Below, one piece after another: positions 1 to 64,000 of a stretch of DNA of 64,000 bases (its first letter is position 1; every line of letters starts with the position of its first letter). Position numbers and translations under genes: made by a program. The notes below the pieces were generated by a model, which did not search any database, had not been told where the DNA came from, and was given only the letters and a program-made list of their open reading frames with translations. The stretch comes from Candidatus Nealsonbacteria bacterium (GTDB lineage Bacteria; Patescibacteriota; Minisyncoccia; Minisyncoccales; PWPS01). The stretch spans positions 1,369 to 65,368 of the forward strand of contig PUMP01000059.1 in the NCBI GenBank assembly GCA_003551425.1. Reading direction: 5' to 3'.

Positions 1-588
1 AGCGTAGCAGACGTCCTTTCTTTGCAGTTTCCGGAAATAAAAGACGTGCACAGCGAAAGGTACGGAGCAGTACATAGATTGGATAAAGACACTTCCGGTA
101 TTCTTCTTTTCGCAAGAGACAAAGCAACATTTTCTTTTTTGCAAAAGGAGCTACTTGAACAAAACGCAAAAAAAAGGTATATTGCTCTTGTCTTTAAGCC
201 GATGAAAGAAAGCAGTATAAGAGTACAAACTTTTATCAAGCGCTCCCCGAAAGACAGAAGAAAACAAAAAGCATATAAGGGAGGAGAGGGGAAAAGAGAG
301 GCGGTTACGTTTATTCGAACAATAAGAACATTTTCAAGATTTTCTCTTTTGGAAGTCTTTCCAAAAACAGGAAGAAAGCATCAAATAAGGTGCCATCTCG
401 CCTATATCGGCCATCCTGTTGCGGGAGATAAACTTTATCGCTTCAAAGATCAAGTTGATCCAAAAGAGTTAAAGAGACAGTTCTTACACGCAAGTGCGAT
501 AAAGATAAGGACACCTCTTGGAGAAAAAATCTTTCACGCAAAACTGCCCACAAACCTAAAAAAAATTATTTACAATCTGGAAAAATAA
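1..588 (+). CDS. RluA-family pseudouridine synthase (5' end lies upstream of the window)
   Basis: The frame of ORF 22..588 stays open back to base 1, and the listed start is a TTG. Motifs HRLDKDTSGILLF (catalytic Asp) and HQIRCHLAYIGHPVAGDKLY are RluA-family signatures. Confidence 0.85.
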   Translation, partial: SVADVLSLQFPEIKDVHSERYGAVHRLDKDTSGILLFARDKATFSFLQKELLEQNAKKRYIALVFKPMKESSIRVQTFIKRSPKDRRKQKAYKGGEGKREAVTFIRTIRTFSRFSLLEVFPKTGRKHQIRCHLAYIGHPVAGDKLYRFKDQVDPKELKRQFLHASAIKIRTPLGEKIFHAKLPTNLKKIIYNLEK

Positions 589-589
589 C

Positions 590-919
590 ATGTCTACTAA
601 ATTGGAAGAATTCAAAAAGAGCCAAACAAAGGATATTCCCTATATAACGACGGGTGATACCGTGCGTGTTACGGAAAAAGTAAACGGAAAAACGCAAGCC
701 TTCGAAGGGTTGGTGATCGCTAAAAAGCACGGAAACACCGTTTCCGCAACCATCACTGTGAGAAAGGTTGTCGACAAAGTAGGAACAGAGAAGATCTTCC
801 CGATCCACTCTCCTTCCATAGAAAAGATTGAAGTAGTAAAAAAAGGAAGAACCAGGAAAGCCAAGATATATTACATCAAAGAAAAATCAAAAAAGATTGC
901 AAGAAAGAAGATAAAATAA
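590..919 (+). CDS. rplS: 50S ribosomal protein L19
   Basis: 109 aa. The pattern 'IPYITTGDTVRVTEKV..GKTQAFEGLVIAKKHGN..ATITVRK' is typical of L19. Confidence 0.9.
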   Translation: MSTKLEEFKKSQTKDIPYITTGDTVRVTEKVNGKTQAFEGLVIAKKHGNTVSATITVRKVVDKVGTEKIFPIHSPSIEKIEVVKKGRTRKAKIYYIKEKSKKIARKKIK

Positions 920-923
920 TTAA

Positions 924-1011
924 GCCCAGGTGCTGGAATTGGCAGACAGGCATGGTTGAGGGCCATGTGTTCATTATGAACGTGTGGGTTCAAGTCCCAC
1001 TCTGGGCACCA
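924..1011 (+). tRNA. tRNA-Leu(GAG), CCA encoded
   Basis: Hand-folded cloverleaf. Acceptor GCCCAGG/TCTGGGC, anticodon stem CATGG/CCATG with loop TTGAGGG, long variable arm, T-loop TTCAAGT. Confidence 0.88.
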
Positions 1012-1025
1012 GCTCACTTAATTAC

Positions 1026-1099
1026 GGACGGTTAGCTCAGTTGGCTAGAGCACCTCGCTTACATCGAGGGGGTCGCAGGTTCGAGTCCTGCACCGTCCA
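1026..1099 (+). tRNA. tRNA-Val(TAC)
   Basis: Acceptor GGACGGT/ACCGTCC, D-arm GCTC..GAGC, anticodon loop CTTACAT, T-arm GCAGG-TTCGAGT-CCTGC. Confidence 0.9.
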
Positions 1100-1107
1100 C
1101 AAGTGCT

Positions 1108-1182
1108 GCCGCGGTAGCTCAGTGGTAGAGCGTCTCTCTGAAAAAGAGAAAGTCGTCAGTTCAATTCTGACCCGCGGCACCA
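1108..1182 (+). tRNA. tRNA-Phe(GAA), CCA encoded
   Basis: Acceptor GCCGCGG/CCGCGGC, anticodon stem TCTCT/AGAGA with loop CTGAAAA, T-arm GTCAG-TTCAATT-CTGAC. Confidence 0.9.
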
Positions 1183-1189
1183 GTTATGT

Positions 1190-1261
1190 GCGGGAGTAGC
1201 TCAACGGCAGAGCGTTTGCTTGCCATGCAAAAGGTTGCGGGTTCAAATCCCGTCTCCCGCT
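1190..1261 (+). tRNA. tRNA-Gly(GCC)
   Basis: Acceptor GCGGGAG/CTCCCGC, anticodon stem TTTGC/GCAAA with loop TTGCCAT, T-loop TTCAAAT. Confidence 0.9.
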
Positions 1262-1283
1262 CACTAAATATTTAGGAAAATCC

Positions 1284-1312
1284 TTGACATTATTTCTTTT
1301 GTATGATAAAGT
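1284..1312 (+). promoter_or_regulatory. sigma70-like promoter (TTGACA-17-TAAAGT) upstream of the 3D-domain gene
   Basis: An exact TTGACA at 1284..1289 and an A/T-rich -10 candidate at 1307..1312. It sits directly after the tRNA cluster. Confidence 0.4.
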
Positions 1313-1367
1313 GTAACTACCCTTCATAAAGAGAGGGGTTTTTTATTTTAAAGTACAAATAAAAAAT

Positions 1368-1949
1368 ATGTACAAGACTAGTGGATCTTCCGATGACGGG
1401 AGTCTGAATATCGCCTTCTTTTCCGTGCTGATTATGTCTCTACTTCTTCTTTTTAATTTTTCAGAAGGAGAAACGGTAAGAGAAGGTGAAGAAAAAAGAG
1501 AGATCGTTATCTCTTCTCTTGATAAAACAGAAGACGATAAAGAAGATTACGATTTTCACGACGATAATACTCTTCTTGCGGTATCCTCCCCTACTTACCA
1601 TAAACCACAAGTGATGGGAACACCGAAAGAAGAAAGGGTGGTCAGACAAATATGGTCAAATATAACCGCCTACGCCCCTTTGGATGTTAATGCCAGGGAA
1701 GGAATGTGTTTCTCCGGAAACCCTTCCCTTACGGCATCGGGAACATCTCCGAGAGACGGCATCGTGGCAGCTAACTTCCTTCCTTTCGGGACCAGAATAA
1801 GAATACCGGCAGTTTTTGGAAACAAGGTTTTCGTAGTAGAAGACAGAATGAGCCCCAGAAAGAACAATACTGTTGATATATTCTTGTTCTCACAACAAGA
1901 GGCGATTAACTTCGGGAGGAGAGAAGCTTATATAGAAATTATCGAGTAA
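1368..1949 (+). CDS. Membrane-anchored 3D-domain (MltA/RlpA-like barrel) cell-wall protein
   Basis: N-terminal hydrophobic segment. The C-terminal part 'ITAYAP.D....GMC.SG......G.VAAN.LPFGTRIRIP....KVFVVEDRM....NTVDIF' resembles the 3D domain of YabE/YocH/Rpf-type proteins. Confidence 0.6.
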   Translation: MYKTSGSSDDGSLNIAFFSVLIMSLLLLFNFSEGETVREGEEKREIVISSLDKTEDDKEDYDFHDDNTLLAVSSPTYHKPQVMGTPKEERVVRQIWSNITAYAPLDVNAREGMCFSGNPSLTASGTSPRDGIVAANFLPFGTRIRIPAVFGNKVFVVEDRMSPRKNNTVDIFLFSQQEAINFGRREAYIEIIE

Positions 1950-1965
1950 ACTCTTTTGAGAGTTG

Positions 1966-1996
1966 AAAAAGCCCCGTTATTACGGGGCTTTTTTTA
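1966..1996. terminator. Rho-independent terminator hairpin (AAAAAGCCCCG-ttatta-CGGGGCTTTTT)
   Basis: A perfect GC-rich stem followed by a T-run, and preceded by an A-run. It lies between convergent genes, so it may work in both directions. Confidence 0.65.
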
Positions 1997-1998
1997 TG

Positions 1999-2080
1999 TG
2001 CCCGGGGTGGGACTCGAACCCACAAGCCTTACGGCACACGATTTTAAGTCGTGCGTGTTTACCGGTTTCACCACCCGGGC
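1999..2080 (-). tRNA. tRNA-Leu(TAA)
   Basis: The reverse complement folds with acceptor GCCCGGG/CCCGGGC, anticodon stem CACGA/TCGTG with loop CTTAAAA, a long variable arm and T-loop TTCGAGT. Confidence 0.88.
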
Positions 2081-2082
2081 TA

Positions 2083-2157
2083 TGGAGGCGTGGAGGGGAT
2101 TTGCACCCCTGTAAACGGTTTTGCAGACCGCCCCCTAGTCTCCTCGGGCACCACGCC
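2083..2157 (-). tRNA. tRNA-Cys(GCA), CCA encoded, atypical T-loop
   Basis: Acceptor GGCGTGG/CCACGCC and anticodon loop CTGCAAA. The T-arm is AGGGG-TGCAAAT-CCCCT, so position 55 is G instead of the near-universal U. The D-stem is short. Confidence 0.7.
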
Positions 2158-2160
2158 TAT

Positions 2161-3654
2161 TTAAAGGGTTCTTTTGACCGTCTCCTCGGTATAAAATAAC
2201 AAAATATCTTTTTCTTTTGCTTTTCCGTTTCCTTCAAAAAGCATGCCGAACTCTTCTTTCCCGGAAATCTTTTCAATATCTTTCTCTTCTTTCTTTAAAC
2301 CAATAATTTTCCCTTCCGCAACCTTTTCTTTTTCTCGCCAAACTTCAACAAGAAAACCTTTCCTTGCTTCTCCTTTTATAATCTCTCCTCCCAATACTTG
2401 CCTGTCTTTTTGTTCTCGAAAAACAGCAAGGACTTTTGCCTGCCCTTGTTCATTTCTTACTACTTCCGGTTCTAATAGTTCTTCCGCTTCTTTTTTAACC
2501 TCCTCAATTAACTCGTAAATAACATTAAACTCTTTAACCTCTACTCCTTCCTTTATTGACATTTTTTCAGCGGATCTGTCTTTTTTAACCCGAAAAGCGA
2601 AGATCTTGGAACCGGTAGCTTTGGCAAGCTCAATGTCGGTTTCGTTGACACTCCCAATGCCCGAACTGACTATCCTTATACCGATCTCTTCCTGTGGTAT
2701 TTTTTCCAAAGAACTCTCAATAGCCTCCACCAGCCCGACAACATCTGCTTTTATTATAACATTCAAATTGCTCTTTTCTTCTTTGTCGACAAAGCTTTTC
2801 CTTTCTACTCCTTGAGACGCAATCTTCTTTGCTTCTCCGACACTACTACAAACAAAAAACTCATCTCCGGTCCTGGGGCTGCCCTTAAGGCCCACTACCT
2901 GGACAGGAGTGGAGATGCCGGCCTCTTCCAGCTCTTCTCCAAGAAAGCCTTCCATAACTCTTAGTTTTCCAAAAGAGGACCTGGTGGCTATTATGTCTCC
3001 CTTTTTCAGGGTTCCGCTTTTGACAAGAAGAGTGACTATCGCTCCTCTTTGCGAGTCAAGGTGGGTTTCAATTACCACCCCTTCGGCAGGAAGGTTGGGA
3101 TTTCCTTTCATTCCTTCCATCTCGGCAAGAAGAAGAACCATTTCCAGAAGGTCGTTTATTCCGCTTTTCTTAATGGCCGAAATGTTCACAGAAGGAATTT
3201 TCCCTCCATAAGATTCTAAAAATATTCCTTCTTTGGAAAGATCTTGCTTTATTTTTTCCGGCTCAGCACTTTGCTTGTCCATCTTATTTATTGCTACCAA
3301 AAAAGGCATTCCCGATTCTTTTAAGTGAGAGATGGCTTCCTTGGTTTGCTCTTTTACGCTTTCATCGGCGGCCACCACCAGAATTCCAATGTCTGCAACC
3401 TCGGTTCCTCTCGATCTCATCGCAGAAAAAGCTTCATGCCCGGGAGTGTCGATAAAAGTAATTGATTTTTCTTCATGCGACACGGCATAAGCTCCCATAT
3501 GCTGAGTGATTCCCCCGGACTCATGCTCGGTAATTTTAAGGTCTTTTATAGCTTCCAACAGAGAGCTTTTCCCATGGTCAACGTGCCCCAAGATTACTAC
3601 AACCGGCGGTCTTGTTATTAAGTTTTGTTCTTTTTTACTCATGTTGCTCTTCAT
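2161..3654 (-). CDS. infB: Translation initiation factor IF-2 (short form, 497 aa)
   Basis: G-domain motifs 'RPPVVVILGHVDHGKSSLL', 'DTPGHEAF' and 'NKMD', followed by beta-barrel and C-terminal domains. It lacks the long N-terminal extension. Confidence 0.92.
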   Translation of the reverse strand: MKSNMSKKEQNLITRPPVVVILGHVDHGKSSLLEAIKDLKITEHESGGITQHMGAYAVSHEEKSITFIDTPGHEAFSAMRSRGTEVADIGILVVAADESVKEQTKEAISHLKESGMPFLVAINKMDKQSAEPEKIKQDLSKEGIFLESYGGKIPSVNISAIKKSGINDLLEMVLLLAEMEGMKGNPNLPAEGVVIETHLDSQRGAIVTLLVKSGTLKKGDIIATRSSFGKLRVMEGFLGEELEEAGISTPVQVVGLKGSPRTGDEFFVCSSVGEAKKIASQGVERKSFVDKEEKSNLNVIIKADVVGLVEAIESSLEKIPQEEIGIRIVSSGIGSVNETDIELAKATGSKIFAFRVKKDRSAEKMSIKEGVEVKEFNVIYELIEEVKKEAEELLEPEVVRNEQGQAKVLAVFREQKDRQVLGGEIIKGEARKGFLVEVWREKEKVAEGKIIGLKKEEKDIEKISGKEEFGMLFEGNGKAKEKDILLFYTEETVKRTL

Positions 3655-4012
3655 CTTTTAAGGCTCCTTCTATTGCGTTCTTCTCCTCGCGAGAAAGGGA
3701 ATACTCCGATACTCCTCCCTTTACCGGTTTTGCATAAACTCTATTTCCTCCGCTGGAGTAAAGGCTTGTGATAACCGCTCCGTTGCCACTGCTGTCCAAG
3801 ACAGCTACAGAGAAACTTTGATTACCGCCCGAATCGGAAAAAGGATTGAATCTTACCACCTTTACGTTCTGCAAAAAAGTCTCTCCTCTCTTGCAGATTT
3901 CATCCAATTTTCCTTTTATCTCTGCATTTTCTTTCTCCAACTCCTCAATCTTTTCTGCAAGCTGATTGATGTTTTCGGGAGTTTCTTTTTTCTTTTTTTT
4001 AAGATTAAACAT
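3635..4012 (-). CDS. DUF4446-like small protein with an N-terminal coiled coil
   Basis: The pattern 'VRFNPFSDSGGNQSFSVAVLDSSGNGAVITSLYSSGGNRVYAKPV' matches what I recall for the DUF4446 family. The stop overlaps the infB start. Confidence 0.5.
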   Translation of the reverse strand: MFNLKKKKKETPENINQLAEKIEELEKENAEIKGKLDEICKRGETFLQNVKVVRFNPFSDSGGNQSFSVAVLDSSGNGAVITSLYSSGGNRVYAKPVKGGVSEYSLSREEKNAIEGALKDEEQHE

Positions 4013-4028
4013 ATTAGCAACTGTTAAG

Positions 4029-4115
4029 CGGAGGGGGTGGGATTCGAACCCACGTGCCCTTTAAGAGCCAATCGCTTTCGAGGCGACGCCGTTATGTCCG
4101 CTTCGGTACCCCTCC
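4029..4115 (-). tRNA. tRNA-Ser(CGA)
   Basis: Acceptor GGAGGGG/CCCCTCC with discriminator G, anticodon loop CTCGAAA, long variable arm, T-loop TTCGAAT. Confidence 0.88.
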
Positions 4116-4130
4116 ACGGCAAAAATAAAG

Positions 4131-4204
4131 TGGACCCGATCGGACTTGAACCGATGGCCTTTTGCGTGCCACGCAAACGCTCTAGCCAGCTGAGCTACGG
4201 GCCC
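4131..4204 (-). tRNA. tRNA-Ala(GGC)
   Basis: Acceptor GGGCCCG/CGGGTCC carries the G3:U70 alanine identity pair. Anticodon loop GTGGCAC. Confidence 0.9.
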
Positions 4205-4673
4205 ATTCTAAAAAGCTATCGCTTATTATACCACTATTATCCTTCACTATCAACTCTCTTTCCTTGGAAGAGATAAAGGTAAAATGAAGAGTCGTCACTC
4301 CGTAGGGAAGAATCTTTTTTACCTTCTCTCCCCATTCTATCGCTACAATGTTTTTTTTACTGCTCATCTTCTCTCTTATTCCAAGAGAACACAGATCCTT
4401 CTCCTCTACTCTGTAAGCGTCAAAATGATAAAAAAAACGACCCTTCTCCGTCTTATATTTTTTAAATATTAAGAAGGTTGGGCTGGTTACTTCTTCTCTC
4501 ACTCCAAGACCTCGCGCAAATCCTTGCAGAAAAGTCGTCTTTCCACTTCCTAGATCACCCTCTAAAGATAAAACAATCGGAATCTCTTTTGCAAGCACTT
4601 CTTTTGCCAGGCGCCATCCTATTTTCTTCATTTGATCCGGAGAAAAAACTTTTATTTTTTGACTAATCATCAA
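4182..4673 (-). CDS. tsaE: tRNA t6A37 biosynthesis ATPase TsaE (YjeE)
   Basis: Motifs 'LEGDLGSGKTTFLQGFARGLGV', 'VTSPTF' and 'HFDAYR'. The last ~7 codons and the TAG stop lie inside the 5' part of tRNA-Ala(GGC). Confidence 0.8.
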   Translation of the reverse strand: MMISQKIKVFSPDQMKKIGWRLAKEVLAKEIPIVLSLEGDLGSGKTTFLQGFARGLGVREEVTSPTFLIFKKYKTEKGRFFYHFDAYRVEEKDLCSLGIREKMSSKKNIVAIEWGEKVKKILPYGVTTLHFTFISSKERELIVKDNSGIISDSFLEWARSSAG

Positions 4674-4711
4674 ATTTAGGCTAAATTTACGTACAGATAA
4701 TAATACCTTTT

Positions 4712-6013
4712 ATGGCTAAAAATTCCAAGGGAGTATCGGGAGAGATAAAGATCCCTTCCCCTATAACGGAAGAGATCACCAGAAAGATAAATAATCTTCC
4801 CAGCCTCCAAGAAAAAATAAGAGAATCTTTAAAAGAAGACGTCTCAAAGATCTTGGAGATTATTCTTATGGGTGCCATCAATATAAATTCTTCCGATGTG
4901 CATATCGAGCCGGAAGAAGAGAAGGTTAAAATAAGAATGAGGGTAGACGGAGTATTGCATGATGTCTCTGTAATAGAAAAAGAGCTGTATAATAAGATAA
5001 TTTCCAGGATAAAGCTTCTTTCCCGAGTAAAGATCAATATTGAAGACCGTCCTCAAGACGGTAGATTTACAATATGGATTCCCGAAAAAGATCTTTCTAT
5101 TGAAGTTAGAATGTCCACCCTTCCTTCCGAATACGGAGAAACAATCGTAATGAGACTCCTTGATCCGCGCAAACTGATAAACCTTGATCAGCTGGGATTA
5201 AGAGATGACCTTCATAGCCTTTTTGAGGAAGAGATTGCAAAGCCCAACGGAATGATTATCGTCACAGGACCTACCGGCTCCGGTAAGACTACCACTCTTT
5301 ATGCTTTTTTAAAGACTATCAACAAGCCTGATATAAAGATTGTTACAATTGAAGATCCGGTAGAGTACCATTTAGAGGGTATCTCGCAAACAAGAGCGGA
5401 TTCAAGCAAAGAATATGACTTTGCAAGCGGGCTGCGCACCATTGTCCGTCAAGACCCCGATGTAATTCTGGTTGGAGAGATAAGAGATCTTGAGACAGGG
5501 CAAATCAGCATGCAAGCGGCATTAACGGGCCATCTTGTTTTCTCTACGCTGCACACGAACGACGCCCCCGGCGCGATAGCCAGGCTCCAGGCATTAGGAG
5601 AAAAAGCTGTAAATATCGCTCCATCAATCAATATGATAATCGCCCAAAGGCTGGTAAGAAAGGTCTGCAAGAGTTGTACCAAGCTCGTAGAGGCAAAAGA
5701 AGAGGAGCTGAAAGAAATAAAAGAAGAGTTAAAAAACATAAAAGAAGATATCTTTTCTTTCCCGGAAACCGTTAATCTCCCGCAAAACAAAGGGTGTAGA
5801 GAGTGCAGCTACACAGGATACAGAGGAAGAGCCGGAATTTTTGAAGCACTGGTAATTGACGAAGAGATGGAAGAGTTTATTCTCTCCTCTCCTTCCACTT
5901 CAAAAATAAAGAACAAAGCTATTGAAAAAGGAATGATCACCATGCGCCAAGACGGAATGATAAAAGTATTAAAAGGGGAAACAACAATAGAAGAAGTAAA
6001 TAGAGTTACTTAG
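4712..6013 (+). CDS. GspE/PilB-family secretion/pilus assembly ATPase (433 aa)
   Basis: Walker A 'VTGPTGSGKTTTL', Asp box and Walker B 'RQDPDVILVGEIRD', His box 'TGHLVFSTLHTN', and a tetracysteine motif 'CKSC...CRECSYTGYRGR'. Confidence 0.85.
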   Translation: MAKNSKGVSGEIKIPSPITEEITRKINNLPSLQEKIRESLKEDVSKILEIILMGAININSSDVHIEPEEEKVKIRMRVDGVLHDVSVIEKELYNKIISRIKLLSRVKINIEDRPQDGRFTIWIPEKDLSIEVRMSTLPSEYGETIVMRLLDPRKLINLDQLGLRDDLHSLFEEEIAKPNGMIIVTGPTGSGKTTTLYAFLKTINKPDIKIVTIEDPVEYHLEGISQTRADSSKEYDFASGLRTIVRQDPDVILVGEIRDLETGQISMQAALTGHLVFSTLHTNDAPGAIARLQALGEKAVNIAPSINMIIAQRLVRKVCKSCTKLVEAKEEELKEIKEELKNIKEDIFSFPETVNLPQNKGCRECSYTGYRGRAGIFEALVIDEEMEEFILSSPSTSKIKNKAIEKGMITMRQDGMIKVLKGETTIEEVNRVT

Positions 6014-6018
6014 GTTAC

Positions 6019-7014
6019 ATGTCTCAGAACAAAAAAATTGTACCACTGCCGACAGAAGAAGACAAAACCCTTGACCTTGCTCTTCGTCCGCAAAGATTCC
6101 AAGATTATCTTGGACAGGAGCGAATCAAAAAAAATATTCGCATCATTACGGAAGCAGCCCAAAAAAGAAAAGATTCCTGTATCGAGCATATACTTTTTTA
6201 TGGAGGACCGGGACTCGGAAAAACAACCTTATCTTACTTGGTGGCAAAAAAAATGGGAACCGGAATCCGAACCATCGCCGGCCCTTCCATAAAGAAAACG
6301 GGAGATCTGGCCGCTATTCTTACAAACCTGCGTGAAGGAGACATTCTTTTTATTGACGAAATACACCGCACAAATAAGACATGTGAAGAGATGATATATC
6401 CCGTGATGGAAGAATTCAAATTGAACCTTATTATCGGCAAGGGCCCTATGGCGCGAACAATGGACTTAAAAATACCAAGATTTACTCTCATTGGCGCAAC
6501 CACAAGACTGGCCCTTCTTTCTTCTCCTTTAAGAAGTCGCTTCGGAGCTACTTTCAAGCTCGATAACTACAGCACAAAAGAGATCGGTGACATTGTTAAA
6601 AGATCAGCGTCCTTGTTAGAGGTAAAAATAGAAGAAGATGCGATAAAAACAATCGCTTCCCGCTCAAGGTTTAATCCTCGAATAGCAAACAGGCTCCTTA
6701 AAAGAGTCCGGGATTTTTCGGAGGTAGAAGGGAAAGGAATTATCTCCGGAAAAGAAGCTATAAACGCCCTTTCTTTTTTGGATGTTGACGAGATGGGGTT
6801 GGAGTCCGGAGACAGAAGAATATTGGAGACTCTTTCCGAAAAGTTCGAGGGAGGGCCCGCCGGCCTTCAGTCTCTTTCCATCGCAACCGGAGAAGAAGAG
6901 GAGACCATTATAGATATTTATGAGCCTTACCTTATACAGCTCGGCTTTATAAAAAGAACTCCTCGCGGAAGAGTTATTACCGAAAAAGCAAAAGAATATT
7001 TGAAGAAGAAGTAA
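6019..7014 (+). CDS. ruvB: Holliday junction branch migration helicase RuvB
   Basis: Motifs 'LRPQRFQDYLGQ', 'GPGLGKTTL', 'ILFIDEIHR' and 'LIGATTR', plus a C-terminal winged helix 'PYLIQLGFIKRTPRGR'. Confidence 0.95.
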   Translation: MSQNKKIVPLPTEEDKTLDLALRPQRFQDYLGQERIKKNIRIITEAAQKRKDSCIEHILFYGGPGLGKTTLSYLVAKKMGTGIRTIAGPSIKKTGDLAAILTNLREGDILFIDEIHRTNKTCEEMIYPVMEEFKLNLIIGKGPMARTMDLKIPRFTLIGATTRLALLSSPLRSRFGATFKLDNYSTKEIGDIVKRSASLLEVKIEEDAIKTIASRSRFNPRIANRLLKRVRDFSEVEGKGIISGKEAINALSFLDVDEMGLESGDRRILETLSEKFEGGPAGLQSLSIATGEEEETIIDIYEPYLIQLGFIKRTPRGRVITEKAKEYLKKK

Positions 7015-7015
7015 T

Positions 7016-7699
7016 ATGACCGTAAAGCTGTTATGCCTCCTTTTGATCTTATTTCCTCTTTTTGCCGATGCCATTATAATAACAAAAGTGCAGATTGAAG
7101 GAGAAAGAAGCGACGATTGCTATATAAAGCTTTATAATCCCCATGACGAAAAGAGGGCTCTGGAAGGTTATAACATAAGAAAGAAAACTTCTACCGGGAC
7201 AGAAAGTTCCGTGCGCGTGATTCCTTCAGATAAGATTATAGAAAAAAACGGTTATCTTGTTTGGGCAAGCTCAAGAAATAAAGATTTCCCGGGTAAGGTA
7301 AATGCGGATATAGTATCAACTCAATACCTTTCCCGTAACAACAGTATCACCGTACTCGATAATGAAGGTCGCGTTTTAGATTCTTTGGGATGGGGAGACG
7401 GTAAAGACCAATACAAGAAAGGAGAGGTTTTTCCTCTAAATCCGGAAAAAGGCCAGGTGATAAAAAGAAAAGAAATAAACGGAGAATATCAAAACACGGG
7501 GAGTAATGCTGATGATTTTTATCTGTACCCGCCCCCGACATCCCCTTTAAAGATAAAAGAAGTTTATACGGAAGAAGAAGAGCCGGAAGAGAAAAGCGCT
7601 TTCTTGGTCGCTATCTCTTCTTCCGTTTTTCTCGGATTATTAATTTTATTTCTTAAAAAAATTGAAAAATGGCAGGGCACAGTCACTTCAAAAACATAA
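7016..7699 (+). CDS. Secreted lamin-tail-domain (LTD) protein with a C-terminal TM anchor
   Basis: Signal-like N-terminus. An LTD-like pattern 'IIITKVQIEG...CYIKLYNP......LEGYNI' and a C-terminal hydrophobic helix 'FLVAISSSVFLGLLILFL'. The 3' end overlaps the yebC-family start by 31 nt. Confidence 0.55.
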   Translation: MTVKLLCLLLILFPLFADAIIITKVQIEGERSDDCYIKLYNPHDEKRALEGYNIRKKTSTGTESSVRVIPSDKIIEKNGYLVWASSRNKDFPGKVNADIVSTQYLSRNNSITVLDNEGRVLDSLGWGDGKDQYKKGEVFPLNPEKGQVIKRKEINGEYQNTGSNADDFYLYPPPTSPLKIKEVYTEEEEPEEKSAFLVAISSSVFLGLLILFLKKIEKWQGTVTSKT

Positions 7700-8358
7700 A
7701 AAGAAAAAAGGAAGCCGAAGATCAAAGAAAGGCAGCTGTTTTTTCCAAGATGTCTCGTCTTTTAATCTCTGCTGCTCGCGAAAAAGGAGAAGATCCTAAC
7801 TCCAATCCTGCTCTTCGGCTGGCTATTGAAAAAGCAAAAGAAGCAGACATGCCGAAAGAGAGGATTAACCGGGCGATAGCGAGAGGAGTAGGAAAGGGAG
7901 AAGAGGGAAGGCTGGAGCCTTTTCTTTTCGAAGCTTACGGTCCCGAAAGCACCGCTTTTCTGATTCAAGGATCAACCGATAATAAGAACCGTGACTTAAG
8001 CGTAATAAAAGAGACTTTAAAAAGGCACGGCGGGAAGCTTGCAGATCCCGGATCCGTAAAGTGGCTTTTTGTTTCGCAAGGAATTATTGAGGTGGAGAAT
8101 AAGGAGTTTATTATAACAAAAGCAATAGATTACGGCGTGGAAGAGATAGAAGAGAAAGAAGATTCTTTCTTGATTTATATTGCTCCCGAAGAGGCGGAAA
8201 GCGTAAAAAGCGCTTTAGAGGGAGATGTGTTGTCTTTTACTCTGGGATGGAGGGCAAAAAACAAGATCGGTTCTATGGGTAAGAGAGACAAAGATCTTCT
8301 TTACGATTTAGAAAACATACAAGCGGTTGAAGGAGTTTATTCAAACGCAAAAATATGA
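7669..8358 (+). CDS. YebC/PmpR-family DNA-binding regulator
   Basis: Canonical N-terminus 'MAGHSHFKNIKRKK' and 'NPALRLAIEKAKEADMPKERINRAI'. Confidence 0.9.
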   Translation: MAGHSHFKNIKRKKEAEDQRKAAVFSKMSRLLISAAREKGEDPNSNPALRLAIEKAKEADMPKERINRAIARGVGKGEEGRLEPFLFEAYGPESTAFLIQGSTDNKNRDLSVIKETLKRHGGKLADPGSVKWLFVSQGIIEVENKEFIITKAIDYGVEEIEEKEDSFLIYIAPEEAESVKSALEGDVLSFTLGWRAKNKIGSMGKRDKDLLYDLENIQAVEGVYSNAKI

Positions 8359-8834
8359 TCTCTATAGGAATAGACCCGGGCATCGCCACTACCGGATACG
8401 GGGTAGTGGAGCATAAAGAAAATAATTTCATATGCCTTGAGTATGGGATTATTGAAACGGAAAAGAGCATCTCCATGCCACAAAGATTAAGCTTACTAAA
8501 CGAAAAGCTTTCTTTTATAATCAAAAAATACAATCCCCATATAATTGGGATTGAAAACGTCTACTTCTTTAAAAACCTTAAAACCGCAATGCCGGTAAGC
8601 CAAGCAAAAGGAGTAATCATGATGACCGCAGAGAAAGAAGGTATCCCGATAGAAGAGTTTACTCCCCCTGAAATAAAGGTAGCCGTTACCGGTTACGGCC
8701 AGGCAAACAAAGAACAAGTAAAAAAAATGATTCAACTTCTTTTAAATTTAAAAGAAAAACCGCATCATGATGATGCGGCGGATGCTTTGGGAGCATCTAT
8801 CTGCGCAATAAACAAAGCTATGTCACTTCTTTAA
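8355..8834 (+). CDS. ruvC: Crossover junction endodeoxyribonuclease RuvC
   Basis: Motifs 'IGIDPGIATTGYGV', 'GYGQANKEQV' and 'HHDDAADALGASIC'. An ATGA overlap joins it to the upstream gene. Confidence 0.9.
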   Translation: MISIGIDPGIATTGYGVVEHKENNFICLEYGIIETEKSISMPQRLSLLNEKLSFIIKKYNPHIIGIENVYFFKNLKTAMPVSQAKGVIMMTAEKEGIPIEEFTPPEIKVAVTGYGQANKEQVKKMIQLLLNLKEKPHHDDAADALGASICAINKAMSLL

Positions 8835-9999
8835 ATCTTCTCTTTCCCACTTTTACTATCATCCCCTTCTTTACGCTTATTTTAGCGTGAGGCTCTTTAA
8901 TTATGTTTTGATCTATCTTTACTCCTCCCTGGACTATAAGCCTCTTTGCCTCTGCCCGAGAAGAAACCATTCCACAAGACTCCAAGAGATCAATAATGCC
9001 CATTTCTCCCTCTTCTAATTTAACTTTTTCTACATCTTCCGGGCTTTCCTTTTTTCGAAAAACACGTTCAAAATATTCTCCGGCCTCCTCGGCCGTTTTC
9101 TTTCCGTAATAAAGAGCTACTATACGAAAAGCAAGATCGGCTTTGGCGTCTCTCGGACTAAGCCTTTCAGCGGCAATGTCTTCTTTTATCTTTTGGAGCT
9201 CTTCATAAGAAGCGAAAGCACAAAACTCAAAGTAATCAAGAATTAAATCATCGTGTATGGACATTATCTTTCCATACATCTCTTTGGGTTCATCGTTGAT
9301 GTTTACTACATTTCCCCAGCTGGTAGACATCTCTCTCCCGTCAAGACCATAAAGCATCTTGGACGTTATAATGTTTTGCGGTTTCTGTTTATAAAATCTT
9401 TGAATCTTTCTGCCGGCCTTTAAGTTAAAGAGTTGGTCAAAGCCACCTATCTCTACATCTGCATTAATCGCCACAGAGTCATATCCTTGGAGGAGAGGAT
9501 ATAAAAGCTCATGGAGGCCGATCGGCTTCTCTTGGTCCCATCTTTCTTTAAAATTGCGTCGCTGAATCATTTGCTGGGCGGTAAACTCCATCGCCAAAGG
9601 GATGAGTTTCCTTAAATCAAAGCCATTGAACCATTCACTGTTATACCTAATTTCAACTTTCTCTATGTCCAATATCTTACTGATCTGCTCTTTGTAGTCT
9701 TTCATATTCTTGCTTATCTCTTCATCGGTAAGGTTGCTTCTCATCTCTTGCTTGTCGGAAGCATCGCCAATTTTAGCGGTAAAATCGCCTATTATAAAAA
9801 CCACTTGATGTCCCAAATCTTGAAAGGCTTTTAATCGCCAAAACTGAGAGGCTCCTCCAAGATGAATATTGGTTCCTGTCGGGTCAAGGCCAAGCTTCAC
9901 TCTCAACTTTTCTCCACTTTGAAGGGCTTCTTTTATCTCCTTTTCTCCTATTATATCTTCCGTTCCTCTTTCTAAGATATCTTTTATTTTTTCATTCAT
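8818..9999 (-). CDS. tyrS: Tyrosine--tRNA ligase
   Basis: Class I HIGH-like 'TGTNIHLGG', KMSKS-like 'EMSTS', and a C-terminal S4-like domain 'SRAEAKRLIVQGGVKIDQ'. Confidence 0.8.
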   Translation of the reverse strand: MNEKIKDILERGTEDIIGEKEIKEALQSGEKLRVKLGLDPTGTNIHLGGASQFWRLKAFQDLGHQVVFIIGDFTAKIGDASDKQEMRSNLTDEEISKNMKDYKEQISKILDIEKVEIRYNSEWFNGFDLRKLIPLAMEFTAQQMIQRRNFKERWDQEKPIGLHELLYPLLQGYDSVAINADVEIGGFDQLFNLKAGRKIQRFYKQKPQNIITSKMLYGLDGREMSTSWGNVVNINDEPKEMYGKIMSIHDDLILDYFEFCAFASYEELQKIKEDIAAERLSPRDAKADLAFRIVALYYGKKTAEEAGEYFERVFRKKESPEDVEKVKLEEGEMGIIDLLESCGMVSSRAEAKRLIVQGGVKIDQNIIKEPHAKISVKKGMIVKVGKRRFKEVT

Positions 10000-10027
10000 G
10001 CTTTCATTATACCAAAAAAATATTTAT

Positions 10028-10055
10028 TTGAAAAATTACAATATTAAGTTAAAAT
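10028..10055 (+). promoter_or_regulatory. Candidate promoter (TTGAAA-16-TAAAAT) for the PBP gene
   Basis: Hexamer match by eye in the 63-nt divergent spacer. Confidence 0.3.
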
Positions 10056-10062
10056 TGTAAAG

Positions 10063-11925
10063 ATGACAAAAAGTAAAAAAGAAAAGCTACTTAATCTCCT
10101 TTATATATTCATAGCGGGCGTTCTTTGTATTGTTTTGATTGCACTACTGTTTTTTATTTATTTTGCACGTGACCTTCCACGCCCTGAAAGATTTATGGAT
10201 CGCCCAACCGCCGAACCTACTCATATCTATGACAGAACCGGAGATAACTTGTTATACACTATTCACGGGGAAGAAAGAAGGCAGACAGTAGAAATATCAG
10301 AAGTTTCCGATCATTTTGTCTCCGCCCTGCTTACAGCAGAAGATTCCAACTTTTATAATCACCCCGGAATAGATTTTCAAGGCATTGTGCGCTCTGCAAT
10401 AGTCAATTTGCAAACAGGAAGAACCGTTGCCGGAGGATCCACCATCTCTCAACAATTCGTACGTTCCGCTTTTCTTACCGCAGAGAGAACTTATATGCGA
10501 AAAATAAGAGAGATAATACTTACCTTAGAGCTTGAAAGAAGGTACTCCAAAGATCAGATTCTTGAATTTTATTTAAATCAAATTCCTTTTGGCCACAACG
10601 CATACGGAATTGAATCGGCGGCCCAAACTTATTTCAATAAAACAGCAAAAGAATTAACCGCTGCCGAGTCTGCGGCCTTGGTCTCATTAATTCCTTCTCC
10701 AAGCCATCTTTCTCCTTTTGGAGAAAACAAAGAGACGCTGCTGGCAAGAAAGGATCATCTCTTAAATAGGATGCATGATGCCGATTTTCTTACAAAAGAG
10801 GAGCTGGAGGAAGCAAAAGAAGAAGAGCTGCAGTTCTCACCTTTTTCTATTTATCTCCGAGCCCCACACTTTGTAATGGAGGTCAAAGACCAGCTAGAAA
10901 AAAAGTACGGAGCGGATTTTTTAAGAAATAACGGTCTCCGGGTTTACACCACTATTGATTATGAAATGCAGCAAAAGGCGGAAAATATTATAAAAGAAAA
11001 GGCTCTAAATAATTACCAGTACAACGCTTACAACTCTGCTCTAGTTGCTATCGACCATAATACGGGAGAGATTCTTGCCATGGTAGGATCAATGGACTAC
11101 TATCGTGACCCCATCCCCGAGGGATGTGTCCCGGGAGCCACCTGCAGATTCTCCCCCTACACAAATGTTGCAATGAGTGAAAGGCAGCCCGGTTCCGCCT
11201 TTAAGCCATTTGTGTATGCTACCGCTTTTCAGAACGGCTATAGCGGGAGTACCACGGTAATAGATGAAAAAACAAACTTCGGCACGGAGAGCAATCCTTA
11301 TGTTCCCCGAAATTACGACGGCCAGTTCCGGGGAGAAGTTACTCTCCGCCAATCTCTTGCCCAATCTCTTAATATACCATCGGTAAAAACACTTAAAGAG
11401 TTGGCCGGACTGGAAAGAAGCATAGAAGATGCAAGAATGTTCGGAATAGAATTGCCTCGTGATGCTCAATTCTATGGTCTTCCTTTAGTGTTGGGCGGAG
11501 GAGACGTGAAATTACTAGAGATAACTTCCGCCTACGGTGTCTTTGGCTCCGGAGGATATAGAAACTCTCCTGTTTTTATTTCCAGGATTAAAGATAACAG
11601 CGGCAATATAATTGAAGAAAAAGAGAAAACATCCAGAAGAGTGCTTGAGTCTTCCGTAGCAGAGGAAATAACTGACATTTTATCTGATAATGACGCAAGA
11701 GCTCCTGTTTTTGGAGAAGATTCATTATTACACTTTAAAGATCGTGAAGTAGCGGTTAAAACAGGTACTACTCAAAGTTTTCGTGATGGTTGGACGATAG
11801 GATATGATTCTTCTATTGTAGTCGGAGTTTGGACCGGGAATAACGACAACACCCCCATGATTAACGCTCCGGGAATTTCGGTTTCCGCTCCTGCTTGGAG
11901 AGAGTTTATGGAAAGCACTTTCTAG
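10063..11925 (+). CDS. Class A penicillin-binding protein (GT51 glycosyltransferase + transpeptidase)
   Basis: N-terminal TM. GT51 motifs 'EDSNFYNHPGID' and 'GGSTISQQ'. Transpeptidase motifs 'SAFKP' (SxxK) and 'KTGTT'. Confidence 0.9.
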   Translation: MTKSKKEKLLNLLYIFIAGVLCIVLIALLFFIYFARDLPRPERFMDRPTAEPTHIYDRTGDNLLYTIHGEERRQTVEISEVSDHFVSALLTAEDSNFYNHPGIDFQGIVRSAIVNLQTGRTVAGGSTISQQFVRSAFLTAERTYMRKIREIILTLELERRYSKDQILEFYLNQIPFGHNAYGIESAAQTYFNKTAKELTAAESAALVSLIPSPSHLSPFGENKETLLARKDHLLNRMHDADFLTKEELEEAKEEELQFSPFSIYLRAPHFVMEVKDQLEKKYGADFLRNNGLRVYTTIDYEMQQKAENIIKEKALNNYQYNAYNSALVAIDHNTGEILAMVGSMDYYRDPIPEGCVPGATCRFSPYTNVAMSERQPGSAFKPFVYATAFQNGYSGSTTVIDEKTNFGTESNPYVPRNYDGQFRGEVTLRQSLAQSLNIPSVKTLKELAGLERSIEDARMFGIELPRDAQFYGLPLVLGGGDVKLLEITSAYGVFGSGGYRNSPVFISRIKDNSGNIIEEKEKTSRRVLESSVAEEITDILSDNDARAPVFGEDSLLHFKDREVAVKTGTTQSFRDGWTIGYDSSIVVGVWTGNNDNTPMINAPGISVSAPAWREFMESTF

Positions 11926-13040
11926 CCTTTAATAGGCATTACCACATAAAGAAAATCACTCTTTCCTACGGGCTTTAAAACACCGGGGCTAGACTCTCCG
12001 CTTATTTCAAATATAACTTCAGAGCTTTTTATATTTAAGAGTCCATCTAAAAGAAAACGATAATTAAAGGAGATATTTGTTTTCTCTCCCTCTGCTCTTC
12101 CTTTTATTTTTGCCTTATAATCACCAAGGTCGGTAGCTTGGCTTTTAATGGTTATCTCTTCTTTCTCCGTATCAACATCCAAATTGACCTCATTAACCTT
12201 TCCACTAAAAACACTTGCTGCTTTGATTTTATTTAAGAATTCATCTTTATCTAATATTATTTGAGATTTAAACTCGGAAGGAATAATACTTTTATAATCA
12301 GGATATTCACCTTCAATTAATTTAGATGTAAGCTCAATATAGGGCTGCTCCGCCTCTCTCATATCAACTTTAAACAAGATTTGGTTATCGCCAAAAACAA
12401 TCTCCATATCTTCATCCAGTTCTTTAAAGATATTAACAACTTCTCTTGCTGTTTTTTGGGGAATAATAAAAGAGAGATTGTTCACTTTGTTTTGTATACC
12501 AATATTCTTCTCTGCTAACCTATAACTATCGGTAGCAACCATTTTTATTCCTTCTTTTGTAAAAATAAGCAGCACGCCCGATATCTCCGGCTTTACTTTG
12601 GAAAGAGAAGGAATGTCGATAATTTGCGATAAACCCTCACAAAAGGATTTACCACTTAATACTACGGAATCTTTTTTTGTTATCTTAGGGATAATAGGAT
12701 ACTCTTTTGCATTAATCCCATTTATCTTTATATTATAATCCTTACACTGAACGGAAAGAACACTTCCTTTTAAATTCATATCCACTCTCTCGTTTGGTAA
12801 TAAATTAATAAAATTGGAAAAAACACCAAAAGGAACCGTAATCTCTCCTTTTTTCTCCACTTTAGCAAGAGTCCACCACTTTACTCCAATCTCTAAGTCG
12901 GTAGAAGAAAGTGATAAAAAATTATCTTCTCCTTTTATTAATATATTTTTTAAAATTGGAAGAGTTGTAGACTTAATGGACGCTCTACTTATAATATTTA
13001 ATCCTTCTTTTAATTTGTTTTGTAATACTTTAATATTCAT
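11922..13040 (-). CDS. dnaN: DNA polymerase III beta sliding clamp
   Basis: 372 aa, directly downstream of dnaA. The N-terminus 'L...L......S.KSTTLPILKNILI' and the three-domain length are typical. Confidence 0.85.
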   Translation of the reverse strand: MNIKVLQNKLKEGLNIISRASIKSTTLPILKNILIKGEDNFLSLSSTDLEIGVKWWTLAKVEKKGEITVPFGVFSNFINLLPNERVDMNLKGSVLSVQCKDYNIKINGINAKEYPIIPKITKKDSVVLSGKSFCEGLSQIIDIPSLSKVKPEISGVLLIFTKEGIKMVATDSYRLAEKNIGIQNKVNNLSFIIPQKTAREVVNIFKELDEDMEIVFGDNQILFKVDMREAEQPYIELTSKLIEGEYPDYKSIIPSEFKSQIILDKDEFLNKIKAASVFSGKVNEVNLDVDTEKEEITIKSQATDLGDYKAKIKGRAEGEKTNISFNYRFLLDGLLNIKSSEVIFEISGESSPGVLKPVGKSDFLYVVMPIKG

Positions 13041-13217
13041 ATTTTATAACTTATTATTAATATTAAATTTGTTAATAACTTATTTTTTGAACTTAAATAG
13101 CGTGGGGAATTGTTTGGGAAAAAATATTAAAAGAAGGGTTTAAAAGATAGGGGATAATTTAAAGAAAAAAATAACGGTTAATTATAAACACTTTTTTCAA
13201 TAACTTTTCCACAACTT
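13041..13217. promoter_or_regulatory. AT-rich dnaA-dnaN spacer with DnaA-box-like sequences
   Basis: TTTTCCACA at 13205..13213 and GGGGATAA (reverse complement TTATCCCC) at about 13150..13158, with long A/T runs. This is an alternative or second oriC segment. Confidence 0.4.
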
Positions 13218-14561
13218 TTACATAGAAGATATTGTTTGCTTGATATATAATATCTCTTCTTTTAATTCCTCGTTATTTTTTATTTCTTCTATTATCTTTT
13301 TATAAGAATACATTACTGTGGTGTGGTCTTTACCGCCTATCTTTTTCCCTATAAAAGGAAAAGAATAATTTAACTCATCTCTCATTAGATAGATAACAAC
13401 TTGTCTTGGCTTTACAATCTCTTTCTTTCTAGAAGATCCCCTTACTTCTTTTTCATTTATATCATAAAAGTCACTTACCACTTTAATTATCTTTTGTGGT
13501 GAAAAAGAGATTGCCGATGATTGGATAATGTTCTTTAAAAGGCTTTTTGTCGTTTCAAGATTAATCTCTTTTTTGTTTATTTTTTGGTGAATAATTAATT
13601 TATTTAAAACACCTTCCAATTCTCTTATGTTTTTTTGTATATTTTCTACTATATAAGAGCAAGCGTCATCGGGGAGATTAAAGTCCTTTTCAAGTGCTTT
13701 TTTCTTAAGAATAGCGGCCCTTGTTTCGGTGTCCGGATAATCTATATCGGTAATCATTCCTCCTTCGAAGCGGGATCTTAATCTGTCGGTAAGAGCGTTA
13801 ATGGATTTAGGCGGCCTGTCGGAAGAAAGTATTATTTGTTTGTTCTTTTCGTATAATTCATTAAAGATATGAAAGAACTCTTCTTGTGTTTTTTCTTTTC
13901 CGGAAAGAAACTGAATATCATCAATAATGATTACATCAATATCCTTGTATTGTTCTTTAAAAGAATCCATTTTTCCGTTTCTAATAGCGGAGACCACTTC
14001 GGAAATGAATTTTTGTGCTTGAATATACAGTATATTCTTATCTTTAATTTTATTTCTTATCTCGTTTCCCGCGGCTTGTAAAAGGTGCGTTTTCCCAAGT
14101 CCTGTTTTCCCGTAGATAAAAAGAGGGTTATAGATATTTCCGGGGCTCTCTGATACGGCAAAACTGGCGGCTTGGGCAAGCTCATTAAAAGGACCAACAA
14201 CAAAATTTTCAAATGTGTATTTCGGGTTTAATCCCGTAACAGAATCTACGGAAAATTCTTGAAACTGCATCTGGTTAATAGCCTCTTTTTCTTCCTTTGG
14301 AGCCTCTTTCTTGATTGGTGCTCTTACAACATAGTCAACTTCTTTTATGTTGGTATTTAACTCTCTTAATGTTTTTAGTATTGTCTTATTGAACTTACTT
14401 TCCAGCCACTCTTTGACAAAAGAATTGGGAACGGCAATAGTTATCTTCGGGTTTTCCAGGGAGTAAATCTGAGTATTTTTAAACCATGTATTAAAGCTTG
14501 CTTCAGAGATATTTAATTGTACTTGAGCTAAAACTGATTGCCAAAGCTTTTCTTTCTCCAT
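13218..14561 (-). CDS. dnaA: Chromosomal replication initiator DnaA
   Basis: AAA+ motifs 'GKTGLGKTHLL' and 'IIIDDIQF', plus a C-terminal DNA-binding domain 'RQVVIYLMR......IGKKIGGKDHTTVMY'. I placed the start at the internal Met (MEKEKLWQ). The upstream 42 codons of the listed ORF cover the DnaA boxes. Confidence 0.9.
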   Translation of the reverse strand: MEKEKLWQSVLAQVQLNISEASFNTWFKNTQIYSLENPKITIAVPNSFVKEWLESKFNKTILKTLRELNTNIKEVDYVVRAPIKKEAPKEEKEAINQMQFQEFSVDSVTGLNPKYTFENFVVGPFNELAQAASFAVSESPGNIYNPLFIYGKTGLGKTHLLQAAGNEIRNKIKDKNILYIQAQKFISEVVSAIRNGKMDSFKEQYKDIDVIIIDDIQFLSGKEKTQEEFFHIFNELYEKNKQIILSSDRPPKSINALTDRLRSRFEGGMITDIDYPDTETRAAILKKKALEKDFNLPDDACSYIVENIQKNIRELEGVLNKLIIHQKINKKEINLETTKSLLKNIIQSSAISFSPQKIIKVVSDFYDINEKEVRGSSRKKEIVKPRQVVIYLMRDELNYSFPFIGKKIGGKDHTTVMYSYKKIIEEIKNNEELKEEILYIKQTISSM

Positions 14562-14619
14562 AGTTGTTTTAAAAATTAAAGTAAATTCAACTGAATGGAT
14601 TATAACATAATTAAAATAG

Positions 14620-14678
14620 TGTGGAAAACTCTTTTTATTTGTTAAAATCTTAATAAGTTGTGGAAAATGTGGGGATAA
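14620..14678. promoter_or_regulatory. Cluster of three DnaA-box-like 9-mers (putative oriC core)
   Basis: TGTGGAAAA at 14620..14628 and 14659..14667, and TGTGGGGATAA at 14668..14678. Their reverse complements are TTTTCCACA x2 and TTATCCCCACA, against the consensus TTATCCACA. They lie between divergent dnaA and rpmH. Confidence 0.55.
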
Positions 14679-14696
14679 GTTAATCAACTGTTAAAA

Positions 14697-14725
14697 TTGA
14701 CTTTTTCTTTTGTTTAAAGTAAAAT
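14697..14725 (+). promoter_or_regulatory. Candidate promoter (TTGACT-17-TAAAAT) for rpmH-rnpA-yidC-jag
   Basis: Hexamers at 14697..14702 and 14720..14725, about 20 nt upstream of the rpmH ATG. Confidence 0.45.
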
Positions 14726-14746
14726 ACAAAAGTAAAATCTTAAATT

Positions 14747-14881
14747 ATGTCATTTTTCAACAACCCTAAAAACAGAAAAAGGAAGAGAGCACACGGCTTT
14801 CTCAGTAGAATTAAGTCAAGGACCGGAAAAGCCGTTGTTAAAAGAAGAATAAGAAAGAGGAGAAACAGTATAACTGTTTAA
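14747..14881 (+). CDS. rpmH: 50S ribosomal protein L34 (44 aa, below the ORF-track cutoff)
   Basis: Hand translation gives MSFFNNPKNRKRKRAHGFLSRIKSRTGKAVVKRRIRKRRNSITV*. The 'KR.R.HGF..R..S..G..V...RR.K.R' pattern and the position before rnpA fit L34. Confidence 0.85.
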   Translation: MSFFNNPKNRKRKRAHGFLSRIKSRTGKAVVKRRIRKRRNSITV

Positions 14882-14884
14882 TTA

Positions 14885-15232
14885 ATGCTTCCTTTTAAAT
14901 ATAGAATAAAGAAAAAGAAAGAGTTTGATGATGTCTTTAGAAGCGGAAAAAGGATTGAAAACCATTTTTATTTAATAAAGATAAAAAAGAATGGCCTGGC
15001 CTTCTCCCGCTTTGCTTTTGTTGTTCCTTTAAGGCTTTCCAAAAAAGCGACAAAAAGGAATAAAATAAAAAGAAGACTGAGAGAGGCTGTGCGCAGCGTT
15101 TTCTATCAAATCGAAAAAGGATTTGATATTATTTTTATCAGCAAAGAGAGAGTAAAAGAAAGCGAGTACAGGGAGATAAAAGAAGGAATTATAGATGTTT
15201 TAAAAAAGGCGGAGATTATAAGAAGCCAATAA
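14885..15232 (+). CDS. rnpA: Ribonuclease P protein component
   Basis: 115 aa basic protein with 'RL.KK.EF..VF..G' and an 'ATKRNKIKRRLRE' RNR-like motif, located after rpmH. Confidence 0.85.
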   Translation: MLPFKYRIKKKKEFDDVFRSGKRIENHFYLIKIKKNGLAFSRFAFVVPLRLSKKATKRNKIKRRLREAVRSVFYQIEKGFDIIFISKERVKESEYREIKEGIIDVLKKAEIIRSQ

Positions 15233-15233
15233 T

Positions 15234-15941
15234 ATGATAGGAGATTTTTTTTACATTTTAATATACCAGCCTCTCTTTAACTTGCTTATCTTTTTTTATA
15301 ACGCAGTTCCCTTTGCCGACCTTGGAATAGCCGTTATTTTAGTGACGGTTCTTATCAAGGGCGTACTTTACCCTCTCGGGCTTAAGGCGGCAAGGTCACA
15401 AAAAGACATACAAAAGCTCCAACCGACCATAAAAGAGATACAAGAGAAATATAAAGACGACAAAGAAACGCAAGCAAAGAAGATAATGGAGGCCTATAAG
15501 AACGCCAAGGTTAGTCCTTTTTCCGGCATCTTTCCTCTTTTTATTCAGCTCCCCATCCTTATCTCTTTATTTCAGATCTTTAGAAGAGGGCTGGGGGAGG
15601 AAGAGATGGCACATCTTTATGATTTTCTTTCTGTCCCGGAGAGCATCAATGCTACTTTTTTGGGGATTGTAGATTTATCTTCTTCTAATATTGTTATTGC
15701 CGTTCTGGCGGGGGCGGGACAGTATCTTCAAATGAAAATGACGATGGACAATAAAAAAGACGAGGGAGGAAGCAAGGATATGGCAAAGATGATGCAGTCG
15801 CACATGATTCTCTTTCTCCCCGGATTCACTTTTATAATACTTTTAAGCCTTCCCTCGGCGGTTGGTCTTTACTGGCTTATAACCATAATCTTCTCTGTAT
15901 TACAGCAATATACAGTAAAGAAGGATGAAAAACATGCATAA
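15234..15941 (+). CDS. yidC: YidC/Oxa1-family membrane insertase (short form)
   Basis: Multi-pass protein with 'KLQP.IKEIQEKYKDD....AKKIMEAYK...VSPFSG..P.FIQLPI' and conserved synteny. Confidence 0.85.
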   Translation: MIGDFFYILIYQPLFNLLIFFYNAVPFADLGIAVILVTVLIKGVLYPLGLKAARSQKDIQKLQPTIKEIQEKYKDDKETQAKKIMEAYKNAKVSPFSGIFPLFIQLPILISLFQIFRRGLGEEEMAHLYDFLSVPESINATFLGIVDLSSSNIVIAVLAGAGQYLQMKMTMDNKKDEGGSKDMAKMMQSHMILFLPGFTFIILLSLPSAVGLYWLITIIFSVLQQYTVKKDEKHA

Positions 15942-16380
15942 AGAAGAAATGAAAAAGATTATTTTTGAGTTCTTCCGTCTCATTGATCCCGATATAAGGG
16001 TGGATTTTCCTGCTTCTGAAGAGAATACGATTAATGTCTGTGTAAAAATAAAAGATCCCGAGTCTTTGATAGGAGAAAAAGGAAGAACCCTGGTTGAGAC
16101 GGAGAGATTATTCAAGATTATAGCAAGAAAGAAGAGCAAGGACCCTCTTTTTGTAAACCTTGATATTAACGATTATAAGAAGAGAAAAGGAGACCAATTA
16201 AAAGAGCTTGCAAACAGTACGGCAGACGAAGTCTCTCTTACCGGGATAGGAAAAAAATTTCCTCCCATGTCTGCTTACGAAAGGAGGATTATTCATATGG
16301 CGCTTGCGGAGAGAGAAGACGTGCTAACAGAGAGCGTAGATGAAGGTTCTCAGAGAAGAGTTGTTATCAAAAAGAGCTAG
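15925..16380 (+). CDS. jag: Jag-like KH/R3H RNA-binding protein
   Basis: KH-like 'LIGEKGRTL' and R3H 'MSAYERRIIHMALAE..DVLTES.DEGSQRRVVI', located after yidC. Confidence 0.8.
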   Translation: MKNMHKEEMKKIIFEFFRLIDPDIRVDFPASEENTINVCVKIKDPESLIGEKGRTLVETERLFKIIARKKSKDPLFVNLDINDYKKRKGDQLKELANSTADEVSLTGIGKKFPPMSAYERRIIHMALAEREDVLTESVDEGSQRRVVIKKS

Positions 16381-18194
16381 TCTTGCAGATCTTTTCCTTT
16401 CTCCTCTTTTATCCTTTCCAGTTCTTCCGGAGAAGATGTTATAATCTGGTCTTCCGTGTAAGATGCATTAATCTCGATAACCACCCTCTTTTGGCCGGCA
16501 AAAAAGATACCTTCTCCTATCTGTCCCTCTAAGAGAACAAATTTTTCTTCATCTGTGAGACTGAAAGTCTTTTGAACTTTGTCAATTACCGCGGATGACT
16601 GTTTAAGAAGTATTTTTAAAGCAGAGTTAGTGACGATCGGCTTACCGTATTCGGACTTCATAAAGTCGGCGACATCTTGGGTTATGGTCGTAACCCCTAG
16701 CCAGTATTTCCTTGACCTTTTGACAAGGCCAAAGAGGAAAGACGCTCCGTCTTCGGTTTGCATCATCCACCAAGCTTCATCTACCACAAGGATACGTTTT
16801 TTTGTTGCGGAAGTCACTGCTTTCCATATGTAACGCATGATAATGAACATTGCCATAGTTCTAAGCTCTTCCTCCAAATTTCTTATTCCAAAGACAGAAA
16901 GATTTCCTTCAAGCTTGACATTGGAGTATTGGTTGAAGAACTTTGCGTAAGTTCCTCTTGAAAACTTTCGAAGACGAAGAATAAGTGATCTTGTTCCTTC
17001 CATTGACTCTAAAACCTCTTCCAGGTCAGAAAAGAGAGGTACTTTTTCCTCCCAAGTATCGGGATCACTGTCTGCCGTTATGTCTTTTGCGGCGTAAGTT
17101 GCAATAATTGCTTGATCTATAATTGCGTCTTCTTCAGGAGTTAATCCCCCAAGCATAATCCTCAAGAGACCAACAAGATTAATCGTATTTGTCCTTAAAA
17201 CCTCCTCTGCCGTTTCTCCTTCCTTGGGAACGGGGATATCAAAGGGATTTATGTGATTATCTGATCCGAGAGAGATATCGTAGAAAGAGCCTCCGGCTGC
17301 TTCAGCCAATGTTTTATATTCATTTTCCGGATCAATAACAATTGCCTCTGTTCCCGTCATGAGCGACCTTAAAAGGGCTAACTTTACAAGATACGATTTT
17401 CCTGACCCCGCTGTGCCGAAGACTACTTCGTTGGGATTTTCAAGATCAAAACGGTCAAAAAGTACAAGAGAGTTGTTGTGCTTATTGATTCCGTATAAGA
17501 TGCCGTCATTAGAGCTGAGCTCGGAAGAGATAAAGGGGAATATACTGGAAAGAGGCTCCGTGTTCATGGGGCTGTGAGTCTGAAGAACATCTCTTCCGTA
17601 CGGAGAGGTGCTGATAAAGCCACTCTTTTGCTGGAAAAGCGCGGACTTGAGATAAACTACTTTAGATTCCAGAATTGATCTTAAGACAGTTTCCGTGTCT
17701 TCCAGGTCTTTTTCAGTCTCTCCATAGATGGTGATATAAAATCCAAACTGAAACATTCTTTCTTGCGCTGATTGAAGCCTGTTTCGCAAGTCTTCCAGGT
17801 CTTGGTGGGCTGTTTCTAGTGCAGGGTCACGAACCATGCCCTTATCTTCATTCTCCATTATCTCTGCCTGTACTTCGGTAAGCTTCTTTCTTAGTTTTTT
17901 AAGGACTTGTGTTGTATCTACGGCGTGGATGAAGAACGCTATATCCATCGGAGCATTTAAGTTAATAATTGAAATTAGCCAGCCGCTTGTTAAATAGTGA
18001 GGATAAGAGAAAACGAAGAAAGAGCGAGAAGTCTTTTCTCCTATCTTAAGCTCTCCCTGTTTTTCTTCTATAAAAGAAGGAGCGATAATATCTTTTATCT
18101 CAAAGAAATCATCCTCCTCTTCTTCAGTAGAAGATTTCTTTTGGGGAATGTCGAGCCCAAACATCTTTTTAAAGTTTTCTATAAAGTTTGACAT
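16377..18194 (-). CDS. VirB4/TrbE-family type IV secretion ATPase, C-terminal 605-aa portion
   Basis: Walker A 'VVFGTAGSGKSYLVK' and Walker B 'ILVVDEAWWMM' (the VirB4 DEAW signature). 'YPHYLTSGWLISIINLNAPMDIAFFIH' is typical of Gram-positive VirB4 (PrgJ/TcpF-like) middle regions. Confidence 0.8.
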   Translation of the reverse strand: MSNFIENFKKMFGLDIPQKKSSTEEEEDDFFEIKDIIAPSFIEEKQGELKIGEKTSRSFFVFSYPHYLTSGWLISIINLNAPMDIAFFIHAVDTTQVLKKLRKKLTEVQAEIMENEDKGMVRDPALETAHQDLEDLRNRLQSAQERMFQFGFYITIYGETEKDLEDTETVLRSILESKVVYLKSALFQQKSGFISTSPYGRDVLQTHSPMNTEPLSSIFPFISSELSSNDGILYGINKHNNSLVLFDRFDLENPNEVVFGTAGSGKSYLVKLALLRSLMTGTEAIVIDPENEYKTLAEAAGGSFYDISLGSDNHINPFDIPVPKEGETAEEVLRTNTINLVGLLRIMLGGLTPEEDAIIDQAIIATYAAKDITADSDPDTWEEKVPLFSDLEEVLESMEGTRSLILRLRKFSRGTYAKFFNQYSNVKLEGNLSVFGIRNLEEELRTMAMFIIMRYIWKAVTSATKKRILVVDEAWWMMQTEDGASFLFGLVKRSRKYWLGVTTITQDVADFMKSEYGKPIVTNSALKILLKQSSAVIDKVQKTFSLTDEEKFVLLEGQIGEGIFFAGQKRVVIEINASYTEDQIITSSPEELERIKEEKGKDLQD

Positions 18195-18195
18195 T

Positions 18196-18825
18196 TTACA
18201 TAATAAGTTCTTCCGGTATTTCCGGGAAGTACCCCTTTTCCGCTTGTTTTGGATGGTGCATGCTCCAAAGCAACTCTATGAGCTCGGAAGAAGTAAGCGG
18301 AACGGAGTGAAGGCTGCACCTGCGAAGCCCCAAAGCCACAAACTCCATTCTTTGGTATAACTGATCTCTTGATCTTTTAAAAACTTCTTCGGAAAGAGTT
18401 CCTTTGCGTGATGCTACAACGTCACGGGTTGAAGTCTTTGTTTCACCGACACTGTAAGGGACAACAACGAAGAAATTCTTGCTATAGACATCTTCTTTTC
18501 TTACAAACTCTTCCAAAAAGTCTATATATCCCGCTGTTTGGTGCCGTAAAAGATCATTAGTCTGTTCTTTCTTGAGCTCTTTAATTTTATCTATATATCC
18601 TCTGATATTGGTTCTCCTGGACTGAACCACAATTTGTAAATAAAAATCCAAAGAGTTTAAAAAGGCTTGGAAGTGATAGATGATTGCCTTTTGCTCTTCT
18701 TCGGACTTTAAGACGAAGTTTATCGATGAAATCATTAAGATTCCCCGTAACTGATTGTTTTTTAGAACAATCAACCCTTCTCTTATTTGCTTTATTTCAA
18801 GTAACTCTTGTGTGCTTAAAGGCAT
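18196..18825 (-). CDS. VirB4 N-terminal-region-like protein (separate 209-aa ORF)
   Basis: 'LEIKQIREGLIVLKNN.LRGILMISSINFVLKSEEEQKAIIYHFQAFLNSLDF.LQIVVQSRR' matches the start of Gram-positive VirB4 ATPases as I recall them. The stop is 1 nt from the next ATG, and the two ORFs are in different frames. Confidence 0.55.
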   Translation of the reverse strand: MPLSTQELLEIKQIREGLIVLKNNQLRGILMISSINFVLKSEEEQKAIIYHFQAFLNSLDFYLQIVVQSRRTNIRGYIDKIKELKKEQTNDLLRHQTAGYIDFLEEFVRKEDVYSKNFFVVVPYSVGETKTSTRDVVASRKGTLSEEVFKRSRDQLYQRMEFVALGLRRCSLHSVPLTSSELIELLWSMHHPKQAEKGYFPEIPEELIM

Positions 18826-18827
18826 AT

Positions 18828-19253
18828 TTAAAATGTTTCAATACGTGAGCTCACCTTGCCGAGCCTACTGCCTTTTTTTAATTTTTTCTCTTCCTCCCTT
18901 TCTTCTGTTTTTTTCTTCTTTGGGAGAGACCTCTTCTTTCTTTCTGTAGATATTTTAACCGGTTTTTCTTTTTTTTCCCATACATACTCTTTTGAAGCTG
19001 TAGAGAAAGCAATATAGTTTTTAATGTAGTTAGAAAGAGGCATTTCGTTAATTTTTAAAAAAGCCAAAGCGACTCCTCCTGTAGCCACAAAGGCGGAAAT
19101 GAAAAAGAAAAGGAGCAAACTTACTTCTCTTAATATAAGATAAAGGAAAAAGATAATAAAAGCCGCGATTCCAAGCGGGATAATTTGTTGGAAAGTAGCA
19201 GGGCCCACTATTTTTGCCTCATGCTCAATATTCCTTGGCACTTTATATCTCAT
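18828..19253 (-). CDS. PrgI-family (VirB3-like) small membrane protein
   Basis: 'MRYKVPRNIEHEAKIVGPATFQQIIPLGIAAFIIFFLYL' plus two TM helices, directly upstream of VirB4 as in Gram-positive T4SS loci. Confidence 0.6.
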   Translation of the reverse strand: MRYKVPRNIEHEAKIVGPATFQQIIPLGIAAFIIFFLYLILREVSLLLFFFISAFVATGGVALAFLKINEMPLSNYIKNYIAFSTASKEYVWEKKEKPVKISTERKKRSLPKKKKTEEREEEKKLKKGSRLGKVSSRIETF

Positions 19254-19302
19254 ATGATCATTTTAGCACAAAGGTAATCCAAGTAAAGAGGGAGGGTGAA
19301 GC

Positions 19303-19331
19303 TTGACAAATCTGCCATTTCATGATAGAAA
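19303..19331 (+). promoter_or_regulatory. Candidate promoter (TTGACA-17-TAGAAA) for the SPFH gene
   Basis: An exact -35 at 19303..19308. It argues that the listed ORF start (19322) is too far upstream. Confidence 0.45.
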
Positions 19332-19381
19332 AAAAGCGGAGTATGCACACTACAAAATTGTTATATAAGGAGGTTTTTAAA

Positions 19382-20623
19382 ATGATATGGTGGATTCTTT
19401 TTGTACTGTTGTTGGTAGGAATCTTTCTCCTCTCTTTCTATTCTCTCCGGTATTCTTTTGGAAAGGTGGAAGAAGGGACGACCAGGGTTATTATGAGCCT
19501 TGGGCAGTTTGATAACATCAAAATGGTCTGGAGGGGCCATTTTATGGATGAAGACTTTAACATTCTAAGAGAAGAAGAGGACGATGGAAGAAGAAGAAAA
19601 AAGATATCTGGTCGAATTTTTGGCGGATTCTTCTTTATGGGGCTTTATCCTTTTAAGAAGATCCATAGCTATTCTATTACGTGGAGTAGTAGCCATGGTC
19701 GAAAAGAAGGAAAAGCTGGGATAAGTGAAGAATTCAAGAAGATAAACCTCAAGCCCGAGGTTTATAGGTCGCTGGTAGAGAACGCTGAGACAAAAGAAAG
19801 GGTGCAATGCAAGGTTGAATACCTTGTGACTCTCAGAATTAATAATCCCTACAGATTTTTATTCGTTAGCCCTGATAACTCCCTAGAAGAAGCGTTGTCC
19901 CAAATAGATACACTGATACGTGACCTGGTTGGAAGTTATTCCTTTGAGAAGCTGTATACGCTTGAAAGACAGAAGATTTGGGAAAAAGTAAAAGACAGGA
20001 AGCTGTTACGAGTGTCCCAGCAAGATCCGGGGACGCTTCAAAAGTGGGGAATAGGAGTAGCGAAAGAGGGGATTACCTTTATAGAGGTCTCCCCCATGGA
20101 CAAGAGAATTACCGAAGCTCTTGCAGAGGAGCAAAAAGAAGACTTCGAGGCGAAAGGAGCCTCGAAAAGGATAGCAAAGAAAGTAGTATATATGATGGCA
20201 GAAGGTGCTGGCAAGACTCCTAAGCAAATCGCAAGAGATATAGAAAGCGATGCCGAGACGAGAAATAAGTTCTTTTCTTGGTGTCAAGAAATGGTAAGGA
20301 AAGATCTTGCCATGAGATCCGGTAGTTATATTAATGTTGACGTGGAAAGTGGAGGCGAGCTGGAGAAAACAATTCTTAATACAATTGCGGGCTTTCTGAG
20401 AATGCCACAGGGTCCGCAAGGAAAAGGAAATGAGCAAGGAGGCGTAGAAAAAGAAGAGAAGAAAAAGCCTAAGAATGATGTCGATGCAGACGAAGATGAA
20501 ATAGATGAAGAAGAGCAAGAAAACGAAGAAAGCAACAAAGAAGAAGAGGGCTCCGAGGTTTCATACAGCCCGGAACTTATGAAAAGAAATAGAGAGAGAA
20601 TACTAAAAGAACAGGGCCGTTAA
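19382..20623 (+). CDS. SPFH/band-7-like membrane protein with an acidic C-terminal tail
   Basis: Start chosen at the ATG preceded by AAGGAGG (MIWWILFVLLL = TM). 'FGKVEEGTTRVIMSLGQF' and 'VEYLVTLRINNPYRFLF...LSQIDTLIRDLVGSYSFEKL' resemble SPFH domains. The C-terminus is D/E/K-rich. Confidence 0.5.
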   Translation: MIWWILFVLLLVGIFLLSFYSLRYSFGKVEEGTTRVIMSLGQFDNIKMVWRGHFMDEDFNILREEEDDGRRRKKISGRIFGGFFFMGLYPFKKIHSYSITWSSSHGRKEGKAGISEEFKKINLKPEVYRSLVENAETKERVQCKVEYLVTLRINNPYRFLFVSPDNSLEEALSQIDTLIRDLVGSYSFEKLYTLERQKIWEKVKDRKLLRVSQQDPGTLQKWGIGVAKEGITFIEVSPMDKRITEALAEEQKEDFEAKGASKRIAKKVVYMMAEGAGKTPKQIARDIESDAETRNKFFSWCQEMVRKDLAMRSGSYINVDVESGGELEKTILNTIAGFLRMPQGPQGKGNEQGGVEKEEKKKPKNDVDADEDEIDEEEQENEESNKEEEGSEVSYSPELMKRNRERILKEQGR

Positions 20624-20648
20624 CCCCTTATAACAATTCAACTTTAAA

Positions 20649-20675
20649 GGCCGACAATCACTGTCGGTCTTCTTC
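20649..20675. terminator. Hairpin (GGCCGACA-atcac-TGTCGGTC) between convergent genes
   Basis: A 7/8-bp stem followed by TTCTTC. It is the only structured element in the 67-nt convergent spacer. Confidence 0.4.
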
Positions 20676-20690
20676 ATGGACAAGAAAGAG

Positions 20691-21101
20691 TTAAGTTATG
20701 GGCTCTCTGTAAGGATCGCTACTCCTTTTCTCTGTTGCTTTCTTCCTCTTAGGGAGAGACTTTTTCTTTTCTTTAACATGAGGAGAGGAGATGTGCGGCA
20801 ATACTTTTGAGCTTAACGTTCTTTTAATTTTTCGCGCTCTTTCTTCACTTACTTCTAACTTCTTAACAAAATAAGAAACCATATCTTCTTTCTTTAACTT
20901 TCCATGAGCGTAATCGGATACGGCTTTAGAAATAATTCCTCCGGGAGAAGAAGCCATTATTTTCTTTCTTTCTTCTTTCTCTTCGCACTTAACCCATTTT
21001 TGAAAAGACTTGTCTTGCTTAGACTTTAATTTCTTGCTTTTTTCAACAATCTCTTTAATTATTTCTGCGACGTTTTGAGGATAAGTTATTTTTTCACTCA
21101 T
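20691..21101 (-). CDS. Hypothetical Lys-rich cytoplasmic protein (136 aa), last gene of the pilin/M23 operon
   Basis: ORF with a 10-nt spacer to the upstream gene. I recognise no motif. Confidence 0.5.
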   Translation of the reverse strand: MSEKITYPQNVAEIIKEIVEKSKKLKSKQDKSFQKWVKCEEKEERKKIMASSPGGIISKAVSDYAHGKLKKEDMVSYFVKKLEVSEERARKIKRTLSSKVLPHISSPHVKEKKKSLPKRKKATEKRSSDPYREPIT

Positions 21102-21111
21102 ATGAAATTAA

Positions 21112-23331
21112 TTAATCATCTCTTAGTTCTTCAGCTTCTATATATGCAGGATGAGCTGTGATAATGTTAAAGTTATGTCTTCTTTGCCTGCGTGCCTCTT
21201 CGGGGAAGTCATTAAATGTTTCTATAAGATTCCTTAATCCCTTATAATTATATTCTGCTACTGCTTGGATGCTGCGAGAATTCTGAGTAAGAGCGTCAGC
21301 AACGGCTTCGTTTCTGTAAGCGGAAGGAATCATGTTTCTTTGTTCTCCGGGGCTCATATTTAGCACCAGATTAACATCATCTCTGTATCGATCGTCTAAT
21401 CGCCTTTCCAGTTCTGTTTGAATTATTCTGTTTCTTTCCTCTTCAGATTGCCCTTGCCTCTTCGGGGTTTCTCGCGCAACATCTTCCCAGGTAGGTTGTT
21501 CTTCTGCGTGCGGGGCTATTTTTTTGTATTGACTTATTTGATTATTTACATTTCTTAGTGCGTTTGCTTGGCTTCTTTGCCTTCTATTCATCTCTCTTTG
21601 AATTCTATCATTGTAATCGGCATTTGATTCTCCTGTATTTTGTGGAAAATCTCCTTGTACCGCTCCCCTGGTGATGTTTTCTTGAGATGCTTCAACTTCC
21701 CTTCTTTTCCTTTGTAATTTCTCTATTTCGTCTCCAATAGCTAATCTAGCTGCATTCTCTTGATATTTATCACCGGTATCAGCAATTTTTTTCAAATCAC
21801 CAGCCTTTCCCCCGGCCCTTCTTATTTGATCCGGTCTTTGGAACTCTGACGGGGTTTTCTTTGCCTCTTCTTCGGCTTCACTTTTTCTTCTTTTTGCCCA
21901 CCTGGCAAGAGATGGTGCTGCTAATTTTGCTATCGGCATCTTTCTCATTCGTTCCGCCATGTTTTCTACACCTTCCGGCACATTGGCTCTTTCTTGTGAT
22001 CCCTTAGGAACAAAGCTATGCTTGAAAGCTCGTCCTGCAGTTCCGCTAATTGAAGCACCAAATGTTTTGGCCTGGCTTATTGCGGCATCTACTCCTGCCG
22101 GTATAAACTTCTTTCCGAAAAAGAGAATTGTAATGAAGTAAATTAAAAGAATGACGTAATAAACAATCCCGCTATCCAGGAAGATTCGTGATATGCCAAC
22201 AACCCACCCTGTCTCTCCTAGCTCTGCTTCTCTAATAGAGCCTTCAAGAACATCCACCATTCCTACCATATTAAATCCCAAGATAAGCAGAAAGGCGAAA
22301 ACGATACCAGCAAAGAGCCACTGCAAAAGGCTTCTTAGCCATAACTCAAAATAGCCGTAGATCTTTGTGCCGGGAAAAATCAAACAGATGAAGGCAAGAG
22401 GAGCAATAACCGCAAGTATTTGTATGATAAAGATTCTTACAACGAAAATCACAAAGAAGAGAAAGAAAGCGCCGGCAAGAAGCATGTTTATCAGTCCCTG
22501 AACAAACATTGATAATATCTCACCAAACCAGATGAATCCGGCTGCTATAACCGCAAATTGCACCGCTACGGATAAATAAGGGATTAGCATTGCTAAGGAA
22601 AATACCCCTAGAGCAACCGCAAATCCAATTATTTGTTCTGTTGTACCGGTAAAAAGCGTGTCCATTGATGCAGTAACAAGGTTTGTTGCTTCTTGGGGAC
22701 CGTCTCTTTCACAGCAACACGGTTCTTCTCCTTCGCAGAATTGGGGATCTCCAGGGACTGTCCCTGACGGGCACACGCCTTCTCCCGGATAAAATTCTAT
22801 ATGTGTACAATCGGGCTCTATTACAAGTTGCTCTGAAATAGTGCTAAAGAAAACATTTGAGACATCAATTCCCATTCCTACAAAAACCAAAGAGAAGTTT
22901 ATAAGCAAGGCGACGCCGATTAGCCTGGGGAATGCTTTCTTAAGCCCAAGATTGTCAAACTTTAATATGATAGAGATAGCGATAATAACAAACGCTATGA
23001 TAAGCAGCATATTAGAGATACCGAGAACAAACTCCCATCCTACCTCTATAATTCGATGATCCAAGGTAAGCACCTCCGGTGTGGCTGTAATAATTGACAC
23101 CAAGTATTCGGTAGCCATCTTTAAGAGCCCGAAAGAGAGAATTAAAAACAAGAACAAAAATATTGCCAGAGCCAGAATTGGTCCCACTGCTTCAGATAGC
23201 CCTTCAAGCTGTTTGTGCCCAAGGTCAAAGACAAAGCCATCCGTTATTTTTGGCAATAAAAGAAATAATAGAAAAATAAAGGCAGAAGAGAGCAGCTTTA
23301 GCTTTGACTTATATTTTTCCTTTAAAAACAT
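21112..23331 (-). CDS. Large polytopic membrane protein, possibly a VirB6/TrbL/PrgH-class T4SS component
   Basis: 739 aa. Signal/TM N-terminus, roughly 8-10 hydrophobic helices, a 7-Cys loop 'CTHIEFYPGEGVCPSGTVPGDPQFCEGEEPCCCE', and a ~320-aa R/Q/E-rich cytoplasmic tail. The assignment rests on topology and context only. Confidence 0.45.
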   Translation of the reverse strand: MFLKEKYKSKLKLLSSAFIFLLFLLLPKITDGFVFDLGHKQLEGLSEAVGPILALAIFLFLFLILSFGLLKMATEYLVSIITATPEVLTLDHRIIEVGWEFVLGISNMLLIIAFVIIAISIILKFDNLGLKKAFPRLIGVALLINFSLVFVGMGIDVSNVFFSTISEQLVIEPDCTHIEFYPGEGVCPSGTVPGDPQFCEGEEPCCCERDGPQEATNLVTASMDTLFTGTTEQIIGFAVALGVFSLAMLIPYLSVAVQFAVIAAGFIWFGEILSMFVQGLINMLLAGAFFLFFVIFVVRIFIIQILAVIAPLAFICLIFPGTKIYGYFELWLRSLLQWLFAGIVFAFLLILGFNMVGMVDVLEGSIREAELGETGWVVGISRIFLDSGIVYYVILLIYFITILFFGKKFIPAGVDAAISQAKTFGASISGTAGRAFKHSFVPKGSQERANVPEGVENMAERMRKMPIAKLAAPSLARWAKRRKSEAEEEAKKTPSEFQRPDQIRRAGGKAGDLKKIADTGDKYQENAARLAIGDEIEKLQRKRREVEASQENITRGAVQGDFPQNTGESNADYNDRIQREMNRRQRSQANALRNVNNQISQYKKIAPHAEEQPTWEDVARETPKRQGQSEEERNRIIQTELERRLDDRYRDDVNLVLNMSPGEQRNMIPSAYRNEAVADALTQNSRSIQAVAEYNYKGLRNLIETFNDFPEEARRQRRHNFNIITAHPAYIEAEELRDD

Positions 23332-23353
23332 TTATCTTTAATTATTCTTTATT

Positions 23354-24805
23354 TTATTCCCACCAACCTTCTTCGCATGAATATAGTCCCCACAAACCTT
23401 CCCAGCAGACATTAATTGTTACATCTTCGGTCATTTCAATGTTAGGGATATATCCATCGTTAATAGCGGGATCTCCTTCTTTTGACCATTCGAAAGTTGT
23501 TCCCCACCATTCGGAGCCAACCTCATGAAGTGCTACAATATTACGGTGTTCCGGAATCTCTGTGCGGCATCTATTTCTAGCTTCCACGAACCCGCAATCA
23601 ATGTACCCATGATGAGGGGGGCGGTGCTTTGTCTCTATTCTCATAATGTCAAGCTCGATACCCCAGTCATCTTCATCTGCTTCTCCAATATGGCCCCGAT
23701 AAGGGTTAATGGTCAGAGTAAATGTCTCTATGCCGTCGGGAAGATCCAGTGGTCCGGAGTAGCACCGATTAGGAGAGCTGTCTCTGCAATAGGTGCGAGA
23801 AATCTCTACGGCACCTTCCTCCGGGTCTGTTGTTCCTATTGCCTCTCTTTCTTGTCTTCTTTCAATCTCCATGCAATCTATTGATCTTCCAAATCCGAAA
23901 ATTCCTTCCTCCAGATCAACCGTAGGTATTGAGCCGCGGCTTAATTTTTCACCACAAGCGACTTCTGGAGCTCCAATCTCCCACCAGTTTGCTGTTGCTT
24001 CATAAAGATCGGCTATGGAAGTTCCTCCTTCTTTATATAAGCCCCTGGGGTCCGGTCTCATTTTCTCACCGGGACCAAACCTTTCCGCCTGATGGCTGCC
24101 AATTCCTATTATATCTCCTCCTTGCCCCATTGTTTGTTCTATTTCTACCGGAGGACTATATCTCTGATACCCAAGAGATATGCCGTCTTCTAGTTGTTTC
24201 ATTTCATCCGGCGGTATTGCCGTATATCCCTTTACCGATTTTGGAGAATGATCTTCGTGTATTTCATCGGCTTCTAGTTGTATGTTGTATATATCCTTGT
24301 TTCTTATATAAACCGTGGCAATGTGATCTTCATGGTTTTTCTTGGCGTAAAACTCCATAATATCAACGGGTTCTCCTTCAAGGTCTGCGAGACTTAGATC
24401 GGAAATATAGACTTCGTCATGAATGCTAAAAGTTACGGGAGAGATTCTTACCAGTTCGGGGTTTATCATGCTTAATATTACCCAAGAAGATAAAAGCAAT
24501 ACTAGCCCTATTACTGCGGACTGGATTCTTGACAAAGCATCTTGCATCACGGCGGGCTTTCCGGCAGAGATTGTGTATTGAAATCCGGAGAATACCAGGA
24601 TGCCAAATACCAGCAATATGCCGATAATAATTCCCCACTCGTAAAAGTATGCGATAAGTTCGTGAAGTGGCATATCGCGCCGGAACTCTATGGTGGGAGA
24701 GTCTGGCCAAGCAACTTCCGTATTGGCAATAGCCACGGAGAAAGACGCAAAAAATAAAAAGAGAGAAGAAAAAAGCGTTTTTAAATTAAGTATTTCTTTT
24801 TTCAT
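23354..24805 (-). CDS. Secreted chimeric protein: N-terminal pilin-like two-helix module + ~360-aa Cys/Trp-rich C-terminal domain
   Basis: Signal peptide, then 'LHELIAYFYEWGIIIGILLVFGILVFSGFQYTISAGKPAVMQDALSRIQSAVIGLVLLLSSWVILSMINPELV', which resembles the T4SS/CPR pilin-like fold. It ends in 'EEGWWE'. Confidence 0.55.
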   Translation of the reverse strand: MKKEILNLKTLFSSLFLFFASFSVAIANTEVAWPDSPTIEFRRDMPLHELIAYFYEWGIIIGILLVFGILVFSGFQYTISAGKPAVMQDALSRIQSAVIGLVLLLSSWVILSMINPELVRISPVTFSIHDEVYISDLSLADLEGEPVDIMEFYAKKNHEDHIATVYIRNKDIYNIQLEADEIHEDHSPKSVKGYTAIPPDEMKQLEDGISLGYQRYSPPVEIEQTMGQGGDIIGIGSHQAERFGPGEKMRPDPRGLYKEGGTSIADLYEATANWWEIGAPEVACGEKLSRGSIPTVDLEEGIFGFGRSIDCMEIERRQEREAIGTTDPEEGAVEISRTYCRDSSPNRCYSGPLDLPDGIETFTLTINPYRGHIGEADEDDWGIELDIMRIETKHRPPHHGYIDCGFVEARNRCRTEIPEHRNIVALHEVGSEWWGTTFEWSKEGDPAINDGYIPNIEMTEDVTINVCWEGLWGLYSCEEGWWE

Positions 24806-25497
24806 GCTTCGTTTTCTGTTTTAATCTCTATGGAATCCATTATATGGTTTACTTGTTCAGAAAAATCTTCCCAAAGACTGGAGATTATGAAAACGGAAAC
24901 CATGTATCTTTCGTTATCAATATGTATTATTTGTTCTTTTGCTCGAACCTCTCCTATCGGGCTTTTATACTTTGTTTTAAATATTTTTCCATGTTTTGTT
25001 TCTTCTTCTTCCAAAATCTCACGGGAAGTATCTTTCACAAAAATATCTTCCGTTTTTTTCAATAAATCACCTTCTTCCGCACCATCTTCTCTTAAAACAG
25101 TCATTCCCGCCTTTGCCTCAAAAGGCCCTACAAGAAAAGAGGTAAAAAGGATTTCAATGTTCTCCTGATCCAAGTCTTCTATATCTTCTACAGATTCCCA
25201 GTGCGAAGGGTATGCTACTCTTATTTTGTCATTTGGCCCTGTAAATTCTTCATATTCTATCTCTTCGGCGCTTTTTAGTTCTTCGTTATTTAGGCTTCGA
25301 TATTCATCCAGATAATCTCCGCTAATAATGTCTTCCATGGAAGGAAGAGAATATTCCGAAGTGGCTATTTCTCTTTCCGGAAACCTGGGGTGAGTAACGC
25401 CCTCTTTATTCCCGGTTTGCTGGCTGTGAAAATAGGTAGAAAGAACCAGGAAAGCTATCATCAAGAAGCTTATTATAACTATTTTTTTATCCGACAT
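24802..25497 (-). CDS. Bitopic membrane-anchored acidic protein (231 aa)
   Basis: A single N-terminal TM (IVIISFLMIAFLVLSTYF) followed by a ~200-aa soluble domain. Size and topology are compatible with a VirB8/PrgL-class component, but no motif supports this. Confidence 0.5.
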   Translation of the reverse strand: MSDKKIVIISFLMIAFLVLSTYFHSQQTGNKEGVTHPRFPEREIATSEYSLPSMEDIISGDYLDEYRSLNNEELKSAEEIEYEEFTGPNDKIRVAYPSHWESVEDIEDLDQENIEILFTSFLVGPFEAKAGMTVLREDGAEEGDLLKKTEDIFVKDTSREILEEEETKHGKIFKTKYKSPIGEVRAKEQIIHIDNERYMVSVFIISSLWEDFSEQVNHIMDSIEIKTENEA

Positions 25498-25505
25498 TTT
25501 TATGA

Positions 25506-28500
25506 TTATAATTCAATTTGCCACCAAAATCCATATATGCTTGTATCATATCCTATCATAGGCATTCCCATTGTTAAAATAAGCCATCCGAAGAAAAGGA
25601 TGACAAATCCGATTCCTACCGCTCTCCAAACAGCCTTTACTCTTGCCAAGACCTCTGTTCCCAAGGAAGGAGAAAGGTAAAATATTGCCCCTGTTGCCAG
25701 TATCATTAATCCAATAGCGACGGGAAAGAGGTTCCAAAGAACAAAATCGATTAATACTTTAAATAATATCAATAAATGCTTGGGCTGGCAAGATTCTCTT
25801 TCATTCCAGTCGGTATCCGGGCTGTTATATGTCCTGCCACAAGGAACAAGGCCGACGCCGTCAACCTCTACTTCGTAGTAATTGAAAGACCACCAGGGAG
25901 AAAAGTCTCCGCTTTCTTCGCACTCGCTGTCAAGGCAAGATTTTACTCTCCACTCATAATCTCCCAGGTCAAATAACCTTAAAAAGAAATTATTATCGGA
26001 GATAATCTCTTTTTCTTTCTCTCCGTCGGGAAAAATAACTTCGTATTTATAATAATTTGCTCCCCTAATAGCGTTCCAAGAAACATCGATATTTCTTTCT
26101 TCGGTAAAAATCTCGGCGTTATCTTGAGGGCTGGGGACAGAAGGAGCGTAAAGAGTAAAGGTGGTGAACTCTACCGGAGGAGTAAAGAATCCTCCGCAAT
26201 AATCGGTGCCCGGATCGGCACAAGTTTCCACTGTCCAAGAATAAGATTCTTCTGTTTTAATTTTCGGATAGTCAAGACGGATCCTTGTCGTTGAAGTATG
26301 ACTTCTTTTTATCTTATCTCCTTCTTTGTTAAATAACTCGAATACATAGGATTTTGCCCCCGAAACAGCTCCCCACTCTGCGTTAAGGGGAATTAAAACT
26401 TCTTGGGCTTTGTTATAAGGAGTTGCGGTTTTATTTAAGTCGGGAGGACGTCCGGTAGTGGTAAATTTATGCCAATCCGTCCAAGTGTCGTTACAATCGT
26501 CTCCGTTTTCGTCGTAGCAAGACCTGAGCCGCCACCTGTAATCTGTGTTAAGAGCAAAGTCATCTATGTCTATCCTGGTATTGGTATCTTGAAGGTGTCT
26601 TTCTATTGTTCCTCCTTCTCCGTCCATTCTTTCCAGCTGAAAATAATAGGAGTGAGCACCAAATGGCTTGTTCCACTCAAAATAAGCGCTGGGATGAATG
26701 GCGATAGGATTTCTCCCCTCTGGATCGTTAAGAGGAGAGAGTCCGGAGGGGTTCTCAAGACCCCCGGAAACAATAAACTTCCATATTTGACCATAATCGG
26801 TGCAGTCTTTTCTGGAGTGGTCTTTACAAGCGGCGATTTGCCATCCGTATATCTCTCCTTTTTCATCGAATAGTCCGACATTTTTATTAATTAATTTTGT
26901 AGGAGGGTCTCCTCTATGGATAGGAACAAGACTAGGATCGTGAATGGGGACAGGTTCGCAAAGACCTCCCAAGCGAACACGGTCGGGATGACACTCCAGT
27001 TCACCGCCTATTTCTTTATAGGCATAAAGCAAATAAGCCTTATAATCTTCCTCTCTTTCATGGTCACACCAAGTTGGGTTTGCGTCTTTAAAGTCTATAG
27101 GGTTATGATGAGTCCCCGCCATACTTTCCGGATCTACCCATCCGGAATCATAAGGGGAAAGCGGTTCGGGAGCCTCGTTGGTTTGAAATCCCGGCCAACT
27201 GCTCCACTTTCCGCAGTCTGTACCATCAGTGCTACAACAAGCCTGTACTTTCCAGTTATGGGTGTCGCCGGGCCTAAGAAGGCAGCGGTCTGCATTGAAG
27301 TTATTACGGGAAACCGTGGTTTCAAGAGCTTTCCCCGAAGAGCTTGAGGTTAGCTTATAGGAAGAGCCTGCTATCTTTTCACTATTATCTTTGTTTAAGG
27401 CAGCTAAATCTATCCTTGAATCGGAAGGAGATTTCTCTAGAAGAAGATCGTTTTCGTAAGGATCTTCCATTTCGCCGTTATAGAGATCTTCTGGAGGAGT
27501 CTCTTTATCTGATACATATTTTGGCACATAGCCTGGAACATAATAAGTTGCTCTCCCCATGTTGCTATGATTCCTAATATAATTAATAGTTTCTGCAAAG
27601 ACTAGCTGATTACGATCAAGATATTTAAGAGGATCGTCATGTCCACGATCAACACCACCGCTCCAGCAAGAACCCAAACAAACATCAAGATGCAAATGAA
27701 CTCCAGTAGAGGCTCCGGTAGTTCCCATTCTTCCGATTTGTTGTCCTTGCTCTACTTTATCGCCTGGACTAACGAACATACTATGGAGATGAAGATACTG
27801 CGTATATAGATTATCTCCACTGCCCGTTATATCACCGTGATTGATTCTTACAGTATTTCCCGCGCCTCTTCCAGGGGTACCGATATATCTTGCTATAGTT
27901 ACTTTACCTTCTGCTGCTGCATATATAGGTGGATTAGTAAATCCTGATTGAACAAAGTCAGTCCCAAGATGAAAATGGCCAACATCCATGTCCCAGCCAC
28001 TGCGATCTTGGGCAAAATTAGAAGTAACTCTTATATTTTTTAATTCTAATGGCCAAGCAAGAAGTCCTTCTTCCGGAGCAGGAGGAGGGTCGCCAATAGG
28101 CTGAGAGGGGTCGTCGGGATCGGGATGAAGAAAATCTCTGGTGGTATTGTCTATCTTTATGTTATAAGAGCTTGGTCCCGTATCTTCATTCCATCCTGAG
28201 ACATTGTCCCAAGCAAGAGCTACGGGAAGATATATGTCATCATTTCCTTCATAAGGATAATCGGACTGAAGAATTGTTGTTGCTGGATTGGCGTAATACT
28301 CTTCGTTTTGCGGAGCATCTAAACACTCACCGGCACAGGAGCAATCATTTTTTGTAGCATCACACTTTTCCCAAGAGTTGCAATTTTCTTTAGTTACCCA
28401 ACGAGTATTACCGCATCCATCTTCTTGCTGTCTCTGCAATGTTCCTCCGCAGCTACCAACACAGCGCGTGTTATTGGTATTACTCCAGCTGGGCTCACAC

Positions 28501-28604
28501 TCTTCGGCATTAGCCAAGTTTATCCCCAAAGCAAGGAAGGCGGTTATTATTAAAAAAAGAGAAAATAATAAGAGAGTTTTTATGTTGGCTGGCTTAAATG
28601 ACAT
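25506..28604 (-). CDS. 1032-aa secreted multidomain protein: Cys-rich N-terminus, M23 peptidase, five Cys/Trp beta-modules, C-terminal 'LVPCG' pilin-like membrane module
   Basis: Signal peptide. M23 motifs 'HLGTDF', 'GNTVRINHG' and 'YLHLHSMFVSPGDKVEQGQQIGRMGTTGASTGVHLHLDV'. Repeats of the form 'W[KR]V..C....C....W..F.T'. The C-terminus has 'GLVPCG....C..HLLILFKVLIDFVLWNLFPVAIGLMILATGAIFYLS'. Confidence 0.75.
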   Translation of the reverse strand: MSFKPANIKTLLLFSLFLIITAFLALGINLANAEECEPSWSNTNNTRCVGSCGGTLQRQQEDGCGNTRWVTKENCNSWEKCDATKNDCSCAGECLDAPQNEEYYANPATTILQSDYPYEGNDDIYLPVALAWDNVSGWNEDTGPSSYNIKIDNTTRDFLHPDPDDPSQPIGDPPPAPEEGLLAWPLELKNIRVTSNFAQDRSGWDMDVGHFHLGTDFVQSGFTNPPIYAAAEGKVTIARYIGTPGRGAGNTVRINHGDITGSGDNLYTQYLHLHSMFVSPGDKVEQGQQIGRMGTTGASTGVHLHLDVCLGSCWSGGVDRGHDDPLKYLDRNQLVFAETINYIRNHSNMGRATYYVPGYVPKYVSDKETPPEDLYNGEMEDPYENDLLLEKSPSDSRIDLAALNKDNSEKIAGSSYKLTSSSSGKALETTVSRNNFNADRCLLRPGDTHNWKVQACCSTDGTDCGKWSSWPGFQTNEAPEPLSPYDSGWVDPESMAGTHHNPIDFKDANPTWCDHEREEDYKAYLLYAYKEIGGELECHPDRVRLGGLCEPVPIHDPSLVPIHRGDPPTKLINKNVGLFDEKGEIYGWQIAACKDHSRKDCTDYGQIWKFIVSGGLENPSGLSPLNDPEGRNPIAIHPSAYFEWNKPFGAHSYYFQLERMDGEGGTIERHLQDTNTRIDIDDFALNTDYRWRLRSCYDENGDDCNDTWTDWHKFTTTGRPPDLNKTATPYNKAQEVLIPLNAEWGAVSGAKSYVFELFNKEGDKIKRSHTSTTRIRLDYPKIKTEESYSWTVETCADPGTDYCGGFFTPPVEFTTFTLYAPSVPSPQDNAEIFTEERNIDVSWNAIRGANYYKYEVIFPDGEKEKEIISDNNFFLRLFDLGDYEWRVKSCLDSECEESGDFSPWWSFNYYEVEVDGVGLVPCGRTYNSPDTDWNERESCQPKHLLILFKVLIDFVLWNLFPVAIGLMILATGAIFYLSPSLGTEVLARVKAVWRAVGIGFVILFFGWLILTMGMPMIGYDTSIYGFWWQIEL
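25880..27350 (-). repeat. Five tandem protein-level modules (~90-110 aa each) inside the 1032-aa ORF
   Basis: The signature recurs five times: HNWKVQACCSTDGTDCGKWSSWPGFQT, YGWQIAACKDHSRKDCTDYGQIWKFIVS, YRWRLRSCYDENGDDCNDTWTDWHKFTT, YSWTVETCADPGTDYCGGFFTPPVEFTT, YEWRVKSCLDSECEESGDFSPWWSFNY. Confidence 0.6.
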
Positions 28605-29445
28605 TTTTTAGAACTTTGACAAGCAGCTTCCATTCTTTTATGCTTAATTTTTCCGCCCTGCTTTTAGGGTCAACACCACTTTCTTTGATCAAAGAATAAA
28701 GCTCTTCTTTTTTTATTAAGTTTAGCCCCTTTTTGCCTTTAATGTCAAACTGGAAGTTAGTTAAGATTTGTTTTCGGGGATGAGAGAATCCCTTTTTAAC
28801 TATTCGGAAAAAATCTTTTTTGAATTCTTCGTCAAAGATTTCTTCTTTTGGCGTGATTTTTATAATTGACGACTCTACGGAAGGGGACGGCCAAAAAGAG
28901 TTTCTGGAAACATGGGAAACGATCTCGGGCCTGGCATAGAACTGTACGGAAACGGACAAAACGCTCATATTGGGAGGCTTGGCAATTATTCTTTCCGCGA
29001 CTTCTCTTTGAACGGTAAGTACAAGAGAGCTAGGCGGACATCTTTCTTCTAAAAACTTTCTTATTACGGGAGAAGTAATGTAATAGGGAAGATTTGCTAC
29101 AACCTTGTAGTCTCTGAAAGGGACGGGAAAACTTAAAATATCTTCGTGAATTATCTTTATGTTTTCTTTGTTTTTTATGAGATCACGGAGTACCGACACC
29201 AGTCTCCTGTCTTTTTCTACCGCTGTAACGCGCTTTGCTTTTTTTGCCAAGGGGAGAGTAAGAGTTCCGATGCCGGGACCGACCTCAACAACTTCATCTT
29301 TCTTTGAAAGATCGGCGCTGTCGCATATTTTCTTTACGACACTTTTGTCTATGACAAAGTTTTGTCCCAGTGATTTTTTCGGATTTACAAAATAAGAATC
29401 AAGAACTTTTTTTAGGTTTTCTTTGTTTGTTAGGTCTATTTCCAT
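28594..29445 (-). CDS. rsmA: 16S rRNA (adenine1518/1519-N6)-dimethyltransferase
   Basis: 'LGQNFV.D', the SAM motif 'VVEVGPGIGTLT' and 'VANLPYYITSP'. The stop overlaps the start of the 1032-aa ORF by 11 nt. Confidence 0.9.
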   Translation of the reverse strand: MEIDLTNKENLKKVLDSYFVNPKKSLGQNFVIDKSVVKKICDSADLSKKDEVVEVGPGIGTLTLPLAKKAKRVTAVEKDRRLVSVLRDLIKNKENIKIIHEDILSFPVPFRDYKVVANLPYYITSPVIRKFLEERCPPSSLVLTVQREVAERIIAKPPNMSVLSVSVQFYARPEIVSHVSRNSFWPSPSVESSIIKITPKEEIFDEEFKKDFFRIVKKGFSHPRKQILTNFQFDIKGKKGLNLIKKEELYSLIKESGVDPKSRAEKLSIKEWKLLVKVLKNVI

Positions 29446-29522
29446 TGACTTTTCTTCGTGAGTTGGTAAAATAATACAACAATTTACTATATAAAGCTAT
29501 TCATACTTCAAAGAAAAAAGGC

Positions 29523-30524
29523 TTGAAGAGGAGGGCTTCGGGTCAAAGTGGCTTTACGATTCCAAAAAGGAGAAATAAAATTTTCCTTGTTTTTGTTTTA
29601 TCTTTATTTATAGCTGCTTGCCTTACAAATACGGAAGATTTCTTTGGCAAAGAAGAACCCAAAGAGGAAAGCTTTGTATCGGACTTTGATTTTTTTCTTT
29701 CCTCCGAAAGAGAAGATAGCTCCGAATCAATTATATTTACCGACAAGAACACCCTTCTCTCCGGGTCGGCTCCTTACTTTGTGAGCTCGAGGGTGATGGG
29801 GGGCGCCGGAGTAAGCCAAAGAAACAATATTATTTCTTATAAGGTGGAGGAGGGGGATACTCTTTCAAGTGTTGCCGATAAGTTTGATATTAGCAAAGAC
29901 ACGATACGGTGGGCTAATGACATAAACGGCCAAGTAAAACCCGGAGAAGAGTTGGTTATTCTTCCCGTAACGGGAGTTATGTATTATGTAGAGTCCGGAG
30001 ATACTTTATCGGAGGTTGCCGAAATGCATAAAGCGGAAAGAGAAGAGATAAAGGAGTTCAATAATCTATATGTAGAGGACATTTATCCCGGTGACTTGAT
30101 AATTATTCCGGGAGGGGAGCGTCCCGCTATTCCTGAACCTGCGCCTCCGGCACCTTCTACGCAGTTCGTTGCTCCCGCAATAGGGATTGTTACTCAAGGG
30201 CCACACCACTATAATGCGATAGACATTGCTAATAATTGTGGTAGCCCTATCTATGCGGTACAATCGGGGGTAGTAGTGGAAAGAGCCTATAACACTTGGC
30301 CGGCAGGTCACTTCTTAAAAATTGATCATGGAAATGTGGTGGCAATGTATGCCCACATGCAAAATATGTATGTTGGAGTAGGCGACAGAGTCCATCAAGG
30401 ACAGCAAGTTGGAACGATGGGGACTACAGGACTTTCAACCGGTTGTCATATTCACTTTGATATTCTTTCAAGAAGAATAAGGAATCCTTTTGCTCACATT
30501 CCGGTTGGAGGACAGGTAAGATAA
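29523..30524 (+). CDS. LysM(x2)-M23 peptidoglycan endopeptidase (TTG start)
   Basis: N-terminal TM/lipobox-like 'FIAAC'. Two LysM units ('YKVEEGDTLSSVADKF', 'YYVESGDTLSEVAEMH'). M23 motifs 'IDIA...GSPIYAV', 'YAHM' and 'GTTGLSTGCHIHFD'. Confidence 0.85.
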   Translation: MKRRASGQSGFTIPKRRNKIFLVFVLSLFIAACLTNTEDFFGKEEPKEESFVSDFDFFLSSEREDSSESIIFTDKNTLLSGSAPYFVSSRVMGGAGVSQRNNIISYKVEEGDTLSSVADKFDISKDTIRWANDINGQVKPGEELVILPVTGVMYYVESGDTLSEVAEMHKAEREEIKEFNNLYVEDIYPGDLIIIPGGERPAIPEPAPPAPSTQFVAPAIGIVTQGPHHYNAIDIANNCGSPIYAVQSGVVVERAYNTWPAGHFLKIDHGNVVAMYAHMQNMYVGVGDRVHQGQQVGTMGTTGLSTGCHIHFDILSRRIRNPFAHIPVGGQVR

Positions 30525-30526
30525 TC

Positions 30527-30886
30527 TTAAGCGCAATTAGTACAAGTCTTAGTTTCCGGGACTAAAGAAAGTTTTTCGTAAGGAATCTCTTCTCCGCATT
30601 TTTCACAGAGACCGTAATTGCCTTCTTTCATCTTTTCCAATGCACGGTTAATGTTTTTTAGCTTTATCTCTAAAGCATGTTCCACTTTAAGGAGAGCGGA
30701 GTATTCCTCCACTTCATCGGCCTCTTCCTCCATCCCGCTTTCATTGGGATTAAAGTCAGGGTAAACGGTCTTCCAGTCTCCTTTCGGCTTGTCGCTCTCT
30801 TTTGCGAATCTTTGTAGTGTGCCTTGGAGAGACTCTTTGTTTTCTTCCAGTTTCTTTTTTAATGTTTCGATTTGTTCTTTATTCAT
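30527..30886 (-). CDS. DksA/TraR-family C4 zinc-finger protein
   Basis: A coiled-coil N-terminus and C-terminal 'YGLCEKCGEEIPYEKLSLVPETKTCTNC' (CxxC-x17-CxxC). Confidence 0.7.
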   Translation of the reverse strand: MNKEQIETLKKKLEENKESLQGTLQRFAKESDKPKGDWKTVYPDFNPNESGMEEEADEVEEYSALLKVEHALEIKLKNINRALEKMKEGNYGLCEKCGEEIPYEKLSLVPETKTCTNCA

Positions 30887-30888
30887 AT

Positions 30889-32202
30889 TTATAAACGATC
30901 AATTATTGCCTTAGTACTTTCAAGCGAAGTGGAAAATACAATTTTTCTTCCCACTATAGCGTAATAAAATCCTATGCCCTCATGAGGAGACTCTGTGCTT
31001 ATGACGTTATCTTTTTCTATCCATCCCTCCGTGTTATTTACCAGTATACTGTAACGATCTCCTTCTTCTCTTAGTTTCTTGTATTTTTCACCTTCTTCTG
31101 TTCTTCCTGTTTCGATTAAGTTTTGCGCTCCGGAGTATATAGGAGTGTTTCTCATAACGTTAAGAAGTTCTTCTTCCGGTGGAGTGCTGCGGTAACGGAT
31201 AATAATGTTTTCATAAGTAGTGCTATTTAATTCTTCGTCAGTAGTAGGAACCTCTATCTCTAAGAAAGAGAATAGTCTTTGAAAATCTCTTTCAATAGAT
31301 TCCTCCCAAGGCCTCATTAATCCCCAGCTTAAATCTTTGTCTTCATTCGTTTCTACCACGAATCCAAGCCTGCTCTCCTTTTCTTTTGTGTATAAAAGAA
31401 GAGTAAAGTCTTCTTCTATTATATCAAAGAAATCTTGAGGGTGACTGACACGAAAAATTTGAAAGAAATCTTTTAAATTAGAAATACGTGGCTCTTCCTC
31501 TCTTTGGTCTTCTATAATTATACGTACCATTTCTCCTCTTTCCTCTTCTTCTATTGCCTTGCGTAAAAGCATAATATATTCATCATTACTTGTGATCGGA
31601 ATTCTGATAATATCATCTTTTTCTCTGTCTATTCTTATAAGGGAATCGGGGGCACGAGGGGTAATTATCTCTTTTACTTTTTCTACCGGCTCAACTTCCG
31701 GAGGAGAAGTTAAAAATAAGGCTCTGTAAAGAAAAGCAATAGAAAAAATAAAGATAGAAACAATAACCAAGGCCACAAGTAAGCGGACCCATAATTTTGA
31801 TTTTTCAGTAGGTTTCTGCGGGGGTTGCAAGTGTTCTTCTTCTATCTCTTCCTCATCTTCCTCTTCTATATCTTCTTCCTCTGGTGAGGATTCTGAAAGA
31901 GAGGATTCTAACGCTTCGGAAGAAGGGGTCGCAAAGCCACCTTCTTTACTCATTTCTTTCTGCTCAACTCTTTCTAAGAACTTTCTTCTTCTTTCTTCCT
32001 CCTTGTTTATTCTGGCAGAGGATTCTTCTTGTGCATTTTGCTTTATTATTTCATCTAAAATTTGCGAAGGACCTGCTCCCCGATATTCCGCTTTTAGAAA
32101 AAAATCTTCTTTCTCTGGATTTTGTCTTCTTATCTCAGATAAGATCTCTTTGTCGGAAGCCCCTTTTGCTCGGGCTTTTTTAATAGAGCTTACAATGTTC
32201 AT
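30889..32202 (-). CDS. Hypothetical single-pass membrane protein (437 aa)
   Basis: A duplicated N-terminal helix motif ('KGASDKEILSEIRRQN' / 'RGAGPSQILDEIIKQN'), an acidic linker, the TM 'LWVRLLVALVIVSIFIFSIAFLY', and a ~270-aa C-terminal domain. Confidence 0.55.
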   Translation of the reverse strand: MNIVSSIKKARAKGASDKEILSEIRRQNPEKEDFFLKAEYRGAGPSQILDEIIKQNAQEESSARINKEEERRRKFLERVEQKEMSKEGGFATPSSEALESSLSESSPEEEDIEEEDEEEIEEEHLQPPQKPTEKSKLWVRLLVALVIVSIFIFSIAFLYRALFLTSPPEVEPVEKVKEIITPRAPDSLIRIDREKDDIIRIPITSNDEYIMLLRKAIEEEERGEMVRIIIEDQREEEPRISNLKDFFQIFRVSHPQDFFDIIEEDFTLLLYTKEKESRLGFVVETNEDKDLSWGLMRPWEESIERDFQRLFSFLEIEVPTTDEELNSTTYENIIIRYRSTPPEEELLNVMRNTPIYSGAQNLIETGRTEEGEKYKKLREEGDRYSILVNNTEGWIEKDNVISTESPHEGIGFYYAIVGRKIVFSTSLESTKAIIDRL

Positions 32203-32207
32203 GTGTT

Positions 32208-35087
32208 TTAGAACTTAAAATCTAAATCAGAGATGTCCGGAGTTTCTTCCTTTTTCTTTGGAGAAGGGGGAGTCTCTTCTTCCTCCTCTTCCTCTTCTTC
32301 CTCTTCCTCTTCTTCATCTTCCCCCTCCTCTTCAGGCTCTTCTATTTCTTCCTCGCTTTCTTTTGCTTTTTCGTCATTTTCTTCTAATTTTTTTCTGTCC
32401 AGTTCTTCTCTATATTTATCTTCTTCCTCCTCTTCATCTTCTTCCTCCTCTTCTTCTGCCTCTTCCTCTTCTATGTCTTCATCATCATCTAGCACTTCCT
32501 CTTCTTCCGGCTCTTCTTCTGTTATTATCGACTCTTCTTCCTCTTCGCCCTTTACGGACTGCTCCAGCTCTCCTATCTCTTCTCGAAGCTCCGCTTCTCT
32601 TTTTTGAATAAGGTCGAATCCTTGTTTTTCTTTTTCAATTTCCGCCAATCTATTCTCTAACTTCCATATCTCCTTTTCTTTATCGCGCTTTTCTTCTTCT
32701 ACCTCCCATCTTTTTTCTTCTACTTTCTTTTTTTCTCCGGGATCTTCGATGTATTGCTCTTCTTCCTCTATGTCATCCATGCGACTTTTAATTTCTTCTT
32801 TGCTCTTCTTCATCTCTTCAAGAGATTCTTTTATTTGAGTTTCTTCATCAATTAATTTCTCGCTTTTTTCTTCTATTCTGCCCCTAATTGTTTGTACTCT
32901 TTTCAGTTCTTTCTTCTTTTGTTTTGCTTTCTCTGTCTTCTCTATATTTTCCTCTTTTACCGCAAGAGAACTTTCTTTCTTCTTTAACCTTTCTTCTTCG
33001 TTTAGTATTTGCTGGTAATGCAGTTCGGAAGCGTACAATTGTTCTTCAATCTTTTTAACTCTTTTTTGCAAGCCCCACTTTTCTTTTTCAATATCTCTTC
33101 TTTTTTCTTCTATCATCCATCTTTCTTTTTCTTTTTCCCTCCTTTCTTCTGTAGTTTTGGCTGACGATTCCTCTTTCTCAATCTTCTTTTTCCTGTCTTC
33201 TACCTCTTTCTCCCTTTCGAGCGTAATATTTAATTTTTCTTGAAGATGATCTTTCTTCTCTTTCGTTTTAGCTGTCTTTAAATCAAGACCCTTTCTTTCC
33301 TCTTTGATAGAACTTATTTTTTCTTTTATTTTTGCTCTTTCCAGTGAGACTTTTACCCTTTTTTCTTTCTGAGACAACTCTTTCCACCTTTCATGAACTC
33401 TTTTTTCTTTATTGGAGATTCTCCACTTTCTTGTGTGTGTTTGGCGGCTTCTTTTTTTTATTTCATTTAATCTTTCCTTGATGTCCCATATCTTTCTTTT
33501 AGCCTCTCTTATTTCTTCTTCTACCTCCCATCTGTTCTTTTCAATCTCACTTTTTTCCTCCGGGTTGTATGCTATTTTTTCTTTTGACTCGATATCATCC
33601 CTCTTTCTTTCAATATATCTTTCTTCTTTATAAGCTTCTTCTAGCTTTCTTTCGCTCACTTTTTCTTTCTGTGAAAGCTTATCTGCCTCAATCTCTAAGA
33701 GCTTTCTTTCTTCTCGCAAGTCGTAGAATTGGTCACTTAACTTTTCTTTTAATAGTTCTATCTTCTCCAAGTGAAGTTCTTTTTTTTGTACCGAGGAAAG
33801 AGTTTCATCTTGTAAGCCAATAGCGATCTCCCTTTCTTTTCTCTTAATATTTCTTTCTCTTTCTCTTTCTTCTTTTCTTTTTTGCAACTCTTCTTCTTTT
33901 TTTCTTATAAGCTTCTCTTGTTTATTGATTTTCTCTAACCCTTTTTCGGTGTCACTTAGCTCTTTTTCCATGTCCCATCTCTCTTTCTCTATGTTTCTTC
34001 TTTTTTCTTCTATACTCCACCCTCTTTCGGTTAATTCCTTTTCTTCGCCCGTCCCCTTTGCAATGCTCTCCTCTTTTTTAATACTGCTCTTTTTACTCTC
34101 TATCTCTTTTTCTTTCTCTTTTATTTCTTTTAATTTATCTGAAAGCTCTATTCTTCTTGCAAGAAGATTCTCTTTCTCTTCTTTAAGAGATTCTTTTTTT
34201 TCGGTTATTTTTTCTTCGAGATCACCTGCCGGTATTTTTTCTTCTTTCTCTAGAGGAGTCTTTGTTTCTTCCCTTGCTTTTACTTCTCTTATCTCGTCTT
34301 CTTTTTCTTGCAGCTTTTCAATCTCTTCTCCAAGCTCTTCCAATCGATTGGTTGCTTTTTCAATCTTTTCTCTTGCAGCGGCAACCTCTTCTTCTTTTTG
34401 CCACCTTTCTTCTTCTATTTTTTTTCTTTCGTCTTCTATCTTCCACCTTTCCTCCTTAAGTTTCTTTTTTTTGGAAAAGTCTTTTTCTATTTCTTCTTTT
34501 TTTTCCAGGTCTCTTTCTTTTTTTTCAATTGTTTTTTCTTTCTCTTTTATTTCTCTTAGCCTTTCTTTTATTTTTTTCTCCTCGCTAACCAATGATTTTT
34601 TTTCTTTAAGAAGAAGATTCCCTTCCTTTTCTTTCTTCTTTATTTTTTCTTCAATTTGTTCTCCCTCTGTTTCTTTTTGGTCTTTTTGATCTTTTTCAAG
34701 TTTTTGCTCTTCTTCTTTCTTCTTTTTCTTAAGCTCTTCTCTCTCTTGCCTTAAAGAGCTTATTTGTTTTTCTACTTCTTCAACCTTACTTTCCCAGTTC
34801 CAACGCTCTTTTTCGATGTCTTTTCTTTTGTCTTCAACTCTCCATCTTTCTTCGCTTATTTTCTTTTTTTCTTTCTCGTCTTTTGTTTTTTCTCCCTGCT
34901 CTTCTATCTCTTTTTCTTTATCCTCTATCTCTCTTTCTTTTTTGGTTATAAGGTTGAGGCTTTTTTTAATTTGCTCTTTCTTTTCCGTAGCGCTGGCAAT
35001 GTTAACTTCTAGCTCTTCAAGCTTTTTTTCCAGCTCTTTTAATTTATTGTTTTTTTCTTCCAAGTTATTATTGTTTGAATTTATCAT
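32208..35087 (-). CDS. Giant Glu/Lys-rich coiled-coil protein (959 aa) with six W-x13-W motif units and a poly-acidic tail
   Basis: Uninterrupted 959-codon frame, whereas antisense frames are fragmented. The motif 'ERW.[IV]E[ED][KE]R[KR].IEKE[RK]W' occurs at W82/96, 215/229, 357/371, 520/534, 657/671 and 794/808. Confidence 0.7.
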   Translation of the reverse strand: MINSNNNNLEEKNNKLKELEKKLEELEVNIASATEKKEQIKKSLNLITKKEREIEDKEKEIEEQGEKTKDEKEKKKISEERWRVEDKRKDIEKERWNWESKVEEVEKQISSLRQEREELKKKKKEEEQKLEKDQKDQKETEGEQIEEKIKKKEKEGNLLLKEKKSLVSEEKKIKERLREIKEKEKTIEKKERDLEKKEEIEKDFSKKKKLKEERWKIEDERKKIEEERWQKEEEVAAAREKIEKATNRLEELGEEIEKLQEKEDEIREVKAREETKTPLEKEEKIPAGDLEEKITEKKESLKEEKENLLARRIELSDKLKEIKEKEKEIESKKSSIKKEESIAKGTGEEKELTERGWSIEEKRRNIEKERWDMEKELSDTEKGLEKINKQEKLIRKKEEELQKRKEERERERNIKRKEREIAIGLQDETLSSVQKKELHLEKIELLKEKLSDQFYDLREERKLLEIEADKLSQKEKVSERKLEEAYKEERYIERKRDDIESKEKIAYNPEEKSEIEKNRWEVEEEIREAKRKIWDIKERLNEIKKRSRQTHTRKWRISNKEKRVHERWKELSQKEKRVKVSLERAKIKEKISSIKEERKGLDLKTAKTKEKKDHLQEKLNITLEREKEVEDRKKKIEKEESSAKTTEERREKEKERWMIEEKRRDIEKEKWGLQKRVKKIEEQLYASELHYQQILNEEERLKKKESSLAVKEENIEKTEKAKQKKKELKRVQTIRGRIEEKSEKLIDEETQIKESLEEMKKSKEEIKSRMDDIEEEEQYIEDPGEKKKVEEKRWEVEEEKRDKEKEIWKLENRLAEIEKEKQGFDLIQKREAELREEIGELEQSVKGEEEEESIITEEEPEEEEVLDDDEDIEEEEAEEEEEEDEEEEEDKYREELDRKKLEENDEKAKESEEEIEEPEEEGEDEEEEEEEEEEEEEETPPSPKKKEETPDISDLDFKF

Positions 35088-35099
35088 GAGCCAAAAACC

Positions 35100-37358
35100 T
35101 TAAGAAATTACTTTTTGAAGTTCGTTTGTTATTTTTTTTGCAATTTCCGCAAACCTTTCTTCAAGAACTTCACTGTCTTTCTCTTTCTCCATCATTGTTT
35201 CTGTCTTCTTTTTTTCTTTCTCCAGAGAGATTAACTGTTCCTTGTCTTTAAAGCTTTCTTTCTCTTTGCTTAATTTATCTTCTTCTTCCGATATTTGCTT
35301 GTACTGTGATTCTATTTTTTTCTGAAGGTTTTCCATTTCTCTTATCTTTTCCTGGAGCTTCCATTTTAAGCTCTCTATTTCTCTTCTCTTGTCTTCTAGC
35401 TGCCATCTCTTCTTTGTCTCATCCTTTCTTTCTTTTGAGTTAATATCCATTGTCTCTATTTTATCTTCCATCCATCTTATTTGTTCTTCAACCTCGCTCT
35501 CATTTTTCATTATATCTCTTAATTTTTCTTCACTTTCTTTCTTCCTCTCTTGTAGTTGCCTTTTTTTCTTATCAAGAATTTCTCTTTTTTTCTTAAGCTC
35601 TTCTTCCCTTTCTCTTATCTTCTCCCTTCTTCCCTCCATCTCCATCCACTCCAAAAGCTTAGAGGCAAGATCTTTTTCTTTATCGTGCATATTTTCTTTT
35701 TCTTCCATCAATCTATCATATCTTTTCTCCATCTCTTTCCTTTCTTTTGTAACATTGTTTAATTTTTCTTGGATGTCCAAAGATTCTTTTTCCACGGCTC
35801 TTCTTTTTTCTCCTATTTCCCACCTTTTCTTTTCCATCTCTCTTACTTCTTGAGGGTCCTTTGCTGTTCTTTCTCTTTCTTCGATATCTTCTTTCTCTTT
35901 CTTCATCTGTTTTTCTTTTTCATAAACTTCGTTGAGCTCTCCTTTGATCTCTCTTTCTTTTTCCAAGGGAGCCTTTAAATCTCTCTTAATCTCTTTCTTT
36001 TTTTCTATCGTCTCACAGATAGCGCCTAAAAGATCTATTCTGTTTATGACTATCTGTTTTCTGTATCGGGGGTCTCTTAAAAGAAACTCTTTTCTTTTAA
36101 GGGAAATGAAGCGCTTTTTCTCTTCAATCTGCTCTTTCTCTTTTGCTCTTTTTTCCTTTTCTTTGTTTAGGGCATCTTCTGCGGCGGTGGTTCTTTCTTG
36201 AAAAGCTTTTTCATTTTGCCGTATCTCTTTTTTAAGTGACTCTATTTTTTCTTTTAGAGAAGTACTTTTGCCTTCAATTATCTTTATTTTCTCTTTTGTT
36301 TTTTTAATTTTTTCCTGCCACTCCCAAGCCTCTTCTTTGACTTGTTTCTTTTTCTCTTCGATCCTCCATCTTTCACTTTCAAGTTCCTCTAGCTCTTTGC
36401 TATCCTCTGTTTTCCCCGTTCTTTCTTTTATGTCTAAAAATCTTTCCTTTATGTTTTTATCTACTTGGATAATTTTCTTTAACTTGTCTTTTGCTCTTTT
36501 TTCACGAGCTTGAAGCAGTCCTATTATTTGTTCGTAAAAATTATTTTTCTTTTCTAGAAATCTTATTTTGCTTTGAGGTATGAGGATAGAAAGCTTAAGA
36601 CCCAAAGCCTCTCTTTCCACCTTTATTATCTCGGCTTTTCTCTTTGCTCTTTCTTCTTTTATATCACAAAGGAGTTGCCTTAACTCAAGAGATTGTATTC
36701 CTTTTTTAATTTGAATTATTTTTTCTTCTATTTCCCAGCTTATTCTACTCGCTTCTCTTTCTTTTCTGCTTATCTCTTCTTCTTTTCTTTCAAGGTCTTC
36801 CTGTCTTTCAGGGCTTTGTGCCGCCACTTTCATCTCTTTTATCTTTTCTTTTTGCGTCTTTATCTTTGTTTCCTTTGATTTTACAACGCCTTTTTTCTCT
36901 TCCAGCTTTATAATGTTCTTTTTTGCAAAGTTATTCTTTAGCTCGAGAGATTTTCTTTCTTTTAACACCTCTTCCAGTAGCTGGTTGTTTCTTTCTTGCT
37001 CTTGTCTTTTTTCTTCAATTTTTCTTTTGGTTGCTTCTATTTTATCCTTTACGGACTCTTTTATCCCTTGTCTTGTTTTTTCAATATTTTTTATCCACTC
37101 TTCTTTTTCTTCCTTTTCAATCTTTCTTATTTTATTTTCTTCCTCCAGTCTTGCTTGCCTTTTTTCTTCCTCTTTTCTTTTTTCTTCTTCTCTTATTATT
37201 TCTTCTTCTTTCTTTTTGTCTTCTTCACTTTTCTTTTGCGTTCCTTTCTGCGGGGGTTTGGATTGTTGAGCCACGTCTTTTTTTCCTCCTGTCTTGGCAA
37301 GTAAAAGGTCCTTTTTCATCGTCCTAATCTCTTGTGTGGTGTCTTTATTTTCTTCCAT
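35100..37358 (-). CDS. Giant Glu/Lys-rich coiled-coil protein (752 aa), paralog of the downstream gene
   Basis: The same motif occurs: 'SERWRIEEKKKQVKEEAW' (W331/345) and 'KKRWQLEDKRREIESLKW' (W652/666), with degenerate copies at W208 and W513. There is no TM or signal peptide. Confidence 0.7.
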   Translation of the reverse strand: MEENKDTTQEIRTMKKDLLLAKTGGKKDVAQQSKPPQKGTQKKSEEDKKKEEEIIREEEKRKEEEKRQARLEEENKIRKIEKEEKEEWIKNIEKTRQGIKESVKDKIEATKRKIEEKRQEQERNNQLLEEVLKERKSLELKNNFAKKNIIKLEEKKGVVKSKETKIKTQKEKIKEMKVAAQSPERQEDLERKEEEISRKEREASRISWEIEEKIIQIKKGIQSLELRQLLCDIKEERAKRKAEIIKVEREALGLKLSILIPQSKIRFLEKKNNFYEQIIGLLQAREKRAKDKLKKIIQVDKNIKERFLDIKERTGKTEDSKELEELESERWRIEEKKKQVKEEAWEWQEKIKKTKEKIKIIEGKSTSLKEKIESLKKEIRQNEKAFQERTTAAEDALNKEKEKRAKEKEQIEEKKRFISLKRKEFLLRDPRYRKQIVINRIDLLGAICETIEKKKEIKRDLKAPLEKEREIKGELNEVYEKEKQMKKEKEDIEERERTAKDPQEVREMEKKRWEIGEKRRAVEKESLDIQEKLNNVTKERKEMEKRYDRLMEEKENMHDKEKDLASKLLEWMEMEGRREKIREREEELKKKREILDKKKRQLQERKKESEEKLRDIMKNESEVEEQIRWMEDKIETMDINSKERKDETKKRWQLEDKRREIESLKWKLQEKIREMENLQKKIESQYKQISEEEDKLSKEKESFKDKEQLISLEKEKKKTETMMEKEKDSEVLEERFAEIAKKITNELQKVIS

Positions 37359-37366
37359 GGAAAGAA

Positions 37367-39460
37367 TTATTTTTTATCTTCTTTTGCTTTTTTAATGGAA
37401 AGGCTTATTTTCCCACTTTCTTCTTTTTTGATTACTTTAACGGGGACTACTTGTCCTTTTTCAAGTTCGCTTTCTACTGATTCTATTCGGTGTGGAGCAA
37501 TTTCTGAGATGTGGCAAAGCCCTTCGTGTCCGGGGAGAATCTCGATTACAGCACCGAAATCAAATATTTTAATCACCTTTCCTTTGAAGACTTCTCCTTC
37601 CTTGACTTCTCGGGTGAGATCTTTGATTCGAGAAACAGCTTTTTCAATAGCTTCTTCGTTTTCTGAGGTTATGGAGATGAGGCCGGAGTCTTCGATATCA
37701 ATGGCAACGCCCGTTTCTTCCATGATCTCGTTTATCGTTTTTCCCTTGGGTCCAATTATGACACCTATTTTCTCTGAATCAACCTTAATGGTCGCGATGC
37801 GGGGAGCGTAAGGGGAAAGTTCTTCTCTCGGCTCTTTGATGGTCTTTCCCATTTCTTCCAGAAGATAAAGACGAGTCTCTTTGCCTCTTTCTAAGGCCTC
37901 TTTAATCATCTCTTTTGTAATGCCTTCTATTTTTACGTCCATCTGAATAGCCGTTACGCCGTCTTTTGTTCCCGCTACTTTAAAATCCATGTCTCCGTAG
38001 TGATCTTCGGGACCTTGAATATCGGTAAGTATTTTGTACTCTCCTTCTTCATTTGAAACAAGACCGATAGAGATTCCCGCCACGGGCTTTTTAATGGGAA
38101 CTCCGGCGTCCATAAGGGCAAGAACGGTGCTACACACGGAAGCCATGGAAGTGGATCCGTTAGAAGAGAGTATCTCCGAAACGGAACGTATAGTGTAGGG
38201 AAACTCTTCTATATCGGGGATAAGAGGAAGAATCGCTTTTTCCGCAAGCATGCCATGGCCGATATCTCTTCTTCCCGGTCCACGAACGGGCTTTACTTCT
38301 CCTACCGAGTAGGGAGGGAAGTTATAGTGATGCATAAAGCGTTTTTTCCCGGAAAGCTCCATCTCTTCGATTAGTTGCTGCTCTCCCGGAGCTCCTAGGG
38401 TTATAATGGAAAGTGACCTGGTTTTTCCTCTTCTAAAGATTCCCGAGCCGTGAGTACGGGGAAGAATAGCAACGGCGGTGCCTATCTCTCGCACCTCGTT
38501 CATTTTTCTTGCATCGGGACGATCTTCTTCTTTTAATATCTTCTCTCTTATTATTTCTTCTATCTTTTCGTCCATATAGGAGAGGGCGTAATCTTTTTCT
38601 TTGTCCTCGTAATTTTCTTTTATAAAAAGGGAGAGGTCTTTTTTAAGGGATTTTATTTTATCTCCTCTTCCTTCTTTCTTCGCAAAGACATCGCTCATTC
38701 CTTCCTTAACTTTTTCCGCGACCACTTTCTTTACTTCTTCGTCTTGGAAAAGAGGGGGAGGCATAATCTTTTCTTTACCTTTTTCTTTCCTTATTTTCTC
38801 TTGAAAAGAGCAGATCTGTTTTATTGGATCTTCTGCAAACTGAAAAGCATCTTCTATCGCTTTTTCTTCTGTCTCTTCAAAGAAACCCTCTATCATATTG
38901 GTTATGAGAACTCCTTCTTTATTGATAAAGCCACTTATTATTATATCTATCTCTCCTTCGTCTCTTTCCAAGTAAGTGGGATTTAAGATGTGATTTTCTT
39001 TTTTACCCACTCTTATCGATCCAAGGGGTCCGTTCCAGGGAATATCGGATACTTCGAGAGCAACGGAAGCAGCGATCATTCCCAAAACACCCGGATCGTT
39101 TTCTTCATCCCAAGAAAGGCAAGTTACAATTACTTGTACTTCTTTCTTTAGTTCTTTGGGAAACTTGGGGCGAATAGCACGATCGATCATGCGAGAGATT
39201 AAAGTTGCTCTGTCGGAAGGCTTTCCCTCTCTTCTTGTATAGCGAGGACCGCTTATCTTCCCGGCGGCGTAAAATTTTTCCTCGTAGCTTACCGAAAGCG
39301 GAAAGAAATCTTTTTCCGTGTCTTCTTCGGCAAGAGTTACGGTGGCGAAGACGACCGTATCTCCGTAACGGACCATAGCCTCACCGTTTGCTTGTTCTGC
39401 TAAGCTGCTTAAAGAGATAATCAAATTACGATTTCCCAGTGGTAGATTGTATTCATTCAT
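37367..39460 (-). CDS. pnp: Polyribonucleotide nucleotidyltransferase (PNPase)
   Basis: 697 aa with two RNase PH domains, a KH domain ('IGPKGKTINEI') and an S1 domain ('GEVFKGKVIKIFDFGAVIEILPG.EGLCHISE'). Confidence 0.95.
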   Translation of the reverse strand: MNEYNLPLGNRNLIISLSSLAEQANGEAMVRYGDTVVFATVTLAEEDTEKDFFPLSVSYEEKFYAAGKISGPRYTRREGKPSDRATLISRMIDRAIRPKFPKELKKEVQVIVTCLSWDEENDPGVLGMIAASVALEVSDIPWNGPLGSIRVGKKENHILNPTYLERDEGEIDIIISGFINKEGVLITNMIEGFFEETEEKAIEDAFQFAEDPIKQICSFQEKIRKEKGKEKIMPPPLFQDEEVKKVVAEKVKEGMSDVFAKKEGRGDKIKSLKKDLSLFIKENYEDKEKDYALSYMDEKIEEIIREKILKEEDRPDARKMNEVREIGTAVAILPRTHGSGIFRRGKTRSLSIITLGAPGEQQLIEEMELSGKKRFMHHYNFPPYSVGEVKPVRGPGRRDIGHGMLAEKAILPLIPDIEEFPYTIRSVSEILSSNGSTSMASVCSTVLALMDAGVPIKKPVAGISIGLVSNEEGEYKILTDIQGPEDHYGDMDFKVAGTKDGVTAIQMDVKIEGITKEMIKEALERGKETRLYLLEEMGKTIKEPREELSPYAPRIATIKVDSEKIGVIIGPKGKTINEIMEETGVAIDIEDSGLISITSENEEAIEKAVSRIKDLTREVKEGEVFKGKVIKIFDFGAVIEILPGHEGLCHISEIAPHRIESVESELEKGQVVPVKVIKKEESGKISLSIKKAKEDKK

Positions 39461-39968
39461 TTCCTTTTTTCTTTAATAAAAATTTTTTTGTACTCTTTTC
39501 TAAATCTATGAATTCGTCCGCTACCTCTTTCAGTTTTGCGGAAGCGGACCTTTCAAAGGCCATTATTTCCACTCTTTTTCCTTGATTTTTCAGGTATTCT
39601 ACGAGGGGAATAAAATCACCATCACCCGTGACAAGAACGATAGAGTCTACTGCAGGGGACAAGCGAACGGCGTCTATTACAATTCCAACGTCCCAGTCTC
39701 CTTTTTTGAATCCTCCGTAGAATTCTTGTAAGTCTTTTATCCTTGTTTCTATTCCTAAATTAGTGAGAGCTTCGAAAAAAGCCTTTTCTTCGCCGGTCTT
39801 GGTCCTTATTACATAAGCAAAAGAGCGAATAAGGTTTCTTTTGCTTACTGCCTTCTCCACTATTGCGCTAAAATCAACACGTGAGTTATAGAGATTTTTT
39901 GCCGAGTGATAAAGGTTTTGCACATCGATGAAAATTGCGACGCGCTGACCTTTGTGTTTAATAAGCAT
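39453..39968 (-). CDS. NYN/LabA-like (DUF88) putative RNase-fold protein
   Basis: 'VAIFIDVQNLYHSA' and 'VLVTGDGDFIPLVEYLKNQGKRVEIMAF' are NYN/LabA signatures. It lies 1 nt after rpsO and overlaps pnp by 8 nt. Confidence 0.75.
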   Translation of the reverse strand: MLIKHKGQRVAIFIDVQNLYHSAKNLYNSRVDFSAIVEKAVSKRNLIRSFAYVIRTKTGEEKAFFEALTNLGIETRIKDLQEFYGGFKKGDWDVGIVIDAVRLSPAVDSIVLVTGDGDFIPLVEYLKNQGKRVEIMAFERSASAKLKEVADEFIDLEKSTKKFLLKKKGNE

Positions 39969-39969
39969 G

Positions 39970-40224
39970 TTATTTTTTTAAGCCCAGTTTTTGAGTGAGC
40001 TTATTGTATCTTTCTTCGTCTTTTTTACGCAGATAAGAAAGAAGCTTTCTCCTTCTATTAACGGCTTTCAAAAGCCCTTGCTTGGAGTGCTGATCTTTCG
40101 GGTTCTCCTTAAAATGAGGAAAGAGTTTTTTTATCTTTGCCGAAAGTAAAGCGATTTGAGCTTCCGAACTGCCGGTATCTTTGTATTCTTTTAATATTTC
40201 TTCTTTTTCTTCTTTGGTAAGCAT
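39970..40224 (-). CDS. rpsO: 30S ribosomal protein S15
   Basis: 84 aa with '[47 protein letters not shown]'. Confidence 0.9.
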
Positions 40225-40251
40225 ATTTTTAAGATTAATTTATCTCTCTAG

Positions 40252-40324
<73 letters not shown>

Positions 40325-40341
40325 AAATCAAACAAAGCAGC

Positions 40342-40854
40342 TTAATCTTCTTCTATCGTACAATCTATTTTATAAATCCCCTCATCCCACCAGTCTTCAA
40401 ACCCCCAGCTGTCTTCTTCCGTCATTCCCATACCTTCAAGAATAAGCCCTACTGTGACCCATGCGGTGTAAGCGATAAGAACGCCGGCGATAGCTACAAG
40501 GATAACAGTTCTTCCTTTTTTATATCCCTCGGGATTGGCAGAGTTCGTATAAAGCGTGATTCCACCGAAGATTATAAGGATAATGGCGGCTGCGGGAATC
40601 ATTCTTGTCATAAAGAAATCGACTACATTGCCGAAAATTACAAACAAGTGGCATAACTGACAGTCCGGCAAATGATCTTCGGGTCCGCAAGGAACAAGCC
40701 CGACACTGACATCATAACATGTACTGTCATGCCAATGATATCCTGCCTCTTCACACTCTTCTTTGGTGTTAAGGCCCTCAACCTCGTAATTTGCCAAGGC
40801 AAGAAGGGGAAGAGCCATGAAAAGAAGAACAACTATCAATATCCTTTTTAGCAT
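40342..40854 (-). CDS. Secreted 'LVPCG'-type pilin-like protein (170 aa)
   Basis: Signal peptide, a Cys-rich head, then 'GLVPCG......C.LCHLFVIFGNVVDFFMTRMIPAAAIILIIFGGITLYTNSANPEGYKKGRTVILVAIAGVLIAYTAW'. This is the same module as the C-terminus of the 1032-aa protein. The tail is Trp-rich, 'WGFEDWWDEG'. Confidence 0.6.
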   Translation of the reverse strand: MLKRILIVVLLFMALPLLALANYEVEGLNTKEECEEAGYHWHDSTCYDVSVGLVPCGPEDHLPDCQLCHLFVIFGNVVDFFMTRMIPAAAIILIIFGGITLYTNSANPEGYKKGRTVILVAIAGVLIAYTAWVTVGLILEGMGMTEEDSWGFEDWWDEGIYKIDCTIEED

Positions 40855-40917
40855 TTGGTAATTATAATCTTTTTTAACAAAAAATCAAAGGGCGCTTTTT
40901 CTAAAGGCTTAACTTTG

Positions 40918-40991
40918 TACCCCGGGAGGGATTCGAACCCCCAACCTGCGGTTCCGAAGACCGACGCTCTATCCAGTTGAGCTACCGGGGC
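40918..40991 (-). tRNA. tRNA-Arg(TCG)
   Basis: Acceptor GCCCCGG/CCGGGGT (G1:U72), anticodon loop CTTCGGA, T-loop TTCGAAT. Confidence 0.82.
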
Positions 40992-41053
40992 ATTATCCGT
41001 TAATTCTACAAGTTGTAATTGAAAAAAACAAGCGTTTAAGCTACAATAAACTG

Positions 41054-42502
41054 ATGCAAATTCCGGAAATAATAAGGGGAATAATAAAAAAACTGGAAGA
41101 TAACGGGTTTGAAGGATATATGGTAGGAGGGTGTGTTCGCGATATTTTACTCGGGAAAGCTCCCGAGGACTTTGATATTGCGACGGACGCGAAACCGCAA
41201 GAGATAGAAAAATTGTTCAAGAAGAGTTTTTCGGACAATAACTTCGGAACAGTTACCGTAATATCGGATACGGAAGAAAAAAGCCTGCGGGAGGTTCAAA
41301 TCACTCCTTATCGCACGGAAAGGGAATATAAGGACAAGAGACACCCGGAGAAGGTATTTTTTACAAAGAATATAAAGGAAGATCTAAAAAGGAGAGATTT
41401 TACCATCAATGCGATGGCGATGAGCAAAGAAGAAGAGATCATCGACCCCTATAACGGAAGAGAAGACTTGAAAAATAAAATAATAAGGGCGGTAGGAAGC
41501 CCCGAAGAAAGGCTTGCCGAAGACGCTTTGCGACTTATGCGTGTGGTGAGATTCGCTTCCACTTTGAATTTCTCCATTGAAAAGAACACAAAAGAAGCGG
41601 TTAAAAACAATGCTGATCTTTTGCAAAAAATATCGAAAGAAAGAATAAGGGACGAGTTTGTAAAGATTGTAATGGCGGAAAAGGCGGCGGAAGGGGTAGA
41701 AGAGCTCCGCCGCATGGGACTTTTAGGGCATTTTCTTCCCGAATTGCTTGAGGGTTATAAGGTGGCACAAAACAAGCACCATATTTATGATTGTTACGAA
41801 CATGCCATTGAGTCTCTAAGATATGCCGCTAAGAAAGGCTTCGGTATGCACGTAAGAATGGCTGCTCTTTTGCACGATATAGGAAAGCCGAGAGTAAAAA
41901 GAGGAGAGGGAGAGGATGCTGTTTTTTACAATCATGAAATTGTCGGGGCAAAAATAACAAAAGAAATTTTAAAGAGACTTAAATTTAAACGTAAGGACAT
42001 AGAAAAGATCGTTCTTTTGGTGCGCTATCATCTGTTTTACTATAATGTGGGAGAGGTCTCCGAAAGTTCCGTAAGAAGGCTTCTTAGAAAAGTGGGGAAA
42101 GAAAATATGGAAGAACTTTTAGAGGTAAGAATGGCGGACAGAATAGGTTCCGGGGTTCCGAAAGCGGAGCCGTACAAATTGCGTCACATGCGCTATCTTA
42201 TTGACAAAGTATCGCAAGATCCGATAAATGTTAACATGCTTCAAGTGGGAGGAGAGGACGTGATGGAGATAATGAATACCTCCCCCGGAAAAATAATCGG
42301 GGAAGTATTGTATATATTACTGCTTAAGGTGATAGATAGCCCTGAAAGAAATAAGAAAGATATATTAAGGGAAGAAATAAGAAGAATGAAAGACTGGAGC
42401 GGGGATACAATAGAAAAAGAATCCTGGAAAGCAAAAGAAGAAATAAATAAAATGGAAACAAAGCGCGACGAGATGACGAAAAAGAAGTACTGGGTTACGT
42501 AA
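41054..42502 (+). CDS. cca: CCA-adding tRNA nucleotidyltransferase with an HD domain
   Basis: 'GYMVGGCVRDILLGK.PEDFDIATDA', 'RDFTINAMA' and the HD region 'LLHDIGKP'. Confidence 0.85.
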   Translation: MQIPEIIRGIIKKLEDNGFEGYMVGGCVRDILLGKAPEDFDIATDAKPQEIEKLFKKSFSDNNFGTVTVISDTEEKSLREVQITPYRTEREYKDKRHPEKVFFTKNIKEDLKRRDFTINAMAMSKEEEIIDPYNGREDLKNKIIRAVGSPEERLAEDALRLMRVVRFASTLNFSIEKNTKEAVKNNADLLQKISKERIRDEFVKIVMAEKAAEGVEELRRMGLLGHFLPELLEGYKVAQNKHHIYDCYEHAIESLRYAAKKGFGMHVRMAALLHDIGKPRVKRGEGEDAVFYNHEIVGAKITKEILKRLKFKRKDIEKIVLLVRYHLFYYNVGEVSESSVRRLLRKVGKENMEELLEVRMADRIGSGVPKAEPYKLRHMRYLIDKVSQDPINVNMLQVGGEDVMEIMNTSPGKIIGEVLYILLLKVIDSPERNKKDILREEIRRMKDWSGDTIEKESWKAKEEINKMETKRDEMTKKKYWVT

Positions 42503-42504
42503 GG

Positions 42505-42990
42505 CTATCCATTTTCAGGATAGTAGCTCCAAGAGATATATGTGGCAGTAACTTCATCTACAAAGGAGTCTTCTTCGATGTCGACATAAACTGCAATTAT
42601 ATGATCTTCTTTAACATAATCAAAAGCGGGTAACCCTTCTTTTTCTTCTGGCAGGTCTACGTAGTGCGTATAGGTATCGTCAATAAATTCTGTCTCTTCG
42701 GTTACATTCACTTTGACATTTATTCTTTCATAGGTGTCTTCTTCCAGCTCCATTATTTCTTCTTCGGGCGTTCCCTCAAACTGTCTTGTGTCTATGGTTT
42801 CCATGATAAAATAATCTTCTCCGAGAGAGACAACAAATCCCCTGGTGAGGGAAAGAAAGTACTCTATCTCTTCATCGGACATATCCTTTTTTATATTAGG
42901 CTCTTCTTCAGGTTTTTCAAACCAAAGAAGAAAGAGCAAGGTGATAAGCAGTATTAATAAAAAAATTATTGTTACTCTGGTTTTATTCAT
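42505..42990 (-). CDS. Hypothetical membrane-anchored acidic protein (161 aa)
   Basis: N-terminal TM 'VTIIFLLILLITLLFLLWF' followed by a D/E-rich soluble domain. I recognise no motif. Confidence 0.5.
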   Translation of the reverse strand: MNKTRVTIIFLLILLITLLFLLWFEKPEEEPNIKKDMSDEEIEYFLSLTRGFVVSLGEDYFIMETIDTRQFEGTPEEEIMELEEDTYERINVKVNVTEETEFIDDTYTHYVDLPEEKEGLPAFDYVKEDHIIAVYVDIEEDSFVDEVTATYISWSYYPENG

Positions 42991-43061
42991 ATTGCTTTAC
43001 TTAAGATTATAAAACTTTTTATCATTCTTTAATATTTATGACTTTCTGTCAAGCAAAAGGG

Positions 43062-43089
43062 TTGATATAATTGTAAGTTATAATAGAAT
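43062..43089 (+). promoter_or_regulatory. Candidate promoter (TTGATA-16-TAGAAT)
   Basis: Hexamers at 43062..43067 and 43084..43089, 10 nt upstream of the ATG of the Ntn-hydrolase gene. This implies a very short leader. Confidence 0.4.
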
Positions 43090-43098
43090 TAAGCAAGT

Positions 43099-44034
43099 AT
43101 GTCTCTAGTAATAAATGCGACAATTCCGGAAGGCATCATTTTGGCCGCGGACAGCAGGCAGTCTTTTCGTAATCGCAAAGGAATGGCTCGCATCGGTTCC
43201 GATAACGCTTCGAAGATTTTTCAAATTAATAGCAAAGTGGGTGTTGGCGTTACCGGACTTGCTTTTTTGCCGGAAGACGGAGTAATGAAGAATATCAGTA
43301 AATTCATTGATGTTTTTAAGCATAAAACGGAGACAGAAGATATGACCGTACAAGAGATCGCTGAAAAGCTGCACTTTCTTTTCAGTAAAAAATATGATTA
43401 TAAGAGGCAACTAAGAAGAATAACGGAAAAAGTGGAGAATGATCTTAAAAGACAAGGGGCTGAAATCATAGAGAAAAAAGAGAATGAAGAATTTACAATA
43501 ATTCGTTTTAAAGACGCCGAGGAGAGAGAAAAAGAGACCAGGGTCGGAGTTGATATGATAAAACTTATGGTCTCCGGGTATAACAGTGACGGAAACCATG
43601 AAGTTTATACCTGCCATATTCCGGGCAAAGTTCAAAAAGTAAGAGATGGAAATGAAAAAGGGAAAGAGTATGGGTCTTCGTGGATAGGGCAAACAGATGT
43701 GGTTTCAAGAATTGTTTTAGGTTTTGACGGTAGAGTCGGTAACCTTGATTTTGTAAGTAAAGCGGTACAAGAGAAAGGCAAAGAAGAGATCAATAAACAA
43801 CTAAGAAATTTAGAGTATGTTATCCAGTGGGGGACGATGACAGTGCAAGATGCGGTTGATTTTTGTGTTCTTATGGTTCAGAGTACTTCTGCTATTCAAC
43901 GGTTCTCAGACGGAATAAAGGGCGATCCGGGAGATATGCCCGGTGTCGGAGGGCCCGTTGACGTGGCTGTTATTACCCCGGAGAAAGGATTTGTTTGGGT
44001 AAAAAGAAAAAAGATAAACGTTGAAGAGGACTAA
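43099..44034 (+). CDS. Proteasome-beta/HslV-like Ntn-hydrolase-fold protein with a charged insertion (311 aa)
   Basis: The N-terminus 'M-SLVINATIPEGIILAADSR.....ASKIFQIN.KVGVGVTGLA' lines up with the beta-subunit pattern (nucleophile at mature residue 1, acidic residue in 'LAAD', Lys in 'K[LI]FQI'). 'LMVSGYNSDGNHEVY' resembles the 'GG.D..GP.LY' segment. Confidence 0.45.
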   Translation: MSLVINATIPEGIILAADSRQSFRNRKGMARIGSDNASKIFQINSKVGVGVTGLAFLPEDGVMKNISKFIDVFKHKTETEDMTVQEIAEKLHFLFSKKYDYKRQLRRITEKVENDLKRQGAEIIEKKENEEFTIIRFKDAEEREKETRVGVDMIKLMVSGYNSDGNHEVYTCHIPGKVQKVRDGNEKGKEYGSSWIGQTDVVSRIVLGFDGRVGNLDFVSKAVQEKGKEEINKQLRNLEYVIQWGTMTVQDAVDFCVLMVQSTSAIQRFSDGIKGDPGDMPGVGGPVDVAVITPEKGFVWVKRKKINVEED

Positions 44035-44039
44035 GAAGG

Positions 44040-44115
44040 CGGGCCGTGGTGTAACGGCTAACATGCACGATTCGGGTTCGTGTGATTCCGGGTTCGAATC
44101 CCGGCGGCCCGACCA
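44040..44115 (+). tRNA. tRNA-Pro(CGG), CCA encoded
   Basis: Acceptor CGGGCCG/CGGCCCG, anticodon stem CACGA/TCGTG with loop TTCGGGT, T-arm CCGGG-TTCGAAT-CCCGG. Confidence 0.9.
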
Positions 44116-44119
44116 CGAT

Positions 44120-44194
44120 GGGCCCATAGCTCAGACAGGCTAGAGCGCTTGCTTCGCATGCAAGAGGTCGCCGGTTCGATTCCGGCTGGGTCCA
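44120..44194 (+). tRNA. tRNA-Ala(CGC)
   Basis: Acceptor GGGCCCA/TGGGTCC with G3:U70, anticodon stem CTTGC/GCAAG with loop TTCGCAT. Confidence 0.9.
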
Positions 44195-44201
44195 CTTTCA
44201 T

Positions 44202-44229
44202 TTGACAAAGAGAAATATTTTGTTACAAT
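44202..44229 (+). promoter_or_regulatory. Near-consensus promoter (TTGACA-16-TACAAT) for nusA
   Basis: Exact -35 at 44202..44207 and -10 at 44224..44229. A ~65-nt leader follows, containing a hairpin and a 9-nt direct repeat. Confidence 0.5.
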
Positions 44230-44300
44230 ACAAAGCAGTTGAGAAGTTTTGTATTGTCCGTTGAGAAGCGGACAATATTTGTTAATAAAAAGATTAATTC

Positions 44301-45425
44301 ATGGATATAAAATCATTTGCATCAGCGGTTTCTCAGATTACTACGGAGAAAGAGATTCCTGAAGAAAAGATGATAGAGATTGTCGAGCAAGCAGTAGCAA
44401 CCGCTTACAAAAAAGAATACAGAGAGAAAGGTGAAGTAGTAAAAGCAAAAGTTGACCCTAAAACGGGAGAGGCGAACTTTTGGCTAGTAAAGACAGTTGT
44501 CGACGAAACAACAGCTAATTTTGACGAAGAAGAAGAGAAAGAAGAGGAAGAGGACGAAAAAGTGCAGTATAACCCCAAAAGACACATTACACTGGAAGAT
44601 GCAAAAAAGATAAAGCCCGACGCTGTTTTAGGAGAGGAAATTGAGACCTTACTGGAGAAAAAAGAAGATTTTGGAAGAATCGCCGCTCAAACCGCAAAAC
44701 AGGTTATTCTACAGAAAATAAAAGAGACGGAAAGAGAGCTTATCTTTAACGAATATAAAGACAAAGAAGGAGAGGTTATTTCCGGTATAGTACAAAGAAT
44801 GGAGGGAAGAAATGTTCTAATTGATATAGGAAAGGTTCTTGGGATATTGCATGGGGATGAACAAATCCCGGGAGAAAATTATCGTCCGGGACAGAGATAC
44901 AAAGTTTATGTTTTAAGTGTGGAAGACAGTTCAAGGGGTCCGAGCGTAGTGCTTTCTCGTGCTTTCCCCAAGCTGCTAACCAAGCTTTTTGAACTGGAAG
45001 TTCCCGAGATTGCCGCAGGAACGGTGGAGATAAGAGCGGTGGCCAGAGAGCCAGGATCACGCGCTAAGATAGCCGTTTATTCTCAGGAAGAGGGAATTGA
45101 TCCGGTAGGAACCGCTGTCGGTCAGCGCGGGACTCGCGTGGGAGCCATCATTTCTGAGCTCAGTGGAGAAAAAATTGATATTATCGAGTACTTTGAGGAC
45201 CCGGTAGAATTTGTTAAAAATGCACTTTCTCCAGCAAAGATTTCAGACGTAGAGATCAAAGAAAACAGAGCGATTGTAACCGTTCCGGAAGATCAACTTT
45301 CTTTGGCTATTGGTAAAGATGGCCAAAATGTCCGCCTTGCGGCAAAGCTTACCGGGTGGAGGATTGATGTAAAAGCTATTGGGAAAGATGAAATAGAAGA
45401 AACCGCGGAAGTAGAAAATAATTAA
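44301..45425 (+). CDS. nusA: Transcription termination/antitermination factor NusA
   Basis: N-terminal domain, an acidic insertion, an S1 domain ('[21 protein letters not shown]') and two KH domains ('[10 protein letters not shown]', '[21 protein letters not shown]'). Confidence 0.9.
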
Positions 45426-45432
45426 AAAATAT

Positions 45433-46023
45433 ATGAATCTTATACCAACAGTAGTAGAAAAAACTCAATACGGCGAAAGAGCCTACGATATTTATTCCAG
45501 GCTGTTAAAGGAGCGTATTATCTTTTTAGGATCACCTATTAACGATAACGTTACAAACTCCATTATTGCCCAGATACTCTTTTTGGCCAGCCAAAGCTCG
45601 CAGAAAGACATTCGCCTTTATATCAACACTCCCGGAGGATCGGTAACGGCAGGAATGGCGATATATGACACTATGCAGTATGTAAAATGTGATGTTTCCA
45701 CCGTTTGTGTAGGAATGGCCGGATCAATGGGGGCAGTACTTCTTGCCGGTGGAGCGGAAGGAAAACGTTTTGCTCTTCCCAATTCCGAAATTCTTTTGCA
45801 TCAAGTAATGGGAGGAGCCAGCGGAGCGGCAGCGGAGATTGAGATTACAGCCAAGCAAATCTTAAAGATTAGAGAGAAACTAAACAAGATATTGGCAAAT
45901 CACACAAAGCAGCCTATTGCAAAGATTCGTAAAGACACGGACAGAGATTTTTATCTTACCCCCGAAGAGGCAAAAGATTACGGCGTAATTGATGCAATGA
46001 TCACGGAGAAAAGAAAAGTGTAA
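45433..46023 (+). CDS. clpP: ATP-dependent Clp protease proteolytic subunit
   Basis: '[19 protein letters not shown]', the catalytic '[11 protein letters not shown]' (Ser) and 'LHQ' (His). Confidence 0.95.
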
Positions 46024-46069
46024 TTGACTTGCACGATAAGGCAGTGGTATTGTTATACGGATAGTTAGT

Positions 46070-46145
46070 CGGGGCATGGTGTAACGGCTAACATGCTCGC
46101 TTTGGGTGCGAGTGATTCTCGGTTCGAATCCGAGTGCCCCGACCA
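46070..46145 (+). tRNA. tRNA-Pro(TGG), CCA encoded
   Basis: Acceptor CGGGGCA/TGCCCCG, anticodon stem CTCGC/GCGAG with loop TTTGGGT. The D-arm region is identical to that of tRNA-Pro(CGG). Confidence 0.9.
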
Positions 46146-46156
46146 AAGAAAGAAGT

Positions 46157-46228
46157 GCGGGCGTTGTATAATGGCTATTACCCAACCCTTCCAAGGTTGT
46201 GATGGCGGTTCGAATCCGCTCGCCCGCT
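46157..46228 (+). tRNA. tRNA-Gly(TCC)
   Basis: Acceptor GCGGGCG/CGCCCGC, anticodon stem CAACC/GGTTG with loop CTTCCAA, T-loop TTCGAAT. Confidence 0.88.
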
Positions 46229-46232
46229 CAAA

Positions 46233-46264
46233 AAAACTCCGCTTATTTCAGCGGAGTTTTAATT
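46233..46264. terminator. Bidirectional rho-independent terminator (AAAACTCCGC-ttatttca-GCGGAGTTTT)
   Basis: A 10-bp stem flanked by an A-run and a T-run. It sits between the tRNA-Gly 3' end and the rny stop at 46265. Confidence 0.65.
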
Positions 46265-47794
46265 TTATCTTGCGTAATCAACAATCCTTTTCTCTCTAAT
46301 CACCGTTACTTTTATCTCTCCCGGGTATTTGAGGTTATCTTGTATTTTTTTCGCTATGCTGCGGGATATTTTTTTTGCTTCCAAGTCACTTATTTCTTCC
46401 GGCCTTACAAAAACCCTTATTTCCCTACCCGCTTGCACGGCATAGGATTTTTCTATGCCCTCAAAAGAATTCGCTACCTCTTCCAGCTCGCTTAGTCTTT
46501 TCAGGTAGTTTTCCAAGGTATCTTTTCTTGCTCCCGGCCTGCTTCCCGATATCGCGTCTGCCGTTTGTACAATTACGGCTTCTATACTTTCGTAAGGATA
46601 TTCTTCGTGGTGAGATTTCATTGCGGTAATAACATCTTCTTCTACTTCAAACTTTTTTAGAACTCTTATTCCGATATCGGCATGAGACCCTTCTATTTGA
46701 TGGTCCAAGGCTTTTCCTATGTCGTGCAAAAGGCCCGCTTTTTTACAAACAGAAGTGTCCGCTCCGATTTCTGCGCCAAGTGCTTCAGCCAAGAAACTTA
46801 CTTCTAAAGAGTGGGCCAGGATATTTTGCCCATAACTGGAACGGAAGAAGAGCCTTCCCAGAAGATTTACCAGTTTCGGGTCAAGATCAATAATTCCCGT
46901 ATCGTAAATTGCCTGCTCTCCCGCTTTCTTGATTTGGTCAGAGACCTCTTCTTCTGCCTTTTCTACGGTTTCTTCTATTCTTGCCGGCTGAATTCTTCCG
47001 TCAAAGATAAGTTTCTCCAAGGCAATTTTAGCTATTTGCCTTCTTATGGGATCAAAACTGGAAATAATTACCGTTTCCGGAGTATCGTCTACTACTATTT
47101 CTGCACCGGTTAACTTTTCCAGTGTTTTGATATTTCTTCCTTCTTTTCCAATAATTCTTCCTTTAATCTCATCGTCGGGAAGCCTGACATTGCTGGTTGT
47201 CAGGTCCTGTACTTGAGATGCGGAGTATTTTTGGACTACGGAAGCAAGTATTTCTTTCGCTCTTTGCAAATAACGATCTTTGCCCTCTTTTTCCAGTTTA
47301 TCGATTCTACTTACTATATCTGTTTCGTAATCTCGCTCTAAGGCTTTGAAAAATTCTTCCTTAGCGTCTTCTTTGGAAAGTCCGGCGATACGTGAAAGCT
47401 CTTCTTCCGCTTGTTTTTGCATTTCATCTATTTGTGCTTTGAGTTCTTTTAAGCGGTGTACCTTTTGGTTTAGAAGAGCCTCTCTTTTCTCATGAGCAGA
47501 TAGTTTATTGTCCAAAGTGTTTTCTCTTTTGAGCAAGAACTTTTCTCTCTTGAAAAGCTCTTCTGTCTTTTCTTCTGTTTCTTTTTTCGCCGTCTCTACT
47601 ATTTCTGTCGCTTTCTTTCTCGCTTCTCCTATTATTTTTTTACTTCTCTTCTTTGCGTAATCAATTCTCTGCTGAACTTTTGTCTCCAGCGTTTTGTGGT
47701 CTCTTTTGGCGATAGATTGCCTGGCATAGTATCCTAAGACAGCGCCGACAACCAAAATTAACGTAGCTACCAAGAGTGTAGTTAAGTGTTCCAT
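46265..47794 (-). CDS. rny: Ribonuclease Y
   Basis: N-terminal TM, a long coiled coil, a KH domain ('IIGKEGRNIKTLEKLTG') and an HD domain ('HSLEV......GLLHDIGKA'). Confidence 0.92.
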   Translation of the reverse strand: MEHLTTLLVATLILVVGAVLGYYARQSIAKRDHKTLETKVQQRIDYAKKRSKKIIGEARKKATEIVETAKKETEEKTEELFKREKFLLKRENTLDNKLSAHEKREALLNQKVHRLKELKAQIDEMQKQAEEELSRIAGLSKEDAKEEFFKALERDYETDIVSRIDKLEKEGKDRYLQRAKEILASVVQKYSASQVQDLTTSNVRLPDDEIKGRIIGKEGRNIKTLEKLTGAEIVVDDTPETVIISSFDPIRRQIAKIALEKLIFDGRIQPARIEETVEKAEEEVSDQIKKAGEQAIYDTGIIDLDPKLVNLLGRLFFRSSYGQNILAHSLEVSFLAEALGAEIGADTSVCKKAGLLHDIGKALDHQIEGSHADIGIRVLKKFEVEEDVITAMKSHHEEYPYESIEAVIVQTADAISGSRPGARKDTLENYLKRLSELEEVANSFEGIEKSYAVQAGREIRVFVRPEEISDLEAKKISRSIAKKIQDNLKYPGEIKVTVIREKRIVDYAR

Positions 47795-47960
47795 ACAAAT
47801 TTTTGACGACTTGATTCTTCAGTAATCTTTTACCCGATTTAAGAGGCCAATAATACTATCTTGAGTGAGTATAGATGTTTCTTTGTTGGCATAAAAATGA
47901 AGTTATTTCGGGCACAAGTTTTAGATGAATTCCAAGTCCAAAGGTTATTATAATATCTTT

Positions 47961-47989
47961 ATAATATCAGAAAAGATGCACTCTGTCAA
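47961..47989 (-). promoter_or_regulatory. Candidate rny promoter (TTGACA-17-TATTAT on the minus strand)
   Basis: The reverse complement of 47984..47989 is TTGACA, and of 47961..47966 is TATTAT. This would give a ~160-nt 5' leader. Confidence 0.4.
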
Positions 47990-48035
47990 AGCCCGCTTTG
48001 TATCCGGCGCTTTTGGTATGGTATAGTTAAAGTTA

Positions 48036-48929
48036 ATGAAAAATAAATTTTTATTGATTGATACGAACTCTATTATTCACAGAGCGTTTCATGCTCTTCC
48101 GCCTCTTACCACAAAAGAAGGAGACCCCGTTGGAGCAATATACGGATCGCTACTTGCGTTCTTCCGTGTTTTTTCCGAGTTCGAGCCGCAGTATGTGGCA
48201 GCCGTTTTTGATTCTCCGGGGAAAACCTTTCGTCACGAAAAGTACGAGAAATATAAAGAGCAGCGCCCCAAAGCCCCGACAGAGCTTATCTTCCAGATAA
48301 AAGAAATGAGAAATGTTTTCCGGGAGATGGGAGTTTCTGTTATGGAAAAAGAAGGATGGGAAGCGGATGATGTCATAGGAACCCTTTCTTCCTTTTCTTC
48401 AAAAGAGATGGAGACAGTTATTGTAAGCGGTGACGGCGATGTCTTGCAACTTGCGCAAGAGAATATAAACATTCATAATTTAAAAAGAGGCGTTAAGGAG
48501 GGGGTTTTTTACGATAAAGAGAAAGTGAAGGAAAGATACGACGGAATCTCTCCGGAAAATATTCCGGATGTTAAAGCTCTTCAAGGAGATCCATCGGATA
48601 ATATACCCGGAGTCGGAGGGATTGGAGAAAAAACAGCCATAAAGCTTATTAAAGAGTTTGGGAACTTAGAAAACTTATATTCCTCTCTTTCTAATATTCA
48701 TTCGGAGAAATTAAAAAAAACTCTTGAAAGTGAAAAAGAGATGGCGTTTTTGAGCAAAGACCTGGCTACGATAAAAAAAGACAGATCTTTCAAGTTTAAT
48801 TTTTCCGATTTTTATTTTGATTATAAAAAGGAAAGAGTAGTTCCAATTTTTGAAAGGTTTGGCTTTAGCAGCCTTATAAAACGTCTTCCCGAAGACGAAA
48901 AGAAAGTTAATTTAGAGTTGGGCATATAA
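48036..48929 (+). CDS. Stand-alone 5'-3' exonuclease / flap endonuclease (Pol I N-terminal-domain homolog)
   Basis: 'LLIDTNSIIHRAFHALP', 'FDSPGKTFRHE.YE.YK..R', 'GWEADDVIGT', 'SGDGDVLQL' and the H3TH motif 'SDNIPGVGGIGEKTA'. No polymerase domain follows. Confidence 0.85.
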   Translation: MKNKFLLIDTNSIIHRAFHALPPLTTKEGDPVGAIYGSLLAFFRVFSEFEPQYVAAVFDSPGKTFRHEKYEKYKEQRPKAPTELIFQIKEMRNVFREMGVSVMEKEGWEADDVIGTLSSFSSKEMETVIVSGDGDVLQLAQENINIHNLKRGVKEGVFYDKEKVKERYDGISPENIPDVKALQGDPSDNIPGVGGIGEKTAIKLIKEFGNLENLYSSLSNIHSEKLKKTLESEKEMAFLSKDLATIKKDRSFKFNFSDFYFDYKKERVVPIFERFGFSSLIKRLPEDEKKVNLELGI

Positions 48930-48968
48930 AAATTGTATTTGAAGCTTTAAAATGTTACTCTTATTAAA

Positions 48969-50675
48969 ATGGCGGAAGAAGAAGGAAAAAAAGAAAAACT
49001 TGTTGAAGCAAAAGAGAAAGAACTCGAAGATCTTCGGCAGTACATAGAAGAGTTTGTTTCTTTTTTGCCTCTTTCTTTTTGTATGGTCAACTCTCTTGAC
49101 TTTATTCTTGACGTAAATCAGAGCTTTGAGAACCTTACCGGTTACGAAAAACTGGATGTTATCGGAAATGATATTGAGTTTTTGTTTAAAGATAAGGAAG
49201 ACATTAAAGAATTTAAGAAAGAAGTGGCAAAAGAGGAAAGAGCGGTAGATAAAAGAACCTATCTTGTCACCAAAAAAGGGAAAAATGTTCCTGTGGAAAT
49301 ATCGGCTCTGGCAAGAAAGGATCGAAACGGCAATTTTTCCGGATATTTTTTAACCTTTACCGATATTACAAAAACCAAAGAGTTCGAGGATGAGCTGGAA
49401 AGGAAGATAAAAGAAAGAACAGCCGAACTGGAAAAGGCAAAAGAAAAGCTTGAAAGATCGGAAGCGGTGCTGGAGATTAAAATCAATGCCCGCACCAGAG
49501 AACTTAAAGAGTTGAACGAAAATTTGGAAAAAAAAGTAGAAGAGAGAACTAAAGAGTTGCAAGAAAGAGCAAAAGAACTTGAAAAATCTCAAACAGCCCT
49601 TTTAAATATCTTAGAAGAAAATGAAGAATCTTTGAAAAAAGTAGAAAGGGAGAAAGAAAAAACTTTGGCCGTAATTAGTAACTTTACGGACGGCCTTTTT
49701 CTTTTTAACGAAAAAAAGGAGCTTATCCTTGTCAATTCTGAAGCAGAAAGAATGTTTGATATAAAAGCTAAAGATGTTAAGGGTAAAAGCACAGAAGAGC
49801 TTGGCTCTTTGCCCGCACTAAAGCTGTTGATCGGAATGATTGGCAAGGACATAAAAGATCTTTTTCGAAAAGAGATGCAGGTTCGGGAAGACTTTTTCTT
49901 GGAGATCACAACTATCCCTATTATGCATAAGAAAAGGAATCTTGGCACGCTTGTAAACGTTCATGATGTTACAAGAGAAAAACAAATGGAACAAATCAAA
50001 ACGGAGTTTGTTTCTGTCGCAGCTCATCAGCTTAGAACACCTCTTTCCGGGATTAAATGGACATTAAAAACAATATTGGAAGAAATAGAGGAAGAAGTTT
50101 CGGAAGAACAAATTGAACTTCTTGAAAAAGCTTATGACGCTAATAATCGTATGGTGTCTCTGATAAACGACCTTTTAAATGTAACTCGTATTGAAGAAGG
50201 AAGATATATATATAATCCGCAAGAAGAGGATTTGGTAGAAATTGTAGAATCAATAATTGATGATTATAAGGAAAAAATTAAAAGCAAGGGATTAAACTTT
50301 CAAATAGAAAAACCGAAAGAAGAGCTTCCAAAAGTAAAAATTGACAGGGAGAAGATTGAAATGGTAGTACGTAATTTCTTGGATAACGGTATAAATTATA
50401 CAAAAGAAGGAGGAGTTATTCTTTCTATAAGTAAAGAGAAAAAAGGAGTTAAATTATCCGTAAGTGATACGGGAGTAGGAATACCGGAAGAACAAAAGAA
50501 AAGAGTTTTTACTAAATTTTTTCGTGCCGCTAACGTAATGCGTATGGAGACCGAAGGATCGGGAATAGGGCTTTTTATCTCCAAAAACATTATTGACGCA
50601 CACGGTGGAGAAATTGGATTTACTTCCGAGTTCGGGAAAGGAAGTACCTTTTATTTTATTCTTCCGACAGCTTAG
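48969..50675 (+). CDS. Cytoplasmic PAS-coiled-coil-PAS sensor histidine kinase
   Basis: No TM segment. PAS-like 'NQSFENLTGY', the H-box 'FVSVAAHQLRTPLSGI', the N-box 'NFLDNGINYT' and the G-boxes 'DTGVGIP' and 'GSGIGL'. Confidence 0.85.
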   Translation: MAEEEGKKEKLVEAKEKELEDLRQYIEEFVSFLPLSFCMVNSLDFILDVNQSFENLTGYEKLDVIGNDIEFLFKDKEDIKEFKKEVAKEERAVDKRTYLVTKKGKNVPVEISALARKDRNGNFSGYFLTFTDITKTKEFEDELERKIKERTAELEKAKEKLERSEAVLEIKINARTRELKELNENLEKKVEERTKELQERAKELEKSQTALLNILEENEESLKKVEREKEKTLAVISNFTDGLFLFNEKKELILVNSEAERMFDIKAKDVKGKSTEELGSLPALKLLIGMIGKDIKDLFRKEMQVREDFFLEITTIPIMHKKRNLGTLVNVHDVTREKQMEQIKTEFVSVAAHQLRTPLSGIKWTLKTILEEIEEEVSEEQIELLEKAYDANNRMVSLINDLLNVTRIEEGRYIYNPQEEDLVEIVESIIDDYKEKIKSKGLNFQIEKPKEELPKVKIDREKIEMVVRNFLDNGINYTKEGGVILSISKEKKGVKLSVSDTGVGIPEEQKKRVFTKFFRAANVMRMETEGSGIGLFISKNIIDAHGGEIGFTSEFGKGSTFYFILPTA

Positions 50676-50683
50676 AAATTTAT

Positions 50684-50711
50684 TTGACAATATTTTAAAT
50701 CATAATAGAAT
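50684..50711 (+). promoter_or_regulatory. Candidate promoter (TTGACA-16-TAGAAT) upstream of the receiver genes
   Basis: An exact -35 at 50684..50689 and a -10 at 50706..50711. Confidence 0.45.
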
Positions 50712-50735
50712 ATAAAAAAGACTAATTAAGGCTTT

Positions 50736-51113
50736 ATGAAAAAGATTTTAGTGGTTGAAGATGAAGAGATTCTTCGTAGTTTATTACAAAAAAGATTAAG
50801 TGAAGAAGGCTATGAGGTAGATGTTGCACGAGACGGATTGGAAGGAATGGAGAAGATAAGAGAAAAACGGCCTGACGTTATTCTTTTGGACATTATTATG
50901 CCGAATATGGATGGTTTTGAAATGATGGAAGAGATGAAGAAAGAAAGTATTTCCGATATTCCCATTATTGTGGTTTCTAATTCCGGTCAGCCGGTTGAAA
51001 TTGACAGAGCACAAAAGCTCGGTGCAAGAGATTGGCTGGTTAAAACAGAGTTTGATCCCCAGGAAGTAGTGGATAAAGTGGCGATTCAAGTCGGTGAGCA
51101 TCAAAATAAATAA
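50736..51113 (+). CDS. Single-domain response regulator (CheY-like receiver, 125 aa)
   Basis: 'KILVVEDEE', the phospho-acceptor 'PDVILLDIIMPNMDG', 'IVVSN' and 'DWLVK'. Confidence 0.85.
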   Translation: MKKILVVEDEEILRSLLQKRLSEEGYEVDVARDGLEGMEKIREKRPDVILLDIIMPNMDGFEMMEEMKKESISDIPIIVVSNSGQPVEIDRAQKLGARDWLVKTEFDPQEVVDKVAIQVGEHQNK

Positions 51114-51144
51114 TATTAGCAATTATAAAAATAATAAAAGAAAT

Positions 51145-51507
51145 ATGACTAAAATATTAGTTGTTGAAGATGATAAATTTCTTCGGGAAATGATTACTCG
51201 TAAACTGGACAGAGAAAACTATGAAGTAATTCAAGCAGTGGACGGAGAAGAAGGAGAAGAAAAAATAAAAGAAGAACGTCCTGACTTGGTTCTTCTTGAC
51301 CTTATTCTTCCCGGTATTGATGGATTTACCGTCTTGGAGAGAGCAAAGCAAGATCCGGAAGTAAAAGATATTCCTGTAATAATTCTTTCCAATCTAGGAC
51401 AAAAGAGTGAAGTAGAGAGAGGGTTGAAGCTTGGCGCTATTGATTTCTTGATTAAGGCGCATTTTACTCCCGGAGAGATTATAAAAAAAATTAAAGAAAC
51501 TCTTTAA
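51145..51507 (+). CDS. Single-domain response regulator (receiver only, 120 aa)
   Basis: Start moved to 'MTKILVVEDD'. Also 'PDLVLLDLILPGIDG', 'IILSN' and 'DFLIKA'. No output domain. Confidence 0.85.
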   Translation: MTKILVVEDDKFLREMITRKLDRENYEVIQAVDGEEGEEKIKEERPDLVLLDLILPGIDGFTVLERAKQDPEVKDIPVIILSNLGQKSEVERGLKLGAIDFLIKAHFTPGEIIKKIKETL

Positions 51508-51524
51508 TCGATATGTAGCTTATT

Positions 51525-52349
51525 ATGCCGGAGCTTCCCGAGGTAGAAACAACAGTTTTGTCGCTTAAGTCAAAGGTCCTCAAAAGGACCTTTGTTCGTG
51601 TATGGGGAGATGATAATTTGAAGCAACTAAAAGGTAAATGTATCGAAAAAATAAAAAGAAGAGGAAAATATATTATTTTTGAGCTAAGCGAAGACAAGGC
51701 ATTGCTTGTTCATCTGCGAATGACAGGACATTTTCTTCTTGGAGAATGGGAATACAAAAGAAGTGAATGGGAAAGCAAGGATAAAATCATGCAAGAGAAA
51801 AAGAATAGATTCTTGCGCTTTATCTTTTTTCTTGACGACGGCAAGCAGCTTGCGCTTTCCGATCCGCGTAAATTCGCAAAGCTTTCTTTGCTTGGCAAAA
51901 AAGAAATAGAAAAGCACTTGGAAAGCTTGGGGCCGGAGTTATTATCAATTAAAGAAAATGATTTTTTACGTATTTTGGAGAAAAAAAGAGGAAGAATAAA
52001 GCCGGTTCTCATGGACCAGAATTTTCTTGCCGGTCTCGGCAATATTTATGCTGCCGAGATTCTTTTTAAGGCAAAAATTGCTCCATGGAGAGATGTCACT
52101 TTTTTAACAGAAGCGGACAAAAAAAGAATCTATTGTTTTATGCAGAAAATAATAAAAAAAGCATTAGAGCTTAAAGGAGACAGCACAAGCGACTATCGAC
52201 TTATTACCGGAGAAAGAGGAGGGTATCAAAATGAGCACTTGGTGTATAATAGAAAGGATTTGCCGTGCTTTATTTGCAAAGATAAAATAAAAAGAATTGA
52301 AGTAGGGGGAAGAGGAACTTATTATTGTCCTACTTGCCAAAAGTTATGA
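51525..52349 (+). CDS. mutM: Formamidopyrimidine-DNA glycosylase (Fpg/MutM)
   Basis: The catalytic N-terminus 'MPELPEVET', the H2TH motif 'GLGNIYAAEILF' and the C-terminal zinc finger 'C..C...I......GRGTYYCPTCQ'. Confidence 0.9.
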   Translation: MPELPEVETTVLSLKSKVLKRTFVRVWGDDNLKQLKGKCIEKIKRRGKYIIFELSEDKALLVHLRMTGHFLLGEWEYKRSEWESKDKIMQEKKNRFLRFIFFLDDGKQLALSDPRKFAKLSLLGKKEIEKHLESLGPELLSIKENDFLRILEKKRGRIKPVLMDQNFLAGLGNIYAAEILFKAKIAPWRDVTFLTEADKKRIYCFMQKIIKKALELKGDSTSDYRLITGERGGYQNEHLVYNRKDLPCFICKDKIKRIEVGGRGTYYCPTCQKL

Positions 52350-53278
52350 TTATTATTCTTCACGGAAAAGACACTTACCGCTCTAAAGAAAAGTTGGAGG
52401 AGATTATTCAGGGGTATAAAAAAAATCACGGGAGTGGATTAAATCTCAAGCTTTTAAGCGAGAAAAGCTCACTTGAAGATGTCTGTAGCGAAGAAAGACA
52501 GGTCTCCATGTTCCAGGAAAAGCGACTCCTTGTCATAAAGAACGCGTTTTCTTCCTCTTCTTTGAAAAAAGATATTATAAAAAGTCCGGAGAAAATTACA
52601 TTATCGGAAAATATTATTATTTTTTATGAAGAAAATGAGATTAAAGAGAATGATGATCTTTTTTTACTTTTAACAAAAGAGAAGGAAACCAAGCATCAGA
52701 AATTTATGCCCTTTTCTAAAGGAAATCTTTCTTCATGGATTGAGAGAGAGTTTAATAAAAGAGGAACAAGGACTGAAAAAGATGTTATTTATTACTTGAT
52801 GCGTTTTGGAGGAGAAGATTTGTATAGAATAAAAAATGAGATAGAAAAACTTTCTCTTTATTCTAGTGCCGTAGAAATGAACGACGCAAAGCTTCTCGTC
52901 AAGCCCGAAATAGAGCCTAATATTTTTAAAATGATAGATGCTCTCGCTTTCGGAGAGAAAGAAGAGGCTGTTATATTTTTATATGATCACCTGGAGAAAG
53001 GAGACAACCCCTTATATCTTTTTTCCATGATTGGATATCAGTTTCGAAACTTACTCATTGTAAAAAGTCTTATAGAGAAGGGAATTTCTTACAAAGAGGC
53101 AAAAAAGAGAGCCAAGCTTCGTGATTTTGTTTTTGCTAAAAGTTATAAACAAGCGGAGAGATTCTCTTATGACGAATTAAAAAAGAAGTATGACTGGCTT
53201 TTTGAGATAGATTTGAAAGTAAAAACGGGACAAATTGATCCCGTTCCTGCTCTTTATCTTTTTATTTTCCACTCTTAA
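52346..53278 (+). CDS. holA: DNA polymerase III delta subunit
   Basis: Start at 'MIIILHGKDTY' (ATGA overlap with mutM). Length of about 310 aa, and 'L.NEIEKL' together with the 'PNIFKMIDALAFGEKEEA' pattern, fit HolA. Confidence 0.7.
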   Translation: MIIILHGKDTYRSKEKLEEIIQGYKKNHGSGLNLKLLSEKSSLEDVCSEERQVSMFQEKRLLVIKNAFSSSSLKKDIIKSPEKITLSENIIIFYEENEIKENDDLFLLLTKEKETKHQKFMPFSKGNLSSWIEREFNKRGTRTEKDVIYYLMRFGGEDLYRIKNEIEKLSLYSSAVEMNDAKLLVKPEIEPNIFKMIDALAFGEKEEAVIFLYDHLEKGDNPLYLFSMIGYQFRNLLIVKSLIEKGISYKEAKKRAKLRDFVFAKSYKQAERFSYDELKKKYDWLFEIDLKVKTGQIDPVPALYLFIFHS

Positions 53279-53529
53279 GAGAGTGCCTTGGTTAGGCGTG
53301 ACTTTTTTCTGGAAGCGGTGTTCTTCTTTATTATTCCGGCTTTTGCAGCTTTATCTATTTTTTTATAAGCTTCCGGAAGGAGTTTTTTTGCGTCGCTTTT
53401 CTTTTTATCTTTGAGAAGTTCTCTGATTTGCTTTACTATCAGCTTCATTTGTCTTTTGTATCTCAAGTTAAGCGATCTCCTTTTTTCGCTTTGCTTTAAT
53501 CTTTTTTTTGCTGATTTAATTATTGGCAT
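53275..53529 (-). CDS. rpsT: 30S ribosomal protein S20
   Basis: 'MPIIKSAKKRLKQSEKRR..N...K' and an all-helical basic 84-aa protein. Confidence 0.88.
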   Translation of the reverse strand: MPIIKSAKKRLKQSEKRRSLNLRYKRQMKLIVKQIRELLKDKKKSDAKKLLPEAYKKIDKAAKAGIIKKNTASRKKSRLTKALS

Positions 53530-53606
53530 CGTCTTTCATATATCATTTTTTCTTGTTTTAGTCAAATTTCTTTATTAATTTCCGTTATTTTTATATAATA
53601 TAAACT

Positions 53607-54140
53607 ATGATTTATTACTTAAAAGGAGAAATAGTTATAACCGAAAAAGATTTTGTTGTTGTCGATGTAAACGGAGTTGGCTACAAGGTGTTTGTTGCTT
53701 CCAGTGCTGTGCTTTCCAAGAAAGTTATTCTTTACTGTTATATGCAAGTAACGGATAAAGGGTTTCGTCTTTACGGCTTTGAGAATAAAGAAAACTTGGA
53801 TTTTTTCGAGAAGCTGATGAACATATCGGGAATCGGACCCAAGACAGCCCTTCGGATCGCTTCTATAGCGCCAATGGAAGAGATGAAGGAGGCCATAAAG
53901 AGAGAAGATGAAGAAATAATGAAAGAGATCTTCAGTATCGGAGAGAAAAAGGGACAGCAGATAGTTTTTGAACTATCACGTAAATTTATAAAAGAACCGG
54001 AAAAAGACGAAGTATTTGAAACATTACAAGAGCTTGGATTTTCACAAGCAAGAATAAAAGAAGTATTAAAAAAGGTTTCTTGTGATAACAGTAAAGAAGA
54101 AAGAGTTAAGGAAGCCTTAAAAATACTGGGAAATGCTTAA
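53607..54140 (+). CDS. ruvA: Holliday junction DNA-binding protein RuvA (short, 177 aa)
   Basis: 'MIYYLKGEIV......VVVDVNGVGYKVFV' and the HhH motif 'F..L..ISGIGPKTALRI'. It lies ~46 kb from ruvB/ruvC. Confidence 0.8.
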   Translation: MIYYLKGEIVITEKDFVVVDVNGVGYKVFVASSAVLSKKVILYCYMQVTDKGFRLYGFENKENLDFFEKLMNISGIGPKTALRIASIAPMEEMKEAIKREDEEIMKEIFSIGEKKGQQIVFELSRKFIKEPEKDEVFETLQELGFSQARIKEVLKKVSCDNSKEERVKEALKILGNA

Positions 54141-55395
54141 AAGAATATTACAAAAAATCAGACCTCTTGTTAGTGCTTATCACTTTCTTTTTTCTTTTTT
54201 GGGAGCGGCTTATTACCGTTTTCCCTCTTCCAAAATAAAAGTTTTTGCCGTGACGGGAACCAACGGAAAAACTACTACCGTAGACCTTGCGTCTCGTATA
54301 TTCAAAGAGGCCGGATATAAGGTGGCCGCTTTTTCTTCGGTAAAATTTGAAATTGCGGGTGAAGAGAAAAAAAATCTTTTCAAAATGACAATGCCGGGAA
54401 GAGCGGTTATCCAATCGCTTCTCAGGAAAGCGGTCAGTAAAGGCTGTGAAGTGGCGATAATGGAAGTTACATCGGAGGGGATTAAGCAACATCGCCACCG
54501 TTTTATAAATTTTGCCGCTGTTTGCTTTACTAATCTTTCTCCGGAACATATTGAGTCGCATGGAGGGTTTGAAAACTATAAGAGAGAGAAGGGTAAACTT
54601 TTTAAAGCGGCAAAGACCACTCATATTATAAATACTGACGACGAGCACTCAGGTTATTTTCTCGGTTTTAAGAGTAAGGAGAAAATTTGTTATGGAGCAA
54701 GGGGCGTATCACCGAGAGAAGACTGCAGAGCGCTTCGTGCCACCGATATAAAATCCTCCTATGACGGTATAAATTTTGTGGTAGAAAGCACGAGCTTTAA
54801 CCTTAAATTAAAAGGTTCTTTTAACGTTTATAATGCTCTTGCCGCTACTTCTTTTGCTTCGCTTGAAGGAATAAAGCTGGAAGTAGCGGCAAGAGCTCTT
54901 TCTAATGCAAAAGTAATTCCGGGAAGGATGGAAGAAATCATTTCTTCTCCCTTTAAAGTGATTGTGGATTATGCAGTTACTCCTGTTACATTGGAAGCTG
55001 TTTATAAAGAGATTAGCGACCATTTTGACCACGAGAGAATAATCGCTGTTTTAGGATCGTGCGGTGGCGGGAGAGACAAGTGGAAAAGGCCTGTACTAGG
55101 AGAGATTGCCGCGGAATATTGTGACCGAATTATTGTTACCAATGAAGATCCTTACGACGAAGATCCCGAAGAAATAATTGAAGAGGTTATTTCCGGTACA
55201 AAAGGAAAAGGGGAAAAAATAATAGACAGAAGGAAAGCAATAGGAGAAGCAATTAAGGGGGCGAGAGAAAGAGATGTAATAATTGTTACCGGAAAAGGGA
55301 ACGAACCTTGGCTTTGCCTTGAGGGAGGGAAGAAGATACCGTGGAGTGAGAAAGAGGTAATAGAGGAAGAGTTCAATAAAAATGCTAATAAGTGA
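54133..55395 (+). CDS. Mur ligase family protein (MurE-like, lacking the usual N-terminal domain)
   Basis: P-loop 'VTGTNGKTTT', 'NLSPEHIESHG', 'DYAVTP', and 'TNEDPYDEDP' in the position of the MurE DNPR motif. Confidence 0.65.
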   Translation: MLKRILQKIRPLVSAYHFLFSFLGAAYYRFPSSKIKVFAVTGTNGKTTTVDLASRIFKEAGYKVAAFSSVKFEIAGEEKKNLFKMTMPGRAVIQSLLRKAVSKGCEVAIMEVTSEGIKQHRHRFINFAAVCFTNLSPEHIESHGGFENYKREKGKLFKAAKTTHIINTDDEHSGYFLGFKSKEKICYGARGVSPREDCRALRATDIKSSYDGINFVVESTSFNLKLKGSFNVYNALAATSFASLEGIKLEVAARALSNAKVIPGRMEEIISSPFKVIVDYAVTPVTLEAVYKEISDHFDHERIIAVLGSCGGGRDKWKRPVLGEIAAEYCDRIIVTNEDPYDEDPEEIIEEVISGTKGKGEKIIDRRKAIGEAIKGARERDVIIVTGKGNEPWLCLEGGKKIPWSEKEVIEEEFNKNANK

Positions 55396-56806
55396 TTTTA
55401 AAAAAGTAGATGATTATCTTTGGGAAATTCCCAAAGATCGCCGCAGGGATATGCTTGTTCCCGCAAGAGTGTATGCAACAGAAGAAATATTGGAAGCGAG
55501 CTTGCAGGACAGATCGTTGCAGCAGCTGGTGAATCTTACTACACTCCCCGGAATAGAAAGATATGCGATTGCAATGCCTGACATTCACGAAGGTTATGGC
55601 TCTCCTATCGGGGGTGTAGTTGCTACCGACGCAAACAAGGGGGTAATATCTCCCGGGGTTGGTGGTTATGACATAAACTGTGGAATGCGGCTTTTTGCAT
55701 CAAGTGTCTCTGAAAACGAGGCAGCACCGCATTTAGAAGAATTGGCTGGCAAATTGCAAAGAGAGATTCCTTCCGGATTGGGAAAGGGAAGAAAATTAAA
55801 ATTTAACTCTTTTCAAATGAACTTATTACTTGAAAAGGGAGTGGATTACTTGATAGAGGAAGGATATGGCACAAAAGAAGAAGCGGAGCTTTGTGAAGAA
55901 AAAGGAAGAGTAGAAGATGCAAATCCTTCTGCTATTTCGGAAAAAGCAAAAAAGAGAGGAGCAGATCAAGTGGGAACTTTGGGCTCCGGAAATCATTTTT
56001 TGGAGATACAAAAAGTAGAGGAAGTCTTTGCAAAAGAAGAGGCAGAAACGATGGGTGTCTTCAAAGGGCAAATAATGATTATGGTTCATTCCGGATCACG
56101 AGGGCTTGGGCATCAAGTCGCCAGTGAAAATATTGACGCAATGGGGCGTAAAATGAGAGATTACGGCATTACTGTTCCCGACAAGGAGCTTGTTTGTGCT
56201 CCTTTTCTTTCTAAAGAAGGAAAAGAGTACAAGGAGGCCCTTTCCGGCGCCATGAACTATGCTTTTGCCAACAGGCATATGATTGGTCACTTTATTCACA
56301 GAGCGTGGGAAAAAGTTTTTGAAAAAGAGGCCCTTAATATGATTTATGATGTTGCGCATAATACGGTAAAACTGGAAAATCACTACGGAAAGAAGCTTCT
56401 TGTGCACCGAAAAGGAGCAACCGAAGCTCTCCCACCGGGAGATGAAAATATTCCGGAGAAGTATAAAAAGACAGGACAGCCGGTAATTATTCCCGGCTCT
56501 ATGGGAACAGCTTCTTATCTCTTGTGCGGAGCGGAAAAGGCAAGAGAAACATTTTATTCCGTCTCCCATGGAGCAGGAAGAAAAATGTCCAGAAAAGAGG
56601 CGGTTCGAAGAGTGGGAGAAGAGGATATAGTAAAGGAACTGAAAAAGAAAGGAATTATCATAAAGTCGTTCTCGAAAAAAGGAATTGCCGAAGAGGTGCC
56701 TTTTGCGTATAAGGATATAAATAAGGTGGTAAATGTGATTTGCGGTGCCGGTTTAGCCAAGAAAGTAGCAAAAATTGTCCCTCTCTTTGTGATAAAGGGG
56801 GAGTAA
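55382..56806 (+). CDS. rtcB: RNA-splicing ligase RtcB
   Basis: 'MPDIHEGYGSPIGGV', 'GYDINCGMR', 'GSGNHFLE', 'HSGSRGLG' and 'SVSHGAGR'. Confidence 0.92.
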   Translation: MLISDFKKVDDYLWEIPKDRRRDMLVPARVYATEEILEASLQDRSLQQLVNLTTLPGIERYAIAMPDIHEGYGSPIGGVVATDANKGVISPGVGGYDINCGMRLFASSVSENEAAPHLEELAGKLQREIPSGLGKGRKLKFNSFQMNLLLEKGVDYLIEEGYGTKEEAELCEEKGRVEDANPSAISEKAKKRGADQVGTLGSGNHFLEIQKVEEVFAKEEAETMGVFKGQIMIMVHSGSRGLGHQVASENIDAMGRKMRDYGITVPDKELVCAPFLSKEGKEYKEALSGAMNYAFANRHMIGHFIHRAWEKVFEKEALNMIYDVAHNTVKLENHYGKKLLVHRKGATEALPPGDENIPEKYKKTGQPVIIPGSMGTASYLLCGAEKARETFYSVSHGAGRKMSRKEAVRRVGEEDIVKELKKKGIIIKSFSKKGIAEEVPFAYKDINKVVNVICGAGLAKKVAKIVPLFVIKGE

Positions 56807-56811
56807 TTATT

Positions 56812-56840
56812 TTGACAAGGACGGTATAAAGAATTAGAAT
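56812..56840 (+). promoter_or_regulatory. Candidate promoter (TTGACA-17-TAGAAT)
   Basis: Exact hexamers at 56812..56817 and 56835..56840, upstream of a small basic ORF and the Nif3-like gene. Confidence 0.45.
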
Positions 56841-56872
56841 AAGGGGCGTATTTATTAATGATTTTGAGGCCT

Positions 56873-56998
56873 ATGAAAAAGAAAAGAATCCCTAGAAGCA
56901 TCCGGAAACACATTAGAAAAGAGAAAGCTCGTATCAGAAAGGATGCCGTAAACAAGGAAGAAAAAATAAAAGAACTTTTAAATAAGTTTAATTTATGA
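56873..56998 (+). CDS. Small basic hypothetical protein (41 aa; below the ORF-track cutoff)
   Basis: Hand translation gives MKKKRIPRSIRKHIRKEKARIRKDAVNKEEKIKELLNKFNL*. The stop overlaps the next ATG (ATGA). There is no strong RBS. Confidence 0.3.
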   Translation: MKKKRIPRSIRKHIRKEKARIRKDAVNKEEKIKELLNKFNL

Positions 56999-57942
56999 AA
57001 ATAAAAGAAATATATAATTTAGCCGTAAAAGAAGGAATAGAAGCCGACTTTAGAGGGAAAGAAAAAATCTCTTGGCTTCTCGACAGAAAGAGGAAGAAGT
57101 TTGAAAAGATGAGTGAAGAACAGAAGGAAGAGTTTGACCAAGAAAAACTAAATAATCCTTTTACCGATACCCGTATTCTTGCTGGAGATGAAGAAAAAGA
57201 AGTCAAGAAGATCATGGTAGGTATTGATATTGACGGGGAAGAACTTCTCCTGGCTAAAGAATTGGGAGATATAGATTTGGTCATTTCCCATCATCCACGA
57301 GGGAAAGCTCTTGCCGGACTGGATGATGTAATGGAGCTCCAAGCAGATCTTCTTCATGATTACGGAGTTCCTATTAACATAGCGGAAAAGCTTTCAAAGA
57401 AGCGAATTCAAGAAGTTTCTCGCGGGCTTGCTCCCGGAAATCATAACAGGGTAGTAGATACGGCAAACCTTTTGGGAATTCCTTTGATGTGTATACATAC
57501 GCCCGCTGATAATCTTGTAGCAAAATTTGTAGAAGAAGAGATTAAAAAGAATAACCCTTTTTTGGTGGAAGATGTAATGAAAGCACTCAAAGGAATAGAA
57601 GAATATCGCAGGGCGATTGCCATAGGAATTGGTCCTAGGCTTTTTGCCGGCAAGGAAGAAGACAGAGTAGGGAAAATAGCGCTTACGGAGATTACGGGAG
57701 GCACGGAAGGGTCTTCTCACATCTATGAGCACCTTGCAAGGCAAGGAATAGGGACCGTTGTTGGAATGCATATTTCGGAAAAGAGTCGCGAGGAGGCTGA
57801 GAAGGCGCATATTAACGTAGTTATTGCGGGCCATATTTCTTCCGATTCTATCGGAATGAATCTTTTTCTTGATTTACTTGAAAAAGAAGGATTAAACATA
57901 GTCCCTTCTTCGGGGCTTATAAGGGTCTCAAGGCAAAAGTAA
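56995..57942 (+). CDS. Nif3-like (YbgI/DUF34) dinuclear-metal-centre family protein
   Basis: 'DLVISHHP', 'IHTPADN' and 'AGHISSDSIGMN' loosely match the Nif3 metal-binding His/Asp pattern. The assignment is tentative. Confidence 0.45.
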   Translation: MKIKEIYNLAVKEGIEADFRGKEKISWLLDRKRKKFEKMSEEQKEEFDQEKLNNPFTDTRILAGDEEKEVKKIMVGIDIDGEELLLAKELGDIDLVISHHPRGKALAGLDDVMELQADLLHDYGVPINIAEKLSKKRIQEVSRGLAPGNHNRVVDTANLLGIPLMCIHTPADNLVAKFVEEEIKKNNPFLVEDVMKALKGIEEYRRAIAIGIGPRLFAGKEEDRVGKIALTEITGGTEGSSHIYEHLARQGIGTVVGMHISEKSREEAEKAHINVVIAGHISSDSIGMNLFLDLLEKEGLNIVPSSGLIRVSRQK

Positions 57943-58745
57943 TGCGTCTTTTCTTAGTAGAGCTTTTTCTTTTTTCGGTCACTTTACTCTTAGGAATTTT
58001 AGTTTCTTTTCGGCTTGATAAAGCTCTTGTGGTAGAAGGATCTGTCGCTCCGATGGGAGCGATTTTTTTATACTTTATACTGGCAACTCTATTTATTCTT
58101 TTTTTTATAAAGAAAGGAGGAGAAAGAAAAACTTTTTTCTTTCGTTTAGCATTTTATCTGGCTGTCTTTTTTGGAGGACTAATTACACTTTCTAGCTTTT
58201 TAGAAAATTATGCTTTTATTTTTCTCTTCCTCCTTCTTTTTATTTTTACCGTTAAGCCGATTATTTTAGTACACAATATTTGTATTATTATCGGCATTTC
58301 CGGGGTAGGCGCGATGGCCGGTCTTTCTTTCTTACCGCAACAGATTGCAATATTTATGGTTTTGCTCTCTTTTTATGATGTGATTGCGGTATACAAGACA
58401 AAACACATGATAAAAATGGCCAAAGAAATGATTGCTGCACGTTCTTTAATGGGGATGATTATCCCTTTTCATTTACGGGACTTTCTTTCAACAAGCAAGA
58501 AATTTTTTATTTTAGGAGGAGGAGACGTTATGATTCCGCTTATTTTTGCTGTTTCTTTTGTCCCTCAAAATAGTGTTTATCCTTTTGTTATTTTTCTTTT
58601 TTCAATTCTTGGTCTTTTCTTCTCTTTTCTTATTTTTATATCACTCTCACGTCCTATTCCCGCGTTACCCCCGATAGTACTTTTCCTTCTTTTGGGATAT
58701 CTTTTTATTGAGCTTCAGGTTCTTTATCATATAGGTATCCTTTAG
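57942..58745 (+). CDS. Presenilin/signal-peptide-peptidase-like GxGD intramembrane aspartyl protease (A22 family)
   Basis: About 8-9 TM helices. The three signature motifs occur in the correct order: 'SFYDVIAVY' (YD), 'ILGGGDVMIP' (GxGD) and 'PIPALPPIV' (PAL). Confidence 0.6.
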   Translation: MRLFLVELFLFSVTLLLGILVSFRLDKALVVEGSVAPMGAIFLYFILATLFILFFIKKGGERKTFFFRLAFYLAVFFGGLITLSSFLENYAFIFLFLLLFIFTVKPIILVHNICIIIGISGVGAMAGLSFLPQQIAIFMVLLSFYDVIAVYKTKHMIKMAKEMIAARSLMGMIIPFHLRDFLSTSKKFFILGGGDVMIPLIFAVSFVPQNSVYPFVIFLFSILGLFFSFLIFISLSRPIPALPPIVLFLLLGYLFIELQVLYHIGIL

Positions 58746-60260
58746 GCGATATCCGGATTTTCTCCAGTAATCTCTTGCGCCAATTCCGGAGATTACCGTA
58801 ATGCGGTCTTTTTTGAATTCATCTTTTACTATTTTTTCTGCTCTTTTGATTAACTTTTTGCCGAGCCCTTTATGCTGAGGAGATGCTGCACCTTTATTCT
58901 TTATTAAGAGTTGTTGCCCGTAAGTGTGTATTTCTCTTATAACCCCTGAGCTTTTTAGTACCGAAAAAACTGAATCTTCTACCTTTCTTAATCTTAATAT
59001 AGCAAAAAGCTTATTTCTGCTATCGTTTTCTATGCTGAGAAAAACCTCTTTTCCTTCTGACGCAAAATAATCTTCTCGGAAAATCTTTAGTTTCTCTTTC
59101 GGATTATATTCTCCCCTTACTTCTCTGCAACGGATACACTTACATCTCCAATTTTCTTTTTCGGCTTCTTTTATAATATTTTCCCTTAAGTTAGATATTT
59201 TTGAGCCTGCAATGATACTTTGTGAAGGAATGTCCCGAAAAAGCCTTTGTATTCTCACATAGCGCGGAATAAATTCTCTTTTTATCTTTTTGATTATCCC
59301 TACAAGTTCTTTATTAGTAAAAGCACGGTATTCCCCTTTTTGCCAAAGAGAGTATAGGGGAGCTTCTTTTAACACGGCGCAAGGGTATATCTTTAAAAAA
59401 TCAGGGCGAAAAGATGAGTCTTCAAAGAGTTGTCGGAAGGTTTCAACGTCTTTTTTTACGCTACTTTGTGGAAGGTTGAGCATTACTTGATGACAAACCT
59501 TAAAACCGGTGTCTTTTAAAAGTTTTGTTGCTTTTTTTGTGTCTTCCACTTTGTGCCCTCTTTGATTGAAATCTAATACGTCATCAAAAAGTGACTGAAT
59601 GCCAAGCTCAACCATGGTAACTCCCATGGAGCGCATCCTTTCAATCTCTTCTTTGGTGATAAAATCGGGCCTAGTCTCTACGGAAAGACAGATAATACGA
59701 TGCTTTGCTTTCTCGTTTCTTTTTTGGGCTTCTGCTAGGTTTTTGCTGTTTCTTCTATTGCACGCGTCAAAGCATTTTTTGATAAAGCTTTCTTGGTATT
59801 TTTTAGGATAAAAAGACCACGTTCCTCCTATAACCCTTAATTCTATTTTATCCGTAGGATGCCCTGTCTTTTGTAAAGACGAGATCCTTGTTTTTACTTG
59901 TTCTTGAGGGTTATAACTATTTCTTACCGCACGCATTACGGCCGGCTCGTTCTGGAGATAGCTTTTCGGTACTCCTTCCTGAAACGGGCAGTAAAGACAT
60001 CTCCCTGGACAAGGAAAGGGCTTGGTAAGAACAGATATGTTTACTACTCCGGACAGGGAGCGAACGGGCCTTGTTCTCAGCAAAGAAACCACTCGTTCGT
60101 CTCTTTTTTTATTTTTATGATAAACTTGAAGAAGGTCCGTATTGGTAGGAAAAGAGGCTTTATGCTTTTTGGCCACTTCTCTTTTTATCCGGTTTAGATC
60201 CTTTATATTGGTCGCCTCTTCTTCAATTATTTTTTTAATTATTTCTTTTTCGATGCTCAT
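58665..60260 (-). CDS. elp3: Elp3-family radical-SAM / GNAT tRNA U34 cm5-modification enzyme
   Basis: Radical SAM 'CPGRCLYCP' (CxxxCxxC), 'RVIGGTWSFYP', 'ETRPD' and a C-terminal GNAT 'HKGLGKKLIKRAEKI'. It is 531 aa, like archaeal and Dehalococcoides Elp3. Confidence 0.8.
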   Translation of the reverse strand: MSIEKEIIKKIIEEEATNIKDLNRIKREVAKKHKASFPTNTDLLQVYHKNKKRDERVVSLLRTRPVRSLSGVVNISVLTKPFPCPGRCLYCPFQEGVPKSYLQNEPAVMRAVRNSYNPQEQVKTRISSLQKTGHPTDKIELRVIGGTWSFYPKKYQESFIKKCFDACNRRNSKNLAEAQKRNEKAKHRIICLSVETRPDFITKEEIERMRSMGVTMVELGIQSLFDDVLDFNQRGHKVEDTKKATKLLKDTGFKVCHQVMLNLPQSSVKKDVETFRQLFEDSSFRPDFLKIYPCAVLKEAPLYSLWQKGEYRAFTNKELVGIIKKIKREFIPRYVRIQRLFRDIPSQSIIAGSKISNLRENIIKEAEKENWRCKCIRCREVRGEYNPKEKLKIFREDYFASEGKEVFLSIENDSRNKLFAILRLRKVEDSVFSVLKSSGVIREIHTYGQQLLIKNKGAASPQHKGLGKKLIKRAEKIVKDEFKKDRITVISGIGARDYWRKSGYRLKDTYMIKNLKLNKKISQKKEKYYRG

Positions 60261-60920
60261 ATGAAAAAAAAGGAAGCAAAATTTTTAATGGAAAGGCTGC
60301 GGGAAGATTATAACTCTTTAGCCCCTTCTTTTTCAAGGACTCGCGATTCTCTGTGGCCGGAACTAAAGTTCCTTTTTGATCGTGCGCGGTCGGGAGAAAA
60401 AGTACTGGACTTGGGTTGCGGAAATGGGCGTTTTTCTCAGTATCTTGAAGAAAGCGATTATGTAGGAGTTGACTTTTCGGATAAGATGATTGAGGAAGCG
60501 AAAGCACGTTTCCCGAAAGAAAAGTTCTTAGTGGCCGATGCTCTTTCTCTTCCCTTTTCTGAAAACTCTTTTCATAAAGTGTACAGCATTGCTCTTATTC
60601 ATCACGTGCCTTGTGATGATTACAGGTTACAAGTTTTCAAGGAGATTAAAAGAGTTCTAAAGCCGGGAGGTTATACTTTTATTACTGCTTGGAATATAGA
60701 AAAGGGATTTCTTTTTTATTTAAAAAATATTTTTTGCAAACCTTTTGGCGCTCGTGATACTTTTTTAAAAAGGGAGAAATATTATTATATTTTTCGCAAA
60801 GAAGAGCTTTCTTTGCTGGCAACAAAGGCAGGCTTTAAAGTAATGGAAGAGGGTGTTGTAAAAACTAAAGGTAGAAATAATTTTTATCTTATTGCTTTTA
60901 AAGAAAATTCTTCTGTTTGA
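60261..60920 (+). CDS. Trm9/ALKBH8-like class I SAM methyltransferase
   Basis: 'DYNSLAPSFSRTRDSLWPELKFLF' compares with yeast Trm9 'VYNEIAPHFSQTRYKPWPIVTQFL' (recalled from memory). Also 'VLDLGCGNGRF', 'SIALIHHV' and 'YYYIFRKEEL'. Confidence 0.6.
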   Translation: MKKKEAKFLMERLREDYNSLAPSFSRTRDSLWPELKFLFDRARSGEKVLDLGCGNGRFSQYLEESDYVGVDFSDKMIEEAKARFPKEKFLVADALSLPFSENSFHKVYSIALIHHVPCDDYRLQVFKEIKRVLKPGGYTFITAWNIEKGFLFYLKNIFCKPFGARDTFLKREKYYYIFRKEELSLLATKAGFKVMEEGVVKTKGRNNFYLIAFKENSSV

Positions 60921-60976
60921 CAAAAATAATTGTTTGTGTTATTAGGTAATAAACTTACTACAAAGGAGGGTTTGTC

Positions 60977-61147
60977 ATGGACCCCGTATCGGTGATTGTG
61001 AATTTTAAAAAGGATCACCCGGACAAAGCAAAAGCTTGGGAGGAAGTACTTGAAGACCTGTCAAAAGAAAAACTGGAGGCGATACTTAAAGCTCCCGAAT
61101 GGGAGTTCCGGGCAATTGCCAACATCTTAAAAGGTGTGGCGAAATAA
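60977..61147 (+). CDS. Small hypothetical protein (56 aa; below the ORF-track cutoff)
   Basis: A strong RBS (AAGGAGGG, 6-nt spacer), then MDPVSVIVNFKKDHPDKAKAWEEVLEDLSKEKLEAILKAPEWEFRAIANILKGVAK*, followed by a clean terminator. Confidence 0.5.
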   Translation: MDPVSVIVNFKKDHPDKAKAWEEVLEDLSKEKLEAILKAPEWEFRAIANILKGVAK

Positions 61148-61164
61148 GAAAAAAAATAAATAAA

Positions 61165-61192
61165 AAGGCGGATAGTTCCGCCTTATTTTTTT
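61165..61192 (+). terminator. Rho-independent terminator (AAGGCGGA-tagt-TCCGCCTT + T8)
   Basis: A perfect 8-bp stem followed by ATTTTTTT, directly after the 56-aa ORF. Confidence 0.7.
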
Positions 61193-61200
61193 AGTTATTA

Positions 61201-61228
61201 TTGACAAAATGGTTTAAAAATGTAAGAT
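61201..61228 (+). promoter_or_regulatory. Candidate promoter (TTGACA-16-TAAGAT) giving a ~165-nt greA leader
   Basis: Exact -35 at 61201..61206 and -10 at 61223..61228. greA starts at 61397. Confidence 0.45.
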
Positions 61229-61396
61229 GAAACTATGACGGAAAAAGCCAAAAAAGACGGATTGCTTCTAATGTGCTGTAGTGCACATGGCATTATTTCC
61301 GTTACCTTTTTTAGTACTAATTTCGGGGAGAGTTAGGAAAAATTTAAAACAACATAGAATCAAATCTCCCCCGCTACAAGGGGATTATTTAATTAT

Positions 61397-61861
61397 ATGG
61401 GAGACAAAAAATATTATTTAACCAAAGAAGGGCTGGAAAAGATTAAAAAAGATCATGAAAGCTTGCGAGAAGAAAGAAAAAGAAAATTAAAAGAGGAAAC
61501 TCCGGATGTTTTTCATTCCGAAGACATTAATCCGGAATATCTCTCTTTCCAAAAAGAGTTAAATCTTCTAGAATCGAAAATATCTAAACTGGAAGAAGTT
61601 TTGCATAGTGCGGAGATAATTAAGCCTCCTCGAAAAGACTCTAAAGAAGTGCAGCTTGGCGCTACCGTAACCGTTCAAGTAGGAAAAAGGGTGGACGAAT
61701 TTGTTTTAGTTGGTACAATGGAAGCGGATCCTTCTTACGGAAAAATTTCCAACGAGTCACCTGTGGGATGTGCTCTTTTAGGGCGCAAAGAAGGAGAGGA
61801 AGTAACAGTTTCTTCGAAGGTAGGAGTTGTTTATAAGATTAAAAAGGTTAGTTATAAATGA
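61397..61861 (+). CDS. greA: Transcription elongation factor GreA
   Basis: 'YYLTKEGLEKIK.....RE' coiled-coil N-terminus and a C-terminal domain 'V.LGATVTV........F.LVG..EADP..GKISNESPVG.ALLG...GEEV'. Confidence 0.85.
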   Translation: MGDKKYYLTKEGLEKIKKDHESLREERKRKLKEETPDVFHSEDINPEYLSFQKELNLLESKISKLEEVLHSAEIIKPPRKDSKEVQLGATVTVQVGKRVDEFVLVGTMEADPSYGKISNESPVGCALLGRKEGEEVTVSSKVGVVYKIKKVSYK

Positions 61862-62493
61862 AGGAAGTATTTAATTTTTTGGTTAATATAGGAAAACTCA
61901 AGGGAAGAGAAAGAAGGGGGTGGGTTTTTCACAAAATTAAGAACGCAGAAACAACAGCGGAACACTCATTTCACATTGCTTTCCTGGTTTGGGTTATAGG
62001 AAAGAAGAAGAAAAATATTGACATGGAAAGGGCAATAAAAATGGCGCTTGCACATGATATATGTGAGGTTTACTCTCCGGATTTTACTTCTTATGATGCG
62101 GTAGCAATTGACGAAAATAAAGAAATTACGAAAGAAAATTTTAAAGAATTACGCCCCAAGAAAGGAAGACCTATATTCAAGCAAAGAGCGAAAATGGAAA
62201 AAATAAAGAAAGAGTTGGAGGAGGAAGGAATGGGAGAGCTTTTAAAAAGCCTCGATAAAGAATTGAAGGAAGAGCTTTATGATATCTGGAAAGAATACGA
62301 AGTGGGGGAAACATTAGAAAGTAGACTTGTTAGGCAAGCAGATAAAGTCATTAACCTTTTTCAGGGGATGGAGTATCACAAAAAGCAAAAAGACATAGAG
62401 TATGATCTTTGGATACAAAGAGCGAAAGAGACTATTGATGATCCTCATTTATTAGAACTCTTAAAAGAAATAGAGGAAGATATTGAGATATAA
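61858..62493 (+). CDS. HD-domain phosphohydrolase (YfbR-like 5'-nucleotidase family)
   Basis: 'RERRGW......NAETTAEHSFHIA' and 'ALAHDICEV', with a late 'RQADK'. Confidence 0.65.
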   Translation: MKEVFNFLVNIGKLKGRERRGWVFHKIKNAETTAEHSFHIAFLVWVIGKKKKNIDMERAIKMALAHDICEVYSPDFTSYDAVAIDENKEITKENFKELRPKKGRPIFKQRAKMEKIKKELEEEGMGELLKSLDKELKEELYDIWKEYEVGETLESRLVRQADKVINLFQGMEYHKKQKDIEYDLWIQRAKETIDDPHLLELLKEIEEDIEI

Positions 62494-62498
62494 GTTTT

Positions 62499-63116
62499 AT
62501 GTTAAAACCGAACAACTTAATTGTTAAACTTATAGGGATCAATTTTTTTGTTAATGCGGGATGGGGGCTTATTGCTCCCATTTTTGCAATTTATGTTACC
62601 GAGCAGGTACAAGGAGGATCAATAGAGATGGTCGGTTTTGCGGTAGGAATACACTGGATTGTAAAATCTGCAATCCAGCCTTTTGTTGCTTATAAAATGG
62701 ATGTAGTAAAGGGAGAGTATGATGATATTGCTTTTCTTATGTGGGGAATGGTTATTTTTTCTTTTATCGCCATCTTGTATGTTTTTGTTACGGATATGTG
62801 GCAAATATTTATTTTAGAAACGATAAGAGGGATGGCGCTTGCCCTGGTCTTTCCCGCTTGGAGCGGAATCTTTACCCGTCATATTGACAGGGAGTGGGAA
62901 GCATATACTTGGAGCCTGACTAGTACGGGGATGGGATTTGCCGTGGGATTTGCCGCTGCTTTTGGAGGTATAATAGCTTCGCTTATCGGTTTTAATATGG
63001 TATTTGTTTTCGTTTCTTTGATGGGAGTTATCTCTACCATTCTCATCTATATAGTAAAAAAAGACCCCTGGATTTATGGGGTCAAAAAAGAAGGAAACGT
63101 TATTAAAGAGAGTTGA
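62499..63116 (+). CDS. Half-size MFS-like membrane protein (205 aa, ~6 TM)
   Basis: Six hydrophobic helices resembling an MFS N-terminal half. The second six-helix bundle is absent. The 3' end overlaps rplT by 14 nt. Confidence 0.45.
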   Translation: MLKPNNLIVKLIGINFFVNAGWGLIAPIFAIYVTEQVQGGSIEMVGFAVGIHWIVKSAIQPFVAYKMDVVKGEYDDIAFLMWGMVIFSFIAILYVFVTDMWQIFILETIRGMALALVFPAWSGIFTRHIDREWEAYTWSLTSTGMGFAVGFAAAFGGIIASLIGFNMVFVFVSLMGVISTILIYIVKKDPWIYGVKKEGNVIKES

Positions 63117-63453
63117 TTTTTTCTATAATACGAGAAAAGGTTTCCGGTCTTTTCTCCGCTATTTGAGCAAGAACTTTTCTATCAAGTGCAATATTCTTAT
63201 CGTGAAGGTTTTTTATAAAAGCGCTGTAAGTTGTATTGTTTTTTCTGCAAGCTGCATTTATTTTATTGTTCCAGAGTTTTCTCATTTCTCTCTTTTTAGT
63301 TCTTCTGTCTCTGTAAGAATAACTCCAAGCCTTCATTAGTGCTTCTTTTGCTGCTTTGAACTTAGACTTTCTTCCCCAACGAAAACCTTTTGTGTGCTTT
63401 AAAAGGTTTTTTCTTTTTTTATGGGCAGTTTTACCTCTTTTTATGCGTGACAT
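63103..63453 (-). CDS. rplT: 50S ribosomal protein L20
   Basis: 'MSRIKRGKTAHKKRKNLLKHTKGFRWGRK' and 'AW.YSYRDRR.KKREMRKLW..KINAA'. Confidence 0.92.
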   Translation of the reverse strand: MSRIKRGKTAHKKRKNLLKHTKGFRWGRKSKFKAAKEALMKAWSYSYRDRRTKKREMRKLWNNKINAACRKNNTTYSAFIKNLHDKNIALDRKVLAQIAEKRPETFSRIIEKINSL

Positions 63454-63455
63454 GC

Positions 63456-63647
63456 TTATCTTTTTAAAAGCTTTTTAATTTTTTTTGTTTCTTCTTTACT
63501 CATTTCTACCAAGCGTCGCAATCTGCGTCTTTTATCTCCAGTGCTTTTTGCACGGTAATGCATTTGCCCCGTAGCACGACGCATTACTTTTCCGTTTTTA
63601 GTAATTTTAAACCTTTTTATTATTGATTTTCTTGTTTTTGCCTTCAT
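63456..63647 (-). CDS. rpmI: 50S ribosomal protein L35
   Basis: 'MKAKTRKSIIKRFKITKNGKVMRR..GQMH', located between infC and rplT. Confidence 0.9.
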   Translation of the reverse strand: MKAKTRKSIIKRFKITKNGKVMRRATGQMHYRAKSTGDKRRRLRRLVEMSKEETKKIKKLLKR

Positions 63648-64000
63648 TTTTTTGTAAAGGTGACTGTTATTCCGCGAGGTTCTTTACTAATATCTTTTTC
63701 TATCTTTATCTCTCTTTTCCCTTGAATCATTTCCAGGAATTTTTTTACCTTTTCTCTTCCTACATCTTCTAAAGCTTTTTGTCTTCCTTTTAGGGGGAGA
63801 ATAACTCTTACGGCTTCACCTTCGTTTAAAAATTTTTCCGCTGATTTTACCCTTATCTCCATATCATGATCGGAGATGGAAAAGCCCAGTCTTATTGATT
63901 TGATTTGTGACTTTTTTTCTTTATCTTGTTTCTTTTTCTTTTTCTTCTCTTTGTAAGAGTATTTTCCGTAATCAATTATTTTGCATACGGGAGGAGTTAC
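63644..64000 (-). CDS. infC: Translation initiation factor IF-3 (N-terminus lies beyond the window end)
   Basis: The frame is open from 64000. The upstream translation is 'VTPPVCKIIDYGKYSYKEKKKKKKQDKEKK..IKSIRLGFSISDHDMEIRVKSAEKFLNEG..VRV', and the gene belongs to the infC-rpmI-rplT operon. Confidence 0.85.
   Translation of the reverse strand, partial: VTPPVCKIIDYGKYSYKEKKKKKKQDKEKKSQIKSIRLGFSISDHDMEIRVKSAEKFLNEGEAVRVILPLKGRQKALEDVGREKVKKFLEMIQGKREIKIEKDISKEPRGITVTFTKK

Follow-up and report, generated by a model that had tools for sequence, protein, structure and literature searches.

A relaxase-less type IV secretion-like locus beside the putative replication origin of a Nealsonbacteria-like genome, with VirB2-like hairpins fused to large ectodomains

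Introduction

Type IV secretion systems (T4SSs) of Patescibacteria have been described class-wide by Quinonero-Coronel et al. 2025 as relaxase-less and situated near dnaA, dnaN, rnpA and ksgA, the last being listed as frequent near virB4 (PMC12102498). In Ca. Southlakia epibionticum, T4SS and pilin genes were found by Tn-seq to be essential for epibiotic growth, and neither a relaxase nor a coupling protein (T4CP) was recognised in the cluster (Wang et al. 2023; PMC10633639). In Paceibacteria that parasitise archaea, genes for extracellular proteins with T4SS-pilin domains rank, of those with no known function, among the most strongly expressed (PMC10936435). A 2024 perspective calls the role of the Patescibacteria T4SS 'completely unknown'. 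The class, the absence of a relaxase and the origin-proximal site were published between 2023 and 2025. PMC12102498 and PMC10633639 already describe the system, and the locus analysed here adds no new class.

That locus lies in a window of 64 kb, the whole stretch of DNA that was analysed. It matches the Paceibacteria-type system of PMC12102498 in its MPF_FATA-related VirB4 with adjoining TrsD and PrgI/VirB3, in its VirB6-like protein, PF18895 VirB2-like pilins and M23/LysM hydrolases replacing VirB1, in its lack of a relaxase and in having dnaA, dnaN, rnpA, rpmH and ksgA as neighbours; nothing essential differs. That description does not mention that hairpins are fused to large ectodomains, that an SPFH gene is a conserved neighbour or that a PsbP-like bitopic protein is present. 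The T4SS of Ca. Southlakia epibionticum ML1 (SEML1_0006-0019; PMC10633639) is likewise chromosomal and Gram-positive-T4SS-like, with pilin genes and with no relaxase or T4CP recognisable in the cluster, and to judge from its low locus tags it may lie near the origin. ML1 differs in belonging to the class Saccharimonadia and in carrying a six-pilin array instead of two large pilin fusions and one remote pilin; essentiality has been shown for ML1 only.

Among the conjugative MPF_FATA systems of Firmicutes (CTn2 CD1110 VirB4; pGO1 TrsD and TrsC; pCF10 PrgI, PrgH, PrgK and PrgL), likeness extends to a VirB4 above the CD1110 cut-off, TrsD-like and PrgI-like partners, a VirB6-class protein and a dedicated wall hydrolase. 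The window locus, in contrast, is without a relaxase, T4CP, oriT context and VirB8-like protein (PrgL/TraM/TcpC), its hydrolases are of the M23 type rather than SLT/CHAP, and it has VirB2-like pilins, which Gram-positive systems lack. With the diderm R388, F and VirB/D4 systems it shares a VirB2-like two-helix hairpin and a VirB3-VirB4-VirB6 inner-membrane platform, the VirB6 model resembling TrwI of R388. Unlike them, it has no VirB7/9/10 outer-membrane core, VirB5 or VirB11, and its pilin domains are joined to ectodomains that run to hundreds of residues.

Results

Layout and genomic context

Every ORF in the stretch from the GSGKS-encoding gene to rsmA was recovered in the window as originally predicted, and so were the spacers of 8, -4, 22 and 10 nt within the second minus-strand unit. 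The cluster directly adjoins jag at one end, and at the other end rsmA overlaps it. Outside the locus the window consists of housekeeping genes, 16 kb of them on the left side and 35 kb on the right, and the G+C content of the locus (0.38-0.44) resembles that of the remainder of the window.

A location beside the replication origin had been proposed. The genes expected there, dnaN-dnaA and rpmH-rnpA-yidC-jag, were identified next to the cluster. Three DnaA-box-like 9-mers with one mismatch each lie in the dnaA-rpmH intergenic region (14620..14678, no strand assigned), 1.7 kb from the 3' end of virB4; as the window-wide count of such 9-mers is not above chance, they are suggestive of oriC only. 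Together with the dnaA-dnaN context, this segment suggests a putative oriC, and that part of the proposal stands as an inferred origin only.

Comparisons with relatives were made on the best 80 of 542 related loci, from among 185,579 species genomes, with VirB4 identities of 56-86%. All are labelled as Patescibacteria MAGs except for two with odd bin labels (L026 and L043). The housekeeping gene rsmA/ksgA (28594..29445, minus strand; RrnaAD 1.5e-60) heads the co-oriented second unit and overlaps the gene for the 1032-aa protein by 11 nt; it is upstream of the cluster in 27 of these 80 best loci. A second cell-wall hydrolase, with two LysM domains and an M23 domain (29523..30524, plus strand; Peptidase_M23 1.4e-23, LysM 2.1e-17), is a conserved neighbour, being found next to rsmA in 27/80 of the same best loci, and is a candidate VirB1 substitute.

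The VirB4, TrsD and PrgI unit

The VirB4 ATPase (605 aa; 16377..18194, minus strand) corresponds to a canonical VirB4 without its N-terminal quarter. Its translation contains the predicted Walker A GSGKS and a Walker B VVDEAW, which includes the predicted DEAW. It matches NF045971 (VirB4-like conjugal transfer ATPase, CD1110 family) with 351.9 bits against a cut-off of 325, over profile positions 185-733 of 752, and was also hit by P-loop_TraG (1.4e-24) and AAA_10 in the family search. Of solved chains, the VirB4 C-domain 4ag5 comes nearest (4.2e-40), and TrwK of R388 is matched at 9e-7. As judged from these matches, the protein belongs to the MPF_FATA lineage and is of the CD1110 type.

The 209-aa product of the adjoining gene (18196..18825, minus strand), for which a VirB4 N-terminal region had been predicted, matches TrsD (NF041427, 6.7e-10) and N-terminal positions of two VirB4 models (CD1110 5-99, VirB4_plasma 104-233). 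Judging by homology, the N-terminal domain of VirB4 has a gene of its own here, lying 1 nt upstream of virB4. In none of the 77 TrsD-carrying sequences (76 loci and the window) are the two fused, the gaps being mostly 1, 4 or -4 nt. The PrgI/VirB3-class protein (141 aa; 18828..19253, minus strand) matches PF12666 (6.7e-11; 43 bits, cut-off 27) and has two TM helices and a basic tail. In a test set beforehand, 16377..19253 thus gave VirB4 and PrgI matches that both exceed their cut-offs.

Between the two minus-strand units, and divergent from prgI, is a gene for a 433-aa SPFH/Band-7 membrane protein (19322..20623, plus strand), whose family membership is borne out by Band_7 (2.4e-7). SPFH ORFs were present in the window and in 36 related loci (59 loci had upstream sequence sufficient to judge). 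In 32 of these 36 loci the ORF points away from prgI, at a distance of up to approximately 1.2 kb. This conserved neighbour is a possible membrane scaffold.

VirB6-class, bitopic and basic proteins

The 739-aa polytopic protein (21112..23331, minus strand) has about nine hydrophobic helices: a signal/TM segment and about eight further TM helices, followed by a charged helical cytoplasmic tail of 300 aa, a layout that is that of an 'extended VirB6'. No direct Pfam match was obtained. TrbL/VirB6 (PF04610) was matched by 2 of its 19 homologues, at best with 2.6e-5, and the top three PDB matches of its AF2 model (pLDDT 71.9) are DotA and R388 TrwI/VirB6, with weak E values of 0.045-0.11 and probabilities of 0.98-1.0. 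Homologues and model thus point, indirectly, to a VirB6-class protein.

The 231-aa protein (24802..25497, minus strand), whose stop overlaps the start of the gene for the 483-aa protein by 4 nt, is bitopic as predicted, with one N-terminal TM helix. Its proposed VirB8-class identity was rejected, as both profile and model indicate a fold of the PsbP/DcrB/LpqN/Eag type. The ectodomain is PsbP/Mog1-like: a family profile of 11 members matches PsbP 2xb3 (1.2e-5) over aa 79-219, and the AF2 model, of modest confidence (pLDDT 58 overall, 70-87 in the domain), matches PsbP (8.7e-7) and also MTC28, EagT6/SciW and DcrB. No VirB8/TcpC or NTF2 fold was among the top 50 matches of the model. A VirB8-like protein (PrgL/TraM/TcpC) was not found, this protein being the only bitopic candidate in the cluster.

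The last gene of the second unit encodes the predicted basic protein, soluble and of 136 aa, with a pI of 10 (20691..21101, minus strand). It has no family match in the profile sets searched, and homologues were seen in only two of the best 80 loci (of 542).

Pilin-domain proteins

Pilin-like segments had been proposed in two proteins of the cluster, and three pilin domains were detected in the window with an HMM built from related loci. The 483-aa protein (23354..24805, minus strand) consists of a signal peptide, a VirB2-like two-helix hairpin (aa 29-123) and a Cys-containing acidic ectodomain of 360 aa; it matches T4SS_pilin PF18895 (1.5e-6; 28.6 bits, cut-off 26.6) and the clade pilin HMM (8.7e-31). 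Its ectodomain is nearly an orphan, with three clusters among 1.84 billion representatives.

The 1032-aa chimera (25506..28604, minus strand) comprises a signal/TM segment, a Cys-rich N-region, an M23 domain (aa 211-308; Peptidase_M23 3.4e-21, and PDB M23 chains down to 5.7e-13), approximately four 100-aa Cys-pair modules and a C-terminal VirB2-like hairpin (aa 924-1022). HxxxD and HxH are intact (HLGTD and HLH), and by these motifs the peptidase is predicted to be catalytically intact. The C-terminal region is invisible to Pfam; the HMM from related loci matches it at 1.2e-13, and a BLASTP comparison with the pilin domain of the 483-aa protein gave 4e-4. The third is a stand-alone pilin of 170 aa (40342..40854, minus strand; clade pilin HMM 1.5e-15), with a signal peptide and an LVPCG motif, whose gene lies between two tRNA genes at a distance of 11.7 kb from the cluster.

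Across related loci, 110 of 132 pilin-domain ORFs have a C-terminal extension (273-1477 aa in total length), and fusions to M23, before or after the hairpin, occur in five loci as well as in the window, both domain orders being seen. PF18895 was matched by 56 of 81 clade pilin-domain proteins and TrbC/VirB2 by 3/81. Large, almost orphan ectodomains are attached to most pilin domains of the clade. Hairpins with ectodomains of 360-900 aa may be simple membrane anchors. The M23-pilin fusions and the nearly orphan ectodomain of the 483-aa protein agree with the prediction of chimeric, lineage-specific parts.

Conservation and mobility

Synteny was compared across the best 80 of 542 loci, and the arrangement recurs throughout that range of VirB4 identity: TrsD is found in 76/80, PrgI adjacent in 70/80, jag in 60/80 and dnaA in 51/80. 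In all 60 loci where jag was seen it is convergent to virB4, and dnaA is 1.8-9.2 kb distant. The conserved order thus sets PrgI-TrsD-VirB4 facing jag-yidC-rnpA-rpmH, followed by dnaA-dnaN. Against L001, the closest of these relatives, the ATPase and housekeeping proteins are 77-86% identical and the exposed parts 47-55%, a divergence in keeping with a role at the surface. The same synteny across related genomes indicates that the cluster is vertically inherited and chromosomally fixed, and not an integrative conjugative element (ICE).

As predicted, no relaxase, T4CP (VirD4/TraG), VirB11 or integrase/recombinase family was matched in the 64 kb window (ORFs of at least 100 aa). Nor do relaxase, T4CP or integrase appear among the top 25 families when those of 68 additional large ORFs from related loci are ranked by frequency. 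Almost all of the genome lies beyond this 67-kb contig and could still encode a T4CP or relaxase; most genomes of Patescibacteria contain VirD4-like genes, at a great distance from virB4 (PMC12102498). The original prediction of a chromosomal, non-conjugative, T4SS-like envelope machine is upheld by the housekeeping flanks, the native G+C content, the recurrent arrangement and the lack of mobility genes. Its profile expectations were borne out for PrgI, VirB4 and pilin, and for TrbL by way of homologues; that for VirB8/TcpC failed.

Discussion

The data argue for an origin-proximal, vertically inherited Patescibacteria T4SS, here in a Nealsonbacteria-like member of the Parcubacteria/Paceibacteria, that would operate through a surface fibre or contact structure, a joint claim to which we give a probability of about three in four. 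Its components are a CD1110-type VirB4 with a split-off TrsD, PrgI/VirB3, a VirB6-class protein, three pilin-domain proteins and two M23 hydrolases. By homology, the locus appears to descend from monoderm MPF_FATA conjugation machinery and to have lost its membership of a mobile element.

TrsD, VirB4, PrgI and the VirB6-like protein probably form a platform in the cytoplasmic membrane. By analogy with pilus-forming T4SSs, VirB4 would probably pull two-helix pilin hairpins from the membrane, and from the extracted hairpins a fibre or contact structure would be built at the surface. The hairpin termini are predicted to bear large, fast-evolving ectodomains, including an active M23 domain that would open peptidoglycan. 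Since the hosts known for Nealsonbacteria, methanogenic archaea, lack murein (PMC10936435), this domain may act on the bacterium's own wall only. The apparatus would probably serve for attachment to, and exchange with, a host cell and not for conjugation, with the SPFH and PsbP-like bitopic proteins probably acting as accessory scaffold and chaperone.

Other explanations were weighed against this surface-fibre T4SS. That the locus is an ordinary ICE, or the remnant of one, with its relaxase, coupling protein and integrase beyond the region examined, is suggested by the homology of VirB4, TrsD and PrgI to parts of CTn2, pGO1 and pCF10. However, the cluster abuts jag and is overlapped by rsmA, its housekeeping flanks hold no integrase, relaxase or T4CP, its G+C content matches that of its surroundings, and 51-60 of the best 80 of 542 relatives retain it at this site, with VirB4 identity falling as low as 56%; the ICE is extremely improbable and already effectively refuted. 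A DNA or nucleotide importer, comparable to ComB of H. pylori or to Ced of archaea, would supply an organism unable to make nucleotides and would need neither relaxase nor T4CP; the idea has been raised for Saccharibacteria (PMC11665869), and VirB4 weakly matches CedB (NF041017, 1.2e-18). That match reaches only 67 bits against a cut-off of 700, and CedD 31 bits against 600, whereas the best VirB4 match is to the conjugative CD1110 family. No ComEC, ComB or Ced partner is present in the cluster and no import partners in the window, and import would leave the large variable ectodomains and the peptidase on pilin hairpins unexplained. Such a role is judged improbable.

A contact-dependent translocator of effectors into the host, in which the pilin-domain proteins only build the conduit, is favoured in so far as Wang et al. 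and later reviews prefer protein export or an alternative role, and Ptl and the VirB system of Brucella are effector T4SSs that work without a T4CP (PMC12102498). Against it, the locus yielded no effector candidate and no secretion signal, and its one small protein without an assignment, that of 136 aa, is found in 2/80 of the best 80 of 542 loci. We consider this role unlikely; it is compatible with the surface-fibre explanation rather than exclusive of it.

A further joint reading, more speculative than the surface-fibre T4SS and rather doubtful as a whole, is that the T4SS is an organ of surface display and wall breaching, with the VirB2-like hairpin as a portable handle. The VirB4/VirB6 platform would draw large, hypervariable ectodomains, including active M23 and occasionally C39-like peptidases, from the membrane onto a fibre or contact structure. 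The PsbP/Eag-like bitopic protein, taking the place of VirB8, would act as chaperone to the hydrophobic hairpins, and SPFH would form a cage that organises the site. If this were true, the T4SS would not be a translocator.

In this Paceibacteria example the conserved parts are VirB4, TrsD, PrgI, the VirB6-like protein and SPFH, and the fast-evolving parts are the pilin-anchored ectodomains, the PsbP-like protein and the 136-aa protein. Because the T4SS of Patescibacteria has proved essential in the single species tested for this and its role has been termed wholly obscure, anatomical clues to it have some value, and the recurrent fusion of hairpins to large ectodomains and peptidases provides a concrete, testable hypothesis for cultivable relatives.

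The VirB4 core and its neighbours

The ORF map reproduced all of the coordinates and spacers given in the original prediction, and its domain calls were backed by Pfam and NCBIfam scans. The VirB4 ATPase (16377-18194, minus strand) matches P-loop_TraG (1.4e-24) and NF045971, 'VirB4-like conjugal transfer ATPase, CD1110 family' (351.9 bits, cut-off 325); its nearest solved structure is the C-domain of Thermoanaerobacter VirB4 (4ag5, 4.2e-40), followed by TrwK of R388. The NF045971 match is restricted to profile positions 185-733. The N-terminal part of VirB4 is absent from this ORF and is provided by that at 18196-18825 (minus strand), whose matches are to TrsD (6.7e-10) and to the opening ~100-230 positions in two VirB4 models. 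The PrgI/VirB3 gene (18828-19253, minus strand) scored 43 bits, against a cut-off of 27.

The VirB4 protein was used to scan one genome per species from 185,579 species, which yielded 542 relatives. The best 80 of these (the related loci hereafter) are labelled as Patescibacteria MAGs, with two odd labels. VirB4 identities were 86% and about 70-74% for Ca. Nealsonbacteria, followed by Staskawiczbacteria, 'Paceibacterota' and Minisyncoccales, to 56%. TrsD and VirB4 were separate ORFs in 77 of 77 cases, with gaps mostly of 1, 4 or -4 nt. Because the separation is universal among these cases, a frameshift artefact or sequencing error is ruled out, and the split is ancestral.

An SPFH protein is encoded on the plus strand at 19322-20623, as determined by family scan. 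Its neighbourhood was assessed in the 59 loci with enough upstream sequence for judgement. SPFH-domain ORFs were observed in 36 related loci as well as in the window, and were divergent from prgI, within about 1.2 kb, in 32 of the 36. The SPFH gene is a persistent neighbour, and its product is possibly part of the T4SS.

Pilin-domain proteins and M23 fusions

In the 483-aa protein (23354-24805, minus strand), aa 50-113 match the T4SS-pilin family of Pfam (PF18895), and in the M23 domain of the 1032-aa protein (25506-28604, minus strand) both the HxxxD and the HxH motif are intact. Two pilin HMMs, seeded separately with the 483-aa hairpin and the 1032-aa C-terminus, converged on an identical set of 132 ORFs, of which three lie in the window and 129 are spread over 59 related loci. 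The window matches are aa 29-123 of the 483-aa protein (8.7e-31), aa 924-1022 of the 1032-aa protein (1.2e-13) and a stand-alone VirB2-like T4SS pilin of 170 aa (40342-40854, minus strand; 1.5e-15), with a signal peptide and an LVPCG motif. The M23/pilin chimera of the original prediction is therefore real, since the HMM matches its C-terminus. The 170-aa pilin gene lies 11.7 kb from the cluster, between tRNA-Lys (40251-40324) and tRNA-Arg (40917-40991), and its product is a candidate major pilin.

In 110 of the 132 ORFs, the hairpin is N-terminal and a large extension comes after it (whole proteins: median 495 aa, maximum 1477 aa); the hairpin is C-terminal in eight and stands alone in nine. 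M23-hairpin fusions, in both domain orders, occur in five related loci and in the window. When 81 pilin-domain proteins were scanned, PF18895 was found in 56, TrbC/VirB2 in three, M23 in five, and a C39-like peptidase and an Ig domain in one each; the remaining ectodomains gave no family match. Direct Pfam and NCBIfam scans likewise returned nothing usable for the 483-aa ectodomain or the middle of the 1032-aa protein, and when 1.84 billion representative proteins were scanned in full with HMMER for the former, only three clusters emerged.

VirB6-like and PsbP-like proteins

Direct Pfam and NCBIfam scans gave no usable match for the 739-aa protein (21112-23331, minus strand) or the 136-aa basic protein. 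A TrbL/VirB6 match (2.6e-5) was obtained for two of 19 homologues of the former. When its AlphaFold model (pLDDT 71.9) was compared with the PDB, the top three matches were to Legionella DotA and R388 TrwI/VirB6, with weak E-values (0.045-0.11) but probabilities of 0.98-1.0; the family profile gave only chance-level matches to PDB sequences. On its homologues and predicted fold, the protein is accepted as a putative VirB6-class member with an extended cytoplasmic tail.

The 231-aa bitopic protein (24802-25497, minus strand) was the natural VirB8 candidate, and had been read as such. This assignment fails. An 11-member family profile matches cyanobacterial PsbP (1.2e-5) over the whole ectodomain, and the model, of moderate confidence, matches PsbP (8.7e-7), MTC28, Eag/SciW chaperones, DcrB and LpqN, with neither VirB8 nor TcpC among the top 50 fold matches. 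Sequence and fold results are concordant, and both rule out VirB8. A word-indexed homologue search recovered only 2-3 relatives for the 231-aa and 483-aa proteins.

Two extracytoplasmic segments are rich in cysteine: aa 175-210 of the VirB6-like protein, with a CCC run in a loop, and aa 36-94 of the chimera, with 9 Cys in 60 aa and Cys pairs regularly spaced about every 100 aa. Their composition suggests disulfide-stabilised surface modules.

Conservation and synteny

When window proteins were searched against the related loci by tblastn, TrsD was found in 76 of 80, PrgI in 70, Jag in 60, YidC in 59, RnpA in 56, DnaA in 51, the 483-aa pilin protein in 48, the 739-aa protein in 43 and RsmA (28594-29445, minus strand) in 27; the 231-aa and 136-aa proteins were each found in two. 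Relative to the closest relative, identities were 77-86% for the ATPase and housekeeping proteins and 47-55% for exposed proteins. Within the Nealsonbacteria subgroup, the genes recur in a set order: C-terminal-pilin protein, PsbP-like protein, N-terminal-pilin protein(s), VirB6-like protein.

Wherever jag was detected (60 loci), its orientation is convergent with virB4. The two adjoin directly in 23; in the other 37, inserted genes, for the most part encoding pilin-domain proteins, put 0.5-8 kb between them. The distance between dnaA and the virB4 3′ end is 1.8-9.2 kb. In L020-L080 (e.g. L033:11760-17405 and L063:11825-18150), the inserted DNA consists mainly of arrays encoding 1-3 pilin-hairpin proteins, whose large ectodomains reach up to 1477 aa; pilin genes therefore shift sides of virB4 within the clade. 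Given this conserved arrangement with jag and dnaA, and the TrsD/VirB4 split, the cluster is a chromosomal feature of the clade, inherited vertically.

The oddly labelled loci, L026 and L043, contain close VirB4 relatives in MAGs designated 'Pseudomonadota bacterium' and 'Pacearchaeota archaeon'. Faulty binning or labelling, and not transfer, is the probable cause, since L043 retains Patescibacteria synteny; the L026 sequence is too short for synteny to be judged past PrgI-TrsD-VirB4.

Beyond rsmA, there is a second M23 peptidase gene, with two LysM domains (29523-30524, plus strand), and a DksA/TraR-type zinc-finger gene (30527-30886, minus strand). As neighbours of rsmA, these were conserved in 27 and 17 of the 80 related loci, respectively.

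The remainder of the window

No ORF of at least 100 aa in the 64-kb window matched relaxase, coupling protein, VirB11 or integrase families, so the absence noted in the original prediction holds there. The remaining ORFs of this size lack assignment or are housekeeping (among them IF2, RuvABC, TyrRS, PBP1, DnaN, DnaA, RnpA, YidC, Jag, RsmA, PNPase, NusA, ClpP, RNase Y, Fpg, HolA, Mur ligase, RtcB, GreA, L19, L20 and a PilB-type ATPase). The last, a T2SSE ATPase (4712-6013, plus strand; 3.1e-122), stands alone between tsaE and ruvB, and a lamin-tail-domain protein (7016-7699, plus strand) lies between ruvB and yebC. Unusual for a small bacterial genome are an Elp3-like radical-SAM/GNAT protein of bacterial type (58665-60260, minus strand), a presenilin/signal-peptide-peptidase-like membrane protease (57942-58745, plus strand) and a weak proteasome-subunit-like ORF (43099-44034, plus strand).

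Three DnaA boxes, each with one mismatch, are situated at 14620-14678, near rpmH (14747-14881), and may plausibly mark the replication origin. GC skew fails to place it: the signal is dominated by two E/K-rich genes, which cause both its strong minimum at 32-40 kb and its extreme GC/AT values at 32-38 kb. These genes (32208-35087 and 35100-37358, both minus strand) encode giant proteins of 959 and 752 aa (21-29% Glu, 20-21% Lys) without Pfam matches; the former has two copies of an ERWxIEEKRRDIEKEKW-like motif. The ORF that precedes them (30889-32202, minus strand) encodes an acidic protein of 437 aa with a single TM helix, which was present in just two of the 80 related loci. Across the T4SS locus, promoter and terminator predictions were at chance level.

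Proposed function and relation to published systems

In R388 and F-type systems, VirB4 with VirB3 and VirB6 constitutes an inner-membrane platform that drives pilin extraction and polymerisation. From established knowledge of T4SSs, the corresponding platform in this locus would be built from TrsD, VirB4, PrgI and the VirB6-like protein, with pilin hairpins as its substrates; the pilin ectodomains would face outward, judging from their topology (signal peptide and two TM helices). The observed portion of this mechanism is the parts list and its conservation. An integrative conjugative element is excluded, given the lack of mobility families in the window and the synteny kept across related loci. 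DNA import and effector delivery, as possible rival functions of the T4SS, are both compatible with a pilin-extruding platform. The M23 domains would cut peptidoglycan, either of the cell's own wall or of the host's; the former is favoured, because the hosts reported for Nealsonbacteria are methanogens (Kuroda et al. 2024, PMC10936435).

All of the main points of the locus are already published. The T4SS that Wang et al. 2023 (PMC10633639) described for Ca. Southlakia epibionticum (SEML1_0006-0019) is unusual and resembles Gram-positive systems. It is essential in co-culture, its pilin genes are essential, and neither a relaxase nor a coupling protein could be recognised in it. Quinonero-Coronel et al. 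2025 (PMC12102498) found VirB4 in 2,417 of 3,035 surveyed genomes; these proteins form a Patescibacteria clade inside MPF_FATA. The commonest partner of VirB4 was TrsD, with PrgI/VirB3, VirB6, PF18895 pilins and M23/LysM hydrolases close by; relaxases were rare, and T4CP homologues common but remote. In Paceibacteria and Microgenomatia, virB4 was near dnaA, dnaN, rnpA, ksgA and rpmH. A 2025 review places the Patescibacteria systems among the newcomers of the T4SS superfamily, and according to Kuroda et al. 2024 (PMC10936435), T4SS-pilin-domain extracellular proteins are among the most expressed unknown genes of archaea-parasitising Paceibacteria.

The original prediction was accurate in observation and sound in interpretation overall. 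Pilin fusions, SPFH and a PsbP-like protein are not mentioned in the text of the 2025 survey (PMC12102498); these are small additions to a described system and do not define a new kind. The locus is a typical member of that system.

What the first reader, a model, noticed from the sequence alone, without database searches (positions are those of the whole stretch)
23354..24805. Pilin-like module used at opposite ends of two neighbouring proteins, with a shared C-terminal Trp-Trp tail
The 483-aa protein carries the pilin-like two-helix module at its N-terminus, right after the signal peptide (approx. nt 24430..24760). A ~360-aa Cys/Trp-rich domain follows. In the 1032-aa neighbour the module is C-terminal. 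All three pilin-module proteins in the window end in an aromatic Trp-Trp tail: '...SCEEGWWE*' (483 aa), '...SIYGFWWQIEL*' (1032 aa) and '...SWGFEDWWDEGIYKIDCTIEED*' (170 aa, 40342..40854). A conserved terminal WW patch on otherwise unrelated cargo suggests a shared recognition, assembly or sorting determinant.
Basis: seen in the sequence. Interest (0 to 1): 0.55.

Follow-up and report, generated by a model that had tools for sequence, protein, structure and literature searches.

The report
Trp-rich tail of CPR secretion-system pilins

Summary
The window comes from a Nealsonbacteria-like CPR chromosome. Next to dnaA it carries the known Patescibacteria monoderm-type T4SS locus: VirB4, a TrsD-like protein, PrgI, a polytopic protein and VirB2-like pilins.

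All three ORFs, their module positions and their terminal WW are real. Only these 3 of 58 ORFs have WW in the last 25 residues.

An unbiased profile search found 11,792 cluster representatives. The WW belongs to two module subtypes.
- **Type A** (the 1032-aa protein): the module sits at the extreme C-terminus of large Ig-repeat proteins and ends ...GYxxGIFGxWWxIxF-COOH. The first Trp is invariant in 31 aligned modules.
- **Type B** (the 170-aa pilin): TM2 is followed by ...W[WFY]xIxCP. The first Trp is at least 90% conserved and the Cys is invariant. Any cargo follows after the motif.

The 483-aa protein is a third subtype (YFYEWG...INPEL) with no post-TM2 Trp motif. Its terminal WW closes a lineage-specific subdomain that is absent from its only close ortholog and from positional orthologs.

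So the tail is part of the module, not a cargo-independent sorting tag. Cys covariation suggests it folds back onto the start of helix 1. In solved F-type pili both termini face outward, which would explain cargo at either end. This is a new variant of a known kind, of moderate interest.

The parts
23354..24805 (-). 483-aa type C pilin-fusion protein: signal peptide, VirB2-like two-helix module, then a 365-aa Cys/Trp-rich extracellular domain
   Evidence: ORF. PF18895 hit at residues 50-113. Hydropathy. Orthologs.
24452..24724 (-). Type C pilin module of the 483-aa protein (residues 28-118). It has an invariant YFYEWGI...GFQY...INPEL block, no LVPCG motif and no Trp motif after TM2.
   Evidence: Alignment A7 shows the block invariant in 4 orthologs. 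L011 has the same module as a free 137-aa pilin ending just after INPD.
23357..24451 (-). C-terminal cargo domain of the 483-aa protein (residues 119-483). It has no Pfam family, and its last ~120 residues are unique to this genome.
   Evidence: No Pfam hit. P0002 stops at the equivalent of about residue 360. It does not match the Ig-like repeats of the 1032-aa protein.
23360..23365 (-). Terminal WW codons of the 483-aa protein (residues 481-482): idiosyncratic, one of three WW pairs in a Trp-rich domain
24802..25497 (-). 231-aa protein with an N-terminal TM segment and no family match. It is conserved between the large type A protein and the pilin or polytopic gene in related loci.
   Evidence: Positional orthologs of 205-228 aa in L001, L009, L010 and L011.
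25506..28604 (-). 1032-aa type A protein: signal peptide, Cys-rich N-terminus, M23 peptidase, five Ig-like Cys/Trp repeats, C-terminal pilin module plus tail
27681..27974 (-). Peptidase_M23 domain (residues 211-308), with HxxxD (HLGTD) and HxH (HLHLD) motifs visible in the sequence
   Evidence: Pfam E 3.4e-21. NCBIfam peptidoglycan endopeptidase models.
25869..27428 (-). Ig-like repeats of about 97 aa (residues 393-912), each with Y.W.V..C...C..W..F.T
   Evidence: Self-profile: three full repeats plus two partial ones. Ig_Rha78A_N in 24 of 53 family members.
25554..25856 (-). Type A pilin module of the 1032-aa protein (residues 917-1017): GLVPCG..P.T.WNE..C..KH, then two TM helices
   Evidence: AF2 helices at 34-70 and 72-109 of the 125-aa fragment, pLDDT 83.
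25509..25553 (-). Type A C-terminal tail GYDTSIYGFWWQIEL (residues 1018-1032), matching the family consensus G[YF]xxGIFGxWWxIxF-COOH. WW is at residues 1027-1028 (nt 25521-25526).
   Evidence: Right-aligned consensus: W at -6 in 71%, W at -5 in 61%, I at -3 in 57%, F at -1 in 63%. W invariant in A5. G1018 and W1027 at least 90% conserved in 53 full-length homologs.
40342..40854 (-). 170-aa type B free pilin, lying between the CCA-adding enzyme gene and rpsO, 11.7 kb from the nearest T4SS-cluster gene
   Evidence: The same position is conserved in L006, L007 and L011.
40423..40704 (-). Type B pilin module (residues 51-144): GLVPCG...C..CH, then two TM helices
   Evidence: AF2 helices at 65-103 and 108-141, pLDDT 80.
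40345..40422 (-). Type B post-TM2 tail (residues 145-170), with W155-W156 (nt 40387-40392) and invariant C165
   Evidence: A4: C56, C65, C68, H69 and C165 invariant, W155 at least 90% conserved. Cys covariation.
16377..19253 (-). T4SS core genes: VirB4-like ATPase (16377-18194), TrsD-like protein resembling the VirB4 N-terminus (18196-18825), and PrgI/VirB3-like protein (18828-19253)
   Evidence: Pfam and NCBIfam hits
21112..23331 (-). 739-aa polytopic membrane protein in the position of VirB6/PrgH, with no family hit
   Evidence: Positional orthologs in L001, L009, L010 and L011.

Best explanation
**Shown**
- The three proteins are VirB2-like (PF18895-type) pilin-module proteins of the chromosomal, dnaA-proximal type IV secretion system typical of Patescibacteria.
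- The Trp-aromatic 'tail' of the 1032-aa and 170-aa proteins is the last conserved element of the module itself.
- Type A modules end G[YF]xxGIFGxWWxIxF-COOH. Type B modules continue W[WFY]xIxCP after TM2. Type C modules (the 483-aa protein) have neither.

**Inferred**
- After Sec export and signal-peptide cleavage the module inserts as a helical hairpin, with a basic loop in the cytoplasm and both ends outside.
- The post-TM2 segment, with hydrophobic side chains alternating (W-x-I-x-F/C), folds back across the membrane interface onto the N-terminal LVPCG / CxxCH segment at the start of helix 1.
- In type B this clasp is locked by a disulfide between the tail Cys and the second Cys of CxxCH. 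In type A, Lys and a C-terminal Phe occupy those two positions and the Trp pair supplies the packing and interfacial anchoring.
- The clasp ties the two termini together non-covalently or by a disulfide. This is functionally reminiscent of head-to-tail cyclisation of TrbC/VirB2.
- In F-type pili both pilin termini lie on the filament exterior. Cargo can therefore be hung on either end: the M23 peptidase and Ig repeats on the N-terminal side in the 1032-aa protein, and the Cys/Trp domain on the C-terminal side in the 483-aa protein.
- The large type A protein would thus be a T4SS-anchored or pilus-anchored surface enzyme, a VirB1-like wall hydrolase or host-wall-attacking head.

**The third tail.** The terminal WW of the 483-aa protein is unrelated, a chance feature of a Trp-rich, lineage-specific subdomain.
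For: - **Family membership and context.** PF18895 hits. T4SS genes adjacent. dnaA, rnpA, yidC and ksgA flank the cluster, as published for Paceibacteria T4SS (PMC12102498).
- **Tail conservation, without profile bias.** The query profile A2 stopped before the tail. It found 11,792 representatives. The first Trp is invariant or near-invariant.
- **The motif is internal when cargo is C-terminal**.
- **Clasp.** CxxCH co-occurs with a tail Cys in 54 of 56 proteins, and the other two are truncated. None of the 72 proteins with Cxx[K/R...]H has a tail Cys. Four Cys are invariant in type B.
- **Hairpin.** AF2 models show two long helices with pLDDT above 90.
- **Termini outside in F pili.** PMC5018250.
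- **One type A gene in a fixed position after ksgA** in L001, L010 and L011, and two tandem paralogs in L009 whose left flank is cut off.
- **Type A proteins are homologous over their whole length, with varying enzymatic heads**.
- **The WW of the 483-aa protein is not conserved**.
Against: - No pilus has been seen for this lineage, and no structure links PF18895 to VirB2/TraA. Profile searches against PDB sequences and Foldseek gave nothing significant.
- The AF2 monomer models place the tails with only low to moderate confidence: pLDDT 46-60 for type A and 60-73 for type B.
- I could not read coordinates to measure the proposed contact.
- The Cys covariation coincides with the split into two subfamilies. 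It counts as essentially one evolutionary event, not many.
- Only the best 150 of 11,792 representatives were examined.
- A 900-aa N-terminal cargo may be incompatible with polymerisation. The type A module may be only a membrane anchor.
Confidence: 0.6

Rival explanations
1. The type A ending WWxIxF-COOH, together with the two-TM module, is a dedicated C-terminal sorting or processing signal. Its free, position-fixed C-terminus would be recognised by a T4SS component or a peptidase that loads the protein onto the machine or trims or cyclises it, as TraF does for TrbC.
For: - The motif is anchored at a constant distance from the C-terminus: W at -6, I at -3, F at -1.
- AF2 leaves it unstructured in the monomer, as expected for a partner-binding peptide.
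- Heads of the large proteins vary: M23, C39-like, GH5, C70.
Against: - In type B the homologous motif is internal, with cargo downstream.
- The large type A proteins are one homologous family, not diverse cargo.
- There are one or two per locus in a fixed T4SS position.
- No signal-peptidase-like, sortase-like or TraF-like gene was detected among the cluster genes scanned.
- Short free pilins also carry the type A tail.
Confidence: 0.13
2. The Trp pair is only a generic aromatic belt: interfacial Trp/Tyr/Phe residues that pin the end of TM2 at the outer membrane surface, with no specific tertiary contact or recognition role.
For: - The motif lies within about 10-20 residues after TM2 on the extracellular side.
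- The second position tolerates W, F, Y and other residues.
- The type C module works without it.
Against: - Generic belts are not conserved at a single column.
- Here the first Trp is invariant or near-invariant, together with flanking G, I and F/C positions.
- The tail Cys covaries with a Cys at the start of helix 1.
Confidence: 0.2
3. The three WW tails are all coincidence, produced by Trp-rich composition in secreted CPR proteins.
For: - All three proteins have about 3% Trp against 0.93% in the window.
- The motif was chosen post hoc.
- The WW of the 483-aa protein is indeed not conserved.
Against: - WW occurs in 46 of 73 independent type A tails, against 0.65% of equal-length windows in the same proteins.
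- The first Trp is invariant in alignments of sequences that are 36-50% identical to the window's module.
Confidence: 0.03

Closest known systems
Patescibacteria/CPR T4SS with VirB2-like pilins (Pfam PF18895 T4SS_pilin; Quinonero-Coronel et al. 2025, PMC12102498; Wang et al. 2023, PMC10633639)
   Same: - Same gene set: VirB4, TrsD-like, PrgI, a polytopic VirB6-position protein and PF18895 pilins.
- Same chromosomal position next to dnaA, rnpA and ksgA.
- No relaxase or coupling protein was seen among the scanned neighbours.
   Different: - In the passages I searched, those papers treat the pilins as small proteins or arrays.
- Not found there: the pilin module as the C-terminal end of ~1000-aa Ig-repeat/enzyme proteins, the N-terminal-module fusions, the three module subtypes, and the conserved Trp tail with its Cys clasp.
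- The Pfam model (71 positions) stops at TM2 and misses the module of the 1032-aa protein altogether.
TrbC/VirB2/TraA conjugative pilins of diderm T4SS (PF04956; F-pilus structure, PMC5018250)
   Same: - Signal peptide, two long hydrophobic helices, a short basic loop and both termini on the trans side.
[quoted passage not shown]
- The proposed tying-together of the termini is functionally reminiscent of TrbC/VirB2 cyclisation (established knowledge, not tested here).
   Different: - No detectable sequence similarity to any solved pilin, and no PF04956 hit.
- No evidence of cyclisation or C-terminal trimming.
- The host is a monoderm.
- Large cargo domains are fused to the module.
Mbov_0395-family pilin-like conjugal transfer protein of Mycoplasma ICEs (NCBIfam NF045849)
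   Same: Weak hits of the TM hairpin of the 483-aa and 170-aa proteins (E 0.004 and 0.001). This fits the monoderm (MPF_FATA-like) ancestry of the system.
   Different: Scores of 17-18 bits are far below the 40-bit cut-off. There is no LVPCG or Trp tail information, so this is a lead only.
T4SS-associated cell-wall hydrolases (VirB1, PrgK, TcpG)
   Same: The 1032-aa protein carries an M23 peptidoglycan endopeptidase domain with its catalytic motifs, is membrane-anchored and is encoded in the T4SS locus.
   Different: - A different enzyme class: M23 rather than lytic transglycosylase or CHAP.
- Anchored by a C-terminal pilin module rather than an N-terminal TM helix.
- Only 5 of 53 homologs have M23; others have C39-like, GH5 or no recognisable head.
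C-terminal protein-sorting domains (LPXTG/sortase, PEP-CTERM/exosortase, GlyGly-CTERM/rhombosortase)
   Same: A conserved, strictly C-terminal, membrane-associated module on large secreted proteins.
   Different: - Two TM helices rather than one.
- The signature motif follows the TM segments instead of preceding them.
- No basic tail and no cognate sorting enzyme found.
- One homologous protein family per locus rather than many cargoes.

Membership tests
Pfam PF18895 T4SS_pilin (CPR VirB2-like pilin) | Match to the family HMM above the gathering score | tested here: met
   - 483-aa protein: 28.6 bits against a cut-off of 26.6, so met.
- 170-aa protein: 18.3 bits, E 0.0025, below the cut-off. 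Its ortholog P0004 and 11,792 profile hits tie it to the family.
- 1032-aa protein: no Pfam hit. However, 16 of 53 full-length homologs hit PF18895, and BLASTP to the 170-aa pilin gives E 9e-9.
Pfam PF18895 T4SS_pilin (CPR VirB2-like pilin) | Signal peptide followed by two hydrophobic helices joined by a short basic loop | tested here: met
   Hydropathy segments in all three proteins. AF2 helical hairpins with pLDDT above 90 in the helices.
Pfam PF18895 T4SS_pilin (CPR VirB2-like pilin) | Encoded with VirB4, VirB3 (PrgI) and VirB6-position genes | tested here: met
   The 483-aa and 1032-aa genes lie in the cluster. The same order is found in L001, L009, L010 and L011. The 170-aa pilin is 11.7 kb from the nearest cluster gene, at a conserved CCA-enzyme/rpsO site.
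TrbC/VirB2/TraA conjugative pilins (PF04956 and solved pili) | Sequence similarity to the family model or to solved pilins | tested here: not met
   No PF04956 hit. Profiles A4 and A5 find no pilin in PDB sequences at E up to 10.
TrbC/VirB2/TraA conjugative pilins (PF04956 and solved pili) | Structural match to the pilin fold | tested here: inconclusive
   Foldseek against the PDB: best E 1.6, generic helical hairpins only. The AFDB library was unavailable.
TrbC/VirB2/TraA conjugative pilins (PF04956 and solved pili) | Polymerises into an extracellular filament, with C-terminal processing or cyclisation | not testable with these tools
   Needs microscopy and mass spectrometry.
C-terminal sorting signals (sortase/exosortase type) | Signature motif, a single TM helix and a basic tail, with a cognate sorting enzyme and many unrelated cargo proteins | tested here: not met
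   - There are two TM helices and the motif comes after them.
- No sorting enzyme was found among the scanned neighbours.
- The carriers are one homologous family, and there is one type A gene in the window.
Peptidase M23 (LytM-type peptidoglycan endopeptidase), for the 1032-aa protein | Pfam PF01551 match with the HxxxD and HxH zinc ligand motifs | tested here: met
   E 3.4e-21 at residues 211-308. HLGTD and HLHLD are visible in the translation. Catalytic activity was not tested.

The most novel reading that the evidence does not exclude
The type A unit (a two-helix pilin module plus the fixed G[YF]xxGIFGxWWxIxF-COOH ending) may be a previously unrecognised CPR-specific C-terminal targeting and anchoring domain. 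It would load large surface enzymes (M23, C39-like, GH5 heads on an Ig-repeat stalk) onto the T4SS pilus or its base. The secretion system that is essential for epibiotic growth would then display wall-degrading enzymes toward the host cell. The Trp tail would be the element recognised or clasped during assembly.
Probability: 0.15. Interest if true: 0.7.

Novelty: new variant of a known kind. Interest (0 to 1): 0.4.

Why it matters
The T4SS and its pilins are among the few machines shown to be essential for the epibiotic life of Patescibacteria, and what they do is unknown. Three points follow from this analysis.
- The pilin module comes in three subtypes.
- Two subtypes carry a conserved extracellular Trp/Cys clasp that current models (Pfam PF18895) do not cover.
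- One conserved locus component is a ~1000-aa enzyme-bearing protein ending in a pilin module.

These give concrete targets: tail mutants, disulfide mapping and localisation of the M23 head. They also improve annotation, because the module of the 1032-aa protein is invisible to Pfam. For the original claim, the analysis separates a real conserved motif from a coincidental look-alike.

Tried and rejected
- **Fragment search.** The search for homologous proteins with the 122-aa C-terminal fragment of the 1032-aa protein returned nothing. Whole-protein searches for the 483-aa and 170-aa proteins found only one ortholog each.
- **Locus search.** The search for related loci with the mixed alignment A2 failed for lack of a conserved stretch. 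The closer alignment A3 gave only 4 loci.
- **Repeat origin of the 483-aa ending.** I tested whether ...SCEEGWWE is a remnant of the Ig-like Cys/Trp repeat of the 1032-aa protein (...SECEESGDFSPWWSF). The repeat profile does not match the 483-aa protein (E 0.34), so this was rejected.
- **Cargo domain of the 483-aa protein.** Pfam found no family.
- **Structural link to VirB2/TraA.** Foldseek against the PDB was not significant. PDB sequence profiles found nothing. AFDB was not available.
- **Measuring the proposed tail-helix 1 contact.** Model coordinates are not exposed, and tail pLDDT is low.
- **Source annotations.** The names given are uninformative: hypothetical protein, and one evidently wrong 'di/tricarboxylate transporter'.
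- **General sorting signal and pure chance.** Both were considered and down-weighted (see the rival explanations).
Full report
**1. What is in the sequence**

The three ORFs exist as described: 483 aa (23354-24805, minus strand), 1032 aa (25506-28604, minus) and 170 aa (40342-40854, minus). They end ...SCEEGWWE...IYGFWWQIEL and ...DWWDEGIYKIDCTIEED.

- Pfam assigns PF18895 (T4SS_pilin) to residues 50-113 of the 483-aa protein, above the gathering score. It assigns it to residues 76-138 of the 170-aa protein, below the gathering score.
- The C-terminal module of the 1032-aa protein is missed by Pfam even when scanned alone. It aligns to the 170-aa pilin with E 9e-9, including a shared VGLVPCG motif.
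- A profile of the three modules finds no fourth copy among all ORFs of at least 50 aa in the window.
- Each protein has a Sec-type signal peptide and two strongly hydrophobic segments separated by a short basic loop. All three C-termini are therefore predicted outside the cell. AF2 models of the 170-aa protein and of the 1032-aa C-terminus show the expected helical hairpin.
- Among 58 non-overlapping ORFs, WW occurs in six. It occurs within the last 25 residues only in these three.

**2. Genomic context**

The window (39% GC) is a CPR chromosome close to Candidatus Nealsonbacteria. The gene order is:
- dnaA, rnpA, yidC and an R3H protein;
- on the minus strand, a VirB4-like ATPase, a TrsD-like protein resembling the VirB4 N-terminus, and PrgI/VirB3;
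- an SPFH protein on the plus strand;
- a 136-aa protein, a 739-aa polytopic protein, the 483-aa pilin fusion, a 231-aa protein and the 1032-aa M23 protein;
- ksgA and a LysM-M23 gene.

This is the Patescibacteria T4SS described by Quinonero-Coronel et al. (PMC12102498). That system is monoderm MPF_FATA-like, has VirB2-like pilins detected with PF18895, and lies near dnaA, rnpA and ksgA. Wang et al. showed it to be essential in Southlakia (PMC10633639).

The same order recurs in L001 (the sister genome GCA_003557645.1), L009, L010 and L011.

**3. Are the tails conserved?**

*Close orthologs in the sister genome.*
- The 1046-aa ortholog ends ...GIYGPWWQINF.
- The 139-aa ortholog ends ...WGFHDWWQSGLYTIECPVD.
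- The 372-aa ortholog of the 483-aa protein (53% identity) stops at the equivalent of about residue 360. It ends ...PPEDEIPED, and only a 30-nt gap separates it from the next gene.

*Wider search.* I searched 1.84 billion cluster representatives with a profile of the five modules, cut before the tail so that it could not select for Trp. This gave 11,792 hits at E up to 0.001. Of the best 150, 130 have one module. They fall into three types.

*Type A* (74 proteins, including the 1032-aa protein).
- The module is at the extreme C-terminus. Most proteins are 500-1668 aa, and a few are free pilins of 108-202 aa.
- Aligned from the right, the ending is ...LG[FY]x[IV]GIFGxWW[QE]IxF-COOH. W is at -6 in 71%, W at -5 in 61%, I at -3 in 57% and F at -1 in 63%.
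- 46 of 73 tails have WW and 61 of 73 have W[WFY]. Equal-length windows elsewhere in the same proteins have these in 0.65% and 2.0% of cases.
- In an alignment of 31 modules that are 36-50% identical to the window's, the first Trp is invariant. In 53 full-length homologs, G1018 and W1027 are at least 90% conserved.

*Type B* (54 proteins, including the 170-aa protein).
- Most are free pilins of 115-280 aa.
- TM2 is followed by ...GV[AS][ED]WTGL..GW[FWY]xIxCP.
- In 30 aligned sequences C56, C65, C68, H69 and C165 are invariant, and W155 is at least 90% conserved.
- The second aromatic position varies. Syntenic orthologs of the 170-aa pilin have WF (L006, L007) or WY (L011).
- When type B modules carry cargo (up to 579 aa), the cargo follows the CP. 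The motif is then internal.

*Type C* (the 483-aa protein and P0002).
- There is no LVPCG motif and no Trp motif after TM2. The module is YFYEWGI...GFQY...INPEL.
- Positional orthologs in L009 and L010 share this module as an invariant block. Their Cys-rich C-terminal domains are unrelated and end ...GPKTN and ...APTKK.
- L011 has the bare module as a 137-aa pilin ending right after INPD.

The terminal WW of the 483-aa protein is therefore one of three WW pairs in a Trp-rich, lineage-specific subdomain. It is not homologous to the other two tails.

**4. What the tail probably does**

- Proteins with C-x-x-C-H at the start of helix 1 have a tail Cys in 54 of 56 cases, and the two exceptions are truncated. 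None of the 72 proteins with a non-Cys residue at that position (mostly Lys) has one.
- Type A keeps the first Cys pair (LVPCG...CQ). The extra pair in type B is therefore most simply C68-C165. This would be a disulfide joining the tail to the N-terminal juxtamembrane segment.
- In type A those two positions are occupied by Lys and the C-terminal Phe.
- The alternating W-x-I-x-(F/C) pattern fits a short strand lying on that segment at the outer membrane surface.
- I infer a clasp that ties the two extracellular ends of the hairpin together.

Caveats:
- The covariation coincides with the subfamily split, so it amounts to about one evolutionary event.
- AF2 tail confidence is low to moderate: pLDDT 46-60 for type A and 60-73 for type B.
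- Model coordinates could not be inspected.

**5. Why the module sits at either end**

In the F pilus the inter-helix loop lines the lumen, and both pilin termini are on the outside (PMC5018250). If the CPR module behaves likewise, or simply stays in the membrane as a hairpin with both ends out, cargo at either terminus ends up extracellular.

Both architectures are common in the family: 68 C-terminal and 15 N-terminal among 130. The contrast between the two neighbours is therefore a family-wide property, not a peculiarity of this locus.

**6. The large type A protein**

- The 53 full-length type A proteins are homologous throughout, with Ig-like repeats of the form Y.W.V..C...C..W..F.T. The 1032-aa protein has five of them.
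- The N-terminal heads differ: M23 in 5, C39-like in 2, GH5 in 1, C70 in 1 and none recognised in the rest.
- One copy, or two tandem copies in L009, sits in the same position in the T4SS locus, directly after ksgA wherever the upstream flank is available.
- This argues for a dedicated T4SS component, an anchored wall hydrolase or host-directed enzyme. It argues against a general sorting tag for many cargoes.

**7. Comparison with known systems**

- The locus and the pilin family are known.
- In the passages I searched, I did not find any description of the three module subtypes, the conserved Trp/Cys tail beyond the 71-position Pfam model, or the pilin module as the C-terminal end of large enzyme-bearing proteins.
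- There is no sequence or significant fold link to solved VirB2/TraA pilins. 'VirB2-like' therefore rests on Pfam's naming, topology and gene context.
- Weak sub-threshold hits to the Mycoplasma ICE pilin-like family NF045849 fit a monoderm ancestry.

**8. Verdict**

- A real, conserved, extracellular Trp-aromatic determinant exists in two of the three proteins. It is part of the pilin module, not a cargo-independent tag.
- The tail of the flagged 483-aa protein is a coincidence.
- This is a new variant of a known kind, of moderate interest.

Noticed in passing
window 13218-29445: The whole T4SS cluster lies between dnaA/rnpA/yidC/R3H and ksgA, next to the replication origin. This matches what has been reported for Paceibacteria.
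   Followed up: partly
window 16377-18825: The VirB4 function appears split. A 209-aa ORF matches the N-terminal part of VirB4 and TrsD models, and a separate 605-aa ORF carries the ATPase. The same split is present in L001 and L011.
   Followed up: partly
window 19322-20623 (+): An SPFH/Band_7 protein with an acidic, Lys/Glu-rich tail is encoded on the opposite strand in the middle of the T4SS cluster. It is conserved in L001 and absent from L011.
   Followed up: no
window 21112-23331 (-): The 739-aa polytopic protein in the VirB6/PrgH position has no Pfam or NCBIfam hit. It carries a Cys-rich extracellular loop (CTHIEFYPGEGVCPSGTVPGDPQFCEGEEPCCCERD) and a long charged C-terminal region.
   Followed up: no
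window 25869-27428 (-); alignment A6: The 1032-aa protein has five Ig-like repeats of about 97 aa, each with a conserved Cys pair and Trp ladder. Homologs swap the enzymatic head (M23, C39-like, GH5, C70) on the same stalk.
   Followed up: partly
window 29523-30524 (+); L011 7971-9056: A second wall hydrolase (LysM-LysM-M23) sits just beyond ksgA. In L011 the equivalent gene is LysM-CHAP, so the lytic domain is exchanged at a conserved position.
   Followed up: no
window 30889-37358 (-): Three consecutive large ORFs (437, 959 and 752 aa) have no Pfam family. Counterparts of the first two (443 aa, and one of at least 966 aa cut by the locus end) are present in L001.
   Followed up: no
window 40705-40785 (-), residues 24-50 of the 170-aa pilin: Relative to its ortholog P0004, the 170-aa pilin has a 26-residue insertion with two extra Cys (…EECEEAGYHWHDSTCYDVS) just before the LVPCG motif. 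This is probably an added disulfide loop on the exposed N-terminus.
   Followed up: no
L009 540-7347: Two tandem type A paralogs (1142 and 1108 aa, both with M23) lie in one T4SS locus. Both end in the WWQI[KQ][LI] tail.
   Followed up: partly
P0086: A 141-aa type B pilin is named 'di/tricarboxylate transporter' by its source. This is probably a mis-annotation driven by the hydrophobic helices.
   Followed up: no

Follow-up and report, generated by a model that had tools for sequence, protein, structure and literature searches.

A predicted N-terminal-serine hydrolase of the proteasome-beta branch, with multiple insertions, in a Candidatus Nealsonbacteria genome

The stretch of Candidatus Nealsonbacteria DNA analyzed here (64 kb, hereafter the window) carries on its forward strand a gene for a 311-aa protein that an earlier, sequence-only reading had taken for an orphan proteasome-beta/HslV-like Ntn hydrolase. 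The open reading frame was recovered from the ORF list with letters identical to those quoted previously, and an upstream extension is ruled out because an in-frame stop precedes the ATG at 43099, which is the first start codon after that stop. No Shine-Dalgarno sequence was found before this ATG, and a promoter-like site ends 9 nt from it, a pattern match that together with the missing ribosome-binding motif tentatively suggests a leaderless or near-leaderless transcript. The gene and its features are located in the window as follows.

43062..43089, forward strand: promoter-like site TTGATA-16-TAGAAT, scoring 10/12 in a consensus scan, with 9 nt between its end and the ATG.
43099..44034, forward strand: CDS (stop codon included) for the 311-aa proteasome-beta-like Ntn hydrolase of PMI type (proteasome homologs with multiple insertions), from the ORF list, PF00227, hhalign, AlphaFold and Foldseek.
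43102..43104, forward strand: codon 2 (TCT), Ser2, the predicted N-terminal nucleophile after Met1 excision, aligned with Thr1 of mature beta subunits.
43150..43152, forward strand: codon 18, Asp18, which corresponds to Asp/Glu17 of the proteasome by HMM-versus-PDB search and hhalign.
43159..43200, forward strand: beta-hairpin between Asp18 and Lys39 (residues 21-34) that carries a 5-residue insertion, modelled with strands at 21-24 and 30-34.
43213..43215, forward strand: codon 39, Lys39, which corresponds to Lys33 of the proteasome by the same two methods.
43255..43257, forward strand: codon 53, Gly53, matching the oxyanion-hole Gly47, again by both methods.
43396..43554, forward strand: the "charged insertion" after helix H2 (residues 100-152), a predicted folded module without a 20S beta counterpart in hhalign.
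43720..43836, forward strand: second large insertion, helical, between H3 and H4 (residues ~208-246), unaligned to beta subunits in hhalign.
43906..43944, forward strand: extra active-site loop (residues 270-282, SDGIKGDPGDMPG) at the site of proteasome Asp166...Ser169, an 11-residue insertion in hhalign.

Profile and structure searches agreed on the fold. The Pfam check that had been proposed for this protein returned PF00227 above its gathering score (25.7 versus 22.4 bits), over residues 10-55 only. A family HMM built from 56 diverse members and compared with PDB sequences matched mature yeast beta1 (1fnt_H, E=4e-7) in a register that places position 2 on Thr1, Asp18 on Asp17, Lys39 on Lys33 (with a 5-residue gap) and Gly53 on Gly47, and hhalign against the T. 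acidophilum beta subunit (reference checked against 1pma_B) covered the entire subunit, with 190 columns, a probability of 96.9% and E=1.5e-10. The Ser2/Asp18/Lys39 correspondence, reproduced independently by the two methods, is not spurious, and hhalign also puts the later segments where they had been laid by eye, with "LMVSGYN..HEVY" on beta strands S6/S7 and "TMTVQDAVDF..." on helix H4. AlphaFold model 2 reached a pLDDT of 96.0 and a pTM of 0.92 (pLDDT 95.4-96.0 over five models), and the top 50 Foldseek matches of this model in the PDB were all 20S beta subunits, yeast beta5 and the archaeal beta subunit foremost, with a best E of 7.7e-8 and a target-normalised TM of up to 0.72; a search with model 1 agreed. 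The Ntn-hydrolase fold is thus found by PF00227, hhalign and AlphaFold with Foldseek alike, and sequence profiles and predicted structure together confirm that the protein belongs to the proteasome-beta branch of the Ntn hydrolases, with a predicted alpha-beta-beta-alpha sandwich. In the model, helices H1 and H2 are kept (residues 66-76 and 84-98), and the C-terminal end, which has no helix, consists of strands 288-293 and 297-302 followed by a short tail.

Conservation within the family, together with the two alignments, upholds the proposed assignment of Asp18 and Lys39 and supports Ser2 as the predicted nucleophile. Met-Ser opens every one of the 120 close homologs, and among the 56 diverse members position 2 is Ser or Thr without exception, the Asp18 column holds D in 53 and E in three, and the Lys39 and Gly53 columns hold K and G, respectively, in 55. 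The Ser/Thr lies exactly 16 residues N-terminal of the catalytic Asp in 113 of 116 diverse representatives; Met1 alone precedes it in 86, and the rest have signal-peptide-like AxA|T or Gly(-1)|Thr junctions, of which the latter, present in some relatives, resemble beta-subunit propeptides. In the protein studied here, a mature-type N-terminus follows directly after Met1, in line with the claim that a propeptide is absent, and Met excision would therefore be the sole processing needed. We infer that Met1 is removed and, from the retained residues, that the protein is catalytically active. Further active-site positions of the proteasome are without conservation in the hhalign register, in which Ser129 and Ser169 correspond to Ile196 and Val283, and Asp166 falls on Phe269 unless its place is taken by Asp271 from the inserted loop.

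Relative to 20S beta subunits, the family has four insertions of its own that amount to about 100 extra residues. The hairpin between Asp18 and Lys39 forms part of the most conserved stretch of the protein (residues 21-38, mean column identity 0.96 in the close family). The charged insertion, previously estimated at about 55 aa, is real, with about 53 residues after H2, but it is not the mere interruption of the fold that it was taken for: it is predicted to be an ordered module in which one helix (101-118) is followed by three beta-strands (122-128, 132-138 and 144-150), with block-mean pLDDT of 96-98 in model 2. This module contains 14 K/R and 15 D/E, shows column identities of 0.73-0.74, and has a constant length throughout the insertion-bearing subfamily; it is missing from relatives of about 265 aa, and the net gain over these short relatives within the family is about 36-40 residues. 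A disordered charged linker is ruled out by the fixed length, the beta-strand periodicity (VKFRFKD) and block-mean pLDDT above 95. The other two insertions had been overlooked: one, of about 35-45 residues, separates H3 from H4, and the other lies in the Asp166 loop. Helices 211-215, 217-226 and 228-238 make up the former in the model, and it occurs in 56/56 family members at a length of 34-49 residues. In the latter, the close family shows no variation at S270, D271 and G272, and the loop is followed by Gly284-Gly285, equivalent to Gly170-Gly171, with G284 invariant and G285 in 54 of the 56 diverse members.

This architecture matches a group that has been described computationally as proteasome homologs with multiple insertions, or PMI (Fuchs, Alva & Lupas 2021, Bioinformatics 37:4694; PMC8665760). 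Both have no propeptide, retain Ser/Thr1, Asp17, Lys33 and Gly47, and are without an AAA+ partner, PMI proteins having been reported to lack one and to have an uninformative gene context (PMC8665760), as is the case here. The protein is matched to the group by architecture and distribution as described, not by sequence, and the subfamily is most likely PMI-3, set by description. PMI-3 is defined by a long insertion that follows H1/H2 together with another that separates H3 from H4, two sites that PMI-4 shares (PMC8665760). The protein has insertions at these same two sites, and the published PMI-3 range ("other bacteria", Euryarchaeota and some Proteobacteria-labelled MAGs) and low diversity (28 nr90 reducing to 11 nr70 sequences; PMC8665760, Table 1) resemble the range and very high within-family identity found here; comparison by description found no contradicting feature. 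The representatives given are OGZ26396.1 for PMI-3 and HDY66466.1 for PMI-4, and the family representative came from a groundwater CPR genome (PMC8665760). The sequence-only reading of the gene is correct, yet the family had already been catalogued in 2021 and is not new. What is added to the account of Fuchs et al. is a high-confidence model of the post-H2 insertion as an ordered module, the 113/116 register statistic at the N-terminus, a CPR-centered tree with its transfers, and a recurrent neighbor with a LexA N-terminal domain (LexA-NTD). A literature search for work on PMI proteins after that publication found no follow-up and no biochemical data.

At identities of 50-77%, family members were found in CPR/Patescibacteria, Atribacterota, Caldisericota, Omnitrophota and Methanobacterium, and some sit in MAGs labelled as delta- or gammaproteobacterial. 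The best 120 matches are all at least 64% identical, and mean column identity is 79% in the close family. Such identities over scattered phyla imply horizontal transfer, and the family tree is centered on CPR and shows transfers to Methanobacterium, twice to Atribacterota, and to Caldisericota. A phage origin was rejected: IMG/VR contained no relatives, the sole PHROG match was a 26-residue C-terminal motif, and the phage proteasome-like proteins in BFVD are all short (173-219 aa). A link to defense systems was likewise rejected, the sole PADLOC match being LmuA at noise level (E=0.0036).

Within the window, no second proteasome-like gene was found (next-best match E=0.014, 6.7 bits), nor any ATPase of ClpX, HslU, Mpa, Lon or FtsH type, and the earlier statement that no alpha subunit, HslU or Mpa/ARC-type ATPase gene is nearby holds over the full 64 kb. 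The ORFs with a Walker-A motif encode a T2SSE ATPase, RuvB, DnaA, a TraG-like protein and a 163-aa product (4182-4673), the last of which was set aside on length alone, as it is below the size of an HslU-type unfoldase. ClpX was considered for the ORF at 4712-6013 with its "GPTGSGKT" motif and rejected, this being the T2SSE/PilB ATPase. A clpP gene does lie 1.4 kb downstream (45433..46023), as had been noticed; ClpP was rejected as a functional partner since the adjacency occurs only in this lineage and is not kept in other genomes. Across 83 family loci we found no conserved neighbor gene, metabolic genes included. The best candidate for a general operon partner, a LexA-NTD protein, was rejected because it occurs in only about 14 of the 83 loci and is missing from this window, which contains no LexA-NTD-type regulator. 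In 11 loci, a LexA_DNA_bind-type protein without the S24 peptidase domain is encoded directly upstream on the same strand, its stop codon overlapping or nearly abutting the start codon of the Ntn hydrolase. Further loci contribute one or two weaker HMM matches to this protein, and two more have an unrelated-looking wHTH+TM protein (c122) upstream; together these loci are spread over no fewer than five distinct clades in the family tree. Moranbacteria-type loci are among those that have both the LexA-NTD gene and the Ntn hydrolase. Upstream genes are unrelated in about 65 of 80 loci.

Compared with the 20S beta subunits of T. acidophilum (PsmB) and yeast (beta5), the protein shares full-length homology, fold, nucleophile position, Asp, Lys and oxyanion Gly, whereas it has Ser in place of Thr, neither propeptide nor autolysis, and no alpha subunit in the window. 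HslV forms such as B. subtilis CodW provide a precedent for the Ser nucleophile. HslV itself is compact, at about 175 aa, and has HslU as its partner; the 43099 protein resembles HslV (ClpQ) in baring its nucleophile by Met1 removal alone and differs in its 311 aa, its four insertions and the absence of HslU from the window. Judged by profile comparison, the family is far more like 20S beta than like HslV, against which hhalign gave a probability of 5.8% over 91 N-terminal columns only. Of the label "Anbu/BPH/HslV-like" that had been given to the protein, the orphan proteasome-beta-type Ntn fold therefore stands, while the likeness to HslV (5.8% versus 96.9%) is limited to the lack of a propeptide. 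Anbu and BPH are, similarly, proteasome homologs of bacteria for which no ATPase partner is known, and Anbu (5nyw) ranked 12th among structural matches in the model 1 search; unlike the 43099 protein, both are without PMI insertions. The long C-terminal helix H5 with which Anbu forms a coiled coil with the opposing subunit (PMC8665760) is missing from our model, and the insertions would probably obstruct a ring or helical assembly of the kind that Anbu and BPH form. Connectase, an archaeal proteasome-like protein ligase, offers a different comparison, being stand-alone, with an N-terminal nucleophile, no propeptide and extra elements by the active site to which it owes its specificity. It has lost H1/H2 and gained a two-helix S3/S4 lid (PMC8665760), whereas the 43099 protein keeps H1/H2 in the model and has just the short hairpin (21-24, 30-34) in the matching region. 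By analogy, connectase might serve as a model of how the protein could work.

On balance, we consider the protein to be probably a catalytically competent, ATP-independent N-terminal-serine peptidase of the PMI group (most likely PMI-3) that stands alone and forms no canonical barrel. In the proposed mechanism, methionine aminopeptidase would take off Met1, leaving Ser2 as the new N-terminus, and the Ser2 hydroxyl would attack the peptide (amide) bond. Proton shuttling would fall to Lys39 and the free alpha-amine, with Asp18 positioning Lys39, and the backbone NH of Gly53 would stabilize the oxyanion; neither propeptide autolysis nor a dedicated ATPase would take part. In 20S proteasomes, the post-H2 site faces the lumen (the "pore-loop" site) and H3/H4 mediate the main contacts between the beta rings (PMC8665760). 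Two of the four insertions are placed at these sites, the helix/three-strand module behind H2 and the helical one between H3 and H4, and since both sites are important for 20S assembly, a canonical double-ring barrel is not expected. The insertion positions in the model, along with the argument of Fuchs et al., point to a monomer or a non-canonical oligomer, in which the insertions would shape a selective substrate site.

The alternative that survives best, possible although unlikely, is a homo-oligomeric ring protease that, in the manner of HslV, BPH or Anbu, would be self-compartmentalizing, with the post-H2 module as a gate or cap over the pore, and would degrade unfolded or disordered proteins without a dedicated ATPase or by way of a housekeeping unfoldase encoded elsewhere. 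All characterized proteasome homologs except connectase form rings, and Fuchs et al. considered that insertions might swing outward and cap a ring as a regulatory element (PMC8665760). The cross-phylum conservation reflected in the 79% mean column identity would suit the many subunit interfaces of an obligate large homo-oligomer, and general proteolysis machinery is present, ClpP being retained by the genome. However, the 53-residue module at the lumen site and the roughly 40-residue H3/H4 insertion are predicted to clash with canonical assembly, the model lacks the C-terminal H5/coiled-coil helix that stabilizes the double layers of Anbu and the 20S proteasome, and the window encodes no partner ATPase.

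We regard as improbable a connectase-like, sequence-specific processing protease or transpeptidase whose original target may be the upstream LexA-NTD-type wHTH regulator, a repressor without a peptidase domain of its own that the Ntn hydrolase would cut in trans. The direct upstream position of that gene in 11 loci, and the spread of these and the weaker or c122-bearing loci over at least five clades, would fit such a role, as would the near-invariant hairpin (21-34) beside the active site, which with the insertions suggests a selective cleft; connectase itself shows that a proteasome homolog can be monomeric and highly specific. Against this, the regulator is missing from the present window and upstream genes are unrelated at most loci, the wHTH gene may be a plain operon regulator, and the connectase hallmarks (H1/H2 loss and the two-helix S3/S4 lid) are missing from the model. 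Less probable again is a "split LexA" switch, in which the proteasome-fold Ntn hydrolase would not be a bulk protease and would supply the cleavage that LexA performs on itself, with the upstream regulator, translationally coupled to it in several clades within CPR and beyond, as its ancestral partner; the lineage of the window would have lost or relocated this gene.

We give still less credence to the idea that the protein, instead of being a peptidase, is an Ntn amidohydrolase whose substrate, as with numerous Ntn hydrolases, is a non-protein amide, for example a small molecule or a compound related to the cell wall. The Ntn superfamily does include acylases and amidotransferases (PMC8665760), the protein retains neither Ser129 nor Ser169 in the alignment register, the 11-residue insertion reshapes the active-site loop, and secreted, signal-peptide-bearing relatives exist in the wider family. 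Nonetheless, the specific, full-length kinship is with catalytic 20S beta subunits, and no metabolic gene context is conserved. All characterized members of the 20S beta branch known to us act on polypeptides. Finally, a catalytically dead scaffold, like proteasome alpha or inactive beta subunits, is scarcely credible: Ser129 and Ser169 are indeed missing in the alignment register, but inactive proteasome subunits lose the nucleophile, Asp, Lys and oxyanion Gly, which are almost invariant here in more than 100 diverse sequences, with Ser/Thr kept exactly at the mature N-terminus via three processing routes.

To our knowledge, proteasome homologs beyond the 20S proteasome, HslV, Anbu, BPH and connectase have never been examined experimentally. 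The PMI-type family is strongly conserved over CPR bacteria, Atribacterota, Caldisericota and Methanobacterium, and since one carrier, Methanobacterium ferruginis NBRC 105197, is cultured, laboratory study of the family is possible. If the protein were a specific protease or a ligase like connectase, it could serve as a tool, and if it formed a new kind of assembly, this would widen the known architectures of the proteasome family. The presence of the family in very small genomes suggests a role that is hard to dispense with.

The ORF at 43099..44034 (plus strand) codes for a 311-aa protein, the same as that quoted in an earlier sequence-only reading, and because ATG 43099 is the earliest possible start downstream of an in-frame stop, the hydrolase has no N-terminal extension and no propeptide. 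Pfam Proteasome (PF00227), which that reading had proposed as a check, exceeded its gathering score (25.7 vs. 22.4 bits), though over residues 10-55 only; the NCBIfam archaeal beta-subunit model matched weakly, far under its cut-off, and a search of PDB chains with the single sequence returned nothing significant. Taken alone, the sequence is thus a borderline match, and the earlier hand alignment of Ser2, Asp18, and Lys39 with the beta-subunit N-terminus needed an independent test. Within 43062-43101, 9 nt separate the end of a promoter-like TTGATA-16-TAGAAT from the ATG, and the stretch shows no Shine-Dalgarno sequence; the transcript may have little or no leader.

That alignment was borne out by two profile comparisons. 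A profile of 56 diverse family members (A2), run against PDB sequences, matched mature yeast beta1 and archaeal beta subunits (E=4e-7 to 1e-5), aligning residue 2 with Thr1, Asp18 with Asp17, Gly53 with Gly47, and, across a 5-residue gap, Lys39 with Lys33. Comparison by hhalign with the Thermoplasma acidophilum beta subunit, whose reference sequence was identical in extent to 1pma_B (E=1.5e-133), gave 96.9% probability (E=1.5e-10) over 190 columns and the whole chain. Each of the 120 close homologs carried Ser immediately behind Met1 and had Asp as residue 18; in the diverse set of 56, position 2 was Ser in 26 and Thr in 30, position 18 was always D or E, and 55 sequences kept Lys39, as 55 did Gly53. 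Conservation of these positions supports function, with activity being predicted.

The hydrolase had 1,199 matches in a collection of 5.8 billion proteins, the best 120 of which were all 64-100% identical, and an exhaustive search of 50%-identity representatives gave 896 clusters at E<=0.001, including many relatives of ~265 aa that are without the insertion after helix H2. Judged from these searches, the family is large and very well conserved. In 113 of 116 representatives with a recognisable Asp-Ser/Thr-Arg motif, a Ser/Thr lies exactly 16 residues before the Asp, a fixed spacing that would be most simply explained by an N-terminal nucleophile. This residue directly follows Met1 in 86 cases; elsewhere it follows a typical signal peptide with a small final residue, such as ...ALA/T or ...ANA/T (family representatives P0157, P0160, P0163, P0174, P0222, P0227, P0245, P0251, P0256, and P0265), or a Gly(-1)/Thr junction resembling the autolytic site of beta-subunit propeptides (P0166, P0172, P0184, P0187, P0200, P0204, P0212, P0234, and P0250). 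Some members of the wider family appear to be secreted, with signal-peptidase cleavage expected to leave Thr1 exposed, and others have long N-terminal extensions ending in Gly(-1)/Thr1, like beta-subunit propeptides; propeptides have been described as limited, among proteasome homologs, to 20S beta and HslV (PMC8665760).

Structure prediction, also suggested earlier, returned a proteasome-beta fold. An AlphaFold model from a shallow alignment had moderate confidence (pLDDT 80) and matched beta, alpha, and Anbu chains in Foldseek, while a diverse alignment gave five agreeing models (pLDDT 96.0, pTM 0.92), for which the top 50 Foldseek matches in the PDB were all 20S beta, led by yeast beta5 and archaeal beta (best E 7.7e-8; TM up to 0.72 normalised to target). 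Relative to 20S beta, the alignments, hhalign, and the model place four additions in the chain:

(a) between Asp18 and Lys39: hairpin lengthened by five residues (strands 21-24 and 30-34)
(b) residues ~100-152: insertion after helix H2
(c) between H3 and H4, about 208-246: insertion of ~35-45 residues, mostly helical
(d) at the site of proteasome Asp166...Ser169: 11-residue loop SDGIKGDPGDM, preceding invariant Gly284-Gly285 (proteasome Gly170-Gly171)

Addition (b) had been read as a highly charged insertion interrupting the fold. Its existence and charge stand (14 K/R and 15 D/E within 53 residues), but it is more than an interruption, being predicted to be a folded module with a helix (101-118) and three strands (122-128, 132-138, and 144-150) at block-mean pLDDT 96-98 in the diverse-alignment model. 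Its length is constant throughout the subfamily and it has strand-like periodicity (VKFRFKD); on these grounds and the pLDDT, a disordered linker was rejected. Set against the short relatives within the family, it adds a net length of about 36-40 residues. In the hhalign alignment, Ser129, Asp166, and Ser169 of the proteasome fall on Ile196, Phe269, and Val283, and the invariant Ser270-Asp271-Gly272 of loop (d) may replace these proteasome residues.

Among known homologs, 20S beta is much closer than HslV (hhalign probability 96.9% vs. 5.8%, with single-sequence templates), so the HslV-likeness proposed earlier does not hold at the profile level. The model lacks the defining C-terminal helix of Anbu and the defining traits of connectase (H1/H2 loss and S3/S4 lid). 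Sequence searches and modelling by Fuchs, Alva & Lupas (2021) yielded 22 new proteasome-homolog families, among them "proteasome homologs with multiple insertions" (PMI), which have no propeptide and for which the authors found no function, informative context, or AAA+ partner (PMC8665760). A long insertion after H1/H2 occurs in PMI-3 and PMI-4, and an H3/H4 insertion in PMI-2 to PMI-6; PMI-3, represented by OGZ26396.1, covers Proteobacteria, "other bacteria", and Euryarchaeota with 28 sequences at 90% identity and 11 at 70%, and PMI-4 comprises 411 clusters at 70% from all phyla and phages (PMC8665760). Compared by published description, the hydrolase very probably belongs to the PMI group. 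Its architecture, distribution, and unusually low diversity all fit PMI-3, with the larger and broader PMI-4 a poorer fit, and this description-level comparison makes PMI-3 the probable assignment. The accession prefix of OGZ26396.1 is presumably that of the 2016 groundwater CPR genomes. No later experimental work on PMI proteins was found in the literature.

The gene content of the window is of CPR/Patescibacteria type. The hydrolase gene neighbours a CCA-adding enzyme, a divergent gene for a 161-aa protein that is hydrophobic in an N-terminal segment and unmatched in Pfam, two tRNA genes with which it may be co-transcribed, and NusA, ClpP, two further tRNAs, and RNase Y. Features located in the window are:

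4182-4673: 163-aa Walker-A ORF, taken to be TsaE-like
4712-6013: T2SSE/PilB-type secretion ATPase (E=3e-122)
13218-14687, minus strand: dnaA
16377-18194: TraG/VirB4-like P-loop protein
32208-35087, minus strand: large ORF (959 aa)
35100-37358, minus strand: large ORF (752 aa)
44040-44278: stretch with tRNA-Pro(CGG), beginning 6 nt past the hydrolase stop codon, then tRNA-Ala(CGC), and the two sites below
44202-44229: strong promoter-like site in the nusA leader (11/12 matches, extended TG)
44251-44278: terminator-like hairpin, also in the nusA leader (possible attenuator)

Pilus or DNA-transfer machinery of the T2SSE and TraG kind is typical of CPR genomes. G+C falls to 0.30-0.35 at 12000-15200 near dnaA, which may be a replication origin region. 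Skew is extreme at 32000-38000 (GC skew -0.42 to -0.48, AT skew -0.54 to -0.59), where the two large ORFs probably encode low-complexity or repetitive proteins.

No second proteasome-like ORF was found across the 64-kb window (next-best E=0.014). Its Walker-A proteins are the T2SSE/PilB-type ATPase, RuvB, DnaA, the TraG-like protein, and the 163-aa ORF, with no ClpX, HslU, Mpa/ARC, Lon, or FtsH, in agreement with the earlier remark that no alpha subunit or partner ATPase lies nearby. The closest homolog (77% identity), in a Candidatus Nealsonbacteria MAG (L005), is the sole syntenic locus, and across 83 loci of other genomes no neighbour was universally conserved and ClpP was not recurrent. 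With a single proteasome-like gene, no unfoldase ATPase, and no conserved neighbour, "orphan" is an accurate label.

Eleven loci (L002/L074, L006, L007, L009, L021, L056, L059, L062, L064, and L070) have, immediately upstream and on the same strand, a gene for a winged-helix protein of the LexA N-terminal type (Pfam LexA_DNA_bind; 111-336 aa) that has no S24 peptidase domain; its stop codon overlaps, or lies close to (<=17 nt), the start codon of the hydrolase gene. HMM matches are weaker in one or two further loci (L069 and L066), and in two possible additional loci (L071 and L073) the upstream gene encodes a wHTH+TM protein from another cluster (c122); in the family tree, loci with upstream wHTH genes are spread over at least five clades. 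The LexA-type protein may do no more than regulate the operon. Alternatively, the hydrolase might cleave it in trans as a substrate, a speculative reading given that the LexA-type gene is absent from the 64-kb window.

Among GTDB species representatives, the family occurs at 50-77% identity in numerous CPR lineages (Nealson-, Doudna-, Moran-, Magasanik-, Berkel-, and Zambryskibacteria, WWE3, and CPR2), in Atribacterota, Caldisericota, and Omnitrophota, and, among archaea, in Methanobacterium, where the cultured M. ferruginis NBRC 105197 carries it in a complete genome. MAG labels of Pseudomonadales, Bdellovibrionales, and Heimdallarchaeota are probably unreliable. CPR sequences dominate a neighbour-joining tree and enclose a single Methanobacterium clade (L038-L053), suggesting bacterium-to-archaeon transfer; Caldisericota fall in one clade, and Atribacterota in two (L022-L035 vs. 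L039-L063), suggesting two acquisitions. The two Atribacterota clades differ in neighbours: one has a TPR membrane protein upstream, the other small membrane proteins. Together, these placements indicate several horizontal transfers, one into archaea. Methanobacterium also has a true 20S proteasome, for which the hydrolase is therefore unlikely to be a substitute. No relatives were found in IMG/VR viral contigs, and a viral structure library held only short phage proteasome-like proteins.

From established knowledge of Ntn hydrolases and methionine aminopeptidase, with a residue as small as Ser in penultimate position, Met1 would be cleaved off, making Ser2 the N-terminal nucleophile; Lys39, oriented by Asp18, would act as base together with the free alpha-amine, and the Gly53 NH would provide the oxyanion hole. 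In the 20S particle, the site of insertion (b) is a lumen-facing pore loop, and H3 and H4, which flank insertion (c), make the main beta-ring/beta-ring contacts (PMC8665760). Since insertions (b) and (c) fall at these sites, a monomer or non-canonical assembly is favoured over the main rival, a ring protease with the insertion as a cap; both stand-alone or non-canonical and capped-ring possibilities were raised by Fuchs et al. (PMC8665760). In the favoured monomeric or non-canonical form, the insertions would build a selective substrate site and no ATP would be used. The sequence-only interpretation was essentially right overall and its observation is confirmed, with the hydrolase being one more member of a family that had been catalogued before but never characterised, and no new kind of system. 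Its interest is moderate, and lies in the family's conservation, its spread across domains, and its presence in a cultured methanogen.
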